A stretch of DNA of 64,000 bases, taken from NCBI GenBank assembly GCA_903844845.1, contig CAIMVG010000008.1, positions 12,672-76,671 of the forward strand. Direction: 5' to 3'. The notes beneath the pieces are model-generated. The model had not been told where the DNA came from. It worked only from the letters and a program-made list of their open reading frames with translations, and did no database searches. This stretch comes from an uncultured Dehalococcoidia bacterium (lineage in GTDB: Bacteria; Chloroflexota; Dehalococcoidia; Dehalococcoidales; UBA1222). Below, in pieces: positions 1 to 64,000 of this stretch. The position numbers were made by a program, and so were the translations under genes. Positions within the stretch are counted from its first letter, which is position 1; each line of letters begins with the position of its first letter.

Positions 1-1
1 C

Positions 2-2485
2 GAAGTTCAATACGTGCAGTCCCTTTATGTTCACCCCGAATCTCGCGAAAAAGTAATCAGGGAACTTCAAGTCAATGGATGTTTTGGACCTGCGGAGTTT
101 GAAGTCCGGCGGCGGGATGGAACAACATTTTGGGTCCTGGTTTCGGCACAGCCGATCAAGGCGCCGGACGGCAGCCTTTTGCGATATCAGGCTACCCATA
201 TCGATATCACCGACCGTAAAAATGCTGCGGCCAAAATGGAATTCAGCGAGGAGCGTTTCCGGCTCCTTGCCGAGAGCTCACTGGTTGGATTCTACATACT
301 GCAGGACGGAAAATACACCTATGCCAACCCTGCGATGGCGGCGATATTCGGATATTCCGTCGAAGAATTTATCGGTTTAACCCCCAACCAGATAGTAGTC
401 CCGGACGATCAAGCAATGGTGACCGACAAGATAAAAGAGCAGTTCTCCGGCGAAGTGAAATCCACGCAATACCAAGTCAGGGTCAAGCGTAAAAATGGTT
501 CGCCAGGGTTCGTCGAGGTTTACGGCTCAGGAACAACAATCAACGGCAAGCCGGCTCTGATAGGGACATTGATAGACGTTACCGACCGAAAACGGGTTGA
601 GGCAGAGTTAGAAAAAAGCAACATCTGGTTCCGAGCTGCATTTATGACCGGTACGGACGCATACCTTATCGCCACGAGAGACGAAGGCCGAATAGTTGAA
701 GTCAATGACAGTTTATTGGAATTATATGGCTACAAGCGCGAAGAGATGGTCGGGCGAACGGGGATCGAACTCGGAATGTGGGCGTTTCCCGAGGCACGAC
801 AGGACTTTTTAAAGGAACTCCGCAAAACAGGAATCGCAAGGCACTTCGAACTGCTGGCACGGAAAAAATCAGGGGAAACGTTTTGGGTATTATACTCCGC
901 AAGCGAACTGGCGATACCCGGAGAACCGATGATATTGGGCGCGATCGAAGATACCACAAAAATCAAACTGGTCAACGAAATGTTAAAAGAGAACGAGGCA
1001 AAATTCAGATCAGCGTTCATGACCGGACCGGACGCTTTTTACCTCGCAACACTCGAAGAGGGTTTGATACTTGAGGTCAACGATAATTTTGAACAAGTTT
1101 TTGATTATCCCAGAAAAGAAGTAATCGGCAAAACCTCCTTGCAGCTTAACCTTTACGTTAATCCCGCTGACCGTACCAAAATGGTTTCAGAACTCAAAAC
1201 CAAAGGTTTCGTGAAAGACCTGGAACTCAAAGCACGGAAAAAATGCGGCGAAATAATAACCATCTCGATTTCTATCAGTACCCTGGCTCTATATGGCAAG
1301 GATCATATTTTGGGGATAATCAGGGACATCACTGAACGCAAGCAAGCTGAAGCAGAAAGCCTGCGGCTCAGAGAGAAAGCCGAGATGTCCAGCAGACTGG
1401 CGGCAGTTGGAGAGATGGCAGCGGGGATAGCCCACGAAATCAACAATCCGCTGACTTCGGTAATCGGTTATTCCGAGCTGTTGATGGATAATAAAAGCCT
1501 CCCCGAAGAACTCCTGGGAAGTCTAAAGATAATTTACGATGGAAGCCAGAGGGTGAAAGACATCGTCAAACGGATGCTCACGTTCGCGCGGCAGACCGAC
1601 GCCGTAAAAACCAGCGTCAGCGTCAATGAGCTAATCGAAAATACTCTCAGCCTGAGGTCTTACGTGCTGAGGACCGCCAACGTAAGGGTCAATAAAAACC
1701 TATCCCCAGCCCAGCCAATGATAACCGCCGACCCGGGGCAGATGCACCAGGTATTCCTCAACCTCATCGTGAACGCTGAATATTCAATGAAACAAGCCCA
1801 CGGCAAGGGCGTATTGTCTATCTCTACCACGGCAAATAACGGATCCGTGGACATCACGATAACGGACGATGGAACGGGGATGAGCGAAGAAGTCAGAGCA
1901 AGGCTCTTCAACCCGTTTTTCACCACTAAAGCCGAGGGTGAAGGCACCGGCCTGGGGTTGGCCCTGTCCAGAGCGATCATACTGGAACACGGCGGTACGA
2001 TCGACGTCGAGAGCCAACCCGGCGACGGGGCTTCTTTTATCATCAAGCTGCCTCTAAGCCCTACCGAGGAAGTGATGCCGCCTCAATCAGGCTATGATGC
2101 CCGCCCCTCAATGAAACCTGCCAGAACTGCGAAAATCATGGTCGTCGACGATGAGGAAGGCGTGAGGAAATATCTCACATCGATACTCTCAAGTGCAGGG
2201 CATGTTATTAACGCAACCGGAAACCCGGGTGAGGCTTTAAACTGGCTGAAGGAAAATAATTACGACGTTATCCTTTTGGACATACGCATGCCCGGGATGG
2301 GCGGTATGGAGATGTATACCAGGATCAAGACGAATTGGCCGGAAATGAAGGACAAAATCATCTTCATCACCGGCGACACGTCAGATGCCAATACGAAAGA
2401 ATTTCTCGAGAAGAATAACGTGCCCAGCCTGCTCAAACCCTTTGATAAACAATCACTCCTCGATAAAGTGAATAAGCTTCTCTAG
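2..2485 (+). CDS. Hybrid sensor histidine kinase / response regulator with several PAS domains (5' end cut by window edge)
   Basis: Frame is open back to base 2 (listed ORF begins at an internal GTG at 14). Repeated PAS-like modules each close with DIT(D/E)RK. H-box AGIAHEINNPLTSV. G2 box GTGLGLALSRAIILEHGG. C-terminal receiver KIMVVDDEEG...ILLDIRMPGMGG. Confidence 0.9.
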   Translation, partial: EVQYVQSLYVHPESREKVIRELQVNGCFGPAEFEVRRRDGTTFWVLVSAQPIKAPDGSLLRYQATHIDITDRKNAAAKMEFSEERFRLLAESSLVGFYILQDGKYTYANPAMAAIFGYSVEEFIGLTPNQIVVPDDQAMVTDKIKEQFSGEVKSTQYQVRVKRKNGSPGFVEVYGSGTTINGKPALIGTLIDVTDRKRVEAELEKSNIWFRAAFMTGTDAYLIATRDEGRIVEVNDSLLELYGYKREEMVGRTGIELGMWAFPEARQDFLKELRKTGIARHFELLARKKSGETFWVLYSASELAIPGEPMILGAIEDTTKIKLVNEMLKENEAKFRSAFMTGPDAFYLATLEEGLILEVNDNFEQVFDYPRKEVIGKTSLQLNLYVNPADRTKMVSELKTKGFVKDLELKARKKCGEIITISISISTLALYGKDHILGIIRDITERKQAEAESLRLREKAEMSSRLAAVGEMAAGIAHEINNPLTSVIGYSELLMDNKSLPEELLGSLKIIYDGSQRVKDIVKRMLTFARQTDAVKTSVSVNELIENTLSLRSYVLRTANVRVNKNLSPAQPMITADPGQMHQVFLNLIVNAEYSMKQAHGKGVLSISTTANNGSVDITITDDGTGMSEEVRARLFNPFFTTKAEGEGTGLGLALSRAIILEHGGTIDVESQPGDGASFIIKLPLSPTEEVMPPQSGYDARPSMKPARTAKIMVVDDEEGVRKYLTSILSSAGHVINATGNPGEALNWLKENNYDVILLDIRMPGMGGMEMYTRIKTNWPEMKDKIIFITGDTSDANTKEFLEKNNVPSLLKPFDKQSLLDKVNKLL

Positions 2486-2499
2486 CTAAACCCGTCCAT

Positions 2500-2990
2500 G
2501 CTCAAACAGCAACCACCCCATTTCCCCGGGGAGGAGACCCCGGGGAATACCCCGAAGCCCGACCCGCGAGCGGGGATAACAGGGTGAGAGGGGAGATTAC
2601 AGACGAATGGAACCGTATCGACTCTGGATTCCGGCTATCGCGCCGGAATGACAAATGAAGCGATGCACCCTCGAGGACACTGTAGAGGACAAGAACACTC
2701 GAGCCTCGAGTGCAAGAACCTCGGGGGACATCCCGAGGCGAGCCAGACAATGACAGGCGATGATACTTTGACTCTCTGCTCTGGCGCCGGAATGACTCGT
2801 TTTGTTTGCAGGTGTCCCTGCAAAGTCATGGAAATGGATTGTCGGGTCACCCGAGCCTCGAGTGCGAGAACCTCGGGGAACAGCCCGAGGCAAGCCCGAC
2901 AATGACAGTCGCTGAAATTTTGATCCGTCGAGGACAAGAACTCAGGCACCCGGCCCGCGGGCCGGGTATGACAACAGGGGCAATCACAGA
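2500..2990. repeat. Cluster of GC-rich hairpin (REP/MITE-like) repeats ending in AATGAC(A)
   Basis: 0.5 kb non-coding stretch after the kinase stop. Two 61-nt copies (2696-2756 and 2848-2908) are 55/61 identical by my count, each ending in (C)AGACAATGACAG. Shorter GCCGGAATGAC ends lie at 2642-2652 and 2786-2796, and GGGTATGACAAC at 2964-2975. ATTGTCGGG (2838-2846) is the inverted repeat of CCCGACAAT (2895-2903). The same termini occur in the tandem array at 36421-36597. Confidence 0.6.
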
Positions 2991-2993
2991 TAT

Positions 2994-3188
2994 TTATAAA
3001 ATACGTTTCAAGATTTTTACGGCGAATATGATAACCAGTAAAAGAACCAGCATGAGAACAATTTGAAAAACAAAAGGCAAAGCTATCCAGATCCAGTTTA
3101 ACCGGATAAACCTGAATATCTCCAATAACAGCAAGCCCGTTCCGATAAACGGGCAAATAAAAAATCCAACCAGCAGTTTCTTAAACAT
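2994..3188 (-). CDS. Hypothetical small membrane protein (64 aa)
   Basis: ORF only. Strongly hydrophobic two-helix sequence (LLVGFFICPFIGTGLLLL, VLMLVLLLVIIFAV). No strong RBS seen. Confidence 0.3.
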   Translation of the reverse strand: MFKKLLVGFFICPFIGTGLLLLEIFRFIRLNWIWIALPFVFQIVLMLVLLLVIIFAVKILKRIL

Positions 3189-3322
3189 TTATCGATACCT
3201 TATACCAGGAACGAAATGCCATAGCATTTCTCCACAATAATTGAACTACCACCTCAATATTAACGCATGTGAATCTTTTTAGATATCTTTCATCTTACAC
3301 GGCCATCACAATCGATATTATC

Positions 3323-3350
3323 AAGAGGGGAGCACGCGTGCTCCCCTCTT
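3323..3350. terminator. Perfect 28-nt palindrome downstream of hsp20
   Basis: AAGAGGGGAGCACG/CGTGCTCCCCTCTT, 27 nt after the hsp20 stop. No clear U-run. Confidence 0.5.
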
Positions 3351-3377
3351 ATCCATCGGCCTGATACGATCGCGGTT

Positions 3378-3851
3378 TTATCTCTTCTTCGATTCCGAAG
3401 TTTCAATCGCCTGCATGGTGTCCTGAACATGGACTTTGATTTGTTTCTTCTTTTTCTCCTCTGCCTTGGGCAACGCGATGGTCAATACCCCGTGCTCGTA
3501 AACAGGAGTGATTTTGTCGGTATCCACGCTGTCCGGCAGCCTTAGAGCTCTATAGAAGGTACCTGCCGAACGTTCCCGAATGAGATATCCCGATTCCTGG
3601 GACTCGCTCTCTTTAACACTTTCGGCTTTGAGAGTCAGCACATTGTCCTCAACCGTAATTTCGATCTCCTCCGGTTTAACACCGGGAAGGGAAGCCTTGA
3701 CGACGATTTCTTCCGGTTTTTGAACAACGTCTATCGGGATATTCCATTGCTCCGTTTCTCCGGGCCAGGTGCCCATGCCGCGCCACATCCGATTCATGGC
3801 CTGTTCCATCTGCCGCATGTCACGATAGGGGTCCCAAATTTGAAGTTCCAC
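3378..3851 (-). CDS. hsp20: Small heat-shock protein, Hsp20/alpha-crystallin family
   Basis: Alpha-crystallin domain (VVKASLPGVKPEEIEITVEDNVLTLKAE...GTFYRALRLPDSVD...YEHGVLTIALPKA). GTG start 6 nt after AAGGAGG. Confidence 0.95.
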   Translation of the reverse strand: MELQIWDPYRDMRQMEQAMNRMWRGMGTWPGETEQWNIPIDVVQKPEEIVVKASLPGVKPEEIEITVEDNVLTLKAESVKESESQESGYLIRERSAGTFYRALRLPDSVDTDKITPVYEHGVLTIALPKAEEKKKKQIKVHVQDTMQAIETSESKKR

Positions 3852-3881
3852 TTTTAACCTCCTTATATAATTCAGTTTAAA

Positions 3882-3908
3882 TTAGCAATCCCATCGTTAG
3901 ATTGCTAA
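3882..3908 (-). promoter_or_regulatory. CIRCE-like inverted repeat (putative HrcA operator)
   Basis: TTAGCAATC-N9-GATTGCTAA versus the CIRCE consensus TTAGCACTC-N9-GAGTGCTAA. Lies 31-57 nt upstream of the hsp20 start and 4 nt after the predicted -10. Confidence 0.6.
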
Positions 3909-3912
3909 TTAT

Positions 3913-3941
3913 TTTATATCACCGAATTATTTTTGTGGCAA
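3913..3941 (-). promoter_or_regulatory. Sigma70-type promoter of hsp20
   Basis: On the gene strand: TTGCCA, 17-nt spacer, TATAAA. Confidence 0.5.
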
Positions 3942-4204
3942 GTTCATTTAAAATTGTTTGGAGCAGTTTACGGGATAATAGAGGCATCTGAGACTGATTT
4001 ATGATGTCAAAATACAGCCGTTTTTGTTAAATCCTGAATTTTTCTGATATTTTAGATGGTGTATATTTGCTCAATTTTTCTTAAACGAAACATCCCTAAA
4101 GCAACAAGATAAATAAACGCCATCATGTGGTTTGCCCATTGACATGCATCGTATAATTTGAATAATATTTTGGCACATCCTGAGACAGATTGAAGAGGCT
4201 GAGA

Positions 4205-4879
4205 ATGAATAAACTGGCAATCGCATCGGCTATGTTAATTATTGCAGTGAGTGTATCCTCCAGCAGCTGCACATGCGGCGACAGCACCGCCAGAACCACA
4301 CAGGTACCAACTACCACCACTCAGGCATCAAAGACTACGACGCAGCCGCCGGCAACAACAGCGCCGGCGACAACTTCAAACAGCAACTTACCCGCTACAA
4401 CCACCCCTGCCCCGCTGACAACCACACAGGCTATACCCACAACAACTCAAGCGCCTGCGACCACGACACAAATATCATCTTCAATAACCGTTATCACGAC
4501 AACATTCCCTCCTGCATCCACAACAACGCCATCGACTTCACAACCCCCAACTGTCACACCGACAGCTACCGTCAGCAACCTGGCCGGGCGATGGGCAGGC
4601 CCATGGTCAAATTCCCTGGGAGAGTCCGGCAATGATACTTTGGTAATAACGGATGGCCTATCCGGCAATTTTCAAGGGATTTGGTCCGGTTCGATAAATA
4701 TCACGGGTAAATGGCTGACGCAAACGAGTTTTCAATTCAGCGGCTCAACCAGCAACCGCGCTTATCAATCACAGGGAACGATCCAGGGCAATACGGTAAC
4801 CATCACCTATACAGCCGCGCGCCTCGATAGTTCGGGAACATATACCGGGCAAGAAACATTGACACGCGTCACGGCATAA
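4205..4879 (+). CDS. Secreted/lipoprotein with long Thr/Pro-rich linker, function unknown
   Basis: ATG at 4205 preceded by GAGG (listed ORF starts at TTG 4190). Signal peptide ending SSSSC. About 100 aa of T/P/A-rich low complexity, then a globular C-terminal domain. Confidence 0.7.
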   Translation: MNKLAIASAMLIIAVSVSSSSCTCGDSTARTTQVPTTTTQASKTTTQPPATTAPATTSNSNLPATTTPAPLTTTQAIPTTTQAPATTTQISSSITVITTTFPPASTTTPSTSQPPTVTPTATVSNLAGRWAGPWSNSLGESGNDTLVITDGLSGNFQGIWSGSINITGKWLTQTSFQFSGSTSNRAYQSQGTIQGNTVTITYTAARLDSSGTYTGQETLTRVTA

Positions 4880-4958
4880 CAAACTCAAATCAAATAAATC
4901 CGGTTAACCGGCGCTGACCGTTTAGGTACGGGCCGGTTGCGACTAACCCCATACCGAT

Positions 4959-5414
4959 CTAAGAAGCAACCGGAATGGTACCAACAGGCGCGATGTTTAT
5001 ATCGATCATAAATATCGAGTGAAGGTCTTTGTTAAAGTAATTATTGAATTCCTGTTCAGTCGAATTGAACTTTAGGGTTTGTATCTCCGATGAGCTTAAC
5101 TGCGCCGGCGTCCACGAAATGACGGTATCGCTCCTCTTACTTCCATTTTCATATAGATCGACTTGATAAACGATGCCTGCTTTGGCCAATGAACCAGGCT
5201 CTAACTCCACGTTGATCGTGAAGGTCGCGATTTCATGATAATAATCGTTAGAACCATAAACCGGGATGCAATCAACATAAATATTTTTTGGGGTCACAGT
5301 CGTCGCGGGTTGGCTGGTAATTTCAGTAATTCCAGTGGTGTTTGAGGACCCGCCACAGGCGCTGAGAATAAGCAGCGCTGAGGCAAATATGAATAAACCA
5401 ATCTTAGCGGCCAT
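4959..5414 (-). CDS. Lipoprotein, function unknown
   Basis: Signal peptide with lipobox LLILSAC. No recognisable family. Confidence 0.7.
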   Translation of the reverse strand: MAAKIGLFIFASALLILSACGGSSNTTGITEITSQPATTVTPKNIYVDCIPVYGSNDYYHEIATFTINVELEPGSLAKAGIVYQVDLYENGSKRSDTVISWTPAQLSSSEIQTLKFNSTEQEFNNYFNKDLHSIFMIDINIAPVGTIPVAS

Positions 5415-5525
5415 AATTTCTCCTTTAAGAAACCGACATTTTCACAGATTGCCACACTTTGAAAAGCCGGACGCGATACTACCATACACAGATCGCAATC
5501 TTCCTACGCAATCCCCACTTGTTTT

Positions 5526-5545
5526 ATGAACATATGCTCATTATA
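5526..5545. promoter_or_regulatory. Copy 1 of identical 20-nt promoter/operator block ATGAACATATGCTCATTATA
   Basis: Exact 20/20 match to 24670-24689. Contains the quasi-palindrome TGAACATATGCTCA. The minus strand reads TTGATG-17-TATAAT toward the lipoprotein gene, and the plus strand reads TTGTTT-17-TATAGC toward the 5790 operon. Confidence 0.55.
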
Positions 5546-5789
5546 GCCATCAAAGGATTCAACATCAAGTAGTTTAACCTACCCAAACCCGTAAAAAGAG
5601 AGCCACGAAAACCAACCCGAGCGCTCTTTTCCCTCTGGTCGATATCATATATTTCATAATATCAAAATACTCTTTAAGTTCCATAAGAGCATTGACATTG
5701 ACTTGCCTTATAAGAAGGTTTATCTTATCATTAAAATGCTTAATAGCGCATTTAGGCTTATTTAAGTTAAACCACTTAAAAGGACATCC

Positions 5790-6326
5790 ATGGCTATCAA
5801 ATCGAAAAATAGCGATTCGGTTGGCGATGGTCTCGTTACGTTCCGCGACGTCGCCAGTGCGATGAAGGGCGAGCGTGTCCTAAGAAGTTCAGGCTACGAG
5901 GTCAAACTGGTAGCACCTCCCGCTGAACTGCGCCTGGGCTGCGACCTGGCGCTGGAGGTCAACCTGGTCGAGCAGGCGGGCATCGAGAGGGTCTTCACAG
6001 ATGAGGATGTAACCTTTGTAAGTTTCACACCCCTTTCCACTCATTCCTCACCGATGTGCGACATCGTCAAGGTGACCGATTTCGGCCAGTGGGTGATGAT
6101 TAAGTGCGGCAATATGAAGCTCTCTTTTGAGAAAGCCACCGGGAAAATCGTGAACGTCTCGGGCGGCGGCTGCCCCGACATACCCTACCTCAACGCCGAA
6201 ATGGTTGACAAGACCCTTACCGCTGCGCCGCATCCCAACGAACTGGGTTATACCCTGTGCGCCACCATGCTTGAGCGTGCCTACGAAGAAGCTCTGAACA
6301 TCTATAATGGAGATACCCGCTCATGA
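5790..6326 (+). CDS. DUF3343-like (putative S/Se carrier fold) protein with extra C-terminal domain
   Basis: N-terminal FRDVASAMKGERVLRSSGYEVKLVAPPAELRLGCDLAL resembles DUF3343. C-terminal half (GGGCPD) is unassigned. RBS AAGGA. The stop overlaps the next start (ATGA). Confidence 0.6.
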   Translation: MAIKSKNSDSVGDGLVTFRDVASAMKGERVLRSSGYEVKLVAPPAELRLGCDLALEVNLVEQAGIERVFTDEDVTFVSFTPLSTHSSPMCDIVKVTDFGQWVMIKCGNMKLSFEKATGKIVNVSGGGCPDIPYLNAEMVDKTLTAAPHPNELGYTLCATMLERAYEEALNIYNGDTRS

Positions 6327-7207
6327 TGCTGCTTTTCGGAACCATCCCGGATAAAAACCTGCCGATGACTTATGGCCAGGTGCGCCAGGAAGGCGATTAC
6401 CTCTACGCGGACGGCCAACGTTTTTCTCGCACCCAGGGCACAGGCGCCATGATCAGCGCGGCGCTGGCCATATGCAACTATTTCAAACTGGATCCCCCGC
6501 ATGTGCTGGTGGCAGGCGACATCGGAGACGGCAAAGGCACACGGGACATCTACAAATACCTGACCGAACATGTGGTCGAACTGGCACCCGCAGTGATCAC
6601 CATGCATTACAGCCTGCCTATCATGGCACTGCTGAAAAAATTGTGCGACACCATAAAAGGTTGCGAAAAGCGTCCATTCATGATCGCCGACGCCGGGGCG
6701 ATGTACGCTGCCAAGGGCGCCGGGTTGGCAACGGAATTCGATATCTTTACACCTGACACGTCCGAAATTGCTTTCCTGGCTGATCCGCAAGCTACACATC
6801 CGGCCTATATCTCGCATCATCTTCTTGCTTGCGATGCAGATAAAATTCCAGGCCAGATTGCAGATGCCTTCAAGAACAATAGCGCAGCCAAATTGCTTCT
6901 GGTGAAAGGCAAGACGGATTACGTGGCGCAGGCCAGAGAAATACTGGCTACCATCGATGAGCCCAACGTTCCTACCCTGGAACCTATAGGCGGCACGGGG
7001 GACACCATCACCGGCCTGGTTTCCGGCCTGGTATATGCCGGGATGGAACCCAAGAACGCTGCGATTTTTGCCTGCCGCACCAACCGCACGGCAGGGATTT
7101 TGGCCCGACCGACTCCCGCCACCAAAGTGAAGGATATAATAGACCAGTTCCCGGTGGTCTGCAGGGACTATTACGATGCATGGAACAAAAATGTAAAAAT
7201 ACTTTAG
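6323..7207 (+). CDS. YjeF_C / ribokinase-like small-molecule kinase or dehydratase homologue
   Basis: GGTGDTITGLVSGL resembles the GG(S/T)GDxLxG lid of NAD(P)HX-dehydratase-type kinases. Translationally coupled to the upstream gene. Confidence 0.55.
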   Translation: MMLLFGTIPDKNLPMTYGQVRQEGDYLYADGQRFSRTQGTGAMISAALAICNYFKLDPPHVLVAGDIGDGKGTRDIYKYLTEHVVELAPAVITMHYSLPIMALLKKLCDTIKGCEKRPFMIADAGAMYAAKGAGLATEFDIFTPDTSEIAFLADPQATHPAYISHHLLACDADKIPGQIADAFKNNSAAKLLLVKGKTDYVAQAREILATIDEPNVPTLEPIGGTGDTITGLVSGLVYAGMEPKNAAIFACRTNRTAGILARPTPATKVKDIIDQFPVVCRDYYDAWNKNVKIL

Positions 7208-7232
7208 TATTTTTGATAAAGGAGGGAAATAG

Positions 7233-7838
7233 ATGGCCAGATGGTTATCGAAAAAAGACCCCACCCCTTCGGCTCCCAAAAAGATACATACCAGCAAAAA
7301 CACGATGCCAACCCCTTTCATTCTTGTCAGCGCTTTTGCCTTGATATTGGGTCTGATCAGCTTCCCCAAATTCCCTTGCCCGACTTGCGACGGCACAGGG
7401 ATACTGGCTTCATCCCAGGGTTTAAAAGCCACGGTAGCCGCCTGTAATTTGATCGAAAGCTACATCCCCTTGACATGTTGCGACCACCCGCAGGTCCAAT
7501 ACGCTTATGATGTCAGTCTTTTGATAGAGAACGATGGAGCGAAAACTATTAACGGCACCGTAACCGTGAGTTTTTATGATATCGAGCCAGCACTCACTTC
7601 AAGCAAGGATGTAAATACAGCCGCGGAAGGTGTTTTCCCGGTACAAGTTGATGTACCCGGAGGCACAACTGTAACAGTTGACCAGCAACTTACATTCATC
7701 TCCGTATCTGATATATTGAACCAGCCGCATAGAGTGACGGTCCAATCCGGAAACGTAGAAACAAAGAACGCCTGTCCATTGTGCAACGGGACAGGCAAGC
7801 TGCCTTTTTATAGCTGGTTAGAGGCCCATATCAGATGA
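7233..7838 (+). CDS. Single-pass membrane protein with two DnaJ-type zinc-knuckle motifs
   Basis: AAGGAGGG RBS. TM helix PFILVSAFALILGLISF. CPTCDGTG near the helix and CPLCNGTG near the C-terminus. The stop overlaps the next start. Confidence 0.65.
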   Translation: MARWLSKKDPTPSAPKKIHTSKNTMPTPFILVSAFALILGLISFPKFPCPTCDGTGILASSQGLKATVAACNLIESYIPLTCCDHPQVQYAYDVSLLIENDGAKTINGTVTVSFYDIEPALTSSKDVNTAAEGVFPVQVDVPGGTTVTVDQQLTFISVSDILNQPHRVTVQSGNVETKNACPLCNGTGKLPFYSWLEAHIR

Positions 7839-8320
7839 AACTCAAGATAAACCCTAACTATATTGTCATCACAGGGTTCACAATCGGAATTGCTGCGGCG
7901 GCAGCCCAGGCTTTCTTTGATGTACAACCTCCGCAGGCATATGGAGTCTGTTTGATCGGTCATCCATCAATACTGGTCAAATGGTTTATGAACCACATCT
8001 TCGGAATGCATTTGCCAATAAGCACGGCATTTTTAGTTTATCCGTCTTTGCTGGTAGCAGGCATAACAGGTGGAGCTCTATTTTCATCTATAAAGAGCGG
8101 GGAATTCAAGACAACATTAAAGATGAAACCTGCCAGCACACGCAGCAAGTTCAATGCCATACTTTTTGGTTTTCTTGTGGCTAACTTTGGATTGATCGTC
8201 GGCGCCTGTCCCATACGAACCGCGCTCCTGGTAAGTTACGGAAGCGTATTAGGGGGCATAATGCTGGCAGCTATCATTTTTGGGGTTTTTCTGGCAACAC
8301 TCCGTTTACGTCGATCATAG
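7835..8320 (+). CDS. YeeE/YedE-family sulfur/selenium transport protein, N-terminal half of a split transporter
   Basis: Polytopic. Cys-containing motifs AYGVCLIGH and VGACPIRT. Confidence 0.7.
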   Translation: MKLKINPNYIVITGFTIGIAAAAAQAFFDVQPPQAYGVCLIGHPSILVKWFMNHIFGMHLPISTAFLVYPSLLVAGITGGALFSSIKSGEFKTTLKMKPASTRSKFNAILFGFLVANFGLIVGACPIRTALLVSYGSVLGGIMLAAIIFGVFLATLRLRRS

Positions 8321-8335
8321 AAAGGACCAATTATT

Positions 8336-8773
8336 ATGTTGGCTTTTATAGCGACTTTGGTGATAGGTTTGGTTCTGGGATATCTCGGGCAAAGGTCTCG
8401 TTTTTGCGCAGTAAGCGGTTTCCGGGATTGGTTTTTAATCCGTGATACTCGCCTGCTTAAAGGATATGGGGCGCTTTTAGCCGGCGGAGTGCTAGGGTAT
8501 GCATTTTTTAAACTTATAGGCGGGAAAATACTCAATTACCCCCTTGGAATGGATATAGGTACCGCAGGGGGAGCCGCAGTAATCGCCATTGCCGCAATCG
8601 GGATGGCATATTTTTCTACGCTGGCTGATGGCTGTCCATTCAGGCAACATGTAGCAGCAGCAACAGGCAGTACAACCAGCCTTTTATATTTGCTGGGTTT
8701 TTACACAGGCATAGTCTACTTTTTCCTGGTGACTACAAATATAGTGAGCATTATCTCGAAGTTAATAACCTGA
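8336..8773 (+). CDS. YeeE/YedE-family sulfur/selenium transport protein, C-terminal half
   Basis: RSRFCAVSGF and ADGCPFRQ motifs typical of the YeeE/YedE sulphur-transport domain. Polytopic. Confidence 0.75.
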   Translation: MLAFIATLVIGLVLGYLGQRSRFCAVSGFRDWFLIRDTRLLKGYGALLAGGVLGYAFFKLIGGKILNYPLGMDIGTAGGAAVIAIAAIGMAYFSTLADGCPFRQHVAAATGSTTSLLYLLGFYTGIVYFFLVTTNIVSIISKLIT

Positions 8774-8937
8774 CAATTTTACCCTGTAAATGCAATATCC
8801 AAAAGCGTTGACCGGGCTATTTAGCAGGTCAAGCGAGTTTAAACTACAAGGAAAAGGGCATCCCATTGAGGCCGGCGGCGATCCAGCCGCCATGAGGCAT
8901 TGTGGAAAGAATGCGCCAGGATGCGGCGGACCCTGCG

Positions 8938-10329
8938 TTATTCCCAGCCGAACGGCGGGAGATCCAGGTCCCAGAATTCATCAGGGTTTTTATTCAGGCC
9001 ATTTCCCATCAAGCCATCTAACATTTTGACAGCTTTGTCGAGAGACGGTGCGGTCGCGATTGCATTATTCAAGATATTCCTGAAAATGGTCCCGTTTATA
9101 CCCCGGGAAAGCGGGCAAACTGCGAAACAGGTACTACAGCCCTCGGAATAGCCCATGATCTTTATATTGGTTAAACACGCTGCTTCATCGCGATGCCAGC
9201 TCTTGATGCCTGTTTGCTGATAATCCCCCCGGATATTCCACGATGTTTCCGTGTCTTTGGGAATCGCCCCAGACGGGCAATGATCGGCGCATTTCTTACA
9301 TATGCGGCAAAAACGCATGACTCCGAAATCAACCGGTTTACCCGGAGCGAGCGGGAGGTCGGTGATAAGTTTGAACACCCTCTGTCTGACTCCATACACA
9401 GGGGTCACCATGTGCATCGTTCGGCTATGCTCTCCAAGTCCGGCCATAATACCGAACCCAACAGAGGAACCGAGGGAGTCATAAGGATTGGCTTCTCCCA
9501 AACCCATATAACCAAGCCCCCGAAGAAAAAGTTGCAACTGGCCCTGGATGATGCTTTTAAGGTTATATGCATTTTCGGTCGGCGCCATAATCATCTGCGT
9601 GGGGGCGCTTTGTACTAGCTGATCGGCCATGCGTATCGTGTAGACTATTACCCATCGTGCCTTCCTGGGTATGATCCGTTCGGTTTTTGTTTCCGACGCC
9701 TGTGTCGCATCCGAGAAGGTCAGCTTCAAGCCCTGCGACGCGCCGGTGCCTGTGTCATACGAATATACCAGCTTTTCCGTGGTAAGCGAGTCAAGTTCCA
9801 CGAAACCGACTTCGGCCGCCCCGTGAAAACGCATAAAAGCGCGAATCATCCTGGCGTTTTCCTCCGGTTTTCCTTCGTAGACGGGGACTCCGAGGTCCCC
9901 TGGTGTCTGGTTTGTCGTTGGCCCGATGAAGCTGGTCGGCGCGAAGTATGTCGCATTGACGAAAGCATCGTCTTTCAGAGTATAGCCAGGCGTATTTGCC
10001 TTGAGACGACTTAACCGGTTGTTTCTCTGGGCCTCCATGACGTGGAGATATTGTGAAGTTCCCAGGGCTTTCTGCAGGCCGCTGGCCCAGACTACCTTGC
10101 TGTAGTCGAAGCGGTTCATTGCAGTCCAGTCAATATCTACCGTCGGCTTTTCTACCTCTCGTATATAAGAGGGCCGCATGGAAACAGCCGCCGGGGATGC
10201 CATGATTTCGTCAAGGTCATGTACCGCCCGGGCAGGGAAAAGCACCGGCGCAGCACCGCATGCCAATGCTCCCAAACCGAGCGATTTGAGGAAATCCCGT
10301 CTGCTGATGCTCGAATGGTATTTATTCAA
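8938..10329 (-). CDS. rdhA: Reductive dehalogenase homologue, catalytic subunit (RdhA)
   Basis: Twin-arginine signal SRRDFLKSLGLGALACGA. C-terminal Fe-S motifs CRICKKCADHCP and CSTCFAVCP. 463 aa. Confidence 0.85.
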   Translation of the reverse strand: MNKYHSSISRRDFLKSLGLGALACGAAPVLFPARAVHDLDEIMASPAAVSMRPSYIREVEKPTVDIDWTAMNRFDYSKVVWASGLQKALGTSQYLHVMEAQRNNRLSRLKANTPGYTLKDDAFVNATYFAPTSFIGPTTNQTPGDLGVPVYEGKPEENARMIRAFMRFHGAAEVGFVELDSLTTEKLVYSYDTGTGASQGLKLTFSDATQASETKTERIIPRKARWVIVYTIRMADQLVQSAPTQMIMAPTENAYNLKSIIQGQLQLFLRGLGYMGLGEANPYDSLGSSVGFGIMAGLGEHSRTMHMVTPVYGVRQRVFKLITDLPLAPGKPVDFGVMRFCRICKKCADHCPSGAIPKDTETSWNIRGDYQQTGIKSWHRDEAACLTNIKIMGYSEGCSTCFAVCPLSRGINGTIFRNILNNAIATAPSLDKAVKMLDGLMGNGLNKNPDEFWDLDLPPFGWE

Positions 10330-10416
10330 GTTTATTCCGCCGGTCCTGTATTATCGCAGATTATCGGTCTTACGTCCCCTTTCAGATGCTTATCGAGGTT
10401 TGACTAACGACCTAAG

Positions 10417-10439
10417 TATATATTAGTATATATGCATAT
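10417..10439 (-). promoter_or_regulatory. AT-rich promoter block containing the palindrome ATATGCATAT, upstream of rdhA
   Basis: Gene-strand ATATGCATATATACTAATATATA follows TTGAAA. Near-identical block at 12993-13016 upstream of the FTR-like gene. Confidence 0.4.
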
Positions 10440-10641
10440 TTCAATATTAAATCCGAAAAATACCTCAGTTGCGGAGGGGGCTCCCTTCAAAACAAGGAGA
10501 CCATTAGTGCGAGCAATTTACAATATGCCGCTGATCAGTTAAAGGCGCAGGTAAGTACGCCCTATGTATATTTGACCAGCTTAGTTGAAACTTCCAATCG
10601 TCGCTGGATAGAATGTGGAATCAGAATCAAGAGAGAGAATT

Positions 10642-11238
10642 ATGCAATTTCGAAAATTTTTCACGGTAGTAGTTATAATGCTTGCAACTGTTTTAACAAG
10701 TGAGGCTTGCGGTGCGAATACTTCCATTGCCCCCACTACGCCCCAACCGACCGCCAAAACCGGTACGACGACATCAATTACTACAAAATCCGCTTCGCCT
10801 TCGACTCTTTCAGAAACAGTGGCGAATGTGACTCCGGTCCCGTCCAGTTCCGAACCCATCCCAACTGCCACCCCCTCGACAACACCGCCGGTTTCATCAA
10901 TCGAATTTTCAACTTACTCCACGCTTTCGACCAAGGGCACGACAGTCTATTACAACTACTGCGCACCTTGCCATGGGAGCACAGGGCAGGGAGCGAACGG
11001 GCCGGCCCTATGGAAGCCCGGCGGCACCCTGGGGCGAAGCGACAACGCGGTCTTCTTCGCCAATAACGCGGCGGACATGCTGGATTTTATTTCATATTTC
11101 ATGCCGCTGTATGCCCCGGGCAGCCTGTCGCGCAGTGATTACATCAATGTGACTTGTTTTCTTTTGATTCAATCTGCGGATGTTCAGCCGATGGACACAT
11201 TTGTCGAGAACCAGCTGAAAAATATCATTTTAAAATAA
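10642..11238 (+). CDS. Monohaem c-type cytochrome lipoprotein
   Basis: Signal peptide with lipobox LTSEAC. Thr/Pro-rich linker. Haem motif CAPCH with a Met ligand candidate (YFMPLY). ATG at 10642 after GAGAGAG (listed ORF starts at 10615). Confidence 0.8.
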   Translation: MQFRKFFTVVVIMLATVLTSEACGANTSIAPTTPQPTAKTGTTTSITTKSASPSTLSETVANVTPVPSSSEPIPTATPSTTPPVSSIEFSTYSTLSTKGTTVYYNYCAPCHGSTGQGANGPALWKPGGTLGRSDNAVFFANNAADMLDFISYFMPLYAPGSLSRSDYINVTCFLLIQSADVQPMDTFVENQLKNIILK

Positions 11239-11318
11239 TTGATGCATGTGATTTAATCGGCCGGCAATATGAGCACGTCTTTCAACGCTTTGCTGTAACT
11301 GAGGATTCTACTTCAAGG

Positions 11319-11945
11319 TTATACCATTTTAGGGGGTAACGTCTTCCGGGCTAGAATCAAAGTGATATTTCCATCTGAAACTAGCGTGGATTTCAGCATA
11401 GTCAATCCGTTTTTATCCAATATACGCATCAACCCTCCGTTGTTCAAAAAACCTTTGAAATTACGGAAATGCGCGACTCCGGCTATTCGCTCAATGATAC
11501 GGATTAGGAAACCAGTCAGCCTTCGAGGTAAGGGGACGCTGTAATCCATGAAAACAAGAAATCCATCCGGGCAAGTTACTCGTTTCATCTCGCTTACAAT
11601 CGCATCCACCAACGTCAACTCCTTATCATGCAAGGCCAGGGAGACAGAGGTGAAATCGAAGCTAGCGTCATCAAAGGGCATATGGGATGCGTCCCCTAAT
11701 ATGAATGTTTCCGAGGCCGCATCAGAATGTGCATAATATCGACGCGCTAAGTCGAGCATATGCGGATCGATGTCCACTCCAATGGCTATGATCCCTTTGC
11801 GGAGGTATTCATATACTTGCGCCCCGGTGCCGCAGCACACGTCCAGCACGCGATCATCAGGACGCATCCCACCGAACTCCGGCAGAAGTTTTCGCGCATC
11901 CCTTAGAATCGGATCTATTATGGTGGCGTAGTTGATGTGTAACAA
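11319..11945 (-). CDS. Class I SAM-dependent methyltransferase
   Basis: Motif I VLDVCCGTGAQ. UbiE/Methyltransf_11-like length. Confidence 0.85.
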   Translation of the reverse strand: MLHINYATIIDPILRDARKLLPEFGGMRPDDRVLDVCCGTGAQVYEYLRKGIIAIGVDIDPHMLDLARRYYAHSDAASETFILGDASHMPFDDASFDFTSVSLALHDKELTLVDAIVSEMKRVTCPDGFLVFMDYSVPLPRRLTGFLIRIIERIAGVAHFRNFKGFLNNGGLMRILDKNGLTMLKSTLVSDGNITLILARKTLPPKMV

Positions 11946-12051
11946 TCTAGCTTCTTACACTATACGTTATCCAATTACAGATCGAAGGGGTTTGCGAAGG
12001 CTCGATGTCTAGCGTTTCAAATATATCCACCATTCCCCCCTACCTATCATG

Positions 12052-12204
12052 TTATTTCCCGTACTGTTTCATGGTTATATCATCTTTGGCCCATCCCGTA
12101 TCTACCAGCACCAGCAGTGATTCTCCAGGATGTTGTCTCATAGCTTTTTGAGTCCTGACGATTGGAATGCCCCTGGAATAGCCCCTGACATTTACCTCTA
12201 ACAT
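12052..12204 (-). CDS. Small TusA/SirA-like ORF (50 aa) lacking the catalytic Cys
   Basis: Not in the ORF track because it is under 60 aa. GGAGG sits 6 nt before the ATG. VNVRGYSRGIPIVRTQKAMRQHPGESLLVLVD aligns with TusA [33 protein letters not shown], with CP replaced by RG. C-terminally short. Confidence 0.35.
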   Translation of the reverse strand: MLEVNVRGYSRGIPIVRTQKAMRQHPGESLLVLVDTGWAKDDITMKQYGK

Positions 12205-12298
12205 GTTAAGCCTCCGAAGTTATGCAGATACCAAAATATTTAAAATCAAGTAAATTAAATGTGCAATTGATGCGCGTCAACGACGCGCTAATCCGCTA

Positions 12299-12946
12299 TC
12301 AAGCTGTGGCCCTTGGAATTAATTCGACATGCCAGGTGTCACCCACCTTGGAACTACGAAAATTTAGCCCCTGTTTTCCGGCGAACTTACCGAGGTTTTC
12401 AACTTCAACATTGGTTTCTACTATCACTTCAAGCGTTTGGCCTCTCGCTTTGTTCAAGGCACGTTTGACCTGGTGTAGACTGTCCGGTACCGGCAGTCCT
12501 CGCGCCGGATCGATATGGGCACCGCGGGTATCCAGTATCCCGTTTTCCAGGTTGAGCGGGGTTCCCCGATATTCTTGCATCAGGCGTGTTTCGCCTTCCT
12601 TGAACCCCTCATCGGTTAAATCTCCTCTACCGAACAGCACACAATGGCATGAGCCGTGCTTTTGAATATCCTCTTGGGCAAATTTACAAGGGCACAGCAG
12701 CCGTTTATTTACCTCGGCATTTTCGCCAGGCTCGAAGCATGGGCAATAGCGTTTGCCAAACATACTTTCACTTTCTGCGATCCATATCTTCAGGTTGGTA
12801 TAAAACATCCAGTGCGGGTTTACCTTTAACCCTTTGGTAGCTGCATATTTCTTTATCCACACATCATGTTTCTTGATTTCCTTATGGTAGTCAATGTATC
12901 CGGAAAAGAACTCTTTCATCATGGGTGCCATTTCTTTTAATTTCAA
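12299..12946 (-). CDS. Ferredoxin:thioredoxin reductase catalytic-subunit-like protein fused to a Cys-less TusA-like domain
   Basis: CPC...CPC...CHC triad (RYCPCF, LLCPCKF, GSCHCVLF). C-terminal GLPVPDSLHQVKRAL...TLEVIVE resembles TusA without the CP cysteine. TTG start 7 nt after GGAGGAG. Confidence 0.75.
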   Translation of the reverse strand: MKLKEMAPMMKEFFSGYIDYHKEIKKHDVWIKKYAATKGLKVNPHWMFYTNLKIWIAESESMFGKRYCPCFEPGENAEVNKRLLCPCKFAQEDIQKHGSCHCVLFGRGDLTDEGFKEGETRLMQEYRGTPLNLENGILDTRGAHIDPARGLPVPDSLHQVKRALNKARGQTLEVIVETNVEVENLGKFAGKQGLNFRSSKVGDTWHVELIPRATA

Positions 12947-12992
12947 AGTTGTTCTCCTCCTAGATGTTTATCAAGCCCGACCAGATACTTAT

Positions 12993-13016
12993 TATATATT
13001 TAGAATATATGCATAT
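12993..13016 (-). promoter_or_regulatory. AT-rich promoter block containing the palindrome ATATGCATAT, upstream of the FTR-like gene
   Basis: Gene-strand ATATGCATATATTCTAAATATATA. One mismatch and one 1-nt indel over about 24 nt versus 10417-10439. Confidence 0.4.
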
Positions 13017-13108
13017 ATGAGTCATGTTGGCTCATGTCGAAAACAGTAGAGATTTGGTTAACGGGAATTTTCATTTCTCTTTTTATACGTAAACGATATT
13101 CCCCTTTA

Positions 13109-13627
13109 TCACTTTATCTTGTTCAGTGCGTTCTGAAGCTCGTTCTGAGTTTGGAACGCGCCGCGTCCGATGTACTGGATAATCCCATCTCGGTTGATGA
13201 AAATAGCAGTGGGGATGGCAGAGACGCCATATTCCAGCGCCACCGAGGAAGCGGTGTCCAACAGAACAGGCACGTCATATTTGTGGGACTGCATAAAAGC
13301 CGAAATGACCTTACTCGAATCATTAATACCAACGGTGAGTATAACTACCCCATCGGCTTTGGATGCTTCCTGATCGTATGCGGTTTGAATAAGGGGAAAC
13401 TCCCCTATGCAGTACCCTCACGTTGTGGACCAGAAGTTTATCATTACGGGTTGCCCGAGCAGGGCTGATAGCGTTAGCGTGTTTCCATCCAAATCCTTGA
13501 GCGTGAAATCGCTGGCCTTGTTGCCAACGCGGTTTCCGAATTCCGTGCTGCTTCCTGTGGTGGCACACCCCGGAATAAGCGAAATTAAAATCGATACTCC
13601 TATCAATGCAGCAACTATTTTTCTCAT
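13109..13627 (-). CDS. ResA/TlpA-family thiol:disulfide oxidoreductase lipoprotein with predicted selenocysteine (UxxC)
   Basis: ORFs 13418-13627 and 13109-13294 share one frame, and the 123 nt between them are open. The only interruption is TGA at 13418-13420 (complement). Read-through gives INFWSTT-U-GYCIGEFP, aligning with ResA NFWGTWCEPCKKEFP. Lipobox LIPGC. Lies 7 nt downstream of ccdA. Confidence 0.8.
13388..13408 (-). other. SECIS-like hairpin downstream of the in-frame UGA
   Basis: RNA: UGA-GGGUACUGC-AUAGGGG-AGUUU-CCCCU(U)AU. The apical loop begins 16 nt after the UGA and has G at loop position 2. Confidence 0.5.
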
Positions 13628-13634
13628 TATTATC

Positions 13635-14324
13635 CTAACCTTTCAGGTAGAGGAAGCTGAGCTTGCCGAGTGATATTAGTACCCCAGCAACCACCAGCAA
13701 CCCTCCACTGCCAAAATAAATCCAGCGGCTATAGCGGCCGATGCGTTTTAGCATGGGTGTTAATCTGCTGAAAAATGCTCCTATCAATAAAAATGGCAGC
13801 CCCATTCCCAAGGAATAGGCCGCGAGGAGCAAAGCTCCTCGCCCTGCCGTACTGGAATTTAAGGCCAGGGTAAGCACGCTGCCCAGTAAGGGGCTCAGGC
13901 ATGGTGTCCAGGCCACGGTGAAAGCTGCTCCTACAATGAAAGAACGGATATAACCGCTCCTACGGCCCGTTTCCGGTGAAAGGCGTTTTTCGAAATTGAG
14001 CCACGGGATAAAACCAGCTCCCAGCATGAAAAGCCCAAAGAAGATTAACAGACCTCCAGATATCTTCTTCACCACCGCTGAATTTGGATTGATGCTAATG
14101 CCAGCCAGCCCAGCCAATGCGCCTGTTAAAGTGAACACCAGGCTCATTCCGACAACGAAACTGAGGGCGTGTAAGAAGAGAGGCCAGCGGCTTTCATCTT
14201 TCCTCTCCAAAACGTCGGGGCCGGCCAGACTGGCGAGGTATATCGGCACCATGGGGAGAACGCAAGGCGTTATAAAAGAGGCAATGCCTGCAGCGAATGC
14301 GGCCCAGACGGTGATGTTATCCAT
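13635..14324 (-). CDS. ccdA: Cytochrome c biogenesis / thiol-reductant transfer protein CcdA (DsbD family)
   Basis: Six-TM protein with the two conserved Cys in TPCVLPMVP and TPCLSPLL. Confidence 0.9.
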   Translation of the reverse strand: MDNITVWAAFAAGIASFITPCVLPMVPIYLASLAGPDVLERKDESRWPLFLHALSFVVGMSLVFTLTGALAGLAGISINPNSAVVKKISGGLLIFFGLFMLGAGFIPWLNFEKRLSPETGRRSGYIRSFIVGAAFTVAWTPCLSPLLGSVLTLALNSSTAGRGALLLAAYSLGMGLPFLLIGAFFSRLTPMLKRIGRYSRWIYFGSGGLLVVAGVLISLGKLSFLYLKG

Positions 14325-14364
14325 CTATGCAATATCCCAACGAAACACTGTTTTTAGTCTGCAT

Positions 14365-16782
14365 TTAATCGGTCTTAAATTTGCGTATTAAAAGTACCTT
14401 AACCTGGTCGTTGATCAGGAAAGTCACTAACAGTGTATAAGCGAGTATCGTAAACGTAGGCGCAAAGCCCAACGGCGCGAGTTCCAGAACGCCTACGAGT
14501 GATATTAACAGCACCAGCAAGACTTCGGTCAAAACCGTGATGCCGAGCATCCTGCTGGGACGTGACTCCCAGAAATGGCCGCGTTCGCGCACGACCATGA
14601 TAGTAAATATTCCCGCCAGGTTAAGATAAGTGAACCCGAAAGTGTAGATTTTGTCAGCGTTCCCCTTCAAGTGGAACATTGCCAGTGATGCCATCGTTAG
14701 AATAACCCCTTCGATGATCATCAGAACGCCGAGCCATCCGCCAACTCCGAACAATCTCGCGACTTTAAATGAATCGGGCTTCGCAGAAAGCCTCACCTTA
14801 TCGGACGATATCGCCATCGAGCCGAAGTCTCCCAAGAATAACATTATAACCGTGCCGGTTATCGATAGCATGAACGAGCGGGTCAATAGCAGCATTATGA
14901 CGATGTACCCGATGATGTTCGACTTTCGGGCGACCATCATCAATGCCCAGCTGTATATCCGCTGGTAGATAGTTCTGGATATGTTGACCATCGTAATTAT
15001 CCCGCCGAGCCCGTCTGCGGTTAGAATGGCGCTCGCGGAGTCTTTGGCCACGTCTGCAGAGTTCTTAACGGCTATGCCGACTTCCGCCTGACCCAGAGCG
15101 GGAGCGTCATTCACCCCGTCGCCCGTCATACCGACGATGTGCCCCAGGCGCTGGAGAGCCTTGACTATTGTGAACTTATCCTCCGGGTAAATCTGTGCGA
15201 TCCCATGGGTGTCTTCAATCATCAAGTCGACTCTTTTGGCCAGCCCTTCACCTTCCACGACTTTCGGCATCGTTGTGATATTGTCGCCTAATCCTATTTG
15301 GCGCGCGATGTTTTTTGCGATGGGTAGCGCGTCGCCGGTAAGCATTTTAACGGATATCCCGAGTTCCCGAAGCTTATCGAGTGTTTCGCGTGTATCGGGT
15401 CTTATTCTGTCCGCCACCCCCACCAAGCCGACAATCTCAAGACTGGCCCTTTCATCGCCTCTGGCCACTGCAATGACCCGTAGACCATTTTCGGAAAGCG
15501 CTTCAGCCTGTTTGGTGAGTGCTTCCGCATCCTTTTCCGCAACATGGCAGACAACGCACAGACTATCGACCGAACCCTTACCTACGTAGAAGGTTTTGCC
15601 ATTGTTTTCGATTTTGGCTTCGGTCATCCTGTTCTTGGGGTTAAAAGGCACGAATCCGGTTTGAACGTAAGGTTCCAGAGAGACACCGGACTCTTTCGCA
15701 GCTTTAAGAAACGCGATATCGATGGGGTCGTGATTTGCCTCTTTCGAAGATAGTGAGCCGAAGAGTAACACATCGGAATTGGTGAACCCATTCAGTGGGA
15801 CGGTCTCTTCTACAAAAAGCTTGTTCATCGTGACAGTACCGGTCTTGTCTACGCATAGCACGTCCATGGTGGCCGCGTCTTCACTGGCGCTGAGTCTTGT
15901 CACCAGTACACCACGTTTGGCAAGCACGCCTGAACCCAGCGCCATGTTAACGGTAAACATGGTCGGCATGGCTACCGGCACGGACGCTACGAGCAATACC
16001 CCTGCCAGGGGTAACAGCAAAGTCATTTTGAAGCCTGCAAACAGCGCAAATATGAACACTACCAAGATCGATGCAAGCACTATCATGGCTAGCCGACGCG
16101 CAACCCGAGCCGTTATCTCCTCCATGTGGAGTTTTGGTTTGGCCTGTTGAAGCAGCGAGATCGTCTTCCCGAAATATGTCTTGGTTCCGATGGCATGGAC
16201 GACTCCAGTGGCTTCTCCGTTCTTGATGGCTGACCCCGAATAGGCTATCTCACCAACCGATTTCTCCACGTTTATGGATTCACCGGTGAGGGCCGACTGG
16301 TCGAGCCCAAGGAAACCGTCCATTATCTTTATATCCGCCGGCAGGAAGTCACCTATCCTGACGCGGACGACGTCTCCGGGGACGAGTTCTCTGGCCGGGA
16401 CAGTCACCCACTTCCCATCTCTTTTCACGCGGCTTTGGATGCGCAGTTTTTGCTTTAATAGGCCCATTGCTGCTTTTGCTTTACCTTCGCGCCAGAGGGA
16501 CATCCCGGCGTTGAACAATAGAAGCCCCAGAATAACCAGCGCGTCTACATACTTACCGAGTATCAGTGTGACAATTGTTGTGGCCTCGAGCATCCAGGGC
16601 ACAATGCCCCAGAACCGCTTTTTAAGTCTTGAGAGGAAGCTTTCTTTCTTTTCAGGTACCTCGTTGTAACCATGACCGGCAAGTCTCTTTTGGACTTCCT
16701 GAGTTGTTAAACCATTTTCCAGATCCGTATCTTCTAATCCTGTTTGGGTTTCCAAATTATTCAAAAGCTCACTCCCATCCAA
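14365..16782 (-). CDS. P-type cation-transporting ATPase (type III H+/Mg2+-pump-like)
   Basis: TGES, phosphorylation site CVDKTGTVT, and hinge MTGDGVNDAPAL. 805 aa. Confidence 0.9.
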   Translation of the reverse strand: MDGSELLNNLETQTGLEDTDLENGLTTQEVQKRLAGHGYNEVPEKKESFLSRLKKRFWGIVPWMLEATTIVTLILGKYVDALVILGLLLFNAGMSLWREGKAKAAMGLLKQKLRIQSRVKRDGKWVTVPARELVPGDVVRVRIGDFLPADIKIMDGFLGLDQSALTGESINVEKSVGEIAYSGSAIKNGEATGVVHAIGTKTYFGKTISLLQQAKPKLHMEEITARVARRLAMIVLASILVVFIFALFAGFKMTLLLPLAGVLLVASVPVAMPTMFTVNMALGSGVLAKRGVLVTRLSASEDAATMDVLCVDKTGTVTMNKLFVEETVPLNGFTNSDVLLFGSLSSKEANHDPIDIAFLKAAKESGVSLEPYVQTGFVPFNPKNRMTEAKIENNGKTFYVGKGSVDSLCVVCHVAEKDAEALTKQAEALSENGLRVIAVARGDERASLEIVGLVGVADRIRPDTRETLDKLRELGISVKMLTGDALPIAKNIARQIGLGDNITTMPKVVEGEGLAKRVDLMIEDTHGIAQIYPEDKFTIVKALQRLGHIVGMTGDGVNDAPALGQAEVGIAVKNSADVAKDSASAILTADGLGGIITMVNISRTIYQRIYSWALMMVARKSNIIGYIVIMLLLTRSFMLSITGTVIMLFLGDFGSMAISSDKVRLSAKPDSFKVARLFGVGGWLGVLMIIEGVILTMASLAMFHLKGNADKIYTFGFTYLNLAGIFTIMVVRERGHFWESRPSRMLGITVLTEVLLVLLISLVGVLELAPLGFAPTFTILAYTLLVTFLINDQVKVLLIRKFKTD

Positions 16783-16851
16783 CTGTTGTCAAAGCGTAAA
16801 TTATTCATTAGCTACTCAGCAGCTTTATCTGCGGTGCAGCCCCGGCAATAT

Positions 16852-16890
16852 GGCAAGGCAGATTTTGTAATAAATAAAATCTGCCTTGCC
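16852..16890 (-). terminator. Hairpin terminator after the DUF2892 gene
   Basis: GGCAAGGCAGATTTT-loop-AAAATCTGCCTTGCC, a 15-bp stem about 95 nt past the stop at 16985. Confidence 0.5.
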
Positions 16891-16984
16891 CAAGTCCACA
16901 GCTATTTTCTACCTGTCAGTACTGCCGCGTTTAATATTTGCTATTCGGCAGTTTGTATAAAAACCATGCTAGCCGCAGGTGGTG

Positions 16985-17197
16985 TTATTTCTTGGTAGAA
17001 ATATGAAATGGCATGTAAGCCGGACAAACGCCTATTGCTGATGTAATGAGCATTAACGCACTCACCACCCAGAGTACTATTTGCCAGGCTAAAGACGGGA
17101 CCAAGAATGAAACCACCAGTGCTGCAATGCCAACGATAGCTCTTATTACCCGGTCAGTCGTTCCCATATTCTTTTTCATGTTTTGCTCCTTTATCAA
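16985..17197 (-). CDS. DUF2892 (YgaP-like) small membrane protein
   Basis: GTTDRVIRAIVG...two TM helices...CPAYMPF. Confidence 0.7.
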   Translation of the reverse strand: MIKEQNMKKNMGTTDRVIRAIVGIAALVVSFLVPSLAWQIVLWVVSALMLITSAIGVCPAYMPFHISTKK

Positions 17198-17227
17198 TTT
17201 ATTCGAATTTACTAGAGGAAGGTGTTA

Positions 17228-17545
17228 CTAGACCAGGGCTTCAATCTTGGGTTTCAGGGTACTTTCAGGGAGTGCGCCGACAGTCGTGTCTTTCTTAATC
17301 CCGTTCTTGAAGAAGACCATGGTCGGTATGCTCCTTACCCCGTATTTCTGTGACATTGCAGGATTGTCATCGACATTTATTTTGCAGAATTTCACTTTAC
17401 CGCTATATTCGCCTGCCAGCTTTTCGGTTACAGGCGCAAGCATGCGGCAGGGGCCGCACCAGGGCGCCCAGAAGTCGACGACTACGGGAGTAGTTGATTT
17501 TATTACCTCAGTTTCAAAGTTCTGATCGTTGATTTCCAGTACCAT
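17228..17545 (-). CDS. trxA: Thioredoxin
   Basis: WAPWCGPC active site. 105 aa. Confidence 0.9.
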   Translation of the reverse strand: MVLEINDQNFETEVIKSTTPVVVDFWAPWCGPCRMLAPVTEKLAGEYSGKVKFCKINVDDNPAMSQKYGVRSIPTMVFFKNGIKKDTTVGALPESTLKPKIEALV

Positions 17546-17630
17546 TTATTTCTCCTTTAGTTTTAATTTCAATTTCAATAACTGCCGAGTAATACGCTTA
17601 ATAATTTTCAATCAACCATCCGATCACCTT

Positions 17631-17891
17631 TTACGTTTTGGATATTCTTATCGCAAACAAAGGACACGCTCGCAAACACTCTCCACAACCCCTGCAGGTA
17701 AATAATCCAGTTGTAGGTATCTCATACAAGTTATCTTGTTTAATCAGCCTGTAACTGCAAGCCAAACTCGCCTTGCATATGCCGCCTTCGCATTGATCAG
17801 GGTGGCATTTACTATAATCTAATAAAGCCACCTTACCAGGCACTGTCTTTCCCTGGTTTATCCTTCGAGCATTTCGTGCAATAACCTTCAA
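17631..17891 (-). CDS. Small 4Fe-4S ferredoxin-like protein
   Basis: Cys patterns CHPDQCEGGICKASLAC and CRGCGECLRACP. The listed ATG overlaps the fur-family gene by 59 nt. A GTG at 17831, 1 nt after that gene's stop, is an alternative start. Confidence 0.6.
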   Translation of the reverse strand: MKVIARNARRINQGKTVPGKVALLDYSKCHPDQCEGGICKASLACSYRLIKQDNLYEIPTTGLFTCRGCGECLRACPLFAIRISKT

Positions 17892-18276
17892 GGTAAAGCT
17901 CGGCTTTGGTTACAGAAAAGCCTTGTTCTTCTTTCACTTTATCAACAAGTTCGCTCAGCGGGCATTCAAAATCAACCACTTTACCGCAACCTCCGCAAAC
18001 CAGATGCTGGTGCTGTTTAGCATGCTTGATCTCATAGGAGCAACGCGCCTGTCCCAACCTCTTCTCATCTATGAGGCCTAACTTGCTAAAGAGATGAAGG
18101 TTACGATAAACCGTGGCAGTGCTGATGCTATTATCCCTATCATTGGCCAGTGTGAATAATTTCTTGGCATCAAGATGACCATCGGCTTCGCGAATAATTT
18201 GCAGCAACAAATCTCTCTGTCTAGTTTGAGGATGTCCTTGCATTTCGTTTGCTTTGCGAATGATTCTCTTTCTCAT
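17833..18276 (-). CDS. Fur-family (Fur/PerR/Zur) transcriptional regulator
   Basis: Winged-helix N-domain. HQHLVCGGCGKV...CTKC structural zinc site. Confidence 0.85.
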   Translation of the reverse strand: MRKRIIRKANEMQGHPQTRQRDLLLQIIREADGHLDAKKLFTLANDRDNSISTATVYRNLHLFSKLGLIDEKRLGQARCSYEIKHAKQHQHLVCGGCGKVVDFECPLSELVDKVKEEQGFSVTKAELYLEGYCTKCSKDKPGKDSAW

Positions 18277-18282
18277 TTATTT

Positions 18283-18311
18283 ATCATAATACTAATCCCG
18301 TAGTCTGTCAA
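18283..18311 (-). promoter_or_regulatory. Near-consensus promoter giving a leaderless fur-family mRNA
   Basis: Gene strand: TTGACA, 17 nt, TATGAT, AAATAA, ATG. The -10 ends 6 nt before the start codon. The overlapping ATTATGATAAAT resembles half a Fur box. Confidence 0.45.
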
Positions 18312-18568
18312 CAGGAAAAAGCATCCAATAGACTAAGTATGATGGATATAATATTTTAGCTTTAGCTTTAGAATGAAGGTTTATCGGTATCAAGCCCGGA
18401 GTAAACCGAGCGATTGAAAGGGGCAGTTATTTTGTATCATTTTAACCCAAAATAGCAATAGGGGCCTTGTTTAATAGGGCCAATTTATATCCAACCAAAG
18501 AGAACATAGGCCTCTTTATCAAACGTCAGGCTGGCTATCGGAAGCGAAGCCCACCATATTTAGCATCT

Positions 18569-19591
18569 CTATTTGCAGAACGGGCAAATGGGATAATTGC
18601 ACGGCTTGCATCCGAGGCATAGCCCACCATGCCCCAGCGCCACCGTATCCGCCCGGGTGATATTTTCGCCGGCCAGCATGCGCGGCAACAGCGCTTCTAC
18701 AAAAGTAGCCTTGTTCCAGATGGCACAAGCAGGCGCACCCAGTATTGGAATGCCATCCAGGTCGCCCACCAAACACATCGTGCCAGGCATAACAGGGACT
18801 CCGTAGGAAATGATTCTGGCACCGCTCTGCTCCACACCCTCGACGGTTACGTCATCCGGATCAACCGAAAAGCCGCCGCATGCGAAAATCATCTCCGCCC
18901 CTCGTGCCTTCATATCCAGCACAGCATCGGCAATCATCTTCTCATCGTCCGGCACAATAGCGCTGTGTATGATATGCGCACCCAGCGCTTCTACCTTGGC
19001 GCGGATAGCATCAGTAAACTTATCTTCAATCAACCCCTTGTACACCTCGCTGCCGGTGACCACTACGCCAACCTTCTTGAGGATGAATGGCAAGATTTCA
19101 AGCACTTTGCCCTTGCGCCGGCATAGATCTTCAACCCTGACTAATTCACCCTCCGCTATATACAGAGGCACAATCTTGGTGCCAGCCAACAGCGTACCGG
19201 GTTGACAAACCGTATTATTATGCCTTGTGGACAGCGCAATGCCATCGATGGAATTGATTTCGTTAAGTAAGGGAACATTGACCTTAAAAAGACCGCTGAT
19301 TGTGGAGATAAGGTCTATGCGCCCTTCTTTGACGCCCGATTGACTGAACTCAGGCCCGGTAAAAGCCGCCGCCAGCCTTCTTGCCGCATCTTCCTCATGC
19401 ACATCGGTGCCCGTGTCCTCGATAACATAGATATGCTCTTTGCCTATCTTGAGGAATTCAGGGATATCATCCCCTTTGATAACATGCCCTCGGCGGAAAG
19501 CAACTTCCTTGCACTTACCCGGAACGACGCGTGTCATATCGTGCCCAAGCGTCATACCAACCGCTTGTTCTACTCGTATTTTCTGAAACAT
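18569..19591 (-). CDS. Molybdopterin-binding (MoCF_BD, MoaB/MogA/MoeA-like) domain protein with C-terminal Cys cluster
   Basis: VGVVVTGSEV...FACGGFSVDPDD core. C-terminal CLGCKPCNYPICPFC. Confidence 0.7.
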   Translation of the reverse strand: MFQKIRVEQAVGMTLGHDMTRVVPGKCKEVAFRRGHVIKGDDIPEFLKIGKEHIYVIEDTGTDVHEEDAARRLAAAFTGPEFSQSGVKEGRIDLISTISGLFKVNVPLLNEINSIDGIALSTRHNNTVCQPGTLLAGTKIVPLYIAEGELVRVEDLCRRKGKVLEILPFILKKVGVVVTGSEVYKGLIEDKFTDAIRAKVEALGAHIIHSAIVPDDEKMIADAVLDMKARGAEMIFACGGFSVDPDDVTVEGVEQSGARIISYGVPVMPGTMCLVGDLDGIPILGAPACAIWNKATFVEALLPRMLAGENITRADTVALGHGGLCLGCKPCNYPICPFCK

Positions 19592-19719
19592 ATTAAAATC
19601 TCCACCTGCGAAATTCTAAACTTATTTGGAAGCAGGCAGTTATACATCCGGCATCGACGAGGTCAATATGATGCTTCTCGTATTAATTCTGCCTGTTTAC
19701 CGGTCCGAGTGTTCATAGG

Positions 19720-20367
19720 TCAGTCTTTGCTGTAATAGGTCATCAGGGCTTGCGTGCCGGCATCCAGGCTATGTTGCATGGCACGTATATCAAGTACCCC
19801 TCGCATTGGAGCCCCATCGGTGATGGCACCTTTTACTAGATGTGTCATCTCTGCCACAGGGAACTTCACTTTGCTCCAATCTATGCATGGATGCCCGCAG
19901 ATCTCGCTTGCCCTGGCCAATAAAAGGCTGCTTACGTGTGTAAGATGCGAATGTTTTGCCAGGTCACAGGCGAACTGCTGTTCAAAATGCAGGTAGTCGT
20001 CCATGCCTTGTTTTTGATCCCCAGCGAAAATACTAGCAATAAGATTGACGTTAACTGCCGGGGGAATCGTGGCGGTCATATCTTCAGGAGGGTTTTCCCT
20101 GACCCATCGGTAAAGCTGGCTCAGCATGATGAGCGAAAACAGCTGGGTGAGTTGTCTCGCCGCAGAATCGCTGCCTTCTCCCCAGTACGTCCGGACACCA
20201 TCGCAAGTGGAAATCACCGACTCGGCGACAACGCTTCCTGCCATGGATAGCGATTTCAAAAAACGGCGTTCGTCAACATTCTCCGAAAGCTTATCGATTT
20301 TCGCACAGGCTTTCTGCCAGACGTTTTCAAAAAGTTGTCCATTAAGCATTTCATCACCAGGCGCCAT
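19720..20367 (-). CDS. Hypothetical protein (helical, no recognised family)
   Basis: Clean 215-aa ORF in the same-strand cluster between the MoCF-binding gene and the YqeB-like gene. Confidence 0.55.
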   Translation of the reverse strand: MAPGDEMLNGQLFENVWQKACAKIDKLSENVDERRFLKSLSMAGSVVAESVISTCDGVRTYWGEGSDSAARQLTQLFSLIMLSQLYRWVRENPPEDMTATIPPAVNVNLIASIFAGDQKQGMDDYLHFEQQFACDLAKHSHLTHVSSLLLARASEICGHPCIDWSKVKFPVAEMTHLVKGAITDGAPMRGVLDIRAMQHSLDAGTQALMTYYSKD

Positions 20368-20453
20368 GAAAATCTCCTTTTAATTATTACCGAAGTATAC
20401 GAAACTAGGCCCCACCGCCGCAGACACAATTCCCGCCGCTTTTTGATCGCAGG

Positions 20454-21257
20454 TCAAGTCTTGTTGTAATAGGCTAAAATGGCTTCTAATACTCCCCCGG
20501 AGATAGTCCTGCCTTTATCTGAAATTGTGTTGCAATACTCTTTATTCCCCCTCGGATCAACATCGCCGGATTTGAAACCTTTGGTAACGGGGGTGCCGTC
20601 GCGCAATAACCCTCGTATGATGCCTGGTATTGTAGCCTTAACGGGCTGGCCTTCGACGTAAGCTACAACATCGCCGGCTTTGACCATGTCGCCGATTTTT
20701 TTCTCTGCCCTGAATATGCCTTCACAGGGCGAGCGCATTACCCGCTCGGTAGTATACCCGCCGATGTTGCCGGGGTTTCCCGTATCTGCTTCAGCTATGC
20801 CTTCACGCAGCACTCGCCCCAGATTATGGCCGCGGTTGGTTTCAATAACGACATGCGAGTCTTTCCCTGCTTCGAAACCGATGCCCAGTCCAATGACCAA
20901 TCCAGCATCCGTAATACGCGTGCCTAAGTTTTTTTTGGCAATCATCGCATCAATTTCTATATCAGGTTTCAATTCAGTGAGAATATTGTTTTCCGGATCC
21001 ACAATAATTGCGAGATCGCCCGCTTCCCAGGCAATCCTGGCTTCATACGCCGAAGTAACCAGCCTGGCAGTTTTACCTTCAACCGTTTTTTTCCCTTCGT
21101 ATACCGCCTCACAGAAAGCGACGTTACGCCTCACCGCTTGGGGTTGGCCAACTTCAGTCAGAATAACGTTAAAATGGCCTTCCGCCATACGGCAAGCCAC
21201 GGCGCTTGCCAACTCGCCCCCTCCCCGTATCAGTACTGTCAGGTTTTTGACGGTCAT
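20454..21257 (-). CDS. YqeB/EF2563-like protein (family linked to selenium-dependent molybdenum hydroxylases)
   Basis: VLIRGGGELASAVACRM...QPQAVRRNVAFCEAVYEGKKTVEG matches my recollection of this family. Needs HMM confirmation. Confidence 0.6.
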   Translation of the reverse strand: MTVKNLTVLIRGGGELASAVACRMAEGHFNVILTEVGQPQAVRRNVAFCEAVYEGKKTVEGKTARLVTSAYEARIAWEAGDLAIIVDPENNILTELKPDIEIDAMIAKKNLGTRITDAGLVIGLGIGFEAGKDSHVVIETNRGHNLGRVLREGIAEADTGNPGNIGGYTTERVMRSPCEGIFRAEKKIGDMVKAGDVVAYVEGQPVKATIPGIIRGLLRDGTPVTKGFKSGDVDPRGNKEYCNTISDKGRTISGGVLEAILAYYNKT

Positions 21258-21412
21258 TTCGCTCTCCTATCTATTTCGATAAAAAAACTAACGATTATGT
21301 TAAGTTGGTATTTTATGGGTCAGTTGTGATAGAGGTATAACCATGTTTGTTCACCCCCAGGCGTGGATGTGTTCTAACAATGTCAAATTCTCACACCAGC
21401 CATATTATTGCC

Positions 21413-22258
21413 CTATATGGGTAGCGTGAAATGCGATCCAGCCGAGTTCAATAAACAGTGTTCGCCAAACGCCCGTTTCAATCGCTCCGAGGCCGGCAAT
21501 CCGGTGCAATGGGAGACAATAATTCGCTGAACGCCTATTTCCTTTAGCCCGTTAATTGTGCTTTCAATTCGTTCTTCAGCAGCTCGACCGAGGTGCATGC
21601 CTCCGATAACCATCGCAACTTGTTGAATCCCGGTCAATCTGCGGGCATGGAGCAGCGTGTTAACCACACCGCGGTGGGCACAACCAAGGACAACTACGAG
21701 ACCTTCACACGTATCAATCATTAAAGACGTATCATCAAATATTTTATCTTGTTCAAAAAACCCATCGTTTTTGACAAGGAGGTTCTCATCAACATCTTCA
21801 TAAGTTGTCATCAGGGGAATCGTCCCGCTGGTGAAAATACCTGAGGCTATTCCAAACGATTCTCTGTCCAATATGAAGCTTGCGCCGCATTTTTCAAGCT
21901 CTGACCTCGAATATGGCAAGCCGATCGAGCGGCAGTTTTCTTCACCGGGGCGATGCACGTACCTGGGTTTAAATATATCAGGATGGGCGATGATTGTTGT
22001 CGGCCCGGCATCCCTGAGCACATCGAGCAGCCCCCCTGTGTGGTCAGCATGCCCGTGGCTTAACACTATGGCATCCAGTCGTTTAAGCTCGATATTGAGC
22101 AGTTTGGCGTTCTTGGCCACAATATCACTGGCACCCGTGTCGAATAGAATACGTTTCCCATCTGCTTCGATAAGCAGGCTGAGACCCCACTCGGCGTGAA
22201 AACCTTCGCCGGCGATATTATCGCTTAAAGTTGTAATCCGAAGCTGAGAAACCATCAT
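21413..22258 (-). CDS. MBL-fold metallo-hydrolase
   Basis: LSHGHADHTGG motif. Start placed at ATG 22258, 4 nt after the upstream stop (listed ORF extends to 22339). Confidence 0.8.
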   Translation of the reverse strand: MMVSQLRITTLSDNIAGEGFHAEWGLSLLIEADGKRILFDTGASDIVAKNAKLLNIELKRLDAIVLSHGHADHTGGLLDVLRDAGPTTIIAHPDIFKPRYVHRPGEENCRSIGLPYSRSELEKCGASFILDRESFGIASGIFTSGTIPLMTTYEDVDENLLVKNDGFFEQDKIFDDTSLMIDTCEGLVVVLGCAHRGVVNTLLHARRLTGIQQVAMVIGGMHLGRAAEERIESTINGLKEIGVQRIIVSHCTGLPASERLKRAFGEHCLLNSAGSHFTLPI

Positions 22259-22262
22259 TTTG

Positions 22263-22679
22263 TCAATCTGAACGCGGATGTAAATAATCAGCCAGGGCGA
22301 GTTGCAGTGTCCCGACCGCCAGCGAGGCGCAGTGCTCATGGTCTACAGGCAATCCGCCCAGGGCCTGAGAAATGTTCTCAGGAACAATGCCGCGAACCTC
22401 TTCTACTGTTTTACCCCTGGCAATTTCAGTCGCCATGCTTCCGCTGGCTATGCTTGGGCCACAGCCATCTGTATGGAAAGTGACATCTTTTACAATATTC
22501 TGCTCAATCAAAATCCACATGCTCATCATGTCCCCGCAGTAGCCGTCATTGATAGCAAAACCATTGTAGGCTTCAGGGAGTTTCATATTGCGCGGGTTAC
22601 GGGCATGATCTATGAGTATGGCAGAGTACTTGAACCCCTCGGCATTAACAGCACTGCCAGGCAGGGAAGCATCAGTCAT
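22263..22679 (-). CDS. IscU/NifU-like Fe-S cluster scaffold
   Basis: Cluster ligand regions GYCGD, TDGCGP and HCASLA. Confidence 0.85.
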   Translation of the reverse strand: MTDASLPGSAVNAEGFKYSAILIDHARNPRNMKLPEAYNGFAINDGYCGDMMSMWILIEQNIVKDVTFHTDGCGPSIASGSMATEIARGKTVEEVRGIVPENISQALGGLPVDHEHCASLAVGTLQLALADYLHPRSD

Positions 22680-22699
22680 GATTTTCTCTCCATATTACG

Positions 22700-23692
22700 T
22701 TATTTTTCCAAAAGATCTGCAACCAAAGCGAGTTTCTTTACGGCATCAAGTTGACAATCCTCGATATGGCCCGAATCGCAGAGCGCGGCCAGGTTAGGAT
22801 CGATGGGGATCTGTGCCAGTAACGGGGCGCCTGCATCCCGGGCAAGCTCCGCTCCGCGGCTTGGGCCAAAGACTGCAATCTTGCGGTCGATATCGCCCAG
22901 ATAGAGGTAACTCATATTCTCAACTACTCCGAGGATGCGGCTGTGAGCTTGCTGAGCCATGCTTATCGCCTTCCTGACAATCATGGAAGCCAGTTCCTGG
23001 GGTGTGGAAACTATCACAATACCATTGAGCGGAAGAGATTGAATCACAGTGAGAGGCGCATCGGCCGTACCGGGCGGCAGATCTACTATGAGGTAATCCA
23101 GTTTACCCCAGAATACCTCTTCCCAGAATTGTTTGATAGCCTTGCCGATAAGCGGACCGCGCCAAATGACCGCGTCGCCCTCGTTACCCAGCAAGAGGTT
23201 GACGGACATCACTGCGATACCTGAAGCCGACAGCACAGGGAAAAGCCCTTCCGCACAGGCTGAGGGTTTTTGGGTTAGACCAAACATCCTGGGGATGCTG
23301 GGACCGGTGATGTCGGCATCCAGTATGCCAACGCTATAGCCTTTTCGCTTCAAACCGATCGCTATCAATCCGCTCACCAGGGACTTCCCCACTCCGCCTT
23401 TGCCGCTCATCACGGCAACGACGTGACTGATTTCATTGAGTTCGGATGGCCTCCCCGGGACGAAAGTCAACTCAACCTTGTCTATCCCGGGCAGTTTTTT
23501 AAGTTCTTTAACGATCCGGGTTTTCAAAGCGTGTTGCTCGGGTTCGTTCATGGCAACAGCAGCCATTTGAAGTTCGACCCCGCTGTCGCTAAGCCGCACT
23601 GCACGAATCAGATTCAGGCTGCTCACGCAGCGTCCAAACGCGGGCAGGACAATGGCTCCCAATGCCCGGCGCACTTCCCCTTCGCTTGACAT
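22700..23692 (-). CDS. Mrp/NBP35/ApbC-type Fe-S cluster carrier ATPase
   Basis: Deviant Walker A SGKGGVGKS. N-terminal DUF59-like region. Confidence 0.9.
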   Translation of the reverse strand: MSSEGEVRRALGAIVLPAFGRCVSSLNLIRAVRLSDSGVELQMAAVAMNEPEQHALKTRIVKELKKLPGIDKVELTFVPGRPSELNEISHVVAVMSGKGGVGKSLVSGLIAIGLKRKGYSVGILDADITGPSIPRMFGLTQKPSACAEGLFPVLSASGIAVMSVNLLLGNEGDAVIWRGPLIGKAIKQFWEEVFWGKLDYLIVDLPPGTADAPLTVIQSLPLNGIVIVSTPQELASMIVRKAISMAQQAHSRILGVVENMSYLYLGDIDRKIAVFGPSRGAELARDAGAPLLAQIPIDPNLAALCDSGHIEDCQLDAVKKLALVADLLEK

Positions 23693-23711
23693 GCTGCGCT
23701 CTGCTCAGGGA

Positions 23712-24107
23712 TTAATGACAACTACCGTGTTGTTCTGCATGGTGCTCGCCCGCGTGGTCGCAAATTTCGTCTGGGTGTCCGCAGACGTTCTGTCCAATGA
23801 CAAGCGTATGATTTATGTTGGCCAGCACTGCTTTTTCAGGGTCCATTTCGGCGACCCCCAGTACTACGTCTATCCCCTTGCTTTCGAAAGCCATCCTCGG
23901 CCCCATTCCCATGCCACCTGCCAAGACTGTTTTCACACCGAGTTCCGAAAGCAATTGAGGCAGGCTCCCGCAGTTGTGAGCTATGGTGGACACCGTCTTC
24001 TTGCCGGATATTTCCCCGTTTTTGTCGGTATCGATGATCATGAATTCGGTCGACTGCCCGAAGTGTTGTGATAATTTACCGTTGCTGGTAGGAATGGCGT
24101 ATTTCAT
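23712..24107 (-). CDS. NifX/NifB-C-like (Fe-Mo cofactor-binding fold) protein with His-rich tail
   Basis: AIPTSNGKLSQHFGQSTEFMIID...VLAGGMGMG. C-terminal HAGEHHAEQHGSCH. Confidence 0.8.
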   Translation of the reverse strand: MKYAIPTSNGKLSQHFGQSTEFMIIDTDKNGEISGKKTVSTIAHNCGSLPQLLSELGVKTVLAGGMGMGPRMAFESKGIDVVLGVAEMDPEKAVLANINHTLVIGQNVCGHPDEICDHAGEHHAEQHGSCH

Positions 24108-24209
24108 GTTCTCTCTCCTTCTGGATATATTATTTTACTAACGGCCGCTATTCAGCCGGTTAATACTTGAATTTATTGGATGGAAATAAATTTATATCCA
24201 CAATCTGCA

Positions 24210-24653
24210 TTATGACCCATTATTTTCTGCCGTATCTCGGAGGGGGACATCGGATGGTTGGTCGAGTGCTTCGGTTTTGGCGCAAAAGGGGCATTTAGCA
24301 CTCTGTTTGCGGGGAGCATCGATTTGCGGGAGATGTTTCTCCAGGCAACCAGGGCTTGTGCTGATTATCTGGAAGCTGCCCCCCTCTATCCGTATTGCCT
24401 TGCCGTTCAGGAGCGCATCAGCTACTTTTGTCCTTGCCGAGGATAGAACCCGCTGGAATGTGGAACGGGAGATTTCCATACTGGCGGCGCCTTCAACCTG
24501 CTCCAACCCCTCGAGGTCTTTCAACCTAAGCGCTTCGGCTTCTTCAATGGAAAGGTGGATTTCAGTTAAAAAATGCAGAGGTATCCCCGCTGGCTTAAAA
24601 TAAGTGACATCGGGTAATGCAGACACCATGCGGCATTTCTTAGATTTAACCAT
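24210..24653 (-). CDS. DUF134 (UPF0251) predicted DNA-binding protein
   Basis: YFKPAGIP...LSIEEAEALRLKDLEGLEQVEGAASMEISRSTFQRVL (sigma70 region-4-like HTH). C-terminal CPFC. Confidence 0.8.
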   Translation of the reverse strand: MVKSKKCRMVSALPDVTYFKPAGIPLHFLTEIHLSIEEAEALRLKDLEGLEQVEGAASMEISRSTFQRVLSSARTKVADALLNGKAIRIEGGSFQIISTSPGCLEKHLPQIDAPRKQSAKCPFCAKTEALDQPSDVPLRDTAENNGS

Positions 24654-24662
24654 ATATTAGCC

Positions 24663-24691
24663 TTGACTAATGAACATATGCTCATTATAAT
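24663..24691 (+). promoter_or_regulatory. Consensus promoter (TTGACT-17-TATAAT) containing copy 2 of the 20-nt block
   Basis: The plus-strand promoter faces the DsrE-like gene. The 20-mer at 24670-24689 fills the spacer and -10. The minus strand also reads TATAAT (24689-24684), 31 nt upstream of the DUF134 ATG. Confidence 0.6.
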
Positions 24692-24755
24692 AAGCTGAAT
24701 CAGGTCCAATGTCAACCTTTGGTTCCCTGAAAATAACGATGGAGGAATTTAAACC

Positions 24756-25109
24756 ATGAAGCTGCTTATTATTCTGAATGGGAATCCCTACGACGGTTCG
24801 GATGTAACCCGGAATGCTCTTCGACTTGCTGACTTCACCCTCAAAGCATTAGATAACGTGTCTCTCTTCTTGATGAATGATGCGGTGGACCTGGCAAGGG
24901 AAGGCGTCTTACCAGGAGCGTATGATACCAATCTTGGAGGTATGCTGGCTGAGTTGATAGCTAAAGGTGTCCCGGTCAAAGTGTGCGGCACGTGTCTGAC
25001 TCGTTGCGGAACGGCCAGAAATCTGCCGCTGATGCGTGGAGCTATCCAGGCCAAAATGCCTGAATTAGTAGTCTGGCTTCAAGAAGCGGATAAAGTTATC
25101 TCGTTCTAA
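24756..25109 (+). CDS. DsrE/DsrF-like sulfur-relay family protein
   Basis: MKLLIILNGNPYDG...VKVCGTCL. 117 aa. Confidence 0.75.
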   Translation: MKLLIILNGNPYDGSDVTRNALRLADFTLKALDNVSLFLMNDAVDLAREGVLPGAYDTNLGGMLAELIAKGVPVKVCGTCLTRCGTARNLPLMRGAIQAKMPELVVWLQEADKVISF

Positions 25110-25163
25110 TCTATGCCGACGGAGTCCATTACAAACTTTTCAATAACCTCGGGTGATTAGAAT

Positions 25164-25664
25164 ATGGTTGTTAGACTTATCAGATGCTTGCCCGATCCCG
25201 TATTGCGCAAAAAAGCAAGGCGGATTGCGGTGGTTGACAAATCGGTCCTTAACCTCATTGAGGATATGATAGACACATTGAAAGATAGAAATGGTGTTGG
25301 TCTGGCAGCTCCGCAGATTGGGGTAACTCTACGGGTAATAGTCCTGTCCATGCCTGATGAAGTGCCATTTGCCGTGATCAATCCAGCCATTGTGAAGCGC
25401 ATCGGTGAGCGAGAGTTGGTGGAGGGTTGTCTCAGCATACCCGGTTACCAGGGTAGGATAAAACGCGCAGTTTCAGTAACAGTCAAAGGACTGGACATCC
25501 AGGGTAAACCGCAGAGAACAAAGGCCACGGGGATGCTTTCCCAGGCATTAGAGCATGAGATTGACCATCTTGATGGCATCCTTTATATCGATCATCTGGA
25601 AAGCCCGAATAAGCTTTATAAATTTGACTTCGAACAATCCGAAGCCGCAGTCGATAACCTGTAA
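25164..25664 (+). CDS. def: Peptide deformylase
   Basis: GVGLAAPQIG, EGCLSIPG and HEIDHLDG. Confidence 0.95.
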   Translation: MVVRLIRCLPDPVLRKKARRIAVVDKSVLNLIEDMIDTLKDRNGVGLAAPQIGVTLRVIVLSMPDEVPFAVINPAIVKRIGERELVEGCLSIPGYQGRIKRAVSVTVKGLDIQGKPQRTKATGMLSQALEHEIDHLDGILYIDHLESPNKLYKFDFEQSEAAVDNL

Positions 25665-25796
25665 AATGGCTTCAGGGATTGATCTATTATTTCAGATTGG
25701 CAGCGGGGGCATATCTGGAATAAATAAATTGGATCACATTAGATTATGAGGCTACCGGATGAGACAAAACCAGCGTCGAACGACAGGCCTAGCAAG

Positions 25797-26010
25797 ATGA
25801 CAGAAAAAGATAGTGCCCACCAAATACCAATTGCAATAATCAGAGTTGGGTGGCTTTCCCTAGGCGTAAATATAGGATTAGTTGCCGTTAAACTCACCCT
25901 GTCTTTCGCGACAGGCAGCCTGGCGCTCCGCGCTGACTCTATTCACTCAATGGTTGACGTTTTTGTCTCCATCGCTCTGATTGTTGGTCTCTTTATTTCC
26001 GGCCGCAGGT
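25797..26010 (+). pseudogene. N-terminal stub of a cation diffusion facilitator (CDF) transporter
   Basis: GSLALRADSIHSMVDVFVSIALIVGLFISGR is CDF TM2-TM3-like. Similarity stops near 26007, and the ORF then runs into unrelated sequence. Confidence 0.5.
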
Positions 26011-26049
26011 ATTGTGATGCCAGCTTGACGATATCTGCTCGAAGCCGCT

Positions 26050-26257
26050 CCCCTAATACACCGGGTTCGTTGTAGTCCGCCGCTCCGTGGTAGAGAAACT
26101 CCATCGCGAACATCGTTTTACCGGTGCCCGCCGCTCCGCACAGGAGGGTCGGCCTGCCTTTGGGCAAGCCGCCTTGAGTGACATCGTCCAGCCCATAAAT
26201 ACCGGTGGGGGATTTTGGCAGAGCGGTGGAATTGGCAGAGGTTTTGGCTTTAGGCAT
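26050..26257 (-). pseudogene. N-terminal stub of a KaiC/RecA-superfamily ATPase
   Basis: GGAGG RBS. TGIYGLDDVTQGGLPKGRPTLLCGAAGTGKTMFAMEFLYHGAADYNEPGV is KaiC-like with a Walker A. Similarity ends after about 68 aa, where the ORF becomes antisense of the CDF stub. Confidence 0.5.
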
Positions 26258-26486
26258 AAATCACACCTCCAGTTAAACGGCAAGCATAAGTTAACCGCAT
26301 AAGAATATAGCACGTGCCCAGAGCAAGGACCATAGACTTTTGCGGATAAATTGGAAAGTTCACACCAACTGATACGCCAGTCGGGGATCCTATTGAACTG
26401 CGATGTGATTCCCTATATAATTGCCCAATTCCATCCCGGCTCGCCTTGAAAGAGCGGAAATTCTCCGGTTTTATGAGAGGTGCATC

Positions 26487-28706
26487 ATGGCAGCTATGCG
26501 GACAAGGCCTAAATCACTCGCAGGACGCGTCAAGTGGCTTTTCACCATGGACGGACTCCCCGCATTAATCTCCCTGATCCTGGGTATCGTCATCGGGTAT
26601 TTCCTCAACGGTATCGTGGGGCTTGTGGTGGGAACTCTTACCGGCCTGGCCGTGTTGAAACTTTTCAAGCGCCTGCCTTTACGTTTTTCGCCCTGGCAGG
26701 CGGTGGTGATCGATTGGTCACCTGTACTGGCGAAGCTGTGTTTTTCACTGGCGTTTCTTTTACCGTTCGCCGACTACATGATGCTGCCGGACAACATCCA
26801 TAACCCCAATACCCTGCCCAAATACCTCAGCATCATCTTCGTGATACCCAAGAACCTCTTTCTGAAACCGACAGGGGATATATTCCCGGGTTTCGTTTTC
26901 ATCGTCATAATCGCCGTGGTCCTCATGTACTGGGGCAGCCTGAACCTCGGCAAGGTGAAGGGCCTGATCCTGGCATTGCTGGGCCTGCTGCTTTACACGA
27001 TGTCCCCGACGATCACATCGACGATCAACGGCGACGCGCGCCTGCGCATCATCGGCGCATTTTTCGGGATCGGCTACTATTTCGCATGGATAGCCATACT
27101 GCTGATTCTCGCTTCCAAAATACTGAAGCGCTTCCTTAAGGTCAGGCACGCCCCCGCAAAAATGGCCGGCGTGCTGAACCTTTTACCTCCCGTGGTAGCC
27201 CTGGGCGCATTGAGCCACTTCATGCACGGCCCGTCCGGGCATTCTTCCTTGTTCGCGATGTTCGATTTTGAAAGCGAGCATCATATGTGGGCGTCTTTTA
27301 TATCTGCCGGCGTTTCCGGCTTCAGCTCATCCGCCATCGTGGACGGGGCCGATGAAGGGGATGATTCCGGCGATTCAGATGATTCGTCCGATTCTGAAGA
27401 TTCGGCCCCTCCCTACCAGGCGCCTGAAGACTATGGCCCGTCGATCTCCACCAATCCCAATGACCCGCCGGGAACCACCGTCCAGGAGCATCCCGACGGC
27501 AGCATCACGAAGGTAAGGCCCGACGGCACTACTTCAACTCTCTTCCCTGATGGAACAGGCGTGGCGACACTCCCGGACGGCACCAAAGGCGTCCTGAGCA
27601 ATGACGGGGCCGCGGTTTTCACGCTCCCCGACGGAACCAAGCAAACACAGTATACCGACGGAACTGTTTACGTAGAAGGCACCGATGGGGAAAAGTACGT
27701 CGAGTACCCCGACGGCACCAAGAAGGATTGGACCCCCGATGGGACCCTAACCGTCGAAAAGCCCAATGGTGATTATGAAATCACCACCGCAGACGGCAAA
27801 ACCGGCGGCGTCAAGCAAAACGAAGACGGCAGTACAGATGTTACCTCTCCTTTCGGCGGCACTCTTCATTGCCCGAAAGAAGGCAATCCCGAAGGCACCC
27901 TCACCACCAAAGATGGAGACGTCATCTCTATGAATGGGGACGGCACGGGAAGCGTGACTTCCTCCAATGGCAAGCTGGATATAGACAAAGACGGGAATGT
28001 GTCCGGAACCTACGATGACGGTAAGGGCACCACGGCGACCTGGGGGAAAGACGGCTCCGAAGAGATCCATACTGCGGATGGCGACAATATCATCTCCAAT
28101 CAAGACGGCATAAAAGCCAATTTCCATGACGGTTCGTACATCAACGGCGATGCCGACGGCAATATCACAAGTGCCCACGTCAATACCCCCGAGGGTACCA
28201 TCGACGTCAACACGGACGGGCAGGGTGTCACCCACATCAAAGACGACAAGGGCAACTGGGTCGATGTAAAGGACGGCGCCGCCAGCGGCGCACATATCAA
28301 AGACGAGCAGGGCACCGTTGACATCAATACCGACGATAAGGGCGGGGTACACGTAAAAGACGACAAGGGCAACACGATGGACGTCAACAAGGACGGCTCC
28401 GGCCAAACCAAAGACGCCGACGGAAACGTTGCCGAACAGGATAAGGACGGAAACGCGTCTTTAACTACTAAAGACGGCGTCAAGTGGGTTGCGCCGAAAG
28501 ACGGCTCCGGTTTCATCACCGACAAGAAAGGCAACAGGATCGACATGGGCAAAGACGGGTCGCTGGACGTTAAAGACTCCAGCGGGAAAGTAACACACTA
28601 TACCGCCGACGATGTTGGGCAGATGACGGCACAGGCAGTCAAAGACAACCCGGGAGTCGTCAACCCCTTCGACATTTTTAAGGGAGGTAAAAACAATGGG
28701 AAATAG
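26487..28706 (+). CDS. Large polytopic membrane protein with acidic linker and about 400 aa of PDGT/KDG beta-strand repeats
   Basis: ATG at 26487 after GAGAGG. About 7 TM helices. DEGDDSGDSDDSSDSEDS linker. Dozens of 9-11-aa repeats (PDGSITKVRPDGTTSTLFPDGTGVATLPDGTKGV...KDDKGNWVDVKDG...). Confidence 0.8.
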   Translation: MAAMRTRPKSLAGRVKWLFTMDGLPALISLILGIVIGYFLNGIVGLVVGTLTGLAVLKLFKRLPLRFSPWQAVVIDWSPVLAKLCFSLAFLLPFADYMMLPDNIHNPNTLPKYLSIIFVIPKNLFLKPTGDIFPGFVFIVIIAVVLMYWGSLNLGKVKGLILALLGLLLYTMSPTITSTINGDARLRIIGAFFGIGYYFAWIAILLILASKILKRFLKVRHAPAKMAGVLNLLPPVVALGALSHFMHGPSGHSSLFAMFDFESEHHMWASFISAGVSGFSSSAIVDGADEGDDSGDSDDSSDSEDSAPPYQAPEDYGPSISTNPNDPPGTTVQEHPDGSITKVRPDGTTSTLFPDGTGVATLPDGTKGVLSNDGAAVFTLPDGTKQTQYTDGTVYVEGTDGEKYVEYPDGTKKDWTPDGTLTVEKPNGDYEITTADGKTGGVKQNEDGSTDVTSPFGGTLHCPKEGNPEGTLTTKDGDVISMNGDGTGSVTSSNGKLDIDKDGNVSGTYDDGKGTTATWGKDGSEEIHTADGDNIISNQDGIKANFHDGSYINGDADGNITSAHVNTPEGTIDVNTDGQGVTHIKDDKGNWVDVKDGAASGAHIKDEQGTVDINTDDKGGVHVKDDKGNTMDVNKDGSGQTKDADGNVAEQDKDGNASLTTKDGVKWVAPKDGSGFITDKKGNRIDMGKDGSLDVKDSSGKVTHYTADDVGQMTAQAVKDNPGVVNPFDIFKGGKNNGK

Positions 28707-29037
28707 CTCGGACCAGGAAATCATCAAGCTACTCCTGCAAACGAAACACATCAGAGAGAAGCTGTATAACCTTCACGGTAAAACGATAAAAAGAGCTGCC
28801 GCGATGGATAGCACGGCCAAAGCGAAATTAACACAAGTGCATGAAACGGCCAGACTTGGTAACCTGCTGGAACAAAGCGCCAGGCTACATCCCAGAAACA
28901 CTGCGGGGGCAAGAGGAATATTATCATCGGTGATGCAAACAAGGGCGGCGCAAGCCACAACGTGCCCAAAATGCGGGGCCAAAATAGTAGAGGGTAACGC
29001 CTTCTGCGCAGCTTGCGGGGGCAAATTAAAAACTTAG
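28696..29037 (+). CDS. Zinc-ribbon protein
   Basis: C-terminal CPKCGAKIVEGNAFCAACGGKL. The start overlaps the upstream stop by 11 nt. Confidence 0.6.
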   Translation: MGNSSDQEIIKLLLQTKHIREKLYNLHGKTIKRAAAMDSTAKAKLTQVHETARLGNLLEQSARLHPRNTAGARGILSSVMQTRAAQATTCPKCGAKIVEGNAFCAACGGKLKT

Positions 29038-29167
29038 CCAGTGCGATTGATTATCAGCATTTAAGAATTAAACCCGCTTCCTCATGGAAAAGTGTCAGAA
29101 ACAATCGTGAACTACGTTCTATATGGTTTGATGAATAACAAATAAGCCATAAAAAGGGGTGGCGCCT

Positions 29168-29914
29168 ATGCCTGACCAAGCTATAAGTATAGAGAAACTC
29201 ACTTTCAATTATGGCCGTCTCAAGGTAATTAACGACATCTCCCTGGAAATTCCCAAGGGAAGCAGTTTCGGATTATTAGGTCCCAACGGCGCAGGCAAAA
29301 CCACTCTGATCAGGCTCCTGACAGGGTTATTGAAACCCTCCAGCGGCAGCATTTCATGCTCGGGTAATCCTCCTTCGCCAGCCAACGCCAAAAACATCGG
29401 TTATATGCCCCAGATGCCATCACTGTACTCAGAACTGACAGTTAAACAAAATATTGATTTCTTTGCACGCATCTATGGCATGAGGGAAAAACACCAGCGA
29501 TTTCAGAGAGTTGATGAAGTTATCAAACTGGTTGAACTATGGGCCAAACGCAACATCTCAATAACCCAGTTAAGCGGCGGCATGAAACAGCGGGCCAGCC
29601 TGGCCTGCGCCATTGTGCATCAGCCTCCTTTATTGTTTCTGGATGAACCAACCGTTGGTCTTGACCCGGAACTCAGGGCCCATTTCTGGGAATATTTCGC
29701 ACGCCTCACCAGCGCGGGTGCTACTTTAATCATATCCAGCCACACCATGGATGATGCCGCACACTGCGAAAAACTGGCTTTCATGCGTGAGGGGAAGATA
29801 ATTGCTATGGGGTCACCATCCGAACTCAAAGCATCAACCGGAAAACCGGATGCTAATCTGGAAGATGCATTTCTCTATTTTGTGAGACTCGGGGAGGTGA
29901 CGGCCAATGTATAA
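29168..29914 (+). CDS. ABC transporter ATP-binding protein
   Basis: Walker A GPNGAGKTT, signature LSGGMKQR, Walker B LLFLDEPT. Confidence 0.9.
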   Translation: MPDQAISIEKLTFNYGRLKVINDISLEIPKGSSFGLLGPNGAGKTTLIRLLTGLLKPSSGSISCSGNPPSPANAKNIGYMPQMPSLYSELTVKQNIDFFARIYGMREKHQRFQRVDEVIKLVELWAKRNISITQLSGGMKQRASLACAIVHQPPLLFLDEPTVGLDPELRAHFWEYFARLTSAGATLIISSHTMDDAAHCEKLAFMREGKIIAMGSPSELKASTGKPDANLEDAFLYFVRLGEVTANV

Positions 29915-30638
29915 CATGTTGACGATCGCCCAAAGGACGATTACACAACTGCTGCGCGATCCACGAACCCTGGCCCTGATATTGATCGTTCCACTGGTGA
30001 TTTCCAGCCTGATAGGCTATTCTATGCCTTCCAAGGACCTGCTGAATTCCACGTTACCAGCCATCCTGGCGATGTTGGTTCTGTTTTTTGGGTTTCTTCT
30101 CAGCGGCATCGCCTTTCTAAGAGAACGTTCTCAAGGGACCCGCGAACGGTTAATGGCTTCACCGGTATCCAGGCAAGACATCCTTATAGGTTATCTTCTT
30201 GGTTTCCTGCTTTTTACCATGATTCAAACCCTGATACTCTTTTTCTTTTCCATATGGGTGCTCAAAGCCGATTTCACCGGCAGCCTGTGGCAGATTATCG
30301 TCTTCCAGATCTTGATAGGCATACTGGCAGTTTGCCTGGGAATCTTCATTTCTGCCTTTGCCGGAAATGAATTCCAGATGATACAGTTCATACCTCTTAT
30401 AATCGTGCCTCAGATATTTGTTTGCGGATTATTGTTCCCGGTGGACCAGATGCCGATTTTCCTGCAGTGGGTATCCAGATTTCTGCCCCTGACTTATGGT
30501 GTGGATGGCCTCCGGGCTATGATGTTGCAGGGAAAAAGTCTGACCAATATAGGCAAAGATATCGGAGTCTTGGGCGCTTATGCTGTCGGCTTGATGCTCC
30601 TGGCAGGGATCAGCTTAAGACGAGGCCATGGTGCTTAG
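29907..30638 (+). CDS. ABC-2 type transporter permease
   Basis: Six-TM protein. The start overlaps the ATPase gene. Confidence 0.85.
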   Translation: MYNMLTIAQRTITQLLRDPRTLALILIVPLVISSLIGYSMPSKDLLNSTLPAILAMLVLFFGFLLSGIAFLRERSQGTRERLMASPVSRQDILIGYLLGFLLFTMIQTLILFFFSIWVLKADFTGSLWQIIVFQILIGILAVCLGIFISAFAGNEFQMIQFIPLIIVPQIFVCGLLFPVDQMPIFLQWVSRFLPLTYGVDGLRAMMLQGKSLTNIGKDIGVLGAYAVGLMLLAGISLRRGHGA

Positions 30639-30690
30639 AGTTGAACAAAATACAATAACAGGAAGAATGGATTCATTGGGAATAAACAAG

Positions 30691-31380
30691 ATGAAAACCG
30701 TTGGACTAATCGGCGGTATGAGCTGGGAAAGCACAGTGACTTATTATCAAGTCATAAACGATACAGTAAATAAAAGGCTGGGGGGCTTTCATTCTGCAAA
30801 GATAATACTTTGTAGTGTTGATTTTGCAGAGATTCAAGAATGCCAGGCCATTGGTGATTGGGATAAGAGCGCAGATATTTTGGCGGATGCTGCACAACAA
30901 CTGGAAAAAGCCGGCGCTGATTTTATTTTGATTTGCACAAATACTATGCATAAAGTCGCTCCACAAATTCAACAGCGAATCAACGTTCCAATTATGCATA
31001 TTGCAGATTCAACGGCAGATGAATTGGTGAAGAACAATATTAAAAAAGTAGCGCTCCTTGGCACAAAGTACACGATGACGCAGGACTTTTATAAAGAGAG
31101 GCTCGTAGCCAGAGGAATTTCAGTTATCATTCCGGATGCAGAAAGTGTTGAGTTTATAAATCACGTTATTTACGATGAACTCTGTCTTGGAATTATATCA
31201 GACGAATCTCGAAAGCAGTTCGTACATATCATCGAAACATTGAAGGCATGCGGTGCGGAAGGCGTTATTCTTGGTTGTACCGAAATTGGTTTATTGATTC
31301 ATCAAGCGAATGTCTCATTGCCCGTGTTTGATACTACGCGAATTCACGCACTATTGGCCGCTGCAAAACTGATTAGTTGA
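30691..31380 (+). CDS. Aspartate/glutamate racemase family protein
   Basis: GLIGGMSWEST. Catalytic Cys regions ILICTNTMH and VILGCTEI. Start uncertain (30628, 30667 or 30691). Confidence 0.85.
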   Translation: MKTVGLIGGMSWESTVTYYQVINDTVNKRLGGFHSAKIILCSVDFAEIQECQAIGDWDKSADILADAAQQLEKAGADFILICTNTMHKVAPQIQQRINVPIMHIADSTADELVKNNIKKVALLGTKYTMTQDFYKERLVARGISVIIPDAESVEFINHVIYDELCLGIISDESRKQFVHIIETLKACGAEGVILGCTEIGLLIHQANVSLPVFDTTRIHALLAAAKLIS

Positions 31381-31404
31381 ACCGGTGTTTTCATAAATAC
31401 CACA

Positions 31405-31430
31405 GAAGGACGGAGCTATCCCCGTCCTTC
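31405..31430 (+). terminator. Hairpin after the racemase gene
   Basis: GAAGGACGG-N8-CCGTCCTTC. No U-run. Confidence 0.4.
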
Positions 31431-31450
31431 CGTGTGCAAAAGATCAGTTT

Positions 31451-31672
31451 TTAAGTCTTCTGATTTTGGCCTGTCACATCTCTCTTATGGAATAAGTAGT
31501 AACCCAGTGCGATGAAAACCAGTGAATAAACTCCCAGCGTAATGAAAGCGTGGACCACGCCGGGATTCACGTTGGTCTCGCCACCGGACATACCGAAACC
31601 CTGCGGCAGTTTGTTAGGGGCAGTGATGGCCGTATAAAACCATGACCCTCCAGTATCAGTAACGTGAACCTG
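31451..31672 (-). pseudogene. Possible C-terminal remnant of an ABC-2 permease
   Basis: Open frame ...SWFYTAITAPNKLPQGFGMSGGETNVNPGVVHAFITLGVYSLVFIALGYYLFHKRDV resembles the last helix and tail of ABC-2 permeases. No upstream body. The internal ATG at 31591 would give only 46 aa. Confidence 0.3.
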
Positions 31673-31733
31673 CTATATCTTAACAAAACCTGCGCTTTAC
31701 CTCAGACTGGTCATTGAGTTATATCCAGGTGAG

Positions 31734-34385
31734 GTGTATCCGTTGGCTGAACCTTCGAATACAGATGTAAATCAAAGGCCCGGTTCAAAAACCGTGCGCA
31801 AGGTATTTTTAACTTCAGGCGCGGGGATATTAGTCCTGGGTGGCATCTTGCTTACCAGACTCCAAGGTTACCTGTTGTTTCACGGCGTCGCGGAAGTATT
31901 CAGCATCGTAATCGCCTGTGCCGTTTTCATCTATGCGTGGAATGCCCGCAAACTTCTGCACAACAGTTATCTTATGGTAATCGGTATTTCGTTTGTATGC
32001 TACAGCCTAATCGCGCTGGTTCACACTTTGTCATTCAAGGGCATGGGCGTATTCCCGGCCAATTCCGCCAACCTGCCGACACAGCTTTGGATAGCCGGGC
32101 GTTATCTGCTGGCTGTCAGCTTCCTGGCAGCCCCCTCTGTTGCAGGAAAATCTGTCAAGCCCTGGGCCATCTTTGCAGTATATTCCATCGTTACTTCGCT
32201 GGTGTTTTTGTCGATTTTTCACTGGCACATATTCCCTGCCTGTTATGTCGATGGAAAAGGTTTGACGCAGTTCAAGATCTACAGCGAGTATATTATCTCG
32301 GCTGTTTTCCTTCTCTCTATCCTGGCCTTGTTCAGGAAACGCACCATTTTTGAAACAAGCATATTCTGGCTGATAGTGACTGCCATATTCGTTACCATAT
32401 CTTCCGAAATAGCTTTCACCCGTTATGTCGGGGTTTACAGTTCTGCGAATCTGATTGGGCACCTGTTGAATATCGTGGCCTTTTATCTGTTTTACGAAGC
32501 CATATTGGTCACCGGTTTCCAGACGCCCATCGATACGCTCTTCAAAGACAAGAATCAAGCTATCGAAAAACTGAATGAGAGCAACGATTGGTTGCGTCAG
32601 AGTAATGCAAAACTTGATCTTGCATTGCATTCTGCCCACATGGGTGTGTGGCAATGGGATATTGTTACCGGAAAGCGCACTTTCGATGTCCATACCTGTG
32701 CTATGTTGGGACTGGATCCTGCGAAATTCAGCGGTGAAGCTGCTGAATTTTTTGCGGTAATTCATCCGGATGATCGTCAAAATATCAAAGCTGCTCTGGA
32801 ACGCGCCATCAAAGAGGGAGTGATGTACGAGTCTGACTATCGCGCGGTCTGGCCCGACGGCAGCATACATTATATATCTTCCCGCGGACGCCCAGTGCGT
32901 GACAAAGAGGGGGTTCCTCGAAGCATTAGTGGCATCGCCTGGGACATCACCGGCAGCAAGCATACCGAAGAAATGTTACGGGATAGCCAAGAACGCTTTC
33001 GCTACGTTTTGGAAAACGTTCTGGATGCTGTCTGGTCTGCCAATCTATCGGGGCGATACGAGTTTTTGAGCCCGCGTATGGCGGATATCTACGGTCTACC
33101 GATAACGGAGATGACAAATAATTCGAACTTCTGGCTCGAGGCCGTCTACCCGGAGGATAAAGCTTTAGTTTCCCCTTCCGCCAAGGCTCTTTTTAGGGAT
33201 GGTCGCGTTGAAATTGAATATCGCATCATTCTTCCGGGCGGTACGGTAAAATGGATCCTTGATCGTAAAACTCTTGTTCGAAACACACGCGGAGAACCAT
33301 CGGGAATGGCTGGCATTGTATCGGACATCACCAAACGCAAGCAGGCCGAAGATATACTGCGAACGAGCCAGGAACGCTTTCAAGAGGTGCTGGATAATTC
33401 GCAGGATGCGGCTTATAAACGCAGCCTGACGAGCAACTCTTATGAATATTTAAGCCCTGTTTTCGCCAAAATCACCGGCTTTACGCCGAACGAGATGAAT
33501 GTTCTGCCGGTTGAATCGGTAGTGGAGTTAATGCACCCTGATGACCGGGCGAATGTCGAAAGCTCACTCGGCCATGCCATTGCCAATGCCCATGGCACAG
33601 CATACACAACCGAGTATCGTTTCAAGCGCAAAGACGGGCAATACTGCTGGCTTCAGGATAGCTTTACTGTTATGGGAGATGCGAATGGAAAGCCCTTGGC
33701 GCTTATCGGGAGCGTAAGCGACATCACAGTGCGCAAGCAGTCCGAGGAGAAAATCAAGGCTTCGTTGGCCGAAAAGGAAGTGCTCCTCAAGGAAATCCAC
33801 CACCGCGTCAAGAACAACATGCAGGTCATCTCGAGTTTGCTACGTATGCAGTCCGGTTTCCTCAAGGACGCAGACGATAAACGCATGTTCCAGGAAAGCC
33901 AGGAACGCATCCAGTCCATGTCTCTCGTTTATAACAAGCTCTACCAGTCTGAAAACCTTGCCAGCATCAGCTTCGGAGGATACGTCGATGACCTGGTGGG
34001 CAACCTGATAAAGTCCCATAATTCCAGGGATGTGCCTCCCCGTGTGCTTATAGATATTGATGGTATCGAGCTTTCTCTGGACTTCGCCATACCCTGCGGT
34101 CTCATCATCAACGAGGTTGTCACCAACGCTCTGAAATACGCTTTCCCGCAGGGACAGGTGGGCCAGATCCACATCATCATCCGTCAGAAAGAAGACCGCA
34201 TCGAGATGTCTCTTGGGGATGACGGCATAGGTCTGCCCGAGGGTTTAACCATCGGCAGTACCAAATCGCTGGGTATGGTGCTCATTCAGACCCTTGCCGT
34301 GCATCAGTTGGGCGGGACACTTGAATTAAAGCGGGAGAAAGGCACGGAGTACTGCATCAATTTCCCGCTGGTATTTGAGGGGTAG
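31734..34385 (+). CDS. Membrane sensor histidine kinase (polytopic N-domain, 3 PAS, HisKA_2, HATPase_c)
   Basis: 7-8 TM helices. PAS modules closed by DIT..K. H-box [17 protein letters not shown]. GTG start (a TTG at 31743 is also possible). Confidence 0.9.
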   Translation: [883 protein letters not shown]

Positions 34386-34602
34386 GACATTGTCCAAACT
34401 TCCGAATCAAACGCATTCGGTCAGGAAGAGGGGATTCCTTCAAAGCTGACCGTGAGTGCTGCGAGCTATCTTCCAATAAAATTGACAGACATGTAACGGC
34501 AGATATTCTGATGCTTTATTCCAGGTTATAGTCACGAAGCTTTTGTGATGTTATACTCTGATTGTTTAGTGGTACCAGATCTGGAAGAAGCATTGAAAAG
34601 TA

Positions 34603-34815
34603 ATGAAATTTAGCGAATTGGTTCGGCTTCTCGAACGTAATGGATTTGAGATCGTTAAAGAGAAAGGCTCGATTCGTTACTACGGGAAAAGCGATTGTGA
34701 TAAGCTGGTTCGTATAGATTATCATGGTTCTAAAAAAATACCGACCGGGACTTCGAACGCGATATTGAAGGCTGCAGGCTTGAAACGTGAAGGTGGAGAG
34801 AAAGCGAATGATTGA
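34603..34815 (+). CDS. hicA: HicA-family toxin homologue
   Basis: MKFSELVRLLERNGFEIVKEKGS...ILKAAGLK (YcfA/HicA fold). The usual GSH His is Ile here (KGSIRYY). Confidence 0.75.
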   Translation: MKFSELVRLLERNGFEIVKEKGSIRYYGKSDCDKLVRIDYHGSKKIPTGTSNAILKAAGLKREGGEKAND

Positions 34816-35050
34816 TATAAAATATTCCCTGATAGTTGAAGCCACTGAAGATCCTTCATTCTTTTCTTTCTATTCGCCGGATCTAGAAGGATTTACCGGA
34901 GTCGGTAGCTCTGTTGAAGATTGCCTCTATAAAGCTAAATGGGGGATGGAAGAACACATCACTCTACTTAAATCACGCAAAATACCGGTACCGACGAGAA
35001 GCCCCAATCCAACTGTCACGATAAAAAATACAACCTTCTCAGCGGTCTAG
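34808..35050 (+). CDS. hicB: HicB-family antitoxin homologue (no obvious C-terminal DNA-binding domain)
   Basis: YSLIVEATEDPSFFSFYSPDLEGFTGVGSSVEDCLYKAKWGMEEHI. The ATG at 34808 overlaps hicA by 8 nt. Confidence 0.7.
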   Translation: MIDIKYSLIVEATEDPSFFSFYSPDLEGFTGVGSSVEDCLYKAKWGMEEHITLLKSRKIPVPTRSPNPTVTIKNTTFSAV

Positions 35051-35332
35051 GTCGTTTGCGCCCCGGTTCAGTTTCTGGCAGATGGGGACTGACTGCTGAT
35101 TTCCTTTCCCACCGCCCTCCCCCTAGTTCTGAAACCTGACCGCTTATTGCCCTCACACATCCCTCTCCTCCCGACAAAACCCCCGGTATGTTCTTCCCAC
35201 CAGCTGATACTCCACTTTTTATTCATATCAACCTCCAGGATACCGAACAGTCCGAATACTTACCCTGATAGCTATATTATACCAACACCAGTTATACTGT
35301 CCTACATTCATCAGGGACAACAGGAGCGGTAA

Positions 35333-35929
35333 ATGAGTAAACGAGTACAAATTTCGGTATTTGGCGCAATCGCAATTGGCACACTTCTGTTGAGCAGCAT
35401 CAATCTTTCTGCCGTCACATTCACGACTTCGACAGGGCCACCTATCACCAGCCAGCATGGCGCTGCCGGGTTTACGACACCCACCGATACAACGCCCCCG
35501 CCGTCATCGACAGTGCCGCCTCCCGCTACAACTACAACCGCTGCTCCCGCTACAACGGCTGCTCCCACTACAACTGCGGTGCCAACCGCTGCGACGGTAA
35601 CCCAGACCATAACAATACCTGTTACAACCACTGCGACGGTGACACTGACCGTAACTATGCCCGTGACAACCACTGCGATGGCGACACAGACGACAACTAT
35701 GTCTGTGACGACCACAACCACCGTGATTTCCACATCAACTATTTACACACCGGTGACGGCCGTTGTGACACTGCCCGTAACAAAGGTCATGACCGAAGTT
35801 ACGACGATCACATCCAAGCCCAATAATGGAACTTCACTGACGCCATTTCTTTCTATAGCAATTATTCTTCTGATATTGGCATTTGCAGTATCAACTCGGC
35901 TTATTCTGAAACGCTCGAACAAAAAATAA
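35333..35929 (+). CDS. Thr-rich surface protein with N-terminal signal and C-terminal TM anchor plus basic tail
   Basis: Signal-like N-terminus. About 110 aa of T/A/V/P repeats. C-terminal LSIAIILLILAFAVSTRLILKRSNKK. Confidence 0.65.
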   Translation: MSKRVQISVFGAIAIGTLLLSSINLSAVTFTTSTGPPITSQHGAAGFTTPTDTTPPPSSTVPPPATTTTAAPATTAAPTTTAVPTAATVTQTITIPVTTTATVTLTVTMPVTTTAMATQTTTMSVTTTTTVISTSTIYTPVTAVVTLPVTKVMTEVTTITSKPNNGTSLTPFLSIAIILLILAFAVSTRLILKRSNKK

Positions 35930-36066
35930 CAGACCTGAACCGTAATGGATCTATGCCGAAACAGACCTTTGACCAGGCGGTGGCGGCAACAATTATCGGA
36001 TCAAGCCGGAGACGCGGCTAGAATACCACTTATCGACAAACACACAAAGAATCCCAGCTAAACAAC

Positions 36067-36098
36067 ACAGCGCCCACTGCTAATGTAGTGGGCGCTGT
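36067..36098. terminator. Perfect 12-bp stem hairpin
   Basis: ACAGCGCCCACT-GCTAATGT-AGTGGGCGCTGT. Abuts the stop of the unassigned minus-strand ORF 36099-36320. Confidence 0.4.
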
Positions 36099-36420
36099 CT
36101 ATATGTTTACCCGAAGCCTGATAGTATGAAAAAACATAATTCCTGAAAATCCAAACACGAGATCCGTATCAACTGAATTACCAACGGCAATCCCCTGCAG
36201 GTCGGGCTGACGATGTCTATGATTGCCAGTGGCAAATCCGGGTAATAAAACACCCTCGAGTTTCAACCCTTGCGCTTTCGTGCCTTGCAATTTCATCGTA
36301 AAAAGGAACGAGTATGCCAAGCGGGTTTTTCTGTCGCAATCCGATAACAGTGACGGGCCCCGCTAAATACATGGCCCCGTGGGCGACAAGCCCGTAAAGG
36401 CTAACCTGACGTGTAAGGTG

Positions 36421-36597
36421 GATGGGGAACGGGATTGCCGCGCTACGCTCGCAATGACAACGACGATGAGGACCGGGATTGTCGGGTCAAGTCCGACAAT
36501 GACAACGACGATAAGGGACGGGATTGCCGGGCCAAGTCCGACAATGACAACGACGATGGGGAACGGGATTGCCGCGCTACGCCCGCAATGACAACGG
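36421..36597. repeat. Four contiguous 43-45-nt tandem hairpin repeats ending in AATGACAACG
   Basis: Units at 36421-36464, 36465-36509, 36510-36554 and 36555-36597. Units 1 and 4 carry GGGATTGCCGCGCTACGC(T/C)CGCAATGACAACG. Units 2 and 3 carry GGGATTG(T/C)CGGG(T/C)CAAGTCCGACAATGACAACG. ATTGTCGG/CCGACAAT forms a perfect inverted repeat. Confidence 0.75.
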
Positions 36598-36790
36598 TGG
36601 AGATCAGTTCATGTTTTCAGTTTCAACAGCGGCGCCAAGCAGGACCTCCTCCAGGCAATTCCAAAGGATGGCGTCATTAAACGGCTTTTGGATGTACCCG
36701 CAGGGTTTGGTACCTGCGGCCTACCGTACTCCAGCCAGCCAAAACGGCACCTGGCTAAAAGTAGCAAAATCGGATGCTGTATGATGTTAA

Positions 36791-37741
36791 TTGAATGGGA
36801 TGGTTATGACGATAAAATTAAAAACTGCTTTCCTGGCGATTCTTTGCATCGTAATATCTATGGGCGCATGCAGAGCCACAACCAACACGGGCCCAAATAC
36901 GCCTTCGACAACTGCACCCGCGTATATTTCTAAACTGGGAAGCATTGAAAAAAACTTGTCCTATAGCAATACGGACTTTATCAACCTCAAGTTGGATATA
37001 TATTATCCACAGACAGCCCCGGGGCCCATGCCAGTTGTGATATACCTTCACGGAGGCGCCTGGATCGGAGGCGACAAGTCGGATGCGGCCGCCTCTCCTG
37101 AAATAGCCGAAATGGTCAAAAGAGGTTTTCTCGTTGCAGCCGTTAACTACGGTCTGGCGCCGCAATATACGATAACAGGCCAGGTAGAAAACGCTAAATG
37201 CGCGGTGCGTTTTCTGCGGGCCAACTCTGCATATTTTGGCATCAACCCGGACAAAATAGGCGCCTTCGGTGACAGCGCCGGCGGGCACCTGGCCTCCTTG
37301 CTTGGGACTTCCGATAAAAGTGCAGGGATGGATGTTGCAGGCGGTTTTCTGGGCCAATCCAGCCGCGTTCAGTGTGTGGTGGACTTCTATGGCCCAACGG
37401 ACCTGAGAGCCCTGTTCAACGGATACCCGGCCATCGTCCTTCAAGAGTTGGTCGGCGTTTCTGACCCCAAATCAGGGATCCTGGACAAAATCAACCCCTT
37501 GAATTATGTTTCCACCGATGATCCGCCTTTCCTGATCCTGCATGGAGACAAGGACACCGTAGTGCCACTAAGCCAATCGCAGTTGCTCTATCAAAGCCTG
37601 ATAGCGGCCGGTGTCCCGGCAACCCTGGTGGTGGTGAAAAACGGAGATCATGGTTTTGGGCCGGTAGGGGGCCCGATATCGCCTACCCGGACAGAAATAA
37701 CCGCAAACGCAGCTGATTTTTTTGAAAGCCACCTCCAATAA
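36791..37741 (+). CDS. Alpha/beta-hydrolase fold-3 esterase/lipase lipoprotein
   Basis: Lipobox ISMGAC. HGGAW oxyanion motif. GDSAGG nucleophile elbow. Confidence 0.85.
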   Translation: MNGMVMTIKLKTAFLAILCIVISMGACRATTNTGPNTPSTTAPAYISKLGSIEKNLSYSNTDFINLKLDIYYPQTAPGPMPVVIYLHGGAWIGGDKSDAAASPEIAEMVKRGFLVAAVNYGLAPQYTITGQVENAKCAVRFLRANSAYFGINPDKIGAFGDSAGGHLASLLGTSDKSAGMDVAGGFLGQSSRVQCVVDFYGPTDLRALFNGYPAIVLQELVGVSDPKSGILDKINPLNYVSTDDPPFLILHGDKDTVVPLSQSQLLYQSLIAAGVPATLVVVKNGDHGFGPVGGPISPTRTEITANAADFFESHLQ

Positions 37742-37825
37742 AGGTATGCGTACGTTCAGAGTAACCAGGTTGAAAGGAAACGTTATGACAACCGGATCCC
37801 AAATATCATTATGGCGGGACATTAA

Positions 37826-38659
37826 ATGACGGTCAGAATCGTAACCGACAGCACTTCAGACATACCATCGTCTTTGATCGGGGAACTGGGCATCAAGGTG
37901 GTCCCGGTCATCGTACGTTTTGGCAAACAGGAATTCCGGTCCGGGATCGACCTGACCCCGCAGGAGTTTTACACAAGGCTGGCGTCAGAGATACATCCGC
38001 ATACTTCACAGCCCGCACCCGAGGATTTTGCAAAGGTATTCCGGGAACCAGGCCCCGATTGCGAAGGTATAATCTGCGTCAACATATCTGCCAAATTGTC
38101 GGGCGCAGTCAATTCGGCCAACCAGGGGAAAATACTGGCAGAAGGCAAATGCCCAATCGAGGTCGTCGACTCCCGTTTTAACTCCATCGGTTTGGGGATC
38201 ATCGTTATCAAGGCAGCGAAACTGGCCAGAAGCGGAGCCAGCCTGCCGCAAATAGTCGACGCGGTCAAGTCGGATATCGAAAAGATAAGGATGCTGGGCA
38301 TCTTCGACACCATGAAATACCTGGTCCGGGGCGGAAGGGTGAGCCTTATCAGGGCGAGCGCGGCCCGAATCTTAAATGTTAAACCTATGCTCACGTTCCG
38401 TGACGGCGAGGTGGCCCAGGCAGGGCTGGTGCGTTCCTACGACAAGGGGATCAGCAAGATAGTCGACTTCGTCAGAAATCAGGGGAAAATCCTGGACCTG
38501 GCCATAGCCCATAGCATGGTGCCGGAAAGGGCAGCAGAATTGAAATCCAGGCTGGGAGAATTGTTTCCGGCGGATAACATCCTTGTCACCGAACTCGGGC
38601 CTGCACTGGGCGTACACGGCGGCCCGGGCGTGCTCCTGGTGGCTTTGCGCAAGGATTAA
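37826..38659 (+). CDS. DegV-family fatty-acid-binding protein
   Basis: VRIVTDSTSDIP N-terminus. 277 aa. Confidence 0.85.
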   Translation: MTVRIVTDSTSDIPSSLIGELGIKVVPVIVRFGKQEFRSGIDLTPQEFYTRLASEIHPHTSQPAPEDFAKVFREPGPDCEGIICVNISAKLSGAVNSANQGKILAEGKCPIEVVDSRFNSIGLGIIVIKAAKLARSGASLPQIVDAVKSDIEKIRMLGIFDTMKYLVRGGRVSLIRASAARILNVKPMLTFRDGEVAQAGLVRSYDKGISKIVDFVRNQGKILDLAIAHSMVPERAAELKSRLGELFPADNILVTELGPALGVHGGPGVLLVALRKD

Positions 38660-38682
38660 CCGGGATATAAGGAGGTAACCCA

Positions 38683-39231
38683 ATGTCCATCGAAAGCCCG
38701 AAATACAAAGTAGTCGAGCGCGATAACAAATTCGAGATCCGGGATTATTCAAAATATATCGCGGCAGAAGTCGATGTGGAGGCCGGATACAACGACGCTC
38801 TGAATACGGGATTCGGGATACTGGCAGGTTACATCTTCGGGGGCAACAGCGCCAGGGCCAGCATCGCCATGACTGCTCCGGTAACAGAAAAATCGGAGAA
38901 AATCCCGATGACCAAGCCGGTTTCAGCCTATCACAAGCAGGGGCAGGTCTATACAATCAGCTTCAGTATGCCCCGTAAATACTCGCTGGATACCCTGCCG
39001 CAACCGAATGACGCAAATATCCGTCTCAGGGAGGTCCCTGCCGCCAGGGTGGCTGCCCTGAGGTTTTCCGGCAGCCTGAACGAGAGACTGGTAACAAAGA
39101 AAACCTCTGAATTGACGGAATGGCTGAAACAGAAAAACCTGCATCCCAAGTCAACCGTAGCTTCATGCCAGTATAATCCTCCGTGGATACCCGGCCCTTT
39201 CAGAACAAACGAGGTCATGGTCAACATCTGA
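38683..39231 (+). CDS. SOUL/HEBP haem-binding family protein
   Basis: IESPKYKVVERDNKFEIRDY... over the full 182 aa. Confidence 0.75.
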   Translation: MSIESPKYKVVERDNKFEIRDYSKYIAAEVDVEAGYNDALNTGFGILAGYIFGGNSARASIAMTAPVTEKSEKIPMTKPVSAYHKQGQVYTISFSMPRKYSLDTLPQPNDANIRLREVPAARVAALRFSGSLNERLVTKKTSELTEWLKQKNLHPKSTVASCQYNPPWIPGPFRTNEVMVNI

Positions 39232-39310
39232 TCTATCATCATTGCAGAAAAGGCGCGGCATATCCAGGCAAGAACAAAGTGATTATGGAATCAGACGTTT
39301 GAGGTTCAAA

Positions 39311-40111
39311 ATGAAAGAAGCAACACCCCTGGAAAAACTAATATCATTGCAAGGCAGAACCGCTATAGTTACCGGCGCGGCCGCAGGGATAGGACGGGCT
39401 ATAGCCACCAGATTTGCCGAGGCAGGCGCGGACCTGGAACTGGTGGATATCAACCTGAAAGGGCTTGAAAACCTGAAGCAGGAATTGTCGAAAATGGGCC
39501 GCAGCATCAACCTCTACCAATTCGATATGTCTGTCAGTGAAAACATAACTGCGCTCTGGCAAAAATGGCAAGACGCACCACCTGATATCCTGGTAAACAA
39601 CGTGGGCATATATCCGCCCCAGGATTTTCTGACGCTGGAACACAGCGTGTGGCAAAAAGTGATGGACACCAACCTGAACTCAACCCAGCACATGTGCCGT
39701 TACATGCTCAAATCCAGGGGAAATAAAGGCGGGGTGATAATCAACCTGGGATCCATCGAAGCCATCCTGCCCTTTGCCGATGACCTGGCACATTACGACG
39801 TAAGCAAGGCTGGCATCATCGCTTTAACCAGGGCACTGGCCAAGGAATTCGGCAAAAAAGGCTTTAAGATCAATGCCATCCTGCCCGGAGGGATCGATAC
39901 CCCGGGCACCCAGGCGGTGGCAGCCCGCATACTGACCAAATTTGACGTCGGCCTTATCCCAAGCGGTATAAAATACCTGAGCAGGATACCGTTAGGCAGG
40001 CGCGGCCAGGCGGATGAGGTGGCACGCATAGCGCTTTTCCTGGCATGCGACCTATCGTCTTACGTCCAGGGGGCATTGATCCCTGCAGACGGGGGCTTTT
40101 TATCCAGTTGA
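39311..40111 (+). CDS. Short-chain dehydrogenase/reductase (SDR)
   Basis: TGAAAGIGRA Rossmann motif. Catalytic YDVSKAG. ATG at 39311 is 6 nt after GAGG. Confidence 0.85.
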   Translation: MKEATPLEKLISLQGRTAIVTGAAAGIGRAIATRFAEAGADLELVDINLKGLENLKQELSKMGRSINLYQFDMSVSENITALWQKWQDAPPDILVNNVGIYPPQDFLTLEHSVWQKVMDTNLNSTQHMCRYMLKSRGNKGGVIINLGSIEAILPFADDLAHYDVSKAGIIALTRALAKEFGKKGFKINAILPGGIDTPGTQAVAARILTKFDVGLIPSGIKYLSRIPLGRRGQADEVARIALFLACDLSSYVQGALIPADGGFLSS

Positions 40112-40145
40112 GCGCTGTAAAAGACTTCAGGTTTAAGGAGGGAGC

Positions 40146-40676
40146 ATGAACGCTACAAGGCTGGTCCTGCTGATAATCAATATCATCGGCGGAGCCGCGG
40201 TATTGGGAAGCTATATACTGGGCCTAAAGACCCACTCCGGAGGCGCCGATGTGCTCTGGGGGGGTACACCCCAACGCATACGTTCCGCCTACGGTTTCTC
40301 GATGATACTGTCCGCCGTCGGATACCTTGCTTTTGCCTATTTCATCATCTTCAGGCTTGACCCCGCCAATACCCTGATAGCGGGAAAAACGGATTATGGC
40401 ATTTTCCCCCTTCTTTTCGTGTTGATCCTGTCCGCCTCGGCGTTGTGGATGCCCCTGACATATGTTTATATCGGGCATTCCACAGCGGCATTATGGGTCG
40501 GAATCCGCATCGTCCTTTTGACAGTGGGGATATCATCCTGCGCCCTGGTCTGGGCGCTGCTCAACCTTAAAAACGGAGAGGGTTATACATACTGGCTGGC
40601 GGTTAGCGGCGCAGCCTATTTTGCCTTCCATACCCTGGTTTTAGACGCTTTGACCTGGCCGGCGCTGTTCCGTTAG
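40146..40676 (+). CDS. Polytopic membrane protein, unknown function
   Basis: GGAGGGAG RBS. 5-6 hydrophobic helices. Confidence 0.6.
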   Translation: MNATRLVLLIINIIGGAAVLGSYILGLKTHSGGADVLWGGTPQRIRSAYGFSMILSAVGYLAFAYFIIFRLDPANTLIAGKTDYGIFPLLFVLILSASALWMPLTYVYIGHSTAALWVGIRIVLLTVGISSCALVWALLNLKNGEGYTYWLAVSGAAYFAFHTLVLDALTWPALFR

Positions 40677-40767
40677 CCCGCACCGGACGCTCTCAATTTC
40701 ACCATAAAACAAGGCCGGCTCCTTTTACGGAAGCCGGCCTGCTTCTTACCTGGACTTATTGTTCAGC

Positions 40768-41535
40768 CTACTTGATAACCAGCACGGGGAAAAAGATCTG
40801 CCAGGCCAATAGCGCCTTGGCGGTCAGGCTGAGGATGATATACACCTTTTCACCGAAGAGATAATCGCGCCAAGGCCCCACCTTTTTGTACTGCAAGATC
40901 ATATTGACGGCGAAGCAGTTGAAGAAGATGAAGAGCGAGATGATGATGCCGTAGACGAATCCGGGAGGCGATACGTTCAGGCCCGGAGCGATAGTGTAGA
41001 TGACGACCGCCACCCAGGGGATGGCCCCGGCGAAGCAGCCCATCCAGAAGGGCAGAAGGTTTTTGTTGCCCGGCTTCTCATATTTCTCCTGCAGAGCGCC
41101 AAAGAGTATCATGCTGGCGTTGACTCCGAAGATGCCCAGCAGGGCGGCGATATCGCTGATGCCCACGATCTGGGAGATGAGCACTATCATCAAAGACGAA
41201 CTGAAGAAATACTCTATCCAGCGCCCGTAGTTGCGGCTCTCCAGCAGGTTTCGCTTGTACCAGGGGAAAACCCAGGGAGAGGCGATGCTCAATAAGGCCA
41301 GGGCCGATATGGTCAGGAAGGCGAAAACGCCCCAGCCGGTGGCGATATTGAATAACTGGTGAAGCGCAGGAGCAGTGCCGGGAGGCCCGGCCATGAAGGT
41401 GGCGGTCACCGGCAGGGAGAAATTGTTGGTGAGTACGGCGATCATGACCGCTTGAACGGCGAGTATCAAACCGACCACGATGTTCCAGACACGCAACTTC
41501 TTGACTTGCTTTTCTACAGATTGATCAACATCCAT
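40768..41535 (-). CDS. Heliorhodopsin
   Basis: Collinear with heliorhodopsin 48C12 as I remember it: RWIEYFFSSS (counter-ion Glu), FGVNASMILFGALQEKY, LLPFWMGC, PGFVYGIIISLF, and the Schiff-base Lys in ILSLTAKALLAWQIF. ATG at 41535 is 6 nt after AAGGAGGG. Confidence 0.9.
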   Translation of the reverse strand: MDVDQSVEKQVKKLRVWNIVVGLILAVQAVMIAVLTNNFSLPVTATFMAGPPGTAPALHQLFNIATGWGVFAFLTISALALLSIASPWVFPWYKRNLLESRNYGRWIEYFFSSSLMIVLISQIVGISDIAALLGIFGVNASMILFGALQEKYEKPGNKNLLPFWMGCFAGAIPWVAVVIYTIAPGLNVSPPGFVYGIIISLFIFFNCFAVNMILQYKKVGPWRDYLFGEKVYIILSLTAKALLAWQIFFPVLVIK

Positions 41536-41591
41536 ACTTTTCCCTCCTTTTGACGAAACTCTACCACACATTGAAACATTTTATATCGGAA

Positions 41592-41999
41592 CTATGATAT
41601 TGCCCTGGCGATAAAATAGCCTGCCGATGCGACCGCGGCTGAAAGTACGGTGCCCCACGCGATATCAACGACGGTCAGTATAGCCGGCCAGTTATTAAGG
41701 GTTGCCAGATTGCTGAGGTCATAGGTGGCATAGGCCACCATCCCGAGGAGCCCTCCGGCCAGCATGGCGCGCAGCCATGAGCCTTTATCGACGGCCGGAA
41801 GAACGACCAGCACCAGCATCCCGACTATAAAGATAAAATAAAATAATATCGCCGGCGCCCAGTTTACTTTGTCGCTCATCAATCCTGCCAAACGGGGCTT
41901 GTAAAAACGTGAATTCATCACGCTGAGCCATATCAAGTCGATGCCGAAACAAACCGCGAGTGTGGAGAAATATAACACGAGTGTTTTAAAAAAACCCAT
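41592..41999 (-). CDS. DUF2177 membrane protein
   Basis: YDLSNLATLNNWPAILTVVDIAWGTVLSA is typical of DUF2177. Lies 56 nt upstream of the heliorhodopsin gene on the same strand. Confidence 0.8.
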   Translation of the reverse strand: MGFFKTLVLYFSTLAVCFGIDLIWLSVMNSRFYKPRLAGLMSDKVNWAPAILFYFIFIVGMLVLVVLPAVDKGSWLRAMLAGGLLGMVAYATYDLSNLATLNNWPAILTVVDIAWGTVLSAAVASAGYFIARAIS

Positions 42000-42036
42000 A
42001 TCTCCAAGCCCCCTTCAAGGATGTTTTTGCATCATT

Positions 42037-42065
42037 ATATTACTTATGAGTATCCGGATAGTCAA
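42037..42065 (-). promoter_or_regulatory. Promoter of the DUF2177-heliorhodopsin pair
   Basis: Gene strand: TTGACT, 17 nt, TAATAT, about 37 nt before the DUF2177 ATG. Confidence 0.45.
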
Positions 42066-42273
42066 TGGTTACAATCTATAGGTTCGCAGCATCCTGTATT
42101 ACCTCACCGTTATACCAAGCGCCCCCCATACTGCCCGACCCACCCGAGGACTTTTATCCGTAATAATTTATAAAAATGTCATAATTACTGAACTATTGTT
42201 ATGACTCCTTGATACACCCGGGCATATTATTTATCCAAACTTATTTGAAAAAATGAGGAAAAGAAGGTGCTGG

Positions 42274-42807
42274 ATGAAAAACAGATTTGGTCAAAAATTG
42301 TTTAAAGGATTGGTTCTGAGTTTGGTGTGTTTGATTGTGTCAGGAACATTAATTATCGGCGGCTGTTCGAACGCCGGGCCTTCGAAGACCTCGACTTCTT
42401 CAACTCCAACAACGCAATCTAATACCACCAGCGCAGCCCCTGCGACAAGCAGCACACAAAGTACCACCAGTCCTGCAACCACCAAGATCAACACCCCAAC
42501 TACCAGTATCACCAATCCGGCGACGAGCAGCAGTAAGCCCCCTACTTCAACTCCCTCCTCAACATCGCCTCAAATTGTCGCAAAGGAATTTTCTTTCATC
42601 CCGCAAACCATAACCGTTGCCGTTGGCACAACAATCACATGGATCAACGACGGCTCCGAAGAGCATACTGTGTCGAGTGACACCGGTATATTTTCAGGCG
42701 TTATAAGCCCGGGGAAAACTTTCAGCTACACGTTTACAACCGCTGGAGTGTTTAACTACCATTGCGGCATCCACCCGGAGATGATCGGGACAGTGACCGT
42801 TAAGTGA
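42274..42807 (+). CDS. Type-1 copper (plastocyanin/amicyanin-like cupredoxin) lipoprotein
   Basis: Lipobox IIGGC. T/S/P linker. Cu ligands H (EEHTV) and C-x2-H-x2-M (YHCGIHPEM). Confidence 0.85.
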   Translation: MKNRFGQKLFKGLVLSLVCLIVSGTLIIGGCSNAGPSKTSTSSTPTTQSNTTSAAPATSSTQSTTSPATTKINTPTTSITNPATSSSKPPTSTPSSTSPQIVAKEFSFIPQTITVAVGTTITWINDGSEEHTVSSDTGIFSGVISPGKTFSYTFTTAGVFNYHCGIHPEMIGTVTVK

Positions 42808-42835
42808 TAGTCCCTTAGGACTTTGAGGCAGAAAT

Positions 42836-43231
42836 ATGAAAAAGGTGAACTGGCCGATTTTGACGGCCGCCATGTTTTGCGCGGTGTTCTTTACCAATGC
42901 CTGTAACGCAAACGCGACGACGGTGTCGACCAGCACTGCTCCGATCAGCGCCAGCGTGTGCCTTACAACCGCAGGCAGCGCTACTGTTAACATCATGAAC
43001 AACGCATTTCAACCCCAGATGATGACAGCCAGAGTCGGCACTACGGTCACCTTTAACAATAAGATGGGCCCGCTTACCCTTATAGGGAACAGCGGTTTTA
43101 TGATGGGGACCTTCGGCGGGATGATGATGCAGACCGGGGGAACTTATCAGTACACATTCAGTTCTCCAGGTGTTTACGTGATTTCCGCGGAGGGCCAAAG
43201 CTTTGTATGTACGATCACGGTTATCGCATAG
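42836..43231 (+). CDS. Cupredoxin-like protein lacking the type-1 Cu ligands, Met-rich
   Basis: Same fold register as the upstream gene (VGTTVTFNN versus VGTTITWIN), but the His/Cys/His/Met set is absent. Met-rich loop GFMMGTFGGMMMQTGG. Confidence 0.65.
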   Translation: MKKVNWPILTAAMFCAVFFTNACNANATTVSTSTAPISASVCLTTAGSATVNIMNNAFQPQMMTARVGTTVTFNNKMGPLTLIGNSGFMMGTFGGMMMQTGGTYQYTFSSPGVYVISAEGQSFVCTITVIA

Positions 43232-43342
43232 CCCTGGTAAACGCTGATTAAAATAAGTTGTCCAAAGATGCGAGAAAATCGACAGGCCGCATCTTGAAAA
43301 CCTGCTGATTTTTGATTTGGGATAACGCGACCGGAGGGGAAA

Positions 43343-43738
43343 ATGCGCTGGGTATTTTGGACGATAGGAGCGGCTTTACTGATAACAGCCGCCGTTTTTA
43401 TACGGCACCCGACAGCTCTGTACGACTACAAAGGCTTTGCGGTAGTCACAGTAGAGAAAGCGCTCCAGATCGAGGCTGAACGCGGAAACCAGATAGTCAC
43501 TTTCGACAAAGCAACCGATACTGCGTCTTTATATTATGATTTCTCCGACACCAAGCAAGGAGACTATGGATTTACCGGGGTACTGCATTACAATCCCTCC
43601 GGTTGGTTAATCATATTCGGGGTATTCGGTCTGTTCTCAACCGGGTTTGGATTCATAACCTGGGATGAGAGCCGGGCGTTTATTTTAAGGTGTTTACCCG
43701 GCGGAAAGAATAGAGGAGGCAAGTCTTGTTCCGAATGA
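43343..43738 (+). CDS. Hypothetical membrane protein
   Basis: ORF with N-terminal and central TM helices. GGAGGGG RBS. Confidence 0.5.
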   Translation: MRWVFWTIGAALLITAAVFIRHPTALYDYKGFAVVTVEKALQIEAERGNQIVTFDKATDTASLYYDFSDTKQGDYGFTGVLHYNPSGWLIIFGVFGLFSTGFGFITWDESRAFILRCLPGGKNRGGKSCSE

Positions 43739-43755
43739 TTGGACCGGATTTATAA

Positions 43756-44199
43756 ATGATGTATTGCTGTAAAACCAAATGGCTGCTTTCCATAGCGATT
43801 GCCGGATGCATACTGGTCGTGCCAGGTCTCAATGCCGGTTGCCAGCATTCCACAACGACGTCTAACAACACCGCATCGACATCACCGCCGGCAACGACCT
43901 CTATCGTCCGCATCCCTGCCCAACAGTTGTATGACGAATATCATTCCGACAAAGCGCAGGCCGACCTGCGATATAAGGAGAAAACCATCCAGGTGACCGG
44001 CGTGATAACCGAAGTTTCCGATGCAAGCCACCAGGAATTCTCAATGGGTGTAAACGGCGGGTCGATAGAATTTTTCGCCAGTTCGATAACAGCATTTGTC
44101 AAAGCAGTTAAAGGGAAGACAGTAACTGCCCAGGGTATCTGCCAGGGGATTTCACTAAACGGAAACCCGAGCCTGGCCTATGTGTCGATAGTTTCCTGA
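43756..44199 (+). CDS. OB-fold (tRNA_anti-like) surface lipoprotein
   Basis: Lipobox LNAGC. QLYDEYHSDKAQADLRYKEKTIQVTGVI is typical of this family. Confidence 0.65.
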   Translation: MMYCCKTKWLLSIAIAGCILVVPGLNAGCQHSTTTSNNTASTSPPATTSIVRIPAQQLYDEYHSDKAQADLRYKEKTIQVTGVITEVSDASHQEFSMGVNGGSIEFFASSITAFVKAVKGKTVTAQGICQGISLNGNPSLAYVSIVS

Positions 44200-44283
44200 G
44201 CCGACATCGAATCATCTGGCAGGAACATCAGTTTAAACGATATGCGCCAAAGGCATAGCTGCGTAAAGGGACGGTGAGCTAAG

Positions 44284-45630
44284 ATGGCAAAACGTTCATA
44301 CCTGATCACCAGAAGGGACTTTTTAAAAGCCATGGCGGCTGCGGCAGTTGCAGCTGCTGCAGGGGGAAGCCTGACGTTTCAGGGATCCTGTAAAAAAGCC
44401 CCGGCCATCCCCAAGGGCCTGGAAAAAATCGACCACTTCATATTCATCATGCAGGAGAACCAGAGTTTCGACCACTACTTCGGCACTTACCCCGGCGCCG
44501 ACGGCCCCCCTCCCGGCACCGCACTCCTCGATCCTACCGACAACACCATGGTTCCCTTTTACCACCTGACCTCTGACGTAGATTTTGATGCGCCGCATGA
44601 TTGGTTCAACGCCCAGGCGGACATCAATGGCGGCAAGATGGACGGTTTCCTGGCCCAGGCTTACACTCGGTATGCTCTGACAGTTCCTTCCTACAGCACT
44701 CAACCAGGGTACAATCCCAAGGAAATCATGGGATATTACGACGGCAGCGACATCCCCAACTTCTGGAACTACGCGCGCCTTTACACGCTTCAGGACCATA
44801 TGTTCGAATCGGTTGCGGCCTACAGCCTGCCTTCACACCTTTACATGATGGCGGCCCAGGCAGGAGGCTACCTGGGGACACCGCAGCCTTATCCCACAGA
44901 GTTCGATTTCCCCGAGATAACAGAACTTCTGGCGAATGAGAATATTTCGTGGAATTATTACGTGACATCAGGCAAGAGCCTCGACAGCCAGGGCCAGGCC
45001 ATCGGCTCAGCAGCAGACCAGGCGAACGACCCCGACCAGTTCACGTTGTGGAACCCTCTGCCCGCGTTCCCCAAAGTCCAGAACGACGACAGCCAGAGGG
45101 TGCGGATGGTCGACACCGCACAGTTCTATCTCGATGCCAAGGCCGGGACGCTGCCTTCAGTAAGCTGGATTTGCCCATTCTTCCTGAATCCGCTCAGCGA
45201 CCATCCGGCTTTCAAGGGCGGCACCCGCAACTGCATGGCCTATGTCACCGGATTAATAAACGCGGTGCAGCAGAGCCCCAACTGGGAGTCCAGCGCCATT
45301 TTCGTCTCTTGGGACGATTGGGGCGGCTATTACGACCACGTGCCGCCACCCAAAGTTGACATCTACGGGTACGGCCTCAGGGTGCCGAGCTTCGTCGTCA
45401 GCCCGTACGCCAAACAGGGTTATATAGACAAAAAGGTTTATTCCTTCGATTCCTGGCTTAAAACGATCGAACAACGCTGGGGCATCGCCTCGATGACAAA
45501 ACGCGACCAGAATGCCCTCGACATGATGGACTGTTTCGACTTCACCCAGCTGCCCCGCTCACCCGTCATCTTCGACCCGACGACAAAGGGAACGCCTTAC
45601 CCTTGCCCGCTGCAAACGATAAAACACTGA
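44284..45630 (+). CDS. Tat-exported phosphoesterase family protein (phospholipase C / acid phosphatase AcpA-like)
   Basis: TRRDFLKAMAAAAV Tat signal. IDHFIFIMQENQSFDHYFGTYPG. Confidence 0.85.
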   Translation: MAKRSYLITRRDFLKAMAAAAVAAAAGGSLTFQGSCKKAPAIPKGLEKIDHFIFIMQENQSFDHYFGTYPGADGPPPGTALLDPTDNTMVPFYHLTSDVDFDAPHDWFNAQADINGGKMDGFLAQAYTRYALTVPSYSTQPGYNPKEIMGYYDGSDIPNFWNYARLYTLQDHMFESVAAYSLPSHLYMMAAQAGGYLGTPQPYPTEFDFPEITELLANENISWNYYVTSGKSLDSQGQAIGSAADQANDPDQFTLWNPLPAFPKVQNDDSQRVRMVDTAQFYLDAKAGTLPSVSWICPFFLNPLSDHPAFKGGTRNCMAYVTGLINAVQQSPNWESSAIFVSWDDWGGYYDHVPPPKVDIYGYGLRVPSFVVSPYAKQGYIDKKVYSFDSWLKTIEQRWGIASMTKRDQNALDMMDCFDFTQLPRSPVIFDPTTKGTPYPCPLQTIKH

Positions 45631-45642
45631 GATATACCGAAC

Positions 45643-46245
45643 ATGCGCACCATAACAGCACCCAAACCCAAGGTCCAGCGGCAAAAAACATTTAAAGCGG
45701 CTGTTGCGGTCATGTGTGTGTGCGTCGGCATACTGGCTACGTTTTTTGCAGCAGAGGGATGCAAGTCCAACGATGAAAGCGCCGCGCCCTCCAGCAGAAT
45801 CCTGATGTTCGACAACGTCACGCTTGCAACCGGGGACCTGCCGGAAATTTACGCCGACAGCGAAATCCCCACAGGGTCGTTCAACGAAGAGGGATATTAC
45901 TTAAGCCCGCGTTTCTACCTATTTACCGGAGACACCATCGAAGTCCGCATCACCAGCGACGCGCCGGTTAAGCTGTCGGCCAACTATTCGGATTCGGAAG
46001 GTTCCATACAAACCGGTCTGAACTCCATCAGTGAAGAGAACGAACCTTCGGCGAATATCAGCCTGGAGTATTTCGATGTCATCCAGGATACCAGCAGCGG
46101 CACTCTGTGGCAGTTAACCTATATCTTTCCGTCCAGCAAACTGCCGTCGAGCTACTACCAGATACCTTCCGGCTTCTACCAGTTGAGTATCTATAACGGC
46201 ACCGGGAAAGCCGCGCACTGCGAGTTCACTATCACGCTGGAATAA
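45643..46245 (+). CDS. Hypothetical secreted/lipoprotein
   Basis: Signal-like VGILATFFAAEGC. No family recognised. Confidence 0.55.
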   Translation: MRTITAPKPKVQRQKTFKAAVAVMCVCVGILATFFAAEGCKSNDESAAPSSRILMFDNVTLATGDLPEIYADSEIPTGSFNEEGYYLSPRFYLFTGDTIEVRITSDAPVKLSANYSDSEGSIQTGLNSISEENEPSANISLEYFDVIQDTSSGTLWQLTYIFPSSKLPSSYYQIPSGFYQLSIYNGTGKAAHCEFTITLE

Positions 46246-46294
46246 AAACGGTGAAAAGCTTCCTTCTTGCAGGCGAATCGAAAGTGGGGGTTAT

Positions 46295-46723
46295 ATGAAA
46301 AAAATATTGTTTGCGGGCGTCATTCTTTCGCTGGTGCTGCCATGGGCTGTCATCGGCGGCTGCAAGTCAACGACGGTGACAATGACAATCGTATCCGTAG
46401 ACACTTTCGCTTTCGCCAGGCAACCGGCCGGGGCAGTCGCCGGTGCCAAATTTTCCACCCAACCGGTTGTACATGTCACCGATGAAAACGGGATACTCGA
46501 TGTCAAATACAACAGCTTTGTGACTTTATCGATAGCATCGAACCTGGATCCTACCGGGGCCGAACTGAAAGGCACTACAACAGTAATCGCCGTAGACGGG
46601 GTCGCCACTTTTACCGACCTGTCTATCGACCTGCCCGGGAACGGATATGCCCTAATGGTGACCAACGAAAGTATGACCCCAATCCTGAGCGAGGTCTTCA
46701 ACGTGGGCCCTGCCACAACCTAA
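46295..46723 (+). CDS. Ig-like surface lipoprotein
   Basis: Lipobox VIGGC. QPAGAVAGAKFSTQPVVHVTDENG...AVDGVATFTDLSIDLPGNGYAL resembles Ig-like cell-surface repeats. Confidence 0.6.
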   Translation: MKKILFAGVILSLVLPWAVIGGCKSTTVTMTIVSVDTFAFARQPAGAVAGAKFSTQPVVHVTDENGILDVKYNSFVTLSIASNLDPTGAELKGTTTVIAVDGVATFTDLSIDLPGNGYALMVTNESMTPILSEVFNVGPATT

Positions 46724-46741
46724 CGGACCGATTTTCCCGTT

Positions 46742-46921
46742 TTAGTTCACTTCAGCAGTAGCACAACAAGGGGGCAATACATCACCGCTATTGTCCGCCA
46801 CCATGCCGCATCCGCAGCACTGGGAGCTTTTGGGCGAAACCGCAAAAAAGACGAACAAACCAAGGACAGCGACGATAACGACACTACCGCAGACCGTTAA
46901 TATTGTTTTGACCATCTCCAT
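46742..46921 (-). CDS. Small membrane-anchored Cys-rich peptide (59 aa)
   Basis: ATG at 46921 sits just after AGAGGA, which overlaps the upstream stop. One TM helix, then SQCCGCGMVADNSGDVLPPCCATAEVN. Confidence 0.5.
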   Translation of the reverse strand: MEMVKTILTVCGSVVIVAVLGLFVFFAVSPKSSQCCGCGMVADNSGDVLPPCCATAEVN

Positions 46922-46926
46922 GTCCT

Positions 46927-47202
46927 CTAGCTGAAAAACGGGCGTTGAAAAAGGTAGCGCACCCATCTGACCGTCAATATGACGATGTCCAGCAGCGAGC
47001 CTATGACGCCCATGACCCCCAGCTGTTTGAGGAACTCGGTGAGGGCTTGCCGGGTGTTGGGCAACATGTTGTAATGATCGACCATCCGGTCATAAGCCCC
47101 CAGTGTGTTCAAAGCGTAAAAAGCGGTCAGCAGGGCAAATATGACGAGACTTCCCTGAACGATTCCCCAGAACAACTTCACGTTTTTATTCATAACGCAC
47201 AA
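46927..47202 (-). CDS. Small two-TM membrane protein, unknown
   Basis: ORF with two hydrophobic helices, immediately upstream of the Cys-rich peptide gene. Start may be ATG 47193. Confidence 0.5.
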   Translation of the reverse strand: MCVMNKNVKLFWGIVQGSLVIFALLTAFYALNTLGAYDRMVDHYNMLPNTRQALTEFLKQLGVMGVIGSLLDIVILTVRWVRYLFQRPFFS

Positions 47203-47503
47203 ATTAGCATCGAAATGGCCTCATGTCAATATAAACAGAACGGACCTGAACTTACGAATCGGACCACTATATATATTATTGTGTAATGTTATTATACATT
47301 TTTGTTGTTATAACGCCTGGTCCATTCGTAGAAAGTACTTGCAAAAATCCAAATTCTATATTATTATCTTATAGAGTATATAAAATTAACTATGGTTTAC
47401 GATTCGTTGCAGGAGGTGCCGCTATTTTAATAAAAGCCATCTCAACACCATTCGAAAGAAAATATTGATCGGTATAATAAATAGAAGGAGGAACGATCCC
47501 GTT

Positions 47504-48214
47504 ATGAAACTCGTCCAAAACAAATGGCTGTTAACCGCCGCCCTGGCCCTGGTACTGGTTGTTACTATTTTGCCCGCCTGTTCCAAATCTGACACCGTTA
47601 CCGTGACCGGCGCGAACGCCACAGTCACCGTCACCGCCACCGGCGACGTTCAACCCACCGAAGCCAATCCCGTGGTATTCGATCCCGCAAAACAAGAATT
47701 ACGCCTGGCTGCCAAAGTCAATGGCGTGGCCTTCACCCAACCCACGTGGCATGCCGTCGTATACACCGGCGGCAAGGCGGCCGGAGCCGCCCTTTTCCAG
47801 GCCTTCATCACACCTGACCAGTTCTATGCGTTCCTCACCTACTTCGGCGGAATCCCAGGCAATAACATGCCGGCACCCACCGACAACTACAACGATACCT
47901 ACGTAAAAGGTTCCAATGTATCAATCAGCGTAACATGGGCCGGCGCTGCCAAGACTTATGCTCTTAACGACGTGGTCAAGAATCCGGCTACCAAAGCCAT
48001 CCAGATGAAATTCGGCGGCAACCTTGCCGTCAACCAGGGTGCAGGTACCGGCTGCATCGCCTGCTTCTACAGCTGCCCCATCGGCATCGTCAGCAACGCA
48101 TCCTATAACGGTACAGACCTGAAAGGACAATCAACGGCTGGGTTCCTTGGCAACAGTACCATCTTACCCAAGGACGGTTCCATCGTCGTTCTCACCTTCA
48201 AAGTAACTGCCTAG
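47504..48214 (+). CDS. Lipoprotein with CxxCxxxC motif (possibly YdjY-like)
   Basis: AGGAGGA RBS. Lipobox ILPAC. GTGCIACFYSCPIG near the C-terminus. The YdjY similarity comes from memory of the family name only. Confidence 0.6.
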   Translation: MKLVQNKWLLTAALALVLVVTILPACSKSDTVTVTGANATVTVTATGDVQPTEANPVVFDPAKQELRLAAKVNGVAFTQPTWHAVVYTGGKAAGAALFQAFITPDQFYAFLTYFGGIPGNNMPAPTDNYNDTYVKGSNVSISVTWAGAAKTYALNDVVKNPATKAIQMKFGGNLAVNQGAGTGCIACFYSCPIGIVSNASYNGTDLKGQSTAGFLGNSTILPKDGSIVVLTFKVTA

Positions 48215-48243
48215 CCTCCATTTTTCTCCGTAAAATAAGGAAA

Positions 48244-48270
48244 TAGCAGCCCGCCTGAGGCGGGCTGCTA
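48244..48270 (+). terminator. Hairpin after the lipoprotein gene
   Basis: TAGCAGCCCGC-CTGAG-GCGGGCTGCTA, an 11-bp stem. Confidence 0.5.
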
Positions 48271-48292
48271 AATCCCTTAAAAGGACTTTCAA

Positions 48293-48925
48293 ATGTCGGA
48301 AGACGCAATTGCAGTCGGCCGTAAACTTCAGGATTACCTGGGCATGCCCGACCGCCCGGTCGGAGTTAAAGTTCTGCGTTTCGGGGAATTGCCGGACACC
48401 TCCCTTTTCGACAAGCTGCCGGCCCGCGCGCCGTTTTGCCGCTATGTCTCTGAGGCCGCCAAAGGCAAGAACTTTATCATGGCGCTGAACGACCTCAAGT
48501 GCAATAACGCGGAACTCACGCTGGGTTTACGCGAACCGCACTACGGCGAAGTAGAACTGCGCATCCCCGGCAAGGTAGCCGCACTGCGCATCGGCCCGCT
48601 GGAAGGGTCGGACGTGGTCATGATGGTGCTGCAGCCGGGGCATGTGATGACGGCATCCCTGATTATCGAGGACATCCAGATGCGTTTCCGGCGCAACCGT
48701 GCGGTGTGCGGAGACAGTATGACCGAGGTTTTCAACAGCGGTAAGCCCCGCATCACCTTCCTGTGCGTCGGCTCGCGCACATCGGGCGGTCTCAATAACG
48801 ACGAAATGGTCTTATCGTTGCCTTATTCGCAATTTATGGAACTCCCGTCTAAAATGAGCAAACTGGCCCAGATGAGCCGGAAAGCGCAGGACAGCCTGAC
48901 GCACCGGCTGGCCAAAATACATTAG
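48293..48925 (+). CDS. DUF169 protein
   Basis: PVGVKVL...APFCRYV...LKCNNAELTLGL pattern of DUF169. Confidence 0.7.
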   Translation: MSEDAIAVGRKLQDYLGMPDRPVGVKVLRFGELPDTSLFDKLPARAPFCRYVSEAAKGKNFIMALNDLKCNNAELTLGLREPHYGEVELRIPGKVAALRIGPLEGSDVVMMVLQPGHVMTASLIIEDIQMRFRRNRAVCGDSMTEVFNSGKPRITFLCVGSRTSGGLNNDEMVLSLPYSQFMELPSKMSKLAQMSRKAQDSLTHRLAKIH

Positions 48926-48942
48926 GATTGCAGCAGCCCTGA

Positions 48943-50517
48943 ATGAACAATATTACCTGCGATAACAAGGCAGACTCCCGCCGCCGCCTGGGGCAGGGGA
49001 GCATATTATATTCCCCGGCACTGGTGCAGCACGAGAGGGACAGCGTATTCCTGCTAATCGATCCGGCCTCTCCCAACTGGGCCAGCGCCAACAAATTGGG
49101 ATCGGCCATCATCCGCAGCTGCGACGCGAAACACACCTTGCGTGAGATCGCAGAGCGCGCCAGCCTGGAGTACGGACTGCCGGAACACACCGTAGTTTCT
49201 TTTATCGAGCAGGCAGCGCAGGCCGGCTTTGTGTCGGAAAGCCCGGATACCTCCCCGGCTTATGCCGGCCGCGCCGGCGTCATCGCCCCGTCAGCCCTTG
49301 AAGAATTATGGATCTATACCAACACCTCCTGCCCTTTGCGCTGCCGCCACTGCCTGGTGGACGGCGGGGAGGGATCCGCATCGATTATGGGTGCGGACGA
49401 AATTATAAAACTGGTGGATGACGCCGTCGCACTGGGCTGCGGGCGTATCTATTTCACCGGCGGCGAGCCCTTCATGCGGGGAGATATCCTCAAGCTCGCC
49501 GATTATGTCACGGCACGCGCCCAGCTCGTCATACTGACCAGCGGGGTGCTTATCAACGACGAACTGGCTGCCAGTCTGAAATCGCTGTCCCGCGGCAACC
49601 TGATAATACAGGTCAGCCTGGAGGGGCCCGACACGGAAACCAACGACGCCATACGCGGCACAGGCAGTTTTGCGCGGGCGGTGAGCGGAATCACGTCACT
49701 CATCCGCACCGGAATCGTGCCGGTAGTGACCACAACACTAACGCGGCTGAACTATTTGAAAGCCCCGGAAACGACGCGGTTCCTGGCGACACTGGGAGTC
49801 AAAGACCACCATATCCTCTGGCTGCACCAGTGCGGGCGCATGCGCACGTCCAACGCCGAACTGATCCTCAGCGGGGAGGAAATAGCGCATATCATGGGCC
49901 TGCTGCGTGAAGCCGCCCTGGAAACGGGCATGGTAGTAGACAATCTGGAATCGCTGGCGGCGCGCATCAAGGGCCGAGGCCACAAGAACGACCTTTGCAA
50001 TTCCTGCTACGGAGTGCTGGCGGTGGGCACGGAGGGGCATGTTTATCCCTGTGCCTCGCTGGTAGGCACGCCGGAGTTCGACTGCGGTTCGGTCAAAGAC
50101 GAGGGGCTGAAGAATATCTGGCTCAGGTCGCCTAAAACCAACTGGATCCGCAGCAACTCGGTGCAGAAGAAAGCGGGCTGCAGTTCTTGCTATCTGAAAT
50201 TCTTCTGCGGCGGAGGGTGCTTCGCGCAGTCCTATTTCAATCATGAGATGACAACCGGTTCAGGCTGCATCATGGCCGGCGACCCTTATTGCGAGGTGTA
50301 TCGCTCGCAACTGCTGGAAGCCATGTGGCAATCGGCCATGCCGCCAGAGACAGAGAAGACCGAAGACCTGCCTTTGCTTTACAGGGTGATGGAAGCGAAA
50401 CTGCCCGGGTGCGCCGGGGGGAATTACACGACCCTCGATGCGGCCCACGACGTCGGCACTTACCACTGTTCGTGCGTGCTGGCGATGGACGTCGCCAATG
50501 ATGGAGGAGGAAGTTAA
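48943..50517 (+). CDS. Radical SAM / SPASM-domain enzyme with N-terminal PqqD-like (RRE) domain
   Basis: CPLRCRHC (CxxxCxxC). Auxiliary-cluster Cys CNSCYGV...YPCASL...CSSCYLKFFCGGGC. The N-terminal 100 aa (LIDPASPNWASANKLGSAIIRSCDAKHTLREIAERASLEYGLPEHTVVSFIEQAAQAGFV) are PqqD-like. Confidence 0.85.
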   Translation: MNNITCDNKADSRRRLGQGSILYSPALVQHERDSVFLLIDPASPNWASANKLGSAIIRSCDAKHTLREIAERASLEYGLPEHTVVSFIEQAAQAGFVSESPDTSPAYAGRAGVIAPSALEELWIYTNTSCPLRCRHCLVDGGEGSASIMGADEIIKLVDDAVALGCGRIYFTGGEPFMRGDILKLADYVTARAQLVILTSGVLINDELAASLKSLSRGNLIIQVSLEGPDTETNDAIRGTGSFARAVSGITSLIRTGIVPVVTTTLTRLNYLKAPETTRFLATLGVKDHHILWLHQCGRMRTSNAELILSGEEIAHIMGLLREAALETGMVVDNLESLAARIKGRGHKNDLCNSCYGVLAVGTEGHVYPCASLVGTPEFDCGSVKDEGLKNIWLRSPKTNWIRSNSVQKKAGCSSCYLKFFCGGGCFAQSYFNHEMTTGSGCIMAGDPYCEVYRSQLLEAMWQSAMPPETEKTEDLPLLYRVMEAKLPGCAGGNYTTLDAAHDVGTYHCSCVLAMDVANDGGGS

Positions 50518-51326
50518 TGGCATCAGACGAAGAGAAAACCCCGGCAACGGAACCAGAGGCGACGGATAACAAAGCCAGATTCGATTATGGAAAGTGGCTG
50601 CGCAACATCGCGATAATCGGGGTGCTGGCAGGCATTTATCTGATCGTTTATTACAACAATGCCGAATTTAGATTCAATATACACCAGATCGCCGATATCC
50701 TGTCGCACCTGGACCTGCAGCGCCTGAAGTTTTACCTGCTGCATTTCGGCGTATGGGCCCCGGTCATATCCGCCCTCATCATGATGTTCCAATCTGTCGC
50801 CGCGCCACTGCCCGCCTTCGTGGTAACGCTGACCAACGGCCTGCTCTTCGGCGCATTCTGGGGCACGCTGCTTTCCTGGAGTTCCTCGATGGCCGGTGCG
50901 GTTTTGTGCTTTTATATCGCACGCTGGGCCGGCCGCCCCGCCGCCGAACGTATCGTCAGCAAACGCGCGCTCAATTATGTCGACCGGTTTTTTAAACGCT
51001 ACGGCAACAATGCGATCATACTCACCAGGCTCATGCCGTTCGTCTCTTTCGATGCCGTCAGCTATGCGGCAGGCCTTACCTCTATGTCATTCTGGGGATT
51101 CTTCTGGGCCAGCGCCATCGGGGAACTGCCTGCCACGATAGTATATTCCGTATTCGGCCAGAATATGCCCACAATCATCAAGTTCTGGTTCTGGGCCATC
51201 CTCGGGGTATTATCCCTTGTCGTGCTGACGCTAACAGTGAAGAAAGCCATCGATACCCGCATAGCCAACAAACAGAAAAAAGAGACAACTTCAGCCGGCG
51301 TGACCGAGACAGGCCCCGCGGCCTGA
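50517..51326 (+). CDS. TVP38/TMEM64 (DedA-superfamily, SNARE-associated) membrane protein
   Basis: ARWAGRPAAERIVSKRALNYVDRFFKRYGNNAIILTRLMPFVSFDAVSYAAGLT. The start overlaps the rSAM stop (TAATG). Confidence 0.85.
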   Translation: MASDEEKTPATEPEATDNKARFDYGKWLRNIAIIGVLAGIYLIVYYNNAEFRFNIHQIADILSHLDLQRLKFYLLHFGVWAPVISALIMMFQSVAAPLPAFVVTLTNGLLFGAFWGTLLSWSSSMAGAVLCFYIARWAGRPAAERIVSKRALNYVDRFFKRYGNNAIILTRLMPFVSFDAVSYAAGLTSMSFWGFFWASAIGELPATIVYSVFGQNMPTIIKFWFWAILGVLSLVVLTLTVKKAIDTRIANKQKKETTSAGVTETGPAA

Positions 51327-51345
51327 AACTCAAAATGATACAGGC

Positions 51346-52146
51346 ATGATTCATGTGTCAAACAGTAAAAGCGGGGGGGAGGCAGACCATCCCCGGGCCG
51401 ACGAGTCGAGGTTTCATTTCAGGTTAAACCTTTCTGTTCTGGCCGGTTTCACCCTGGCTTTTGTATTGCTTTACTTTTTGTGGGGGGATTTCGGCTGGGG
51501 AGTGCGCCACGTGACCTCCGAAATCGTGCACGGCGACCTTCAAGGCCTTAAAACTTACCTGCTGTCCTTCGGCGCCTGGGCACCCGTGGTTGCCGGACTC
51601 GTCATGGTGCTCCAGGCCGTGGTGGCGCCCCTGCCCGCCTTTGTGCCCGCCATGGCCAACGGACTCCTGTTCGGTGCCTTCTGGGGGACGCTGCTTACAT
51701 GGGCCACCTCCATAACCGGCGGCCTGATATGCTTTTACATAGCCCGTGCGCTGGGACGCCCGGCCGTGGAAAGGCTGGTGAGCCGCCGCGCCATGAACTC
51801 GGTGGATCGCTTCTTCAAACGCTACGGGAACAACTCCGTCCTGGTGGCGAGGCTTATCCCACTCTTCTCTTTCAGCGCCATCAGCTATGTCTCGGGGGTG
51901 ACCGCCATCGATTTTTGGGGCTATTTTTGGGCGACCGCCATCGGTATCCTGCCGGGCACTATAGTCTTCTGCGTGCTGGGCAACAATATGACCAGCCTCG
52001 TGCGCTTTGCCTGGTACGGCGTGACCGGCATCGCAGCCCTCATCGTGCTTGGTTTCAGCGTTAAACAAGCTTTGAACCGGCGATTGGCCGACCGTGAAAA
52101 AGGTGCGGAAGTTTCGCTCGAAAACAAACCCGCCCGGAAATCATAG
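51346..52146 (+). CDS. TVP38/TMEM64 (DedA-superfamily) membrane protein, paralogue of the upstream gene
   Basis: ARALGRPAVERLVSRRAMNSVDRFFKRYGNNSVLVARLIPLFSFSAISYVSGVT. Collinear with the previous gene. Confidence 0.85.
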   Translation: MIHVSNSKSGGEADHPRADESRFHFRLNLSVLAGFTLAFVLLYFLWGDFGWGVRHVTSEIVHGDLQGLKTYLLSFGAWAPVVAGLVMVLQAVVAPLPAFVPAMANGLLFGAFWGTLLTWATSITGGLICFYIARALGRPAVERLVSRRAMNSVDRFFKRYGNNSVLVARLIPLFSFSAISYVSGVTAIDFWGYFWATAIGILPGTIVFCVLGNNMTSLVRFAWYGVTGIAALIVLGFSVKQALNRRLADREKGAEVSLENKPARKS

Positions 52147-52163
52147 ACAAGTAGTGCTGCGCA

Positions 52164-52841
52164 ATGCTTATCAGCGTGATTATCCCCGTTCTCAACGAAG
52201 CCAGGACACTGGCCAAAACCCTGAAAACAGTTGATGCCTTGCCCGGCGACAAAGAGGTCATCGTGGTGGACGGGGGCAGTTCCGACAAGACCGTTGCGGT
52301 AGCCGAAAAATACTCCCGCGTACTCAACAGCGACCGGGGGCGGGCCATCCAAATGAACGCCGGAGCGGCGGCGGGCAGAGGGGAGGTTCTCCTCTTTTTA
52401 CACGCCGACACGCTTCTGCCCCCGGATGCGCTGCAAGCGATCGAAACCAGCCTTAAAGACGAATTCGTGGCCGGCGGCCGTTTCCGGTTAAAACTCAGCA
52501 ACCCGGGCTGGCGTTACCGCCTCGTGGGGTGGAGCATCAATACCCGCGACCGGATCCTGGGCGGGTTCACCGGCGACCAGGCGATTTTCGTGCGCAAAGA
52601 CGTGTTCAATGCCATCGGAGGATACCCGCAGATACCTCTTATGGAAGATCTGGAGTTCGGGAGGAGGATGCAGCAGGCGGGCGGGGTTTTACGCCTCCGG
52701 CAGAGGGTCATCACTTCCTCCCGGCGCTGGGAAAAACACGGAGTGCTGAAAACCGTATTCCTCATGGGGATGCTGCGCACGCTTTATTACGTGAATTTCC
52801 CGCCTTCCAGACTCCGCCGCTGGTATAATGACGCGAGATGA
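52164..52841 (+). CDS. Family-2 glycosyltransferase (rSAM/selenodomain-associated transferase-2-like)
   Basis: ISVIIPVLNE...VIVVDGGSSDKT...RAIQMNAGA...LLFLHADTLLP. Confidence 0.8.
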   Translation: MLISVIIPVLNEARTLAKTLKTVDALPGDKEVIVVDGGSSDKTVAVAEKYSRVLNSDRGRAIQMNAGAAAGRGEVLLFLHADTLLPPDALQAIETSLKDEFVAGGRFRLKLSNPGWRYRLVGWSINTRDRILGGFTGDQAIFVRKDVFNAIGGYPQIPLMEDLEFGRRMQQAGGVLRLRQRVITSSRRWEKHGVLKTVFLMGMLRTLYYVNFPPSRLRRWYNDAR

Positions 52842-53542
52842 ATAATGCGGCCCTGGTATTGATGGCGCGCGCGCCCGAAGAAGGCAAAGTGAAGACCCGC
52901 CTGCAGCCGGCCCTCACTCCCGCACAGTGCACCAGCCTTTACAAGGCGTTTCTGGGGGATGCTATCGCCCTGACCGCATACATACAAGAGTTTACCCCTT
53001 TCATGGCCTATACGCCGGTCTCGAGCGCTGCCATTTTTGAACAGCTCGCGCCCCCCGGCATGGAACTCCTTCCTCAAAGGGGCGACGGCCTCGGCGCTGT
53101 GATGGACAACATTATAAACGGCCTGCTCTCGCGGGGTTTCCCCCGGGTCGTTCTTATCGGCAGCGACATCCCGGCCCTTCAACCGCAGACGGTGCGGCGT
53201 TCCCTGGCCCTGCTGGAAAAATCCGATGTATGCCTGGGCCCGTCCCGCGACGGCGGCTACTACCTCATCGGAGCCCAAAAGCAGGTCAGCGCGCTATTTC
53301 AAGACGTGCCATGGAGCACTCCTCGCGTATTAAAGGTGACGCTCGACAGGGCGAAACAGGCGGGTTTGAGCGTCGAACTGCTGGAGGAGATGGGAGACGT
53401 GGACGTTCCGAAAAATCTCGAAATGCTCTCAAACGAAATCGCGGCCCTGCGCAGGTCAAAGGGCAGCCGCATACCGGAGAAAACAGAGACCTGGCTCAAA
53501 AATAACTACCTTGACTTTAAAGAAGGGCCGGGCTCTCTTTGA
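52838..53542 (+). CDS. DUF2064 nucleotidyl/glycosyl-transferase-like protein (rSAM/selenodomain-associated transferase-1-like)
   Basis: LVLMARAPEEGKVKTRL...LYKAFLGD...VLIGSDIP...GPSRDGGYYLIG. 4-nt overlaps on both sides. Confidence 0.8.
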   Translation: MNNAALVLMARAPEEGKVKTRLQPALTPAQCTSLYKAFLGDAIALTAYIQEFTPFMAYTPVSSAAIFEQLAPPGMELLPQRGDGLGAVMDNIINGLLSRGFPRVVLIGSDIPALQPQTVRRSLALLEKSDVCLGPSRDGGYYLIGAQKQVSALFQDVPWSTPRVLKVTLDRAKQAGLSVELLEEMGDVDVPKNLEMLSNEIAALRRSKGSRIPEKTETWLKNNYLDFKEGPGSL

Positions 53543-54123
53543 ACCTGGCCCTGTGGCTGACCCTATCGAGGTTCGTGATGCTGCCGCTGGCGGTTTTGCC
53601 CTTAGCGTTGGGGTGGCGCGACGGCGGCTTCATCGCGGCCGTCGTGACACAACTGGCCGGGTTGACCGATTTCGCCGACGGCATCGTAGCGCGAAAAATG
53701 GGGCAAACTACCCCACTGGGCACCAACCTGGATTTTTTCAGCGACAAAGTTTACGTGGGAGCCATGCTGGTGACGCTGGCTTCGCTCGGCTCGGTCCCCG
53801 CGTGGGTGCCCATAGTCATCATCGCACGTGAAGCGGCCGTGACGGGGCTGCGCTTCAAGCGATTCGGCTGGCTCACCCCATCGCCGGACCTGCCGGGCAA
53901 GCTAAAAACGATGGTGTCATTTGCGGCCATCATGTGGGTATCGATGCGGCATGATTTGAATTCCCTGGGCGCGATGTCCTCCCTAAATACCCGTTTCAAT
54001 GTCGCGGGGATACTATCGGCGGCCCCGTGGGTCGTCTATGCCGCAGTGGCGCTCACCATTATTTCGGGCATCAATTATTTCATCCAGTTCGGGGACAGGA
54101 CAAAAGGCGTGGCTCATAAATAA
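53539..54123 (+). CDS. CDP-alcohol phosphatidyltransferase
   Basis: DFADGIVARKMGQTTPLGTNLDFFSDKV matches D-x2-DG-x2-AR-x8-G-x3-D-x3-D. Polytopic. TTG start. Confidence 0.85.
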   Translation: MNLALWLTLSRFVMLPLAVLPLALGWRDGGFIAAVVTQLAGLTDFADGIVARKMGQTTPLGTNLDFFSDKVYVGAMLVTLASLGSVPAWVPIVIIAREAAVTGLRFKRFGWLTPSPDLPGKLKTMVSFAAIMWVSMRHDLNSLGAMSSLNTRFNVAGILSAAPWVVYAAVALTIISGINYFIQFGDRTKGVAHK

Positions 54124-54140
54124 ACGAGAAAGGGAAACAA

Positions 54141-54617
54141 ATGTTTAAATCGATGCGCTATTTCATACTCGTGTCGCAGGTACTTGCAGCTTTACTTTTT
54201 ACGATCATGCCGGGATGTAAAAGCCAGGCGACCGACTCGAACCTGGGGTTCCAGGTGGCACCGCGGGCCGAGGACGCCGTAATTTCACTGTACCTGATGC
54301 CGCGCGATACCGCCGGGAACATCATCAGCGAGAACGGGATGCTGAGCGTCAAGATGTGGGAAAAAACGAGTTCCAACCCGCCTGCCACCGGCGCGCTCAT
54401 CGGTAAATGGGACAACCTCGACCTGAGCGATCTTACATTTTCGACCGGTAAAGGAACCCTGGTAAACCTGGCGCCCAACGACGCCTTCATGGGCAAGACG
54501 GGACAGGTGGCCTACATCGAATTAAATATAACCGGCAAGGGGAATGCCGGCCCCGCGACAGGCATCGTCATTTTGGGAGACCTGCCGGCGTGCTGCGGTT
54601 CGGGACAGGCCGGTTAG
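54141..54617 (+). CDS. Lipoprotein with C-terminal CCGSG tail, unknown function
   Basis: Lipobox IMPGC. Ends ...GDLPACCGSGQAG. Lies 17 nt after the transferase gene. Confidence 0.6.
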   Translation: MFKSMRYFILVSQVLAALLFTIMPGCKSQATDSNLGFQVAPRAEDAVISLYLMPRDTAGNIISENGMLSVKMWEKTSSNPPATGALIGKWDNLDLSDLTFSTGKGTLVNLAPNDAFMGKTGQVAYIELNITGKGNAGPATGIVILGDLPACCGSGQAG

Positions 54618-54674
54618 GATGTGACGATCACGTCAGCATGCTAAAATAGTTGAAAATCACCTTACGGAGGCCAC

Positions 54675-55190
54675 ATGGACTTTTCCGAAATCATCAAAAA
54701 ACGCTATAGCGCCCGCGCATACCGCCCTGACGCCGTGGAGCAAGAGAAATTGGATGCCGTTCTGGAAGCGGCCCGGGTGGCGCCGACCGCTGCCAGCCGC
54801 CAGCCTTTCAAGATAATCGTAATCCACACCAAAGGGCGGCAGGAAGAGCTCAGCCGCCTTTATCCTGCACGCTGGTTCACCCAGGCGCCACTGCTTATCT
54901 GCATCTGTGTTACACCTGATAGCGCCTGGCTGAGGCGCGACCATAAAAACTACGCCGACGTGGACGCTGCCATCGTTATGGACCACCTGATCCTGGCGGC
55001 CACCGAACAGGGCCTCGGCACCTGCTGGGTGGCGGCTTTCGACCCGGCGGCGGCACGGGAGATACTGGCATTGCCCGCCGGCGTCGAACCCATAGTTTTC
55101 ACACCATTGGGCTATGCCGCCGATTCTGCCGGAACCAAATTACGACGCCCCCTGGCCGATCTTGTTTGTTATGAAAAGTGGCAGGGATAA
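54675..55190 (+). CDS. Nitroreductase-family flavoprotein
   Basis: IIKKRYSARAYRPD...LEAARVAPTAASRQPF. Confidence 0.85.
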   Translation: MDFSEIIKKRYSARAYRPDAVEQEKLDAVLEAARVAPTAASRQPFKIIVIHTKGRQEELSRLYPARWFTQAPLLICICVTPDSAWLRRDHKNYADVDAAIVMDHLILAATEQGLGTCWVAAFDPAAAREILALPAGVEPIVFTPLGYAADSAGTKLRRPLADLVCYEKWQG

Positions 55191-55305
55191 TACTTAAATA
55201 ATTTGGTGCTTCGTAACCCAAACAGGGCAGCGCTTCGCCGATATCAGGCACGACCAGAGATTCGCCCTCCATCACCATTGTGCTGACCTTAAAAATCTGA
55301 TTTGT

Positions 55306-58300
55306 TTAATTGAACGGGAAGGAGAAGCGGTACTCCGTGCCGTTCGTCCGGTTAAGCTCCAGTATTCCGCCCAGTTGATTCTCCACCAGGGTCTTGATAA
55401 GCACCATCCCCAATGAATTTGTGCTGCCGATAGTTAACCCTTCCGGCAAGCCCACCCCGTTGTCCCCCAGCGCCATCTCGATATGGTCTTCTATCTTTCG
55501 CATGATGACGTGGATCTGGCCTGTTTGACCGGGAGGGAAGGCGTATTTCAGCGAGTTGGTTATCACTTCGTTGATGATAAGCCCGCACGGCACGGCAAAA
55601 TCCAGCCCGAGTTCGATGTCCGTGACATCAATGAGTGTCGTGATAGTTTCAGTGCCGGAATTGTAGGCCTTGACCAGGCTGTTGACCAGGTCTCTCACGT
55701 ACTCGTTGAAGGATATATTGGCCAGGTCGGCCGACTGGTAAAGCTTGTTATACACCAGTGCCATGGAGTGGATGCGCCGCTGGCTTTCCATGAACATGAC
55801 TGCATCTTCTTCATTTTTGATAAATCCTGATTGCAATTGGAGCAGGCTTGATATCACCTGCATGTTGTTCTTGACGCGGTGATGTATCTCTTTGAGGATG
55901 ATTTCTTTTTCCGCCAGGGAAGCTTTTATTTTGCGTTCAGCTCCCTTGCGATCCGAAATATCGCGAACCACGGCCTGAAATATATCATCGGGGGATCCGA
56001 TTTTACGCACGCTGAGTTCAACATCTATCTCCGTACCGTCTTTCTTCCTGAACCTGGAATCAAACCTGACTGAACCTGTCCTGGACAGCGTATCAAAGGC
56101 GATTTCGGCATCTGCGACAAAATCCGGGGGATGATAGCTGATGGTAGGCATCGCAATCAGTTCCTCACGGCTGTATCCGAGCATTGCCATGGCCTGCCGG
56201 TTCACATCAAGCATATGGCCCTTGTCATCGTGGATGAAGATGGCATCGTTGGATTGCTCGAACAACGCCTGGAATCGCTGACCGCTGAGCCGTATGGCTT
56301 CCTGGGCCTCTTTTTGAGGCGTGATATCACGCATTATCATCCCCAGCATTTTGCGGTCAGAGGTTTGAATAACGAATGAAGACTCCTGCACCGTTTTCGT
56401 ACCACCTTCAGGGAGCTGTATCTGCCGCTCCGATGACTGACCTGACCATGTAGAACCCCCATACAATAGCTTGTAAATCCCGTTTCTTATGGACGTGGAA
56501 AGCTCTGGAGTCTTTGCATTATCAGGAAGCAAAAGAAATTGCATCTCCCAAAGGGGCCGGCCGATAGCATGGTCCCCGCTGATACCCGAGATGCCTGTCT
56601 GCGCACGATTCCATTCAGTTACGATACCGTTTCCATCGCACAGAATAATCCCATCTGCCGACTGTTCGATAAGGCTGCGGTACTTCCCTTCGCTTTTCCG
56701 CCTGGCTTCCTCCGCCTGTTTGTTCGCGGTGACATCATGGATGACGCCGAAAACCACGTTCCTGCCCGAATCGAACTCGGCCTTTGAACGGATATCCAGG
56801 ATTATACCGTCAGCCTCACGTCTGATTTTATACTCGACGTCGAAGGGTTCGTTGGATTTGACCAAAGCGTTCAACGCTTTATCAAGCATCTCCCTGTATT
56901 CAGGCAATCTGCAATTTTGGACATCCTGCAGGCTCAACGCTTCGCCATGCAACCCGTAAATATCCTGCGCCCCTTCCGAAGCAGTCATAATGGCTTTCGA
57001 CAGGTCAAGTTCCCAGTTACCGAAATTTGCCACCTTTTCGGCCCTGGCTAACCGATCTTGGCTTTGTTTTATGGCTTCTTCTGCTTTCTTGCGTCCGGTG
57101 ATATCGTGCACAACGGTATAACGGTATCTTTTGTCCTGAACAGTGATATTCTCTGCCGACAGCAGTACGCTCTTGATATCACCGTTTTTGGCCCTTAATT
57201 CCGCCTCGATGTTAGACATTGTGCCATCGGGGGACATCTTCAGGCGCAGGGCTTGATTATCTTCGGGTTTCAGGATGCCCAACTCGGCGGCTGATTTGCC
57301 GATAACCTCATCGGGGCTAAAACCGAGCAAGGTGTGAAAAGCTTCATTCACCTCGATATATTTCCCGGTCACAATATCGCTCAGCCCGCTGGCAGAAGGG
57401 TTGAGATAGAACACTTTGGAGAACTTCTCTTCGGATAATTTGATCTGCGAGATATCCTTCGATACCCAGAAGATGACCGGCTTGCCGTCCCAGGTCCCGT
57501 GCGACACCCTGGTTTCCACGGGTATCTGCATACCGGATTTTGTAACGACAGGAACGGAACCATGCCGGGTTGTACCGTTCAACATCCCATCGATTATCCC
57601 GGCGGATTCTTCGCGGCGTTCGGGAGGATGAACCATCAGAACCGGTTGTCCGGCAAGCTCTGGTTCGGTGTATACGAGACGTTCGATAACGGTAGAATTG
57701 GTGTGGATGATATCGCCATGTTCGTCAAGAACAAAGAGGAATTCATCGATGGTGTTAAAAAAAGTTTCGTAATTTTGACGGGTTTGCCATAGTGCTGCTT
57801 CCGCGTTCCCGCGTATAGTTATCTCTTGTTCCAGTTTGTCGCGGGATACGAGGTTTTCCTTTAGTTGCCCCGCCATAGCGGCGATCGAACGGGCCAGCCG
57901 GCCTATTTCACCCTTATTGGTGATATTTACATCGTAATCCAGATTACCTTTGCCGATTTCAACCGCGGCATTCTGCAATCGGCGAAGCGGGCGTGTGATG
58001 CCGATAACCAGTAAACACGTAAGAATACTTGCCGAGAGAATGATTAAAGCAGTCGCCATGACGGAATTTTGCGTCAAGGTTTTGAGCAACGAAAAGGCCG
58101 CAGCGCTTGGTGTGACGACGATCACGCCCCAGGGCAACCCCGGGACAGTGGCATAACCGGTTATGACCATCTCTCCACTGCTGTTTTTAGTCTCTATAGC
58201 CCCGCTTTCACCCGCCAATAACCGGGCAGTTGCTTCATTATTCCCTGAGACTGGCGTCATTATTCGTGTTGGATCGGGATGTGCGATAATCACACCGCCC

Positions 58301-58947
58301 CCACGGGTATCTACCAGTGCAGTACGGGCGGAATTCCCGTAATCTACGTTCACAATCATCTCAGACAACCTGGAGAGAGAAATAATACCGGTTAGCACAC
58401 CCACGACCTGCCCATCGATGCCCAGAATCGGGACAGAATATGGTATGGTGGGTTCCCCGGTGAGCGGTGAAACAACCGGAACGCCCAGATAGGGCAGGCC
58501 TGTAGAGATAACCTTTTGGAACCAATCGCGGTCAGAAAACGACTGGCCGATGTCAGCTGCGTTTTTTATGCTGTCCGCCGTCTGTATCCCTTTTGCATCG
58601 AATACAGAAAGGTTTTCCAGAGTTGATTGAACAGCGAGGGACTGGGCAAGCAAGGGTTGAAGAGTCTCAGGAGTATCGTTAAGAATTGCTGCGGTGAGAT
58701 CCGGGTGATCAGCTAACTCCCGTATATCTCCCTGAACCGAGGCCATATACTCAAACGTGAAATTGGCTGCCAATTCAGCATGAGACAGATTACTTTTAAA
58801 ATTATCCTGGCGGATGGAATCACGGCTGAGATTGATTGTTGTGATAGCCTGAATACCGCCAGTCAGCAAAACCAAAATCACCACCAAACTGAGCAGCTGG
58901 AACCCGAGGCTGAAGCGAAAAGCGAAAAGTTGAGTGTGTTTTACCAC
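55306..58947 (-). CDS. Large sensor histidine kinase (Cache-like periplasmic domain, HAMP, multiple PAS, HisKA_2, HATPase_c)
   Basis: N-terminal TM helix, about 260-aa extracytoplasmic domain and second TM. HAMP, then at least 5 PAS modules. H-box EIHHRVKNNMQVISSLL. The C-terminal 200 aa are paralogous to 31734-34385. Confidence 0.9.
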   Translation of the reverse strand: MVKHTQLFAFRFSLGFQLLSLVVILVLLTGGIQAITTINLSRDSIRQDNFKSNLSHAELAANFTFEYMASVQGDIRELADHPDLTAAILNDTPETLQPLLAQSLAVQSTLENLSVFDAKGIQTADSIKNAADIGQSFSDRDWFQKVISTGLPYLGVPVVSPLTGEPTIPYSVPILGIDGQVVGVLTGIISLSRLSEMIVNVDYGNSARTALVDTRGGGVIIAHPDPTRIMTPVSGNNEATARLLAGESGAIETKNSSGEMVITGYATVPGLPWGVIVVTPSAAAFSLLKTLTQNSVMATALIILSASILTCLLVIGITRPLRRLQNAAVEIGKGNLDYDVNITNKGEIGRLARSIAAMAGQLKENLVSRDKLEQEITIRGNAEAALWQTRQNYETFFNTIDEFLFVLDEHGDIIHTNSTVIERLVYTEPELAGQPVLMVHPPERREESAGIIDGMLNGTTRHGSVPVVTKSGMQIPVETRVSHGTWDGKPVIFWVSKDISQIKLSEEKFSKVFYLNPSASGLSDIVTGKYIEVNEAFHTLLGFSPDEVIGKSAAELGILKPEDNQALRLKMSPDGTMSNIEAELRAKNGDIKSVLLSAENITVQDKRYRYTVVHDITGRKKAEEAIKQSQDRLARAEKVANFGNWELDLSKAIMTASEGAQDIYGLHGEALSLQDVQNCRLPEYREMLDKALNALVKSNEPFDVEYKIRREADGIILDIRSKAEFDSGRNVVFGVIHDVTANKQAEEARRKSEGKYRSLIEQSADGIILCDGNGIVTEWNRAQTGISGISGDHAIGRPLWEMQFLLLPDNAKTPELSTSIRNGIYKLLYGGSTWSGQSSERQIQLPEGGTKTVQESSFVIQTSDRKMLGMIMRDITPQKEAQEAIRLSGQRFQALFEQSNDAIFIHDDKGHMLDVNRQAMAMLGYSREELIAMPTISYHPPDFVADAEIAFDTLSRTGSVRFDSRFRKKDGTEIDVELSVRKIGSPDDIFQAVVRDISDRKGAERKIKASLAEKEIILKEIHHRVKNNMQVISSLLQLQSGFIKNEEDAVMFMESQRRIHSMALVYNKLYQSADLANISFNEYVRDLVNSLVKAYNSGTETITTLIDVTDIELGLDFAVPCGLIINEVITNSLKYAFPPGQTGQIHVIMRKIEDHIEMALGDNGVGLPEGLTIGSTNSLGMVLIKTLVENQLGGILELNRTNGTEYRFSFPFN

Positions 58948-59432
58948 TTCTAAGTTGCCTTTTGTGCCGAATAACTTCTATTTTTAGCCACTATATGTCC
59001 TACTCAGGTTTTCGCACTAAACAGCAATATATCGACATGAAGCCTTCTCCGGCCTCTCGAAAGTACATCAATCGAAGCAAGCCGAGCGGATTGGTCGGCT
59101 TTTGCGGCAGGCCCGCCTCTGCGGAAAAGTTCCCCTCCGCCTGCCGTCGCAGCCTGGCGGTGCCGCTTTGTGAATTATCTGTAGTGGCCAAATCGAGATG
59201 CCTCAGTTTTATTGACCGGATTACCCCCTTTGAGGTTCAATAACCAGCGATGATAACGCAACATTCAAGAATTGTGAAGATAATAAAGCTTTAGTTATTG
59301 ACCCTTTTGGGCCATTGTTAAACGCACCAGCAAGGCAGGAAATGGATTTGGACCGATTCCGGTTAACCCAAAAGCAGGCATTACTCTGATTTCCTGCGAA
59401 TCAATGCCCGGGCAGATCTATTTTGATTGTAA

Positions 59433-59840
59433 TTACTTCAGCCCGTTTTTATTAAAGAAAGCGCTGTACTTTTTGTCGGTGCCCTTGATATGATTTTGCA
59501 GCCATTCGCTCAGGAATGACATGACTTCCAGTGAAAGCCCCACCTTGTCCGACTGAAAATCCGCCTTAAAAGAACCGACCTTTTCGATAAAAGCGCAGTG
59601 TTCTTTTTTATGACTCATGGTATAGGGGTATTGATATGTTTCGAAATATTTTTCTTCAGTCCCAAAATGGACAACCGTGTAGGACACGAGTTCATTGAGT
59701 ATCCTTGTTAACACTGTTTTGCCCCTGGCCTGCAACATGGCTTCGTTCAGATCATTGATCAGCGCCACCAGTTTCTGGTGCTGTAAATCTATCTCAACGA
59801 CGCCTACGCTGAAACTGTCGTTCCATTTGATAAGAGCCAT
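59433..59840 (-). CDS. Bacteriohemerythrin
   Basis: IKWNDSFSVGVVEIDLQHQKL...HFGTEEKYF...HKKEH...WLQNHIKGTDKKY. ATG at 59840 is 6 nt after GGAG. Confidence 0.85.
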   Translation of the reverse strand: MALIKWNDSFSVGVVEIDLQHQKLVALINDLNEAMLQARGKTVLTRILNELVSYTVVHFGTEEKYFETYQYPYTMSHKKEHCAFIEKVGSFKADFQSDKVGLSLEVMSFLSEWLQNHIKGTDKKYSAFFNKNGLK

Positions 59841-59966
59841 ATGTTTCTCCATCCCCCGTTGCGGCCGCACGTTCTGGCGCAATCAAGTTTTGATATGGGA
59901 TTGTATGCTTGAATGTTTAACTCTGAAAGGAACTGGGGGTCGGATTATTTGACCCACAGGTATCAA

Positions 59967-60737
59967 TTACCTTTCGGATAACGGTTTCCGGCCTATCAAC
60001 AAATACGAAAGAGGGATCCTGTTGCGGTCTATCTGACCGAATAACCCGGAAAGGTCTGCGTTGAACTCTTTCAGCTTACGGATATCGATGCCGCTCCCGA
60101 TGACGGCATTGATAATCATGTCGAACGTTTGCGAATAACTGAAAAATGTTTTCGAAGGGTAATTCTCCCCGGCTATATATTTCATCCCGTGGTTCTCAAT
60201 CCAGGGCTCGGTTTTAAAGTAGGAATTTACCGCTCGGTCGGGTGTGTTTTCCTCATAGTTATCTTCGCCTTTGGCGGCGAACATATTGGCCGCCGGGTGC
60301 ATCTCGTGGATCACCAGGGTGCCCCCCGGTTTGAGGCAATCCGAAACCTTCCGGAAGAAAGCGGGGAGGTCAGCAAACCAGCACAACGCACCGATGGTGA
60401 TGAATATGAAATCAAATGTATCGTTGAATTTCGGGCCTATTTCCAGGATATCCGAAGCCGCGAAACGGCAATTCAACCCGAGCTCGACCGCTTTCTTGTT
60501 CGCATAAGCGATCATGTTTTCCGCGATATCGAAGCCTGTTCCTGAAGCCGCACCAAGCTGTACGAGCGCCCGCAACTCCCTGCCGTCGTTACAGCAGAAT
60601 TGTGCGATATCTTTCCCCGCAATATCCAGCTCTTTCAATTCTGCAGTCAATTCGGGTTTAAGCACGGGTGCCGTACCCTTTCCCCAGTCTGCCGAACGGC
60701 GGGCAAAAGCTTCTTCCCATGCAGCCTTGTTTTCCAT
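59967..60737 (-). CDS. Class I SAM-dependent methyltransferase
   Basis: 256-aa ORF. DIAQFCCNDG... and GGTLVIHEM are motif I and post-I-like regions. Confidence 0.7.
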   Translation of the reverse strand: MENKAAWEEAFARRSADWGKGTAPVLKPELTAELKELDIAGKDIAQFCCNDGRELRALVQLGAASGTGFDIAENMIAYANKKAVELGLNCRFAASDILEIGPKFNDTFDFIFITIGALCWFADLPAFFRKVSDCLKPGGTLVIHEMHPAANMFAAKGEDNYEENTPDRAVNSYFKTEPWIENHGMKYIAGENYPSKTFFSYSQTFDMIINAVIGSGIDIRKLKEFNADLSGLFGQIDRNRIPLSYLLIGRKPLSER

Positions 60738-60787
60738 GGAATGGTCTATAATAATCTTCTCCGTTTAACCGCCACTTCCTTCGGGTA

Positions 60788-61888
60788 TCAGGCAATATCC
60801 CGTTTCTGTTTCGTCAACTGTTTGGAAGCCAGCGCAATCTTCTTGTATTTGCCTTTTTCGATAAGACGGGCGCCCTGTTCTTCCCGCGCAGTCAGGTATT
60901 CGATCTCTTTTTGCAATTTGCGATAGCTTTCCAGTCTCGAAGGGTCCAGGTCCCCCCGGTCGACAGCCGCCCGCACCGAGCAGCCGGATTCCTTCATATG
61001 GCTGCAATCGTTGAAACGGCACTCTCTTGCCAGGGCATCGACGTCGTCGAAAGTGTTTTTCAGGTCGTCCTCGACGGCCCAGAGCTGGAGTTCACGCATC
61101 CCCGGGGTATCGATGACCACCCCGCCGCCCGGCAGAAGGATAAGTTCCCGCCTGGTGGTAGTATGCCTGCCCATCGAATCGTTTTCACGGACTTTGCCGG
61201 TATCCTGCCTGTCTTCACCGAGTAGGGCGTTTATCAACGTGGACTTTCCGGCCCCGGAAGAACCGAGAAAGGCAACCGTTTTACCTTCGGCCAGATAGCG
61301 CAGCAGGGCATCCAGCCCGGTGCGTTCTTTGGCGCTTACCGCGAGTACGGGCACACCTTTGGTGACGGATTCAACGCTCCTGACCTGGGCGCCGGGATCG
61401 AGGCACGCGTCTATCTTGTTCAGAACGATGACGGGAGCGGCCCCGCTGCTTTGGGCTAAAATCAGGTAACGTTCGATCCGCCGCAGGTTGAAATTTCTCC
61501 CCCCGTCCAGGCCGTTCACGATAAAAACCGTATCGACGTTGGCGGAGATGACCTGCTCCCCAGCATTGCGGCCTGCTGCTTTCCTTGAAAACTTGCTTTT
61601 CCTGGGCAATATGCTGTGGATCACCCCGTTTTCTTCGCCGGCAAGGGGCTTCAATACCACCCAGTCGCCTACCGCCGGTTGAACGTTCATCTCCCGGGAG
61701 GTATAGCGCATCTTACCCGATAATTTAGCTGAGAGTTCACCGTCAGGGCTGAAGACACGGTACAGGCCCTTGGACTCCGAACTGACCCGTGCGGGGATGG
61801 AGCCGGGGACCTTTTGAAGTTCATATTGTTCTTCAAAAAATGGCTCCCAGCCCAATCGGTGCATGTATTCCCGGGTGTTATCTTCCAT
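60788..61888 (-). CDS. rsgA: Ribosome small-subunit-dependent GTPase A
   Basis: Circularly permuted GTPase: VLNKIDA, then GSSGAGKSTLINAL. Zinc knuckle CRFNDCSHMKESGC. Confidence 0.9.
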   Translation of the reverse strand: MEDNTREYMHRLGWEPFFEEQYELQKVPGSIPARVSSESKGLYRVFSPDGELSAKLSGKMRYTSREMNVQPAVGDWVVLKPLAGEENGVIHSILPRKSKFSRKAAGRNAGEQVISANVDTVFIVNGLDGGRNFNLRRIERYLILAQSSGAAPVIVLNKIDACLDPGAQVRSVESVTKGVPVLAVSAKERTGLDALLRYLAEGKTVAFLGSSGAGKSTLINALLGEDRQDTGKVRENDSMGRHTTTRRELILLPGGGVVIDTPGMRELQLWAVEDDLKNTFDDVDALARECRFNDCSHMKESGCSVRAAVDRGDLDPSRLESYRKLQKEIEYLTAREEQGARLIEKGKYKKIALASKQLTKQKRDIA

Positions 61889-62019
61889 CGCGTCCGCATT
61901 ATATATCCCCTACAGGTGTATATTCCACAGGGGCGAGGTTGAATCACATCCTCGAGATTTAATATCTTTTTTATGATTTCACACGGAATTTAATAACTAA
62001 TACACCTTACGGGCGCATA

Positions 62020-62418
62020 ATGGTAGATGATCGGCGACAGGAGGACTTAAGGCATATGGCCGCAATTGCAGACAATATCCTGATGTTCAATCTCGGCGTC
62101 AGCGACATGGAGAAATCTAAAGAATATTATGTAAACTTGTTGGGTCTGAAAGTCACCAGTGACATCGGGCATGGGAACATGCGCTGGGTCACACTGGGAT
62201 TCCCCGGCGGGGGCGCGTCGCTTGTCCTTACCACCGCCTTCGGCAACTTCAAACCCGGCACCATGTCGATTCAATTCTCCACTTCCGACATCCAGGGGGC
62301 CTACAAAAAATTAAAAGCGACCGGCCCTGTCATGGAGGATTTTCACGGCCCGGGGTCTGGGGTCAGCGGTTTTCAGGTAAACGACCCCGACGGGAATACG
62401 CTGTCTTTTGTGCATTAG
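62020..62418 (+). CDS. VOC/glyoxalase-family protein
   Basis: FNLGVSDMEKSKEYYVNLLGLKV...GFQVNDPDGNTLSF. Start may be ATG 62056. Confidence 0.75.
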   Translation: MVDDRRQEDLRHMAAIADNILMFNLGVSDMEKSKEYYVNLLGLKVTSDIGHGNMRWVTLGFPGGGASLVLTTAFGNFKPGTMSIQFSTSDIQGAYKKLKATGPVMEDFHGPGSGVSGFQVNDPDGNTLSFVH

Positions 62419-62492
62419 GAGGTTAAACGGGGCGCATATCTGGCGCCTTGCGCCCCGATGTTTATGAGCTGTTCGAAAGGGGTAACTAAGCG

Positions 62493-62927
62493 ATGATTGC
62501 GAACGAACCAAAAGATGAAGCATCCATAACGACACCCGACTGGAGGGAGAAAACCGTCGACCGTATCCGCAAAATCATCAAGGACGCCGACTCCGAGATA
62601 AAAGAGGAACCGAAATGGATGGGGTCCCCGGTCTGGTCAGACACTGGGATAGTTTGTGTCGCCGTCACCTGTAAAGACAAAGTGAAATTGACTTTCGAAC
62701 AGGGGGCGAACCTTCCCGACCCCGAAATGCTTTTCAATAACGGTCTCGGAAAACGGTGGCGCACCATCGATATACACGAGGACGACAAGGTCAATGAGAG
62801 TTCCCTGAAGGCCCTGGTCAAAGCCGCCGTGACCCGCAATAAAGCCAGAGTGAAACCCGCCAAACAAACTGCCGCGGCGCGAAGCGCCGTCAAGAAGAAA
62901 ACGACGAAGAAGCAGCCCATTATTTAA
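62493..62927 (+). CDS. DUF1801 (YdhG-like) domain protein with basic tail
   Basis: WREKTVDRIRKIIKDADSEIKEEPKWMGSPVWS...KLTFEQGANL. Confidence 0.7.
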   Translation: MIANEPKDEASITTPDWREKTVDRIRKIIKDADSEIKEEPKWMGSPVWSDTGIVCVAVTCKDKVKLTFEQGANLPDPEMLFNNGLGKRWRTIDIHEDDKVNESSLKALVKAAVTRNKARVKPAKQTAAARSAVKKKTTKKQPII

Positions 62928-63057
62928 ACCGCGTTTGCCCGGCACAAACCTCATCCCCGCGCTATCAATCGCGCCCTTCTCACTGTATAATGCTGAACCA
63001 TACACGGTCCTCCCCGGGCAACAACGCGGAGTATCGGAATAATCTCGGGAGCTACGC

Positions 63058-63726
63058 ATGAATTCCAGGCGCCTTATACCGTACTTTGTTATACCCATGG
63101 TCTTGGTCATCCTGGTAATCCCCTCGTTTTGTTCCTGCACTTGTGGCGAAAACGGCGGAAACCCGGCTACAACGGCGCAAACGGAGACCAGCGCGCCGGC
63201 TGCTCACATACCGCCTGTCACAACCCCGCCGGAGACACCTTCGACCACTCAGGCAACAGGCATAACCAGCACGACGCCAACCGCCGTGTCGAGCACCATC
63301 GTTCTCCCCCCTACCACGCCGGTTATGCCTGTTTCCACAACAGGCAGTACGACCGCGCCCACGGCAACCGCGCCCACGGCCGCCCCGCCTGCGTCGACCG
63401 CAAAACCGCCTGTCACATCTTATGCTTTGCCTCCGGCGCCGACCGCCGTCTCGACAGGCACAGATACAGCCCCCGGCCCATCTCTCGCATCGTTGACTCC
63501 GGCCTTGAAATGGAGCACGGTTACCGAAGCCGACAATTACGCCCTGTATATCTTCAAGGCCCCGTTCTCGGCTTCGGACCTGGTTTATAATCCACAGGTA
63601 ACCGGCACCTCCGCCACAGTGCCGGCCGGCACATTGACCGCCGGGGTACAATATAAATGGGCGGTCGCGGCACACGGGCCGGGAGGATGGAGTTACCTGT
63701 CCAATTTCCTGTTCTTTACCACTTGA
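63058..63726 (+). CDS. Secreted Pro/Thr-rich protein with C-terminal beta-sandwich-like domain
   Basis: Signal/lipobox-like PSFCSC. About 120-aa P/T/A linker. C-terminal LKWSTVTEADNYALYIF...YKWAVAAHGPGGWS. Confidence 0.65.
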   Translation: MNSRRLIPYFVIPMVLVILVIPSFCSCTCGENGGNPATTAQTETSAPAAHIPPVTTPPETPSTTQATGITSTTPTAVSSTIVLPPTTPVMPVSTTGSTTAPTATAPTAAPPASTAKPPVTSYALPPAPTAVSTGTDTAPGPSLASLTPALKWSTVTEADNYALYIFKAPFSASDLVYNPQVTGTSATVPAGTLTAGVQYKWAVAAHGPGGWSYLSNFLFFTT

Positions 63727-63769
63727 TTGAGGTTATAATAACCCGGGAATCTATATCGGAGAACCATGT

Positions 63770-64000
63770 ATGAACGAAGAAATCAAGGCACTGAGCGACG
63801 AATGGGACAACCACAAAAAGCTTCCTTTTCCGGATGCCCCGGCCGAAGGCTCACCCTTCAACGACCTATACGAACATTTAACCAAGTTTGACGGGCACGT
63901 TGCCGGGATGGTTTCGTCAGCGCTCAACGGGAAGCCGGTTGAGAAAATCGCTGTCGGCAACTCGCTCCTGATGATAAACAATTTATTTTATAAATTGAAT
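63770..64000 (+). CDS. Hypothetical protein, 3' end cut by window edge
   Basis: GGAGAA sits 6 nt before the ATG at 63770. The frame is open to base 64000 (MNEEIKALSDEWDNHKKLPFPDAPAEGSPF...). It competes with minus-strand ORF 63751-63981, which has no RBS. Confidence 0.4.
   Translation, partial: MNEEIKALSDEWDNHKKLPFPDAPAEGSPFNDLYEHLTKFDGHVAGMVSSALNGKPVEKIAVGNSLLMINNLFYKLN

Follow-up and report, generated by a model that had tools for sequence, protein, structure and literature searches.

The orp clusters of Desulfovibrio vulgaris encode the MinD-ferredoxin ATPases Orp3 and Orp4, the NifX-like Mo-Cu-S protein Orp8 and MrpORP (PMC6345978, PMC4641369), and the two orp operons of Desulfovibrio are driven by sigma-54 together with the enhancer-binding protein DVU2106 (PMC4641369). 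The ORP-like operon studied here is headed by the gene for a DUF134 (UPF0251/COG1342) helix-turn-helix protein, and a full-text search of the literature found no description of a binding site or regulon for DUF134, UPF0251 or COG1342. Annotation of this family stops at 'predicted DNA-binding protein' and, to our knowledge, the regulation of ORP-like metal-sulfur cluster genes has not been described outside Desulfovibrio. Among known operators, Fur-family boxes are AT-rich inverted repeats of odd symmetry (7-1-7 or 9-1-9), and a Gram-positive-type LexA (Cheo) box, CGAAC-N4-GTTCG, has reportedly been found in Dehalococcoides. The motif described below, ATGRRCATATGYYCAT, matches no regulator box that we know of.

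Within the window, i.e. the whole 64-kb stretch of DNA that was analysed, the 20-mer ATGAACATATGCTCATTATA occurs twice on the + strand, at 5526-5545 (site 1) and, 19 kb further on, at 24670-24689 (site 2). There are no further copies elsewhere in the window, even with up to 3 mismatches allowed, and 100 dinucleotide shuffles gave 0 matches. This bears out the initial annotation, which had taken the block for a 20/20 repeat in the same orientation that is very unlikely to be due to chance. On the − strand the block reads TATAAT followed by a 16-nt operator core, and its borders are therefore those of the −10 hexamer and of the core. The underlying palindrome is 20 bp long (10+10), T[TA]ATGRRCATATGYYCAT[AT]A, of which ATGAACATATGCTCATTATA represents the core. 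A quasi-palindrome abutting a −10 element had been described before; a palindrome does lie at the −10, but the 14-nt extent assigned to it was too short and the functional unit appears to be the 20-bp palindrome. With a weight matrix on which the consensus scores 36.6 bits, the best position in the window after the two sites (Table 1) reaches 1.3 bits, and the maximum over 30 shuffles was 15 bits.

We define here the DUF134-type promoter/operator as the palindrome T[TA]ATGRRCATATGYYCAT[AT]A in combination with a sigma-70-type −10 and a DUF134 gene within about 70 nt. Both sites carry the palindrome at a score far over background, and at both it lies directly 3′ of, or overlaps, a sigma-70-type −10. 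A DUF134 gene follows within this distance at site 2 (14 nt to the ATG), whereas site 1 leads to a lipoprotein gene at 109 nt, and the 64-kb window contains no second DUF134 gene.

Table 1. Features at and around the two operator copies (window coordinates).
Feature	Position	Strand	Sequence, score or basis
Site 1 operator, second copy	5524..5543	+	TTATGAACATATGCTCATTA; weight matrix 34.0 bits
Promoter-like TTGATG-17-TATAAT toward 4959-5414	5540..5568	−	scan 10/12; −10 overlaps operator by 4 nt (gap −4)
Lipoprotein, function unassigned, likeliest site 1 target	4959..5414	−	signal peptide + lipobox
S/Se-trafficking operon: DUF3343/Se_S_carrier, carbohydrate-kinase-like, 201-aa CxxC protein, split YedE/YeeE	5790..8773	+	Pfam, NCBIfam
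Se_S_carrier/DUF3343	5790-6326	+	Pfam
Sulf_transp	8336-8773	+	Pfam
Site 2 operator, 20 bp, DUF134-type	24668..24687	+	TAATGAACATATGCTCATTA; weight matrix 32.5 bits
DUF134 operon promoter TTGACA-17-TATTAT, operator directly after	24687..24715	−	scan 11/12; −10-to-operator gap −1
DsrE-facing promoter TTGACT-17-TATAAT, operator in spacer	24663..24691	+	scan 11/12
DsrE/DsrF-like sulfur-relay protein, divergent to DUF134	24756..25109	+	Pfam PF02635
DUF134/UPF0251, proposed repressor	24210..24653	−	Pfam PF02001, sigma-70 region-4-type helix-turn-helix
NifX-like/ORP-like (Nitro_FeMo-Co)	23712-24107	−	PF02579; Pfam, NCBIfam
Mrp/NBP35	22700-23692	−	PF10609 + FeS_assembly_P
NifU_N	22263-22679	−	Pfam, NCBIfam
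MBL-fold hydrolase	21413-22339	−	Pfam, NCBIfam
Operon downstream of DUF134, whole	21413..24107	−	same gene order in L001-L004

The palindrome recurs in front of DUF134 genes of related genomes. Our set of relatives comprises 80 loci from GTDB genomes, nearly all of them Dehalococcoidia MAGs, with a DUF134 homologue of 47-74% identity. The 200 nt upstream of DUF134 were searched with up to 6 mismatches to TTATGAGCATATGCTCATAA, and the palindrome was found in 78/80 loci, ending 10-66 nt before the start codon; these 78 promoters are the source of the weight matrix. Across the 78 sites the positions ATG..CATATG..CAT are near-invariant, with variation falling at RR/YY and at the outer T/A. A sigma-70-type promoter is present in 78/79 upstream regions (TTGACA in 61), and in 69/78 the gap between the end of the −10 and the palindrome is 2-3 nt. 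The palindrome therefore spans roughly −5 to +15, the classic position of a repressor. Moreover, the 792 kb of fetched loci contain just three extra sites of ≥16 bits (shuffles, 0), each directly 5′ of a second DUF134 paralogue, such that all 81 sites of ≥16 bits in the relatives precede DUF134 genes and none in these 792 kb precedes any other gene. Site 2 is orthologous to the operator of its closest relatives (L151-L153, L005 and L147), and the closest relatives (66-73% protein identity) align base for base from the −35 to the ATG. Divergent neighbours of DUF134 in the relatives are heterogeneous, with no conserved partner gene.

The same was observed for more distant DUF134 genes. On records from a plasmid collection, 8/8 such genes (from Clostridium butyricum, Peptoclostridium, Acetoanaerobium, Roseburia, Selenomonas, Klebsiella, Aeromonas and Salinivibrio) have upstream palindromes centred on CATATG or CATAAG, of the form TTGRCATATGYCAA or TAGCATATGCCAA. 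Several of the eight have two copies, and their gene neighbours are unrelated. The palindromes of Roseburia and C. butyricum take in the −35 hexamer and lie 5′ of the −10.

The DUF134 protein of the window matches PF02001 with 77.9 bits (cutoff 27), its residues 3-96 aligning to positions 6-97 of the 98-position profile, and has weak Pfam matches to Sigma70_r4_2 and ECF. A search of 1.84 billion proteins at E≤1e-3 counts 3708 representatives of 50% identity clusters in the family. No solved DUF134 structure was found by sequence. An AF2 model (pLDDT >88 over residues 31-90) shows three helices, and its best PDB matches by Foldseek are region 4 of sigma-E on −35 DNA (2h27; rmsd 1.0 over 51 residues) and the DNA-binding domain of B. 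subtilis DeoR on its operator (7bhy), with the core fitted at an rmsd of 0.7-1.0 Å over 40-51 residues and a TM-score, normalised to the target, of ~0.7. Residue 67 lies in the first turns of the last helix (63-83, STFQ67RVL) of the helix-turn-helix and co-varies with position 5 of the half-site. Where it is Q, 102/110 half-sites read ATGxGCAT; where it is H, 0/34 do so and 32/34 read ATGxACAT. The Fisher p value of 1e-25 is uncorrected for phylogeny; since the H, S and A types group together in the tree, as few as one to three independent changes may underlie the Q/H co-variation. S and A variants at this residue accompany further operator variants, plus tandem sites. The tail of the protein carries C103-x3-H ... 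C121-x2-C124, with C103 invariant and C124 at least 90% conserved. Homologues include DUF134-NifX fusions, in some of which the fused NifX-like domain replaces the Cys/His tail. A palindrome upstream of a regulator gene is in itself no proof of binding by that regulator. Here, DUF134 itself is supported as the candidate binder by a motif that travels with the gene, by the co-variation, by the modelled fold and by the lack of any competing pattern.

At site 2 the hexamers are those read in the initial annotation, with TTGACT-17-TATAAT on the + strand and a TATAAT on the − strand, the latter being a second −10 candidate 3 nt beyond the TATTAT of the DUF134 promoter. L005, the closest GTDB relative, is the only one of the relatives that repeats this back-to-back arrangement (TTGACT-17-TACAAT), and it does so with another divergent gene; in L035, a further relative, the DUF134 operon itself includes a DsrE homologue. 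A typical operon of the relatives consists of DUF134, DUF364/DUF4213, DUF5320, a NifX-like gene and two MinD-type ATPases with inserted ferredoxin, then NifX-like, Mrp and NifU. The window operon is a short version of this (DUF134, NifX-like, Mrp, NifU, MBL hydrolase), from which Orp3/4, DUF364 and DUF5320 are absent anywhere in the window (tblastn for the Orp3/Orp4 MinD-type ATPase pair). In many relatives, ATPases of the Orp3/Orp4 type with inserted ferredoxin are present 3′ of DUF134, as are, in relatives, the Mrp, NifX-like and NifU genes. Immediately 3′ of DUF134 comes a NifX-like gene, both in the window and at many other loci. The combination of NifX-like and Mrp/NBP35 genes, one trait of an ORP-type cluster, is found in the window (Table 1), and the NifX-like protein matches the C-terminal domain of NCBIfam MrpORP with 86.5 bits (full-length cutoff 450). 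Truncated gene remnants also lie near site 2. From the conservation in 78/80 loci, the palindromes at plasmid genes and the co-variation at residue 67, we take site 2 to be, most probably, the operator through which the DUF134-NifX-Mrp-NifU (ORP-like) operon is autoregulated.

We therefore propose that both copies are operators for the DUF134 protein encoded next to site 2, a reading that, together with the following mechanism, we put at a probability of roughly 70%. A DUF134 dimer would bind the 20-bp palindrome. At site 2 it would repress its own operon, a putative ORP-like metal-sulfur cluster module, since the palindrome starts at the −10 and covers the expected transcription start. Because the operator also fills the 17-nt spacer of the DsrE-facing promoter, one dimer could shut both divergent transcripts, that of the DUF134 operon and that of DsrE. 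Site 1 would be a lineage-specific second −10-plus-operator module that, with the TTGATG −35, forms a DUF134-type promoter/operator and places the lipoprotein gene under DUF134 control. Metal-sulfur cluster status is the candidate signal, given the conserved C-x3-H...C-x2-C tail, a NifX-like gene that is invariably next to DUF134, and the fusions of DUF134 with NifX. We infer the binding, the dimer, the repression and the effector from sequence, conservation, promoter geometry, co-variation and fold. The earlier suggestion that the two copies are a shared operator and that their regulator is the neighbouring DUF134 protein gains from the promoters of the relatives, from extra sites that occur only before DUF134 paralogues, from the distant plasmid genes and from the operator variants that follow the recognition helix.

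Site 1 differs from site 2 in its setting. The two hexamer pairs that had been pointed out there can be read, namely TTGATG-17-TATAAT on the − strand and a weaker, degenerate TTGTTT-17-TATAGC on the + strand (5519-5547), which fails the promoter scan because its second hexamer is without the final T. For DUF3343, better + strand promoter candidates are found at 5698-5731, over 150 nt 3′ of the operator. Given the − strand promoter of 10/12, the degenerate + strand hexamers and these better DUF3343 candidates, we favour the lipoprotein gene as the transcript that would be controlled from site 1. Its protein has no Pfam or NCBIfam match and only 6 homologues among 5.8 billion proteins, and its leader, which is long at 109 nt from operator to ATG, may have a conserved proximal promoter of its own. 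The argument for a function of site 1 is the quality of its sequence.

The source is a population of uncultured freshwater Dehalococcoidia, with near-identical contigs in several lake metagenomes. Those with site 1 show 0-2 differences in the 375-nt intergenic region and, being almost identical, give no test of constraint on the site. Matches to the site sequence came from DNA metagenomes only, with none found in RNA runs. At homologues of the lipoprotein gene (four contigs at 81-86% DNA identity, one at 64%) there is no site of ≥8 bits. Similarly, 46 metagenome loci with a DUF3343 homologue (51-82% identity) have neither an operator of ≥10 bits nor a DUF134 gene; in these loci DUF3343 is an internal operon gene with YedE preceding, a gene order that differs from that of the S/Se genes in the window. 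Site 1 is therefore lineage-specific. Moreover, homology of the lipoprotein leader to L085/L087 extends up to the operator and excludes it, which places site 1 at a lineage-specific rearrangement junction. Conservation of the motif in the orthologous intergenic regions of relatives, by which the initial annotation would have judged the operator, thus holds for site 2 and does not hold for site 1. Both sites share asymmetric arms, GAGC...GTTC, which among the closest relatives are found only in L006, the others having GCTC, and their flanks are dissimilar. The identity of TATAAT plus the 16-nt core, together with the shared asymmetric arms, suggests that the two sites arose by common descent (duplication or conversion) and not by convergence.

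With such an origin, site 1 could be a non-functional by-product, that is, the scar of a recent short duplication, gene conversion or rearrangement of the DUF134 −10/operator that leaves the regulation of both neighbours unaffected, and we consider this unlikely. Its absence from every locus homologous to either flanking gene fits, as do its position exactly where the leader homology ends and an S/Se operon whose gene order differs from that in relatives. Identity of 20/20, degenerate positions included, fits a recent copy, and the gene remnants near site 2 show that region to be prone to rearrangement. However, the copy is complete and scores no lower than the bona fide site (34.0 vs 32.5 bits), a good −35 has been acquired or kept at 17 nt on the minus strand, and an intact core lies between dissimilar flanks, which implies selection if the copy is not very recent. 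An intact high-affinity operator would, moreover, bind or titrate the repressor regardless of how it arose. A functional second operator remains our preferred reading of site 1.

The DUF3343/YedE operon is a possible target of that operator. It is doubtful, in our view, that this + strand DUF3343-kinase-YedE operon is the main target instead of the lipoprotein gene, with DUF134 coordinating S/Se supply with cluster assembly. Such a role would be functionally coherent with the DsrE, NifU, Mrp and NifX-like genes at site 2. In relative L149, whose DUF134 is 67% identical, an orthologous YedE-TusA-DUF3343-kinase operon (55% and 68% identity) lies divergent to DUF134; the operator there is 278 nt from the start of the YedE operon with its promoter pointing away, which is near the geometry of site 1, 246 nt from the start of the DUF3343 operon. 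This adjacency is only suggestive because it is a single case among ~90 DUF134 loci, and the spacer from site 1 to DUF3343 shows weak homology only to that from the L149 operator to YedE. Moreover, the weak + strand hexamers that failed the scan, the better promoter candidates downstream and the 0/46 DUF3343-homologue loci with a site or a DUF134 gene all speak against the DUF3343 operon as the main target, and we retain the lipoprotein gene as the favoured one.

Another trans-acting regulator (the nearby Fur-family protein, LexA or some other metal regulator) could also bind the palindrome, with DUF134 merely the first gene that it regulates. As DUF134 invariably heads the operon, footprinting by itself does not tell whether the protein regulates these genes or is regulated along with them. 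A Fur-family gene does lie ~6 kb away in the window (L001 16378-16821, approximately 17833-18276 of the window), and GAACATATGCTC resembles the Gram-positive LexA box GAAC-N4-GTTC. Nevertheless, we judge a regulator other than DUF134 to be quite improbable. The consensus reads GAGC...GCTC and not GAAC...GTTC, around the invariant ATG..CATATG..CAT, and its symmetry is even, unlike that of Fur-family boxes. No further site occurs in the window and the sites in the relatives stand only before DUF134 genes. In addition, the motif accompanies DUF134 onto enterobacterial, Aeromonas and Clostridia plasmids amid unrelated neighbours, and the operator variant tracks a residue in the recognition helix of DUF134 itself.

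The palindrome was also compared directly with the two known box types. Identity with a LexA box was rejected, as the 102/110 Q-type half-sites with GAGC-type arms have G where LexA needs A, and as the 81 sites in the relatives precede DUF134 genes and not lexA or repair genes; the sole LexA-like near-match in the window (44793-44806) is inside a coding gene. A Fur-type box (of the TGATAATnATTATCA type) was likewise rejected, since the palindrome is centred between the A and T of CATATG (10+10), has invariant G/C positions and follows DUF134 onto plasmids from other phyla.

Lastly, that the palindrome acts as RNA, i.e. as a 5′-terminal hairpin of the DUF134 mRNA affecting stability or translation, is barely credible: it would lie at ~+1 to +15 of the predicted transcript and could form a hairpin of 7-8 bp (−8.8 kcal/mol for the consensus, −6.3 for the window copy), but invariance is highest at CATATG, which would supply the loop and its closing bases, 6/8 sites that are asymmetric at the variable pair would mispair in RNA (A.C or G.A), the folding energy of the L007-type site is just −0.6 kcal/mol, the palindrome is untranscribed in the Firmicutes Roseburia and C. 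butyricum because it contains the −35 and precedes the −10, and no Rfam match, riboswitch or other, was found in window positions 4900-5900.

Taken together, a broader picture can be drawn, which we offer tentatively and at somewhat less than even odds. DUF134/UPF0251 proteins would be widespread autoregulated transcription factors of Chloroflexota, Bacillota and proteobacterial plasmids, whose operator is a CATATG-centred palindrome and whose specificity is set partly via residue 67 (Q67 reading G and H67 reading A at half-site position 5). The Cys/His tail, or a NifX-like partner or fusion, would sense metal-sulfur cluster status and relay it to ORP-like operons. In this lineage the regulon would just have been extended to a new gene by a copy of the promoter/operator.

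In mechanism this appears to be a conventional autorepressor with its operator and a single additional target; the assignment of an operator to the DUF134 family appears to be new. For this uncharacterised regulator family, tied to metal-sulfur cluster genes, the analysis gives a testable handle by supplying a precise consensus for the operator, a geometry of the promoter from which repression is predicted, a residue that may set specificity and a core operon of ORP-like metal-sulfur cluster genes. The second copy would illustrate how a regulon may grow by copying of a 20-30-nt promoter/operator module. There is also a hint that trafficking of sulfur and selenium (DsrE, DUF3343, YedE) is coupled with cluster assembly in Dehalococcoidia of the organohalide-respiring type.

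Compared with the orp clusters of D. vulgaris, the DUF134 operons of the relatives hold the same gene set, an anaerobe-specific metal-sulfur cluster module. The window operon differs in being without Orp3/4, DUF364 and DUF5320, and its Mrp and NifX-like proteins are encoded by separate genes. Control appears to differ as well: the orp operons of D. vulgaris use sigma-54, and the promoters recognised in the Dehalococcoidia loci are sigma-70-like with a putative DUF134 operator. The DUF134 palindrome is like the LexA (Cheo) box in its length class, its AT-rich centre and, in some copies including one arm in the window, its GAAC/GTTC-like arms; it differs in having GAGC/GCTC arms in its consensus, and the flanking ATG/CAT and the central CATATG are not features of LexA boxes. 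In its core fold DUF134 is like region 4 of ECF sigma factors (2h27) and the DeoR domain (7bhy). Unlike an ECF sigma factor, however, it is without sigma region 2 and has an N-terminal beta-hairpin region and a Cys/His tail, and it is predicted to bind a palindrome as a dimer, whereas region 4 of an ECF sigma factor binds the −35 element within RNA polymerase. Finally, the arrangement resembles that of classical autorepressors (LexA, TetR-type, ArsR-type), with an inverted repeat of ~20 bp at the protein's own −10/+1, one operator for two divergent promoters and a small regulon with an extra copy elsewhere. DUF134 is set apart from these by having neither a winged-helix nor a TetR fold; instead, its predicted binding would be through a sigma-70 region-4-type helix-turn-helix, joined to a Cys/His tail.

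The region adjoining the second operator copy (site 2), which lies between the DUF134 regulator operon and the DsrE gene, appears to be rearranged, since two convergent and mutually overlapping fragments found there, of a cation-efflux protein gene and a KaiC/RecA-type ATPase gene, look like truncated gene remnants. In some strains of the same species (L003 and L004) the DsrE gene ends early, about 47 codons in, and is followed by other genes (Zn-ribbon, Pyr_excise). The DUF134 promoter/operator stays identical in these strains.

Features of the window and of compared records
Feature	Record	Position	Strand	Remarks
Reductive-dehalogenase-like gene	window	8938-10329	-	PF13486, two 4Fe-4S motifs, TAT signal
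Fur-family regulator gene	window	about 17833-18276	-	position carried over from L001 16378-16821
Cation-efflux protein fragment	window	25746-26075	+	covers first ~53 profile positions only
KaiC/RecA-type ATPase fragment	window	25943-26257	-	covers first ~53 positions only
Shortened DsrE gene	L003	1551-1694		same species as window
Shortened DsrE gene	L004	16-159		same species as window
DUF134 + NifX-like gene pair	L139, Klebsiella quasipneumoniae IncFII/IncR plasmid	2920-3740		
DUF134 + NifX-like gene pair	L146, Aeromonas media IncU plasmid			

Tandem operators were considered by residue 67 of the predicted DUF134 recognition helix. Upstream of the paralogues with S at this residue (L038, L052, L063, L070 and L074) lie two predicted operators in tandem that differ in type, for example ATGGACATAAGTGCAA then GGGCTTAAGCCC, the latter with a TTAA centre; loci of the H type with tandem sites are L060, L062, L068 and L071. 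The unlike pairs at the S67-type paralogues suggest that operator codes may be specific to DUF134 subfamilies. Two tandem GCATATGCC predicted operators also accompany the DUF134 and NifX-like pair of L139 and L146, where the setting is a stress island on conjugative enterobacterial plasmids, with PaaI thioesterase, Dps, ArsR and FAD oxidoreductase genes. In all, a DUF134 homologue occurs in 198 plasmid records, chiefly from Klebsiella, Citrobacter and Escherichia.

Within the window, the DUF134 operon lies ~6 kb from a Fur-family gene, after which come thioredoxin, P-type ATPase and DsbD-like genes; no DUF134-type site was found near this Fur-family gene in the window.

Turning to the lipoprotein gene beside site 1, the first operator copy, ~95 nt 5′ of its start are kept among its few homologues (window 5415-5500, minus strand, and the L085 and L087 leaders), with the conserved sequence ...GGCTTTTCAAnGnGT..ATCTnTGAAAATGTCGGTTTCTnAAAGGAGAAA. 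This conserved stretch is a putative leader or proximal promoter.

The S/Se operon on the other side of site 1 is directly abutted at its downstream end by the reductive-dehalogenase-like gene, in convergent orientation. The Dehalococcoidia origin of the contig agrees with the presence of this gene. The operon itself (5790-8773) lacks TusA in comparison with L091-L133 and L149, and its arrangement is unusual: it reads DUF3343, kinase-like, CxxC protein and YedE split into two ORFs, whereas the order in these relatives is YedE-(TusA)-DUF3343-kinase.

Follow-up and report, generated by a model that had tools for sequence, protein, structure and literature searches.

A split YedE-type channel operon with a carrier-kinase gene pair in a Dehalococcoidia bacterium: a candidate variant system for selenium uptake and trafficking

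Gene content and organization of the locus

The window analyzed here is a 64-kb stretch of DNA from an uncultured member of the Dehalococcoidia. Open reading frame listing and inspection of the sequence place five plus-strand genes, designated g1 to g5, between positions 5790 and 8773. The operon and its associated signals comprise the following features.

5698..5726, + strand: weak sigma-70-like promoter candidate, TTGACT-17-TATCTT, upstream of g1 (consensus scan)
5790..6326, + strand: g1, predicted cytoplasmic Cys carrier, 178 aa (Pfam 6e-13; homologue annotation)
6171..6173, + strand: Cys128 codon (GGGCPD loop), encoding the proposed active-site Cys of g1
6323..7207, + strand: g2, putative enzyme of the ribokinase fold (Carb_kinase/ThiM-like), 294 aa, ATGA-coupled to g1 (Pfam)
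6989..7003, + strand: GGTGD nucleotide/anion-hole motif, g2 aa 223-227, invariant in the alignment and aligned with the GTGD of ThiM and YjeF_C
7220..7226, + strand: Shine-Dalgarno sequence AGGAGGG, 6 nt before the g3 start codon (read from the sequence)
7233..7838, + strand: g3, predicted type II single-pass membrane protein, 201 aa (hydropathy, charge, AF2, alignments)
7835..8320, + strand: g4, N-terminal half of a split YedE-type channel, 161 aa, ATGA-coupled to g3 (collinear alignment)
8336..8773, + strand: g5, C-terminal half of the split YedE-type channel, 145 aa (Sulf_transp and TIGR04112)

An initial annotation had described five genes joined by ATGA-type overlaps or very short gaps, and the sequence bears this out: g1 and g2 share an ATGA at 6323-6326, g3 and g4 share another at 7835-7838, and spacings of 25 nt and 15 nt separate g2 from g3 and g4 from g5, respectively. 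The Cys motifs that it listed are all present in the translations (AYGVCLIGH and VGACPIRT in g4, RSRFCAVSGF and ADGCPFRQ in g5, CPTCDGTG and CPLCNGTG in g3), and the HMM assignments that it had set as a check came out in favor of DUF3343, Carb_kinase, and YeeE/YedE alike. The same five genes, in identical order and with identical overlaps, are found in five related loci (L001-L005); as the arrangement is kept among relatives whose g3 proteins are only 60-63% identical, it is not a product of chance. The sequence at 5698..5726 is only a candidate promoter because the scan yielded no enrichment over shuffled sequences. A reductive dehalogenase gene adjoins the locus.

Outside the operon, the window carries two further features of relevance.

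13109..13627, - strand: ResA/TlpA-like lipoprotein with selenocysteine (UGYC) (NCBIfam ResA, 3.4e-15)
13635-14324, - strand: ccdA, preceding the ResA-like selenoprotein gene (Pfam)

The ResA-like gene is the selenoprotein gene predicted earlier at a distance of 5 kb, and it is real: an in-frame TGA (FWSTT-U-GYC) specifies a UxxC protein, and the homologues in L001 and L004, which directly adjoin the five-gene module, have retained the TGA at this position along with both flanks.

A split YedE-type channel

As the initial annotation proposed, the two half-size genes together resemble one YeeE/YedE protein. The g4 product aligns to residues ~10-150 and the g5 product to residues ~195-330 of full-length YedE. 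For each half, 3-4 TM helices are predicted (4 in the case of g4), and both contain two Cys motifs: AYGVC and GACPIR in g4, and RSRFCAVSGFRD and DGCPFR in g5. The pair displays the two pseudo-symmetric 4-TM halves with conserved Cys motifs that characterize the YeeE/YedE family. On the Sulf_transp model (PF04143; cut-off 27 bits), g5 scores 31.5 and g4 only 14.3; g4 was assigned to the family through its collinear alignment with the N half of full-length members, and it shares 36-46% identity with the N halves encoded by other split systems. The NCBIfam model that best matches the split channel is seleno_YedE (TIGR04112), on which g5 scores 65 bits (E 6.6e-18, model positions 185-301) versus 26 bits on TsuA, while g4 alone best matches TsuA. 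The scores on TIGR04112 all lie below its equivalog cut-off of 200 bits (g5, 65; g4, 11.6; g4 and g5 concatenated, 66.5).

The split of the transporter into two genes is genuine, but splitting itself was already known, both for an archaeal two-gene YedE (PMC5322559) and for PmpA/PmpB (PMC11582611), and a heterodimer has been proposed for such forms (PMC5322559, PMC11582611). In these systems, as in the window, adjacent half-size genes correspond to the N and C halves and leave the central helix uncovered. The g4/g5 halves differ from PmpA and PmpB, each of which has one Cys, in retaining two Cys motifs each, and from both archaeal YedE and PmpAB in the g3 gene that comes before them and in their linkage to a carrier-kinase pair.

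The g3 membrane protein

In the predicted topology of g3, residues 1-28 form a basic tail in the cytoplasm, residues 29-47 span the membrane as a helix, and residues ~58-175 fold into an acidic beta-sandwich on the extracytoplasmic side. The motifs CPTCDGTG (aa 49-56) and CPLCNGTG (aa 181-188) clasp this sandwich, which carries a conserved CC pair at aa 82-83. The AF2 model has a low overall pLDDT of 60.5, with 70-89 in the core. The DnaJ_CXXCXGXG zinc finger family (PF00684) was considered and rejected, as g3 scores 21.7 bits against 32.7 and has only two motifs, 125 residues apart, compared with the four repeats of that family, which make up two Zn centres. CxxCxGxG motifs link g3 with DnaJ and anti-TRAP, and its two copies could together bind a single metal ion; in contrast to those proteins, ~125 residues and an intervening beta-sandwich separate the motifs of g3, which are predicted to lie on the external side of the membrane. 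A Zn(Cys)4 site is not a constant of the family because distant members can miss one Cys of either motif.

The family is rare, at about 60 clusters, with 10 clusters at >=55% identity and 68 representative clusters recovered in an exhaustive profile search. The gene lies directly upstream of split YedE halves in the window, in L001-L005, and in L089, L091, and L092/L093, the last two representing a single locus assembled twice; a carrier and a kinase gene also follow g3 and the YedE halves in L092, in a different order. Among relatives down to ~30% identity, split YedE follows directly in all six loci whose downstream DNA was checked, two of which (L090 and L094) are partial, the contig ending shortly after the first half begins. 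The initial annotation had regarded this architecture beside YeeE as undescribed; we likewise found no published description, and g3 emerges as a dedicated partner of split YedE channels. It may act outside the membrane as a receptor or redox subunit of a new kind, confined to these channels.

The carrier and its kinase-like partner

The N-terminal region of g1 (aa 14-76, including Cys51) matches Se_S_carrier/DUF3343 (PF11823) with 48.5 bits, above the cut-off of 25. The earlier description of g1 by its DUF3343-like N-domain was correct but incomplete, the most conserved part of the protein being a putative C-terminal DUF8182 domain (aa ~85-178) with an invariant loop, SGGGCPDIP (Cys128), and Cys157. 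The precomputed PF26554 (DUF8182) annotation comes from homologues 56-99% identical to g1; a local Pfam scan of g1 itself returned no PF26554 match. Among 93 carriers, Cys51 is kept in 98% and Cys128 and Cys157 in 100%, and the AF2 model of g1 has a pLDDT of 84.7.

In 6 of 101 carrier genes (L016, L019-L022, and L074), the codon equivalent to that of Cys128 is an in-frame TGA. The reading frame is conserved past the TGA, and a conserved SECIS-like hairpin with a GGUCU loop begins 16 nt 3' of it. These features indicate that the invariant Cys of the carrier (GGG[C/U]PD) can be replaced by selenocysteine, and the Sec form may constitute a selenoprotein family missing from the published lists examined.

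The g2 protein matches Carb_kinase (PF01256) with 40 bits over aa 115-266 (cut-off 27) and contains the GxGD motif. Assignment to the NAD(P)HX dehydratase NnrD (TIGR00196) is not supported, with a score of 39.7 bits against 129.85 and matches to PDB NnrD structures at E 0.2 or worse; the family profile matches only ThiM 3DZV, around the GTGD motif. What g2 has in common with NnrD/YjeF_C and ThiM is the fold family and the GTGD anion-hole motif, whereas its N-terminal third cannot be aligned, and it has an obligate DUF8182 partner. The family is highly conserved, with the distinctive invariant motifs QGTGAM, GDIGxG, and FLADPxATHPAY.

Related operons in other genomes

A kinase in such a module had been thought unusual, a view that comparison overturns: genes for the carrier (DUF3343 plus DUF8182) and the kinase-like protein recur together at >=552 genome loci and form a conserved core. 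Neighboring genes were counted at the best 80 of the >=552 genome loci that encode the kinase family. In nearly all of these 80, the order is yedE (TIGR04112, 387 bits)-carrier-kinase-tusA-yedF (TIGR03527, 218 bits), and we define the arrangement yedE-carrier-kinase-tusA-yedF(-selD) as a type A operon. The full-length YedEs of related operons score 387-405 bits on TIGR04112. The selD gene (TIGR00476, 347 bits) is found 300-1700 nt downstream on the same strand in 26/80 loci, a selenium-type LysR regulator (LysR_Sec_metab) upstream in 25/80, and selA, selB, and fdhA in the neighborhood of 8/80, 8/80, and 10/80, respectively. Of 99 carrier-kinase gene pairs, 56 overlap by 4 nt. Gene fusions also connect the components: cyanobacteria (L006, L015, L017, L018) encode YedE and the carrier as one protein, and a single genome (L033) does so for the kinase and TusA. 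This context favors a role of the carrier-kinase pair in selenium metabolism.

The window shares with type A operons the orthologous, translationally coupled carrier and kinase genes (joined here by the ATGA overlap), and its g2 is 81-85% identical to the kinases of two such operons (L009, L010). A full-length TIGR04112 yedE upstream and tusA, yedF, and selD downstream are absent from the module and the 64-kb window. The window and the loci designated type C contain none of selD, selA, selB, tusA, and yedF, and the sole tusA-like ORF in the window (12052-12204) is degenerate. Type C and cyanobacterial loci are without a nearby selD.

Relation to characterized and predicted systems

YedE, YedF, and DUF3343 were previously predicted to be selenium-related (PMC5322559). 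The YedE/YedF (FdhT/FdhU) candidate selenium system (TIGR04112, TIGR03527; PMC5322559) and the window module both have a YeeE/YedE-fold channel with Cys motifs and, via orthologous operons, both are tied to DUF3343, TusA-like proteins, SelD, and the LysR_Se regulator; g1 and g2 are orthologues of genes inside YedE/YedF operons. The module differs in its split and diverged channel, below the TIGR04112 cut-off, in being without tusA, yedF, and selD, and in the addition of g3. Neither DUF8182 nor the kinase-like partner is mentioned in PMC5322559, PMC9312934, or PMC13188914, and we found no publication that describes this kinase, the Sec variant of the carrier, or the g3 knuckle protein.

The TsuA/TsuB system (YeeE/YeeD; PDB 6LEO, 8K1R; PMC7449682) has a channel of the same superfamily with functionally important cysteines, although the likeness between TsuA Cys22/91/293 and the g4/g5 motifs is drawn at the family level, and in sequence TsuA is only weakly related (E 3.6e-5 for full-length type A YedE). 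A passive channel acting with a cytoplasmic Cys protein that traps the substrate is a further point of likeness (PMC11582611); the cytoplasmic partner here is the DUF3343-DUF8182 protein plus kinase, not a lone TusA-like YeeD, and the context is selenium, not cysteine synthesis. The YTD cluster (YedE-TusA-DsrEFH type II; PMC13293266) has the same design of a YedE-like channel followed by a cytoplasmic Cys sulfur-transferase relay, but its relay is DsrEFH and its context dissimilatory sulfur metabolism.

A model for selenium uptake, and its alternatives

The domain assignments support the sulfur/selenium import-and-delivery module envisaged in the initial annotation, and comparative genomics favors selenium. 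On balance, the operon is probably a variant YedE-type system for selenium uptake and trafficking, a reading to which we give slightly better than even odds; since related operons adjoin selD (26/80), it most likely imports trace selenium for selenoprotein synthesis. The g4 and g5 proteins, homologous to and collinear with the N and C halves of YedE, would assemble as a heterodimeric channel. The g3 protein, whose gene is linked to those of the channel and whose single predicted helix would anchor a Cys-bearing beta-sandwich outside at the channel mouth, may capture or thiol-condition external selenium species and hand selenium to the channel cysteines. In the cytoplasm, g1 would take selenium on its Gly-rich GGG-Cys128-PD loop, aided by Cys51 and Cys157, probably as a Cys-S-Se adduct. 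The coupled ribokinase-fold enzyme g2 would then use ATP or ADP on the carrier-bound or incoming species, a step that would trap trace selenium that came through the passive channel. In most relatives the product would pass to TusA/YedF and on to SelD; the module of this organism is without tusA, yedF, and selD, and the product presumably passes to counterparts encoded at other sites of the genome.

Against this reading stand the failure of the split channel to reach the TIGR04112 cut-off, the missing selenium genes of the window and type C loci, the low overall pLDDT of the g3 model, and the ArsR-type repressor of L001-L004 described below. In addition, a yedE deletion in Methanococcus maripaludis gave no clear selenium-uptake phenotype (PMC11097638). 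Sequence cannot separate selenium from sulfur, and the assignment to selenium, although favored, rests on gene context. An unlikely but not negligible alternative is that the split channel imports reduced sulfur (thiosulfate, polysulfide, or zero-valent sulfur) in an organism without assimilatory sulfate reduction, with g1 acting as a persulfide carrier and g2 activating the sulfur for assimilation or cofactor synthesis. The only relatives characterized in structure and function are TsuA/TsuB thiosulfate channels (PDB 6LEO/6LEP; PMC7449682) and SoxT/PmpAB-type importers of sulfur (PMC11582611), TsuA is the best NCBIfam match of g4, and DUF3343 occurs also in genomes without SelD and has no selenium-specific subfamily (PMC5322559). 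The window is without selD, and the ArsR family, to be considered below, includes persulfide and sulfite sensors, a weak BigR match being seen. Yet the orthologous pairs reside with TIGR04112 YedE, YedF, and co-directional selD/selA/selB, not with cys or sulfur-oxidation genes; g5 prefers seleno_YedE to TsuA; and the Sec-form carrier, like the genes for Sec proteins next to the module, associates the system with organisms that use Sec.

Less probable still is a role in metalloid handling or detoxification, in which surplus selenite, tellurite, or arsenite, for example, would be exported or sequestered, an ArsR-type sensor would switch the module on in the presence of the metalloid, and g1 would serve as a thiol sink. 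An ArsR-type repressor with a metalloid-type ECCVCE site is encoded directly upstream of the module in L001-L004, a pattern more typical of inducible detoxification than of nutrient scavenging, and ArsR is also found upstream of tandem operons in L020 and L022; Lin et al. suggested that YedE might export excess selenium (PMC5322559), and genes for a P-type ATPase and a FUR-family protein lie nearby in the window. The window itself, however, has no ArsR gene, nor did tblastn detect a remnant of one. Many relatives use the selenium-metabolism LysR regulator (25/80) and are co-operonic with selD (26/80), whose product consumes selenium, and no efflux-type energy coupling is encoded. In M. maripaludis, selenium starvation induces yedE (transcript up 5.3 log2; PMC11097638), which also counts in favor of the selenium-uptake reading.

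SelD has its own Gly-rich Cys/Sec loop. The g1 loop, which may resemble it, is invariant (GGG[C/U]PD) and admits Cys/Sec exchange; together with the intact GGTGD phosphotransfer motif, the obligate and translationally coupled g1-g2 pairing, and the type C and cyanobacterial loci without selD nearby, this could suggest that g1 presents perselenide to the kinase site for formation of a Se-P bond, the pair being an alternative or auxiliary selenophosphate-type synthetase and not a mere trafficking step. We consider this reading very doubtful: structural and sequence comparison found no similarity to SelD, and because selD is co-operonic in 26/80 loci, the pair does not generally replace it.

Implications

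The locus bears on how prokaryotes acquire trace selenium specifically and deliver it safely to SelD, and together with its relatives it delimits a set of genes open to experimental testing. The set encodes a YedE channel (in one piece or two), a carrier with three Cys, the key one replaceable by Sec, a kinase-like enzyme, TusA/YedF, and SelD. The kinase would imply an energy-consuming chemical step missing from current models of selenium trafficking. We tentatively propose, while holding it to be less than an even bet, that the DUF8182 carrier and its ribokinase-fold partner represent an unrecognized, widespread, ATP-dependent step of prokaryotic selenium assimilation, placed between the YedE channel and SelD and relying on a catalytic Cys/Sec in the GGG[C/U]PD loop, and that this step could be the missing high-affinity selenium trap. 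The g3 protein in turn suggests that some channels have an outward-facing, Cys-rich partner. The locus also suggests that the Dehalococcoidia, a group of relevance to bioremediation, have a dedicated supply of trace selenium, encoded here beside a reductive dehalogenase gene.

A five-gene module with a split YedE channel

The module consists of five plus-strand genes, in which ATGA overlaps join g1 to g2 and g3 to g4, and spacers of 25 nt (with AGGAGGG inside) and 15 nt separate g2 from g3 and g4 from g5, respectively.

5790-6326, + strand: g1, 178 aa, DUF3343 carrier with a putative DUF8182 domain
6323-7207, + strand: g2, 294 aa, ribokinase-fold protein
7233-7838, + strand: g3, 201 aa, zinc-knuckle membrane protein
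7835-8320, + strand: g4, 161 aa, N-terminal half of a split YedE
8336-8773, + strand: g5, 145 aa, C-terminal half of a split YedE

The initial annotation had described five genes linked by such overlaps or short gaps and had quoted several motifs from them; the frames in the ORF listing, their junctions and every quoted motif were recovered at 5790-8773. Its domain assignments held for DUF3343 in g1 (48.5 bits against the Se_S_carrier/DUF3343 HMM, cut-off 25), Carb_kinase in g2 (40 bits, cut-off 27) and Sulf_transp in g5 (31.5 bits, cut-off 27; E 6.6e-18 against TIGR04112, seleno_YedE), while g4 gave weak HMM matches only. Against the NnrD equivalog model g2 scored 39.7 bits, below the cut-off of 129.85, and the matches of g3 to CxxCxGxG-family HMMs were all sub-threshold. 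Homologues 56-99% identical to g1 are annotated with both PF11823 and PF26554 (DUF8182). The five-gene set is kept, with its order and overlaps, on L001-L005, the contigs of g3 homologues, and homologues of g3 at 55% identity or more form only 10 clusters.

YedE, YedF, DUF3343 and LysR_Se were predicted in 2015 to be selenium-related, and split YedE had by then been noted in archaea (PMC5322559); for half-size proteins of the PmpAB type, heterodimers have been proposed (PMC11582611). Within the literature searched, no description was found of the kinase-like partner, DUF8182, the selenocysteine (Sec) form of the carrier described below, or g3.

The carrier-kinase pair beside selenium genes

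A genome scan of species-representative genomes returned at least 552 carrier-kinase loci, and the neighbourhoods of the best 80 of these were mapped with phmmer. Nearly all of the 80 carry the order yedE-carrier-kinase-tusA, often followed by a gene for a 200-aa TusA-domain protein. By their NCBIfam scores, the genes on either side are genuine seleno_YedE (387-405 bits against a cut-off of 200) and YedF (218 bits against 110). When the neighbouring ORFs of these loci were clustered, named by NCBIfam and counted, 26 of the 80 proved to have selD (TIGR00476, 347 bits) co-directional with the kinase and 300-1700 nt downstream of it, and 25 to have a selenium-metabolism LysR gene (NF040786, 267 bits) upstream. 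Of the 16 loci with the strand of this LysR gene recorded (the selD-carrying ones), 15 have it in divergent orientation. Less frequent were selA (8/80), selB (8/80), the formate dehydrogenase alpha subunit (10/80) and fdhE (9/80); none of selD, selA and selB lies within the 64-kb window. This gene context of related operons supports the sulfur/selenium trafficking role first proposed for the module.

In 56 of 99 pairs a 4-nt overlap joins the end of the carrier gene to the beginning of the kinase gene, and two kinds of gene fusion physically link YedE, carrier, kinase and TusA. The fusion of YedE to the carrier occurs in Scytonema, Nostoc, Calothrix and one gammaproteobacterial MAG.

L006:5367-6998, YedE+DUF3343+DUF8182 fusion
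L015:6238-8004, YedE+DUF3343+DUF8182 fusion
L017:6367-7998, YedE+DUF3343+DUF8182 fusion
L018:6349-7998, YedE+DUF3343+DUF8182 fusion
L033:8001-9095, kinase+TusA fusion, Dehalococcoidia MAG

A second, paralogous order (type B), carrier-kinase-YedE N half-YedE C half, often stands straight after the first operon (type A), as at L011, L013, L016, L019-L023 and L074. Many Dehalococcoidia genomes carry such tandem paralogous systems, one with a whole and the other with a split YedE, which may reflect either a second substrate or a second direction of transport. The window arrangement is a third type (type C), in which g3 is inserted 5' of the channel halves. Its kinase is 81-85% identical to the type A kinases of close relatives and only about 41-47% identical to those of type B. 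For the channel halves of the window, identity is 36-46% with the type B halves and 25-36% with full-length YedE, over residues of about 10-150 for the N part and 195-330 for the C part.

The g2 family is large and very well conserved (2042 clusters returned, the top 120 at least 63% identical), with Dehalococcoidales MAGs as the closest relatives of g2 and cyanobacteria among the members. Its GGTGD anion-hole motif is invariant in the family alignment, as are the TPDxSE and KGxxDY elements, which we take to be YjeF_C-like; these motifs suggest an active enzyme. The sole match of the family profile was ThiM (3DZV), around GTGD, which sets g2 apart as a distinct subfamily of the ribokinase superfamily. 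Compared with PDB sequences, g1 and g2 had no informative match outside the GTGD region.

Carrier cysteines and a candidate selenoprotein form

Among 93 carriers compared, Cys51 in DUF3343 is 98% conserved, Cys128 (SGGGCPDIP) and Cys157 are invariant, and Cys90 is variable. In six type B carriers the codon of the invariant GGGCPD cysteine, Cys128, is replaced by TGA, never by TAA or TAG, and the frame remains well conserved past it, as far as a stop immediately 5' of the kinase gene.

L016:12927-13468, TGA-form carrier
L019:10139-10689, TGA-form carrier
L020:9976-10529, TGA-form carrier
L021:8490-9034, TGA-form carrier
L022:9929-10474, TGA-form carrier
L074:9886-10424, TGA-form carrier

Starting 16 nt past the TGA is a conserved hairpin, which has a GGUCU loop and one compensatory pair; these carriers are candidate selenoproteins. 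The Cys/Sec exchange marks residue 128 as a reactive centre and ties the carrier family to Sec-using organisms. Two reviews with tables of prokaryotic selenoprotein families contain no Sec-form carrier family. AF2 models g1 with confidence (pLDDT 84.7); a fold search with this model against the PDB gave no significant neighbour (best no better than E 0.03), leaving DUF8182 without a recognisable solved relative.

A membrane partner of split YedE

Hydropathy and charge analyses of g3 delineate a basic tail at the N terminus (6 K/R, 1 D/E), one transmembrane helix (aa 29-47) and an acidic 154-aa C-terminal domain, from which an N-in, C-out topology is predicted. The AF2 model, of low overall confidence, shows a beta-sandwich core (pLDDT 70-89) with the two knuckles poorly modelled at its ends; the Ig-like glycosidase domains returned by Foldseek from the PDB were generic (E above 2e-3) and uninformative as relatives. 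A profile searched exhaustively against 1.84 billion representative proteins matched 68 clusters, mostly of 170-220 aa and of the same architecture, and a metagenome scan with the alignment of close g3 sequences gave no confirmed locus. Conservation is almost complete at Cys49, Cys83 and Cys184; distant members can do without Cys52 and Cys181, which means that a Zn(Cys)4 site is not shared by the whole family.

All distant members with readable context (P0131 on L089, P0133 on L091, P0136 on L092-93, P0135 on L090 and P0140 on L094, the last two contigs showing no more than the start of the first YedE half) stand immediately 5' of a pair of YedE halves, in most cases overlapping by 4 nt, which identifies g3 as a dedicated partner of split YedE. 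Neither carrier nor kinase occurs in the flanks covered on L089 and L091 (5-6 kb upstream, 1.5-2.5 kb downstream); on L092 a NapH-like protein, carrier and kinase are encoded downstream of the g3-like gene and the halves. The association of g3 with the carrier-kinase pair arose in at least two gene orders. The proposal that the g3 helix supplies the central helix which full-length YedE has and the two halves lack was rejected, as the halves are equally long in type B, which lacks g3.

The L092 block (L092:1-10588, also L093), on a groundwater contig, combines the g3-like protein and split YedE with a NapH/MauN-type membrane ferredoxin, carrier and kinase, directly after a molybdenum hydroxylase of the xanthine dehydrogenase family; a link to membrane redox chemistry and selenium-dependent molybdenum hydroxylases is possible. 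A protein identical to g3 recurs in 103 indexed blocks of the contig collection. Two contigs encoding it, L095 and L096, compared with window positions 10400-14400, keep the gene order through rdhA and diverge soon after; in place of the window's FtrB-TusA, ResA(Sec) and ccdA they encode a ModA-like binding protein, DUF364 and Thioredoxin_3.

Neighbouring genes

Several other genes of the window deserve mention.

8938-10329, - strand: reductive dehalogenase homologue with TAT signal (TIGR02486, 237 bits)
12052-12204, - strand: TusA-like ORF, 50 aa
12299-12946, - strand: FtrB (ferredoxin-thioredoxin reductase beta)-TusA/YedF-like fusion
13627-13109, - strand: ResA/TlpA-like lipoprotein, in-frame TGA, FWSTT-U-GYC (UGYC)
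13635-14324, - strand: ccdA
26421-28706, + strand: 761-aa protein
40768-41571, - strand: heliorhodopsin (Pfam 1.1e-94)
41592-41999, - strand: DUF2177 membrane protein
48293-52146, + strand: DUF169, radical SAM/SPASM enzyme, two tandem DedA/VTT-domain membrane proteins

The selenoprotein predicted earlier about 5 kb from the module is the ResA/TlpA-like lipoprotein, whose gene is directly downstream of ccdA. Its in-frame TGA is kept in the L001 and L004 homologues, whose genes are directly beside the five-gene module. The Sec assignment follows from this conservation and not from the energy of the hairpin 8 nt past the TGA, which does not stand out from that of shuffles (z = -0.07). The protein may act in cytochrome c maturation, or it may hold external thiols, for instance those of g3, in the reduced state.

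The reductive dehalogenase gene is convergent to the operon, 165 nt past g5; together with the Dehalococcoidales relatives of g2, it points to a Dehalococcoidia-like organism as the source of the window. The TusA-like ORF is truncated, has lost its active-site Cys (SRGIP, not SCPIP) and is probably a relic; beside it, the FtrB part of the fusion belongs to a family known as a double selenoprotein, here in its all-Cys version, and the TusA-like part of the fusion lacks the active-site Cys as well. The heliorhodopsin gene adjoins that for the DUF2177 protein in the same genome that encodes the reductive dehalogenase, and the sole Pfam match of the 761-aa protein is to Tcp10_C repeats, unusual in a bacterium. 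In other bacteria, members of the DedA family have been connected with the uptake of selenite. DUF169 is present in the STRING list for YedE (PMC5322559).

A model for selenium uptake and trafficking

On balance, and with some reserve, we read the module as a selenium uptake and trafficking system, inferring its substrate, direction of transport and g2 chemistry; the identities of the parts, their linkage and fusions, the Cys/Sec exchange and the co-location with selD are direct observations. Where the g4/g5 channel opens to the outside, g3 would capture or condition an external species, which the channel cysteines would relay inward and g1 would accept on Cys128, with Cys51 and Cys157. By spending ATP or ADP, g2 could then convert or trap the species and so confer directionality on a passive channel, as needed at trace concentrations, and the product would pass to TusA/YedF and SelD, presumed to be encoded elsewhere in this organism's genome. 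According to a 2026 review, no specific high-affinity selenium transporter is known (PMC13188914).

TsuA/TsuB is the characterised thiosulfate paradigm (PMC7449682), and in the YTD cluster YedE is paired with TusA and DsrEFH type II (PMC13293266); sulfur import is, in our judgment, an unlikely role for the module, whose relatives stand among selenium genes. We give somewhat less credence to inducible metalloid handling under an ArsR of the ECCVCE type. An ArsR-type gene is usually directly upstream of the module in L001-L005, and regulators of this family with the invariant ECCVCE site (three-Cys, metalloid-type) flank the operons of relatives.

L001:6175-6534, ECCVCE ArsR
L003:135-560, ECCVCE ArsR
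L004:1468-1836, ECCVCE ArsR
L020:5247-5606, - strand, ECCVCE ArsR
L022:5283-5642, - strand, ECCVCE ArsR

The window has no ArsR gene and no remnant of one upstream of g1; an Rfam scan of it at gathering thresholds detected no riboswitch or known RNA, and no convincing operator palindrome was found upstream. Slightly less probable again is that the g1+g2 pair is itself a Se-P-forming enzyme.

The locus adds a further form to the YedE selenium system and exposes two under-described components, the DUF8182 carrier with its kinase and g3, that open selenium uptake and delivery to experiment.

Follow-up and report, generated by a model that had tools for sequence, protein, structure and literature searches.

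The window considered here, meaning the whole 64-kb stretch of DNA that was analysed, carries on its minus strand a gene for a membrane electron transporter, ccdA, followed directly by a reading frame that is interrupted by one in-frame TGA. The features of this locus, and the neighbouring genes that bear on its possible function, are the following.

13109..13627, minus strand: complete predicted selenoprotein gene, with ATG at 13625-13627, a selenocysteine (Sec) codon at position 70 and a ResA/TlpA-like Redoxin/AhpC-TSA domain
13418..13420, minus strand: in-frame UGA predicted to be read as selenocysteine, U70 in T-U-G-Y-C, aligned with the N-terminal nucleophilic Cys of CxxC
13389..13408, minus strand: candidate bacterial SECIS hairpin (5' arm core 13402-13406; loop AGUUU 13397-13401; 3' arm core 13392-13396)
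13565..13627, minus strand: N-terminal export signal with lipobox-like L-I-P-G-C; Cys21 is the predicted lipid-modified first mature residue
13633..13636, minus strand: Shine-Dalgarno-like AGGA, read from the sequence, 5 nt 5' of the ATG, where it overlaps the stop codon of ccdA
13635..14324, minus strand: ccdA, membrane electron transporter of the DsbD_TM family (PF02683, 81 bits), predicted reductant of the selenoprotein
17228..17545, minus strand: cytoplasmic thioredoxin (WCGPC; TrxA; TIGR01068, 131 bits, above cut-off)
10615-11238: c-type cytochrome gene with a CAPCH motif, 2 kb from the selenoprotein gene

Translation of the minus strand yields a single 172-codon frame at 13109-13627 whose one internal stop is the TGA at 13418-13420. 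Around this codon the read-through translation runs ...LGQPVMINFWSTT*GYCIGEFPLIQ..., that is, ...NFWSTT*GYCIGEFP..., with the asterisk marking the stop. An earlier, sequence-only reading had proposed that two minus-strand ORFs, 13418-13627 and 13109-13294, share one frame and that the stretch between them is open apart from this TGA; an ORF check and the 172-codon translation uphold both statements. The frame closes at a second TGA (13109-13111), followed by a TAA. It starts 7 nt downstream of ccdA, as had also been claimed (ccdA TAG at 13635-13637, ATG at 13625-13627), and the overlap of the AGGA with the ccdA stop codon suggests that the two genes may be co-transcribed and translationally coupled.

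With Cys written at the TGA, the read-through product matches the Pfam families AhpC-TSA (PF00578; 87.4 bits, cut-off 26) and Redoxin (PF08534; 85.1 bits, cut-off 26.6) over nearly the whole of both profiles (1-124 of 124 and 2-144 of 148, respectively; E about 1e-24). Its best relatives of solved structure are chains of Bacillus subtilis ResA (E about 3e-21), which align from residue 35 to 171 with positions 3-136, so that the end-to-end correspondence with ResA expected from the sequence-only reading holds over these residues. In this alignment W66, U70, C73, E76 and P139 correspond to the residues of the ResA active site (W-x-x-C-x-x-C, Glu and cis-Pro). When 15 homologues are aligned, the TGA falls in the column of the first CxxC cysteine, as it does against the ResA active site, and neither the ResA-type Glu (E76) nor the cis-Pro (P139) varies. 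The earlier assignment of the protein to ResA/TlpA is supported, with one qualification. Of the NCBIfam models, the ResA subfamily scores best both for the window protein (110 bits) and for five further Sec orthologues (91-123 bits), though all these scores lie under its cut-off of 170, and the window holds neither resB nor resC. Strict ResA identity, as the cytochrome c maturation partner of ResBC, is therefore not established, and the name that can be defended is "ResA/TlpA-like".

At the N-terminus a K/R-rich start is followed by a hydrophobic stretch and [LIV]-x-x-[GAS]-C; all Sec and Cys orthologues keep this pattern as well as the Cys. The product is thus likely a lipoprotein, with a predicted lipid anchor, although Pro at position -2 is atypical.

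To gather relatives of the gene, metagenome and genome collections were scanned with an alignment of close relatives, and all loci were then searched with tblastn. Opposite codon 70, 160 homologue matches have Cys and 14 have a stop, which is TGA in every case. The placement of the TGA on the first Cys of the redox motif, asserted from the sequence, is borne out by these matches, and the Cys-containing and further TGA-containing orthologues to which the sequence-only reading had looked for support both exist. Besides the window's own gene, ten distinct orthologues carry TGA at this codon; they derive from different metagenomes or metagenome-assembled genomes (MAGs) and are 36-97% identical to the window protein. 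The TGA forms, with their identity to the window protein, are the following.

L010: 97%
L011: 67%
L012 and L013: 61%
L090: 60%, from a Dehalococcoidales MAG
L001: 57%
L091: 49%, from a Dehalococcoidales MAG
L033: 43%
L015: 41%
L016: 38%
L051: 36%

One of these, L001, is a second split gene (...NFWDTA*QYCVEEFPLIQ...), reached via a P0005 match that starts just past the active site. Every TGA-form match contains a single stop, and conservation beyond the TGA is on a par with that ahead of it (31-96% and 37-100%, respectively). A UGA aligned to Cys in homologues, with coding sequence conserved on both sides, is the pattern of a bacterial selenoprotein gene.

One contrary explanation of the codon is an error of sequencing or assembly, since a one-base change to TGC or TGT would restore Cys. 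Its probability is vanishingly small: three assemblies of the same organism, obtained independently from different runs (L005, L006, L007), all have the identical TGA, as do the 97% variant L010 and nine sequences that are more distant, and the 69-aa N-terminal fragment that precedes it (P0079) is on record on 16 contigs. A changed genetic code was likewise considered and rejected. TGA is the ordinary stop in 15 of the 48 window genes, among them, as its terminal stop, the selenoprotein gene itself, and the genetic code is therefore the standard one. Together, the conserved TGA, the independent assemblies and the use of TGA as a normal stop exclude sequencing error, recent nonsense mutation and codon reassignment.

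A pseudogene or truncated gene, in which the TGA is a nonsense mutation and the gene yields either a lipoprotein fragment of 69 residues or no functional product, would agree with the output of public gene callers, which give the fragment P0079 or ORFs on the opposite strand, and with the failure to find Sec machinery in the accessible 80 kb or so. It is nonetheless highly improbable. The same TGA recurs in the ten other distinct orthologues, the most remote of which has 36% identity, and in each of them about 100 codons beyond it run without stops or frameshifts and match the upstream part in conservation. The stop coincides exactly with the column of the catalytic Cys, and a fragment ending ahead of the active site would lack the thioredoxin fold.

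Just past the UGA the transcript is predicted to form a short hairpin, AUAGGGG-AGUUU(C)-CCCCUUAU, whose outer A-U/U-A pairs leave one U bulged or mismatched. The hairpin is part of the minimum-free-energy fold (A18-U37 in a 66-nt fold), in agreement with the earlier proposal of a hairpin just downstream with its loop 16 nt from the UGA and a G in the loop. It is short and lies inside the conserved coding stretch E-E-F-P-L. The window fold alone is only marginally more stable than shuffled sequences (z = -1.8); comparative data are what give it significance. All TGA sequences share a fixed register in which positions +14 to +18 pair with +24 to +28 (U of UGA = 0), giving a stem of 5-7 bp that starts 10-11 nt after the UGA and a loop of A-G-U-[U/A]-[U/G]. 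The minimal fdhF element of Escherichia coli has a spacing of 11 nt, with which this arrangement agrees. A SECIS-like hairpin right after the UGA, with a small apical loop containing G, is a further hallmark of a selenoprotein gene, and the element is predicted to bind SelB.

Raw hairpin energies differ significantly between Sec and Cys forms but are confounded by G+C content, and for this reason a fixed-register stem count and a codon-resampling null were adopted. When uninterrupted pairs are counted from the loop outwards, 12 of 12 distinct TGA sequences have a stem of 5 bp or more, against 4 of 145 Cys sequences (Fisher p = 6e-15; p = 1e-9 after collapse to seven lineages). Restricting the Cys homologues to those matched in peptide, with [EG]E[FYILMV]P, leaves the stem in only 3 of 13 (p = 9e-5). 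All five core pairs form in each of the 11 aligned TGA sequences. Seven of them have A-U at the middle pair (20-30) and four have G-C there, and the covariation of this pair is perfect, a Gly/Glu codon (GGG/GAG) changing together with the synonymous third base of a Pro codon (CCC/CCU). RNAalifold recovers the same helix. Both Glu codons are GAG in all TGA sequences, though the window prefers GAA (65%). No comparable hairpin follows the gene's own terminal TGA. Rfam contains no relevant family by a gathering search of the whole window or by a permissive search of 13250-13500, and two sub-threshold Rfam matches were rejected as chance.

The gene could encode a selenoprotein and the hairpin at 13389-13408 still be a by-product of the [GE]-E-F-P-L peptide and of codon usage, the real SECIS lying elsewhere; BSepDB lists 12.6% of bacterial selenoprotein genes as being without a canonical SECIS (PMC13326102). 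Three of the five core pairs are invariant, with G18-C24 and G15-C27 fixed by the first codon positions of conserved residues, and the three stem-forming sequences among the 13 peptide-matched Cys homologues point the same way. Random synonymous codons on the fixed peptide, however, give a stem of at least 5 bp with a probability of only 0.03-0.13 per sequence, yet all 12 TGA sequences have one. The change of the variable pair from G-C to A-U couples a non-synonymous with a synonymous change, and L170 (= P0002), the closest stem-less Cys relative and the third of the close Cys relatives, lost its stem through synonymous changes (GAG to GAA; CUN to UUC). Within 40 nt of the UGA, RNAalifold predicts no other conserved helix. 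A by-product hairpin is on balance unlikely, and the preferred candidate for the SECIS is the hairpin at 13389-13408. It is not strictly diagnostic of Sec: two of the four stem-bearing Cys sequences, L004 (= P0001) and L171 (= P0003), are the nearest Cys relatives, and these orthologues keep the stem.

That observation, together with the shortness of the hairpin, might favour read-through of the UGA as Cys or Trp by a near-cognate or suppressor tRNA, with the hairpin merely stimulating or incidental. The inserted residue cannot be told from sequence, and no Sec genes were found in the approximately 80 kb. On the other side, the site is that of a redox-active Cys, and Sec/Cys pairs are the hallmark of selenoproteins (PMC1794560); TGA serves as a normal stop in the window genes counted above, the gene's own terminal TGA being without such a hairpin; and Sec-rich genomes occur within the class Dehalococcoidia (PMC13326102). 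Non-Sec read-through is thus decidedly unlikely, and selenocysteine is the predicted residue at the UGA. Taken as a whole, the locus very probably holds a single intact gene, the product of which is an exported and probably lipid-anchored thiol-disulfide reductase of ResA/TlpA-like type with selenocysteine (U-G-Y-C) as its attacking residue.

The decoding genes that such a protein would call upon were sought in about 80 kb, comprising the 64-kb window and roughly 16 kb of flank with public gene calls, and selA, selB, selD and tRNA-Sec are all absent from this stretch. ARAGORN finds no tRNA in the window, and none of the 19 tRNAs in 169 loci is a tRNA-Sec. A scan of the 64-kb window for pairs of ORFs in one frame joined by a single TGA gave no second convincing selenoprotein gene. 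Two half-size YedE-like genes were considered as a split selenoprotein and rejected; they share a frame, but the codon between them is TAG. Members of the Dehalococcoidia include MAGs with 46-49 selenoprotein genes (PMC13326102).

The association of the gene with ccdA is conserved. A ccdA homologue (72-99% identity) lies directly upstream in the window and in the TGA forms L010, L011, L012, L013, L090 and L001, as well as in the Cys relatives L002/L004, L170 and L171. Adjacency to ccdA and an export signal are the features of a CcdA-dependent extracytoplasmic reductase, and the protein would on this basis be expected to accept electrons from CcdA. The thioredoxin encoded at 17228-17545 is a plausible electron donor to CcdA, by analogy solely with the known pathway from Trx through CcdA to ResA; a thioredoxin is also found near ccdA in L002/L003. 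Among the window genes no ResB or Cytochrom_C_asm domain was found, and no msr gene adjoins the selenoprotein gene. The window also contains genes of sulfur- or selenium-trafficking type (Se_S_carrier, YedE-like and TusA-like). Among the papers listed by a literature search on selenoproteins together with CcdA, none names CcdA, which is no proof that the pairing is undescribed.

A mechanism can be proposed on this basis. The UGA at codon 70 would be recoded during translation by SelB carrying Sec-tRNA(Sec), which the short hairpin 10-11 nt past the UGA, with its conserved G-U in the loop, would recruit. After export the preprotein would be tethered to the membrane on its outer side, where a selenenylsulfide between Sec70 and Cys73 would be reduced by the presumably co-transcribed CcdA with electrons from cytoplasmic thioredoxin. 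The resulting selenolate would then attack disulfides of extracytoplasmic client proteins, of which apocytochrome c is one candidate. The electron flow and the identity of the clients are proposed by analogy, the chemistry being taken from the ResA/TlpA/CcdA literature.

In a neighbour-joining tree of 146 homologues, which carries no support values, all the Sec forms that were included group together apart from L051, and three Cys relatives are nested within their clade. The whole clade has [U/C]-x-Y-C in place of the usual C-x-P-C. The nested position of the Cys relatives suggests Sec-to-Cys reversions that left a fossil hairpin behind, the direction of change not being proven. The gene may be regarded as a true member, hitherto without annotation, of an already known kind of selenoprotein, and it probably represents a distinct Dehalococcoidales subfamily (UxYC). 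The assignment to the Dehalococcoidales is based on L090 and L091, the two MAGs that carry orthologues, and on gene content. A broader proposal, which we consider evenly balanced, is that exported ResA/TlpA-like lipoproteins of the Dehalococcoidales include a lineage-specific U-x-Y-C subfamily that depended on Sec ancestrally and is firmly tied to a CcdA of its own. Under this proposal two or more reversions to Cys have left "fossil" SECIS hairpins (P0001, P0003), and the subfamily, having neither a curated model nor public annotation, is systematically absent from the selenoproteome counts of the class. The subfamily would be invisible in counts for the Dehalococcoidales because no curated NCBIfam model would rescue the gene. 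If the proposal is true, these organisms, which respire with extracytoplasmic, oxygen-sensitive enzymes, would carry a selenol on the outer face of the membrane.

The most immediate consequence is a corrected annotation, public calls at this locus being a 69-residue fragment or spurious ORFs on the opposite strand. The gene also adds an exported, CcdA-coupled predicted selenoprotein to bacteria whose energy metabolism sits outside the membrane. Its Sec and Cys forms, with hairpins retained or decayed, make up a compact natural series for the study of Sec/Cys interconversion and of minimal bacterial SECIS elements. The general understanding of selenoproteins is unchanged, UxxC selenoproteins of the thioredoxin fold being already well established.

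Several known systems resemble the one described here. B. subtilis ResA (PDB 1st9/1su9/3c71) and the related TlpA/CcmG/DsbE proteins share with the window protein an outward-facing, membrane-tethered thioredoxin fold, the W-x-x-[C/U]-x-x-C motif, the Glu and the cis-Pro. ResA is reduced via CcdA. The window protein differs from these proteins in having Sec for Cys, xYC for the usual xPC and a lipobox for the transmembrane anchor, and in having no adjacent resB or resC. Three further structures annotated as "thioredoxin family protein" (PDB 2yp6, 4hqz and 4hqs) match it at E about 1e-13, and we take them to be the surface lipoproteins Etrx1/Etrx2. In the CcdA-Etrx-MsrAB system of Streptococcus pneumoniae, a thioredoxin-family lipoprotein likewise stands on the outer face of a monoderm membrane, its gene adjoins ccdA and it is reduced by CcdA. 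The Etrx active sites contain Cys, however, and the client is a methionine sulfoxide reductase of the same operon, whereas no msr is adjacent here.

Two curated selenoprotein families belong to the same superfamily. The window protein has the T-U-G-Y-C string in common with the TUGYCR-motif redoxin selenoprotein (NCBIfam NF053656) but scores 20 bits against a cut-off of 100. The ResA-like WAxxUGC selenoprotein (NF041054; 29-60 bits against a cut-off of 300) has a U-G-C motif and is twice as long, whereas the window clade has U-x-Y-C. The window protein and five other Sec orthologues all fall short of the curated NCBIfam cut-offs.

The closest established kind is the Prx-like thiol:disulfide oxidoreductase selenoprotein family, which Kryukov and Gladyshev reportedly predicted and which is said to have been known since 2004-2006. 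UxxC proteins of this kind were among the earliest bacterial selenoproteins to be found by computation. UxxC selenoproteins of the Prx-like/TlpA-like type constitute an established predicted family of high confidence (PMC1088965, PMC1794560, PMC13188914), and the window protein has the PF00578-type fold with UxxC instead of the peroxiredoxin TxxU by which the Prx-like family is defined (PMC1088965, PMC13188914). In that family (PF00578, UxxC/UxxU; e.g., Geobacter sulfurreducens WP_010940744.1) Sec replaces the first Cys, as here; Cys homologues are far commoner, and the SECIS is a small hairpin with a G in its loop just past the UGA. Among the relatives found, the nearest of Geobacter type is a Cys form, P0050, at 32% identity. 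Unlike the catalogued Sec members, as compared by description, the window clade combines a distinctive U-x-Y-C with a lipobox and a conserved ccdA partner, and it comes from the Dehalococcoidales, whereas members of the Prx-like family come from Deltaproteobacteria, Clostridia or marine plankton.

Several Cys-containing orthologues of the predicted selenoprotein (TlpA) lie close to its Sec forms, in which TGA occupies the active-site codon. In a neighbour-joining tree of 146 homologues, calculated without support values, the nearest Cys orthologues, from the loci L004/L002 (protein P0001), L171 (P0003) and L170 (P0002), are nested within the Sec clade. The SECIS-like hairpin is kept in two of these three (L004/L002 and L171, with stems of 6 and 7 bp) and has been lost through synonymous changes in L170, a pattern suggestive of reversion from Sec to Cys that left a fossil SECIS behind. 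Of the Sec forms in this tree, only L051 (motif W-U-H-F-C) is not part of the main clade. It is placed near the Cys homologue L018 (CPPC), which likewise carries a 6-bp stem in the register of the Sec forms; this pair may represent a second Sec/Cys conversion.

In public gene calls the selenoprotein gene is replaced either by its 69-aa N-terminal fragment alone or by two opposite-strand ORFs:
13034-13468 (+), 144 aa, without Pfam match
13407-13673 (+), 88 aa, without Pfam match
These are shadow ORFs opposite a conserved minus-strand gene.

Located 2 kb from ccdA-tlpA is a gene for an exported protein:
10615-11238 (+), c-type cytochrome, 207 aa, with a CAPCH motif and a Pfam Cytochrom_C match above cut-off
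Since no resB/resC (CcsBA) genes are present within the window, this cytochrome is rated a possible client of the selenoprotein.

The window also encodes a row of sulfur/selenium-trafficking-type genes (5790-8773, +):
5790-6326 (+), Se_S_carrier/DUF8182
6323-7207 (+), carbohydrate-kinase-like
7233-7838 (+), CxxC-rich protein, 201 aa
7835-8320 (+), YedE/YeeE-like, half-size
8336-8773 (+), YedE/YeeE-like, half-size
The two YedE/YeeE-like genes share one frame but are split by a TAG, and a Sec site between them was therefore rejected. Elsewhere are found a reductive dehalogenase homologue (8938-10329, -; PF13486 plus Fe-S domains, twin-arginine leader SRRDFLK), with no rdhB-like gene noted among public gene calls in the neighbouring region, and, in this apparent Dehalococcoidales genome, a heliorhodopsin gene (PF18761; 40768-41571, -) adjoined by a DUF2177 gene.

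Immediately downstream of ccdA-tlpA, the loci L001, L002/L003 and L171 carry a gene for a DUF1648/SdpI-family membrane protein, a slot occupied in the window by the first of two minus-strand genes:
12299-12946 (-), FTR-like/TusA-like fusion, directly downstream of the selenoprotein gene
12052-12204 (-), TusA-like ORF, 50 aa, following the fusion gene
In the shorter product the catalytic Cys appears to be replaced by Arg. The fusion joins a ferredoxin:thioredoxin-reductase catalytic-subunit-like domain (CPC...CPC...CHC) to a TusA-like domain and weakly matches the NCBIfam 'FtrB family double-selenoprotein' model, from which it differs in being an all-Cys form.

Follow-up and report, generated by a model that had tools for sequence, protein, structure and literature searches.

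The window, a stretch of 64,000 nucleotides from an uncultured Dehalococcoidia bacterium, carries a heliorhodopsin (HeR) gene directly behind a gene for a DUF2177 membrane protein, and it is a further example of a HeR-DUF2177 pairing that is already known and published. Comparison with related loci showed that DUF2177 is not a fixed partner of HeR: its habitual companion is DUF1295, and it can be found with no rhodopsin nearby. The reading that we favour, with moderate confidence, is that of a two-gene DUF2177-HeR unit in which HeR would be a light sensor within a reshuffled set of photo-oxidative-stress and lipid genes, DUF2177 being an optional member of that set. The DNA runs found to contain the window sequence were lake and freshwater metagenomes; none of the RNA runs searched matched it, the matches being to DNA metagenomes only. 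No Rfam family was found between positions 36000 and 44000.

Both genes of the pair lie on the minus strand, DUF2177 first (41592-41999, 135 aa; PF09945, 148.8 bits vs. a cut-off of 26.9) and HeR second (40768-41535, 255 aa). HeR matched PF18761 with 317 bits (cut-off 26.7, E 9e-95) and the NCBIfam equivalog model NF038020 with 314 bits (cut-off 100). The gene identities proposed in an earlier note on this DNA agreed with these Pfam profile matches, and its placing of DUF2177 56 nt upstream of HeR on the same strand agreed with the ORF coordinates. The 56-nt spacer (41536-41591, minus strand) carries a GGAGG Shine-Dalgarno sequence for HeR at 41543-41547. A longer HeR ORF opening at 41571 was regarded as an unlikely start, because GGAGG is found 7 nt ahead of the ATG at 41535 and the homologues are also 255 aa long. 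No terminator-like site or hairpin was detected in the spacer, and its fold (MFE -7.8 kcal/mol, z +0.33) is that of unstructured sequence, in line with the claim that no terminator separates the two genes. On the plus strand, a promoter-like TTGAAA-16-TATGAT sequence (41571-41598) overlaps the spacer and would be antisense. Past the HeR stop codon, a hairpin at 40712-40740 (both strands) has an 11-bp G+C-rich stem followed by UUGUUUUAU on the minus strand; its folding energy is -29.3 kcal/mol (z -3.7) on the minus strand, with the U-run, and -26.4 kcal/mol (z -2.8) on the plus strand. This hairpin, common to HeR and to a convergent gene encoding a 176-aa membrane protein, is likely a bidirectional terminator. 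The layout is operon-like, with both genes on one strand, an unstructured spacer, a Shine-Dalgarno sequence ahead of HeR and no terminator-like site until past its stop codon.

Upstream of DUF2177, the TTGACT-17-TAATAT sequence (42037-42065, minus strand) that had been described as a good promoter is indeed present, but it matches at only 9/12 positions, and taken alone it does not exceed the chance expectation, as the region holds four promoter-like sites vs. 2.6 +/- 1.6 in shuffled sequences. At the orthologous loci L083 and L163, which carry the same gene pair, DUF2177 is preceded by a separate TTGACA-type element at another distance, and no positional conservation of the promoter with these two was found. 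Going by gene anatomy, a single promoter upstream of DUF2177 would most likely drive both genes, with the transcript most likely ending at the hairpin past the HeR gene.

The HeR protein is collinear with HeR 48C12 (PDB 6su3), as had been recognised from the sequence, with residues 8-253 aligned to residues 6-254 (E 5e-75). The same alignment bore out the conservation of the Schiff-base Lys and the counter-ion Glu: K240 in helix 7 (SLTAKALLAWQIF; codon 40816-40818, this and the following ones on the minus strand) corresponds to K241 of 48C12, and E108 in helix 3 (RWIEY; codon 41212-41214) corresponds to E107. A pair of His residues in helices 1 and 2 is typical of the HeR family without defining it. 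This pair, H23 and H80 in 48C12, is absent from the window HeR, which has L25 (codon 41461-41463) and L81 (codon 41293-41295) instead and also differs in M212 for Q213, while the equivalents of S76, Y92, N101, W105, N138 and S237 are kept as in 48C12 (PDB 6su3 / 6uh3). Among the 120 closest HeR homologues, L25 was found in 120 and L81 in 119, and H80 is retained in 70 out of 74 diverse HeRs. The window HeR is, by its sequence, a member of a characterised Dehalococcoidia clade in which Leu has replaced the two conserved His residues. To this clade belongs HULAa30F3, from a Dehalococcoidia fosmid, which has H25L and H81L at identical numbering, absorbs at 562 nm and shows little M intermediate (Chazan et al. 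2021 bioRxiv / 2022 Environ Microbiol). A DegV gene is present near both HeRs; in contrast to HULAa30F3, the window has DUF2177 before HeR, and its DegV gene lies 2 kb off on the opposite strand. By homology with HULAa30F3, absorption at 562 nm and low M accumulation may be expected for the window HeR too, and the protein is predicted to bind retinal and to have a slow photocycle without ion transport, with its N-terminus inside.

The DUF2177 protein contains all 17 of the invariant columns of its family (D21, W24, Y33, F53, Y54, P68, G86, T92-Y93-D94-L95, N97, W104-P105, D112 and W115-G116). Its AF2 model (pLDDT 94.9) shows four helices (3-37, 47-72, 75-100 and 106-134), and a search of the PDB for this fold gave nothing below E = 3. 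Because of the positive-inside rule, the conserved Asp, Tyr, Asn and Trp residues would be placed near the cytoplasmic leaflet. A 381-aa DUF2177-DUF1295 fusion that appeared in five loci was discarded as an ORF-calling artefact, with the genes in different frames and Pfam recognising only DUF1295.

In a rival reading, DUF2177 and HeR would form an obligate membrane complex, with DUF2177 as its dedicated subunit or as an effector. The tight same-strand spacing without a terminator speaks for this, as does the recurrence of the pair, in unchanged order and orientation, in the window, L083, L163 and the P0006 contig (at least four lineages), four of the eight closest DUF2177 lineages being linked to HeR. 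In addition, DUF2177 and DegV rank first among the characteristic HeR neighbours in published work, being enriched there and lying in an orientation that would favour co-expression (Chazan et al. 10.1101/2021.02.16.431466), and other HeRs bind partners encoded in their operons (PMC11109279). Such HeRs, whose partners are glutamine synthetase, CPD photolyase and the OmrDE ABC transporter, share with the window HeR the co-operonic arrangement and conserved basic residues in a cytoplasmic loop (K217, K218 and R222 in the window); in the window, by contrast, the putative partner would be a four-helix membrane protein of 135 aa.

However, the comparison of loci makes a dedicated subunit unlikely. 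The HeR loci compared were the best 80 of more than 596 matches, taken as species representatives with 51-83% identity and mostly from Chloroflexota and Actinomycetota; 63 of the 80 had full flanks (at least 900 bp on both sides), and the scan used a 9-sequence alignment, as 40 diverse HeRs were too divergent. DUF2177 was found within 10 kb of HeR in 0 of these best 80. Conversely, HeR was found beside DUF2177 at 1/80 DUF2177 metagenome loci (1/43 with full flanks), whereas DUF1295 was near DUF2177 at 34 of the 80 (24/43 with full flanks); MerR plus B12-binding genes were near it at 8 loci, TspO at 6 and SOUL at 5. In the tree, HeR-linked DUF2177 proteins are scattered among those beside DUF1295, DegV or TspO, and they are equally similar (75-85% identity for HeR-linked vs. 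77% for DUF1295-linked proteins). HeRs 83-85% identical to that of the window stand alone or with DegV and the 176-aa protein, and many close homologues, that of L168 for example, stand alone. Furthermore, DUF2177 occurs in Chlamydomonas and in a chlorovirus. The fixed membrane partner envisaged in the earlier note is contradicted by these counts and by the tree. As for the enrichment of DUF2177 beside HeRs, it stands in the published statistics, which cover thousands of HeRs across phyla, and was reported again, along with that of DegV, by Cho et al. 2024; it did not appear in the 80 nearest HeR loci analysed here, the best of more than 596.

On the plus strand, a run of five genes (esterase, DegV, SOUL, SDR and the 176-aa membrane protein) converges head-on with the HeR unit. 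Pfam confirmed the DegV, SOUL and SDR neighbours that had been named from the sequence, all on the opposite strand and converging on HeR; two further genes had been overlooked, the 176-aa membrane protein abutting HeR and the BD-FAE esterase. The latter, hormone-sensitive-lipase-like and first of the run (36791-37741, plus strand; PF20434, 191 bits), matched lipase and esterase NCBIfam models only below their cut-offs. It is followed by a DegV-family gene, fatty-acid-binding and FakB-like (37826-38659, plus strand; PF02645, 234 bits), which scored 265.7 bits against TIGR00762 (cut-off 99.7) and did not reach the FakB1 equivalog (122.6 vs. 350); no Dak2 or FakA kinase was found among the scanned ORFs of the window. 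The SOUL haem-binding-domain gene comes next (38683-39231, plus strand; PF04832, 169.5 bits), and a SOUL gene is likewise found after DUF2177-HeR in L083 and L163. The SDR-family oxidoreductase (39242-40111, plus strand; PF13561 and PF00106; 266 aa from about 39311 in the public gene call) has FabG-like best matches, below equivalog cut-offs, which leaves the suggestion that it acts on retinol or retinal unsupported. DUF1295, CFA synthase, MsrA and light-responsive regulators are all missing from the immediate surroundings of the HeR unit in the window.

No Pfam match to crt, blh or carotenoid-cleavage genes was detected among the window ORFs of at least 180 aa (save overlapping, presumably spurious ones) or the same-organism contig genes, in agreement with what had been noted for the window. 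This absence is not peculiar to the locus and is the published norm around HeR genes: blh is rare near HeRs, and some other retinal route has been postulated (Chazan et al.). It could be argued that DUF2177, either by itself or together with the SDR, SOUL or esterase proteins, supplies or delivers the chromophore in HeR genomes that have no blh, a reading to which the rarity of blh, the postulated route, the lack of blh, crt and CCD among the scanned ORFs and the published listing of SDR as a frequent HeR neighbour all lend some weight. We consider it very improbable, since 79/80 DUF2177 loci have no HeR nearby, DUF2177 lacks a conserved His or Cys able to bind iron for oxidative cleavage, it is regularly accompanied by DUF1295 and stress genes and not by carotenoid genes, and the SDR is FabG-like.

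The 176-aa membrane protein, mem176 (40146-40676, plus strand), has five predicted helices, is convergent with HeR and is unannotated, with no Pfam or NCBIfam family. Its AF2 model has a pLDDT of 90.4, and 334 homologues were found, of which the few named ones are all from Chloroflexota, so that the family seems confined to this phylum. Comparison by hhalign revealed no homology with DUF2177 (probability 0.7%). An assignment to TspO/MBR was rejected, with no Pfam match and an hhalign probability of 0.2 against TspO neighbours; a weak five-helix resemblance to RsTSPO was seen (TM 0.53/0.59, E 1.2). The mem176 gene adjoins HeR and/or DegV in L008, L011, L166, L171 and L172, the arrangement being HeR-DegV-mem176 in L008, L011 and L166 and HeR-DegV-3betaHSD-mem176 in L172. 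Other loci show 3betaHSD-DUF1295-DUF2177-MsrA-Rieske (L164), DUF1295-DUF2177-methyltransferase-TspO (L170) and DegV-3betaHSD-DUF1295-mem176-Staygreen-MsrB (L174). Tentatively, mem176 might be a real, overlooked membrane companion of the Leu/Leu HeR clade, interchangeable with DUF2177 in the slot after DUF1295, with HeR as the light input to a photosensitiser and singlet-oxygen defence module together with Staygreen, SOUL, TspO and MsrA/B; we regard this as possible and rather doubtful.

The pair can be set beside the published DUF2177 operon group among HeR operons (Cho et al. 2024, Nat Commun, PMC11109279; Chazan et al.). Adjacency, a common strand, a short spacer and no intervening terminator, by which the published co-operonic group is recognised, are all found in the window, where HeR and DUF2177, as in that group, share a strand and a predicted promoter. 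The window also contains SDR and alpha/beta-hydrolase genes, both listed as frequent HeR neighbours (Cho et al. 2024, PMC11109279); in contrast to the published group, they lie outside the HeR operon, and DUF1295 is missing. DUF2177-heliorhodopsin cases have been published for Firmicutes, and HeR-DUF2177 pairs were not tested biochemically in Chazan et al. or Cho et al. SOUL and PNPOx also recur near HeRs, and the literature puts forward membrane repair or lipid remodelling as a hypothesis. A second system for comparison is the response of Chlamydomonas to singlet oxygen, which induces, in a SAK1-dependent manner, DUF2177, DUF1295, DUF1365, CFA1/2 and SOUL1/2, as well as MSRA3, a Rieske protein and a fasciclin (Wakao et al. 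2014, PMC4067076). DUF2177, DUF1295, SOUL, MsrA, Rieske, fasciclin and SDR families likewise occur together at the bacterial loci compared here. The algal genes differ in forming a dispersed regulon and not a cluster, with no rhodopsin among the listed induced genes, which also tells against a dedicated HeR subunit, and the window differs from the regulon in having no DUF1295, CFA synthase or MsrA. The sigmaE-ChrR regulon of Rhodobacter sphaeroides is a further comparable singlet-oxygen system.

The adjacency of the two genes could also be a by-product of rapid gene-order shuffling, functionally meaningless for HeR. Gene order around HeR does vary in almost every related genome examined, and the promoter match is not above chance; nevertheless, assuming a genome of a few megabases, the chance of finding a given single-copy gene within a few kb is below 1%, the pair recurs in half of the eight closest DUF2177 lineages, the same few families reappear around both genes, and the published enrichment spans phyla, all of which renders this reading improbable. 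In the reading that we favour, HeR would be a retinal-binding light sensor and not a pump, and the unit together with the five-gene run would be one instance of a loosely linked, often reshuffled gene set. By handling fatty acids and lipids and by binding tetrapyrroles, this set may counter light-driven (singlet-oxygen or photosensitiser) membrane damage; a connection with singlet oxygen is suggested by the composition of the neighbourhoods and by one algal transcriptome. Light-activated HeR might modulate a neighbour-encoded protein by direct contact, as other HeRs have been shown to do with glutamine synthetase, photolyase and an ABC transporter, or else the genes may simply share light-related regulation. 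DUF2177 would normally work with DUF1295, in the absence of a rhodopsin.

The function of HeRs is still open, and their conserved neighbours are therefore the main leads. The lead at this locus (DUF2177, DegV, SOUL and the rarity of blh) had already been found and published, and what is added here is the negative result that DUF2177 is not a fixed HeR partner. In addition, two literatures are linked, as bacterial DUF2177 neighbourhoods hold families of the singlet-oxygen regulon defined by experiment in Chlamydomonas. Finally, mem176, to which neighbour surveys based on Pfam are blind, is a new candidate, from an unannotated Chloroflexota membrane family that recurs beside HeR and DegV.

The minus-strand ORF at 40768-41535 encodes a heliorhodopsin of 255 aa (Pfam Heliorhodopsin, 317 bits; NCBIfam equivalog HeR, 314 bits, cut-off 100), as an earlier note on this DNA had proposed. 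An alignment with the structurally solved 48C12 spans its whole length (E 5e-75), and the Schiff-base lysine (K240; K241 in 48C12) and the counter-ion glutamate (E108; E107 in 48C12) are both conserved. Leucines (L25, L81) replace the conserved histidine pair (H23, H80 of 48C12); the closest 120 homologues show L25 in 120 cases and L81 in 119, and among diverse heliorhodopsins H80 is kept in 70/74 and H23 in 55/74. Exactly the same double change, H25L plus H81L, was reported by Chazan et al. in the Dehalococcoidia fosmid protein HULAa30F3, a 562-nm absorber with little build-up of the M intermediate and with DegV as a neighbour. Judged from its sequence, the window heliorhodopsin is a member of this characterised Leu/Leu clade.

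A gene for a DUF2177 (PF09945) membrane protein (41592-41999, minus strand, 135 aa, 149 bits) lies 56 nt upstream, and the claim that no terminator separates the pair is borne out: the spacer scan revealed 0 terminator-like sites, and the spacer does not fold stably (-7.8 kcal/mol, z +0.33). A GGAGG is found 7 nt 5' of the heliorhodopsin ATG, and 3' of its stop there is a strong hairpin with a U-run (-29.3 kcal/mol, z -3.7), common to the convergent plus-strand gene. The promoter previously described as good, TTGACT-17-TAATAT, is present at 42065..42037, but it matches at only 9/12 positions, and such sites are as frequent around it as in shuffled sequence; an Rfam search near the pair found no element. 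This anatomy makes an operon a reasonable reading, from which we infer co-transcription, but it is unproven, since none of the public RNA runs searched contained the window sequence. The region's highest-scoring sigma-70-like site, TTGAAA-16-TATGAT (10/12; 41571-41598, plus strand), lies within the spacer on the opposite strand and would drive an antisense transcript across DUF2177. Orthologous spacers in two related loci (L083:6405-6538, L163:2309-2406) are longer, 96-130 nt, and have in common a conserved GTTGTTGACAGTT..CAGATCAAAA block, absent from the 56-nt spacer, which may serve those lineages as an internal promoter or operator. Divergent from DUF2177 are genes for a secreted Thr/Ser-rich cupredoxin-domain protein (42253-42807, plus strand) and a second small secreted protein (42836-43231, plus strand), an arrangement kept only in same-organism contigs.

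The association of heliorhodopsins with DUF2177 is real and already known from publications, so the enrichment survey suggested earlier had been done by others. Among thousands of heliorhodopsin neighbourhoods, the pair of families that Chazan et al. found most characteristic was DUF2177 and DegV, often joined by DUF1295; they saw the pattern mainly in Firmicutes and Chloroflexi and called it not universal. The ten operon-neighbour groups that Cho et al. 2024 list as frequent include DUF2177, SDR and alpha/beta-hydrolase. The anticipated enrichment thus exists, but it is partial. Beside these surveys, an adjacency of the two genes without meaning appears improbable.

The proposal of DUF2177 as a fixed membrane partner did not survive counts from both sides. 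A one-genome-per-species scan with the window heliorhodopsin gave more than 596 relatives, of which the best 80 were kept (51-83% identity, mostly Dehalococcoidia and Actinomycetota; 63/80 with full flanks). The DUF2177 HMM, positive in both contigs of the window's own organism, found no match within 10 kb of the heliorhodopsin in any of these 80 loci; in three Dehalococcoidia loci among them DegV adjoins it instead, and two of the three go on to a homologue of the 176-aa membrane protein discussed below. The sole DUF1295 gene among these best 80 loci (L024:8982-10016, minus strand, Actinomycetes) directly precedes the heliorhodopsin in divergent orientation, which fits the published sporadic association. 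Conversely, among 80 DUF2177 loci from metagenomes, 43 with full flanks, a heliorhodopsin was present in one (L083), that is, 1/43 with full flanks. The regular neighbour there is DUF1295 (34/80 loci, 24/43 with full flanks, as a rule 2-5 nt 3' of DUF2177), followed by an NAD-binding/DUF2867 protein (8/80), TspO (6/80) and SOUL (5/80), with an FAD amine-oxidase-type enzyme and TerC also recurrent. MerR regulators with two B12-binding domains, of the CarH/LitR-like light-responsive type, were found in 8/80 (L089, L091, L093, L099, L110, L145, L159, L160), a short way 5' of DUF2177 or DUF2177-DUF1295. In the nearest DUF2177 orthologues (72-85% identity), a heliorhodopsin comes next in four lineages (the window, the P0006 contig, L083 and L163), and DUF1295, DegV or TspO in four others (L164, L170, L085, L084); heliorhodopsin-linked and non-linked orthologues are interleaved in the tree, and DUF2177-linked heliorhodopsins fall in one subclade with heliorhodopsins lacking it. 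DUF2177 is therefore an enriched, recurrent, optional neighbour and not a fixed subunit, and an obligate complex of the two proteins, which their adjacency here could suggest, is unlikely in the face of these counts.

On the other side of the heliorhodopsin, a closely spaced run of five plus-strand genes points towards it: a BD-FAE/lipase-like esterase (36791-37741), the previously noted DegV (37826-38659), SOUL-domain protein (38683-39231) and SDR (ending at 40111), and, unlisted before and directly abutting the heliorhodopsin, the 176-aa membrane protein (40146-40676). Upstream of the esterase gene is a non-coding 45-bp tandem repeat (36421-36596, 4 copies, 82% match), whose translations are the spurious 'PRYARNDN'-like ORFs of the ORF list. 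None of the three large multi-PAS histidine kinases of the window (14-2485, plus; 31734-34385, plus; 55306-58947, minus), one with a MASE3 membrane sensor, adjoins the heliorhodopsin unit. A reductive-dehalogenase homologue (8938-10329, minus strand; PF13486 plus 4Fe-4S domains), near a cytochrome c, a DsbD-type membrane protein and a P-type ATPase, fits a Dehalococcoidia origin, in which homologue names also place the organism; DNA of the window was found in lake and freshwater metagenomes.

The predicted structure of DUF2177 is a confident four-helix bundle (AF2, pLDDT 94.9) with no counterpart found in the PDB. Its invariant residues (D21, the T92-Y93-D94-L95-x-N97 motif, W104-P105, D112, W115-G116) would cluster near the cytoplasmic leaflet by the positive-inside rule, the loop 28-46 having four basic residues. 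No conserved His or Cys is present, which disfavours an iron-dependent carotenoid oxygenase. As previously noted, carotenoid/retinal biosynthesis families are absent among the scanned window ORFs of at least 180 aa and the called genes of the same-organism public contig; Chazan et al. found blh to be rare near heliorhodopsins, and SOUL and PNPOx recurrent. Chromophore supply by DUF2177 or its neighbours is very improbable.

Expression evidence for DUF2177 was found in Chlamydomonas only, where singlet oxygen raises expression of a DUF2177 gene, with SAK1 required, alongside DUF1295, DUF1365, two CFA synthases, two SOUL, MSRA3, Rieske and fasciclin. The same families surround bacterial DUF2177 in the loci analysed here, e.g., MsrA-Rieske in L164, with fasciclin called from sequence reading, without Pfam confirmation. 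Because of this likeness, we read DUF2177 as taking part in a conserved membrane response to singlet oxygen produced by light, in which it probably acts on lipids together with DUF1295. Chazan et al. proposed for heliorhodopsins a role in repair or remodelling of membranes harmed by photosensitisers. We somewhat favour, over the less likely obligate complex, meaningless adjacency and chromophore supply, a reading in which the window heliorhodopsin would sense light with a slow photocycle and be co-expressed with DUF2177, the two being part of a frequently rearranged gene set of photo-oxidative membrane defence that would include the esterase, DegV, SOUL, SDR and the 176-aa protein. It would act by contact on one neighbour-encoded protein, on the model of heliorhodopsins acting on glutamine synthetase, photolyase or an ABC transporter (Cho et al. 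2024 among the sources), or would merely share its neighbours' regulation.

The 176-aa protein falls in no family of Pfam or NCBIfam and has 334 detectable homologues, none with a Pfam domain, so Pfam-based neighbour surveys are blind to it; the few with a source name are all Chloroflexota. It is modelled as a bundle of five helices (pLDDT 90.4) with only weak resemblance to TspO (TM 0.53/0.59, E 1.2), and kinship with TspO or DUF2177 was rejected, as there is no profile similarity to either. It adjoins a heliorhodopsin or heliorhodopsin-DegV in the window, L008, L011, L166, L171 and L172, and in independent look-ups started from this protein, two of five were beside a heliorhodopsin (chance well under 1% each). 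It occurs without one in L173, L174 (after DUF1295, near Staygreen and MsrB) and L175 (after Staygreen). Staygreen, a Mg-dechelatase family (L174:6870-7370, L175:4340-4825), beside these homologues in non-phototrophic Chloroflexota hints at handling of chlorophyll-derived photosensitisers. The 176-aa protein is the sole new lead at this locus, and it is there that its residual novelty sits.
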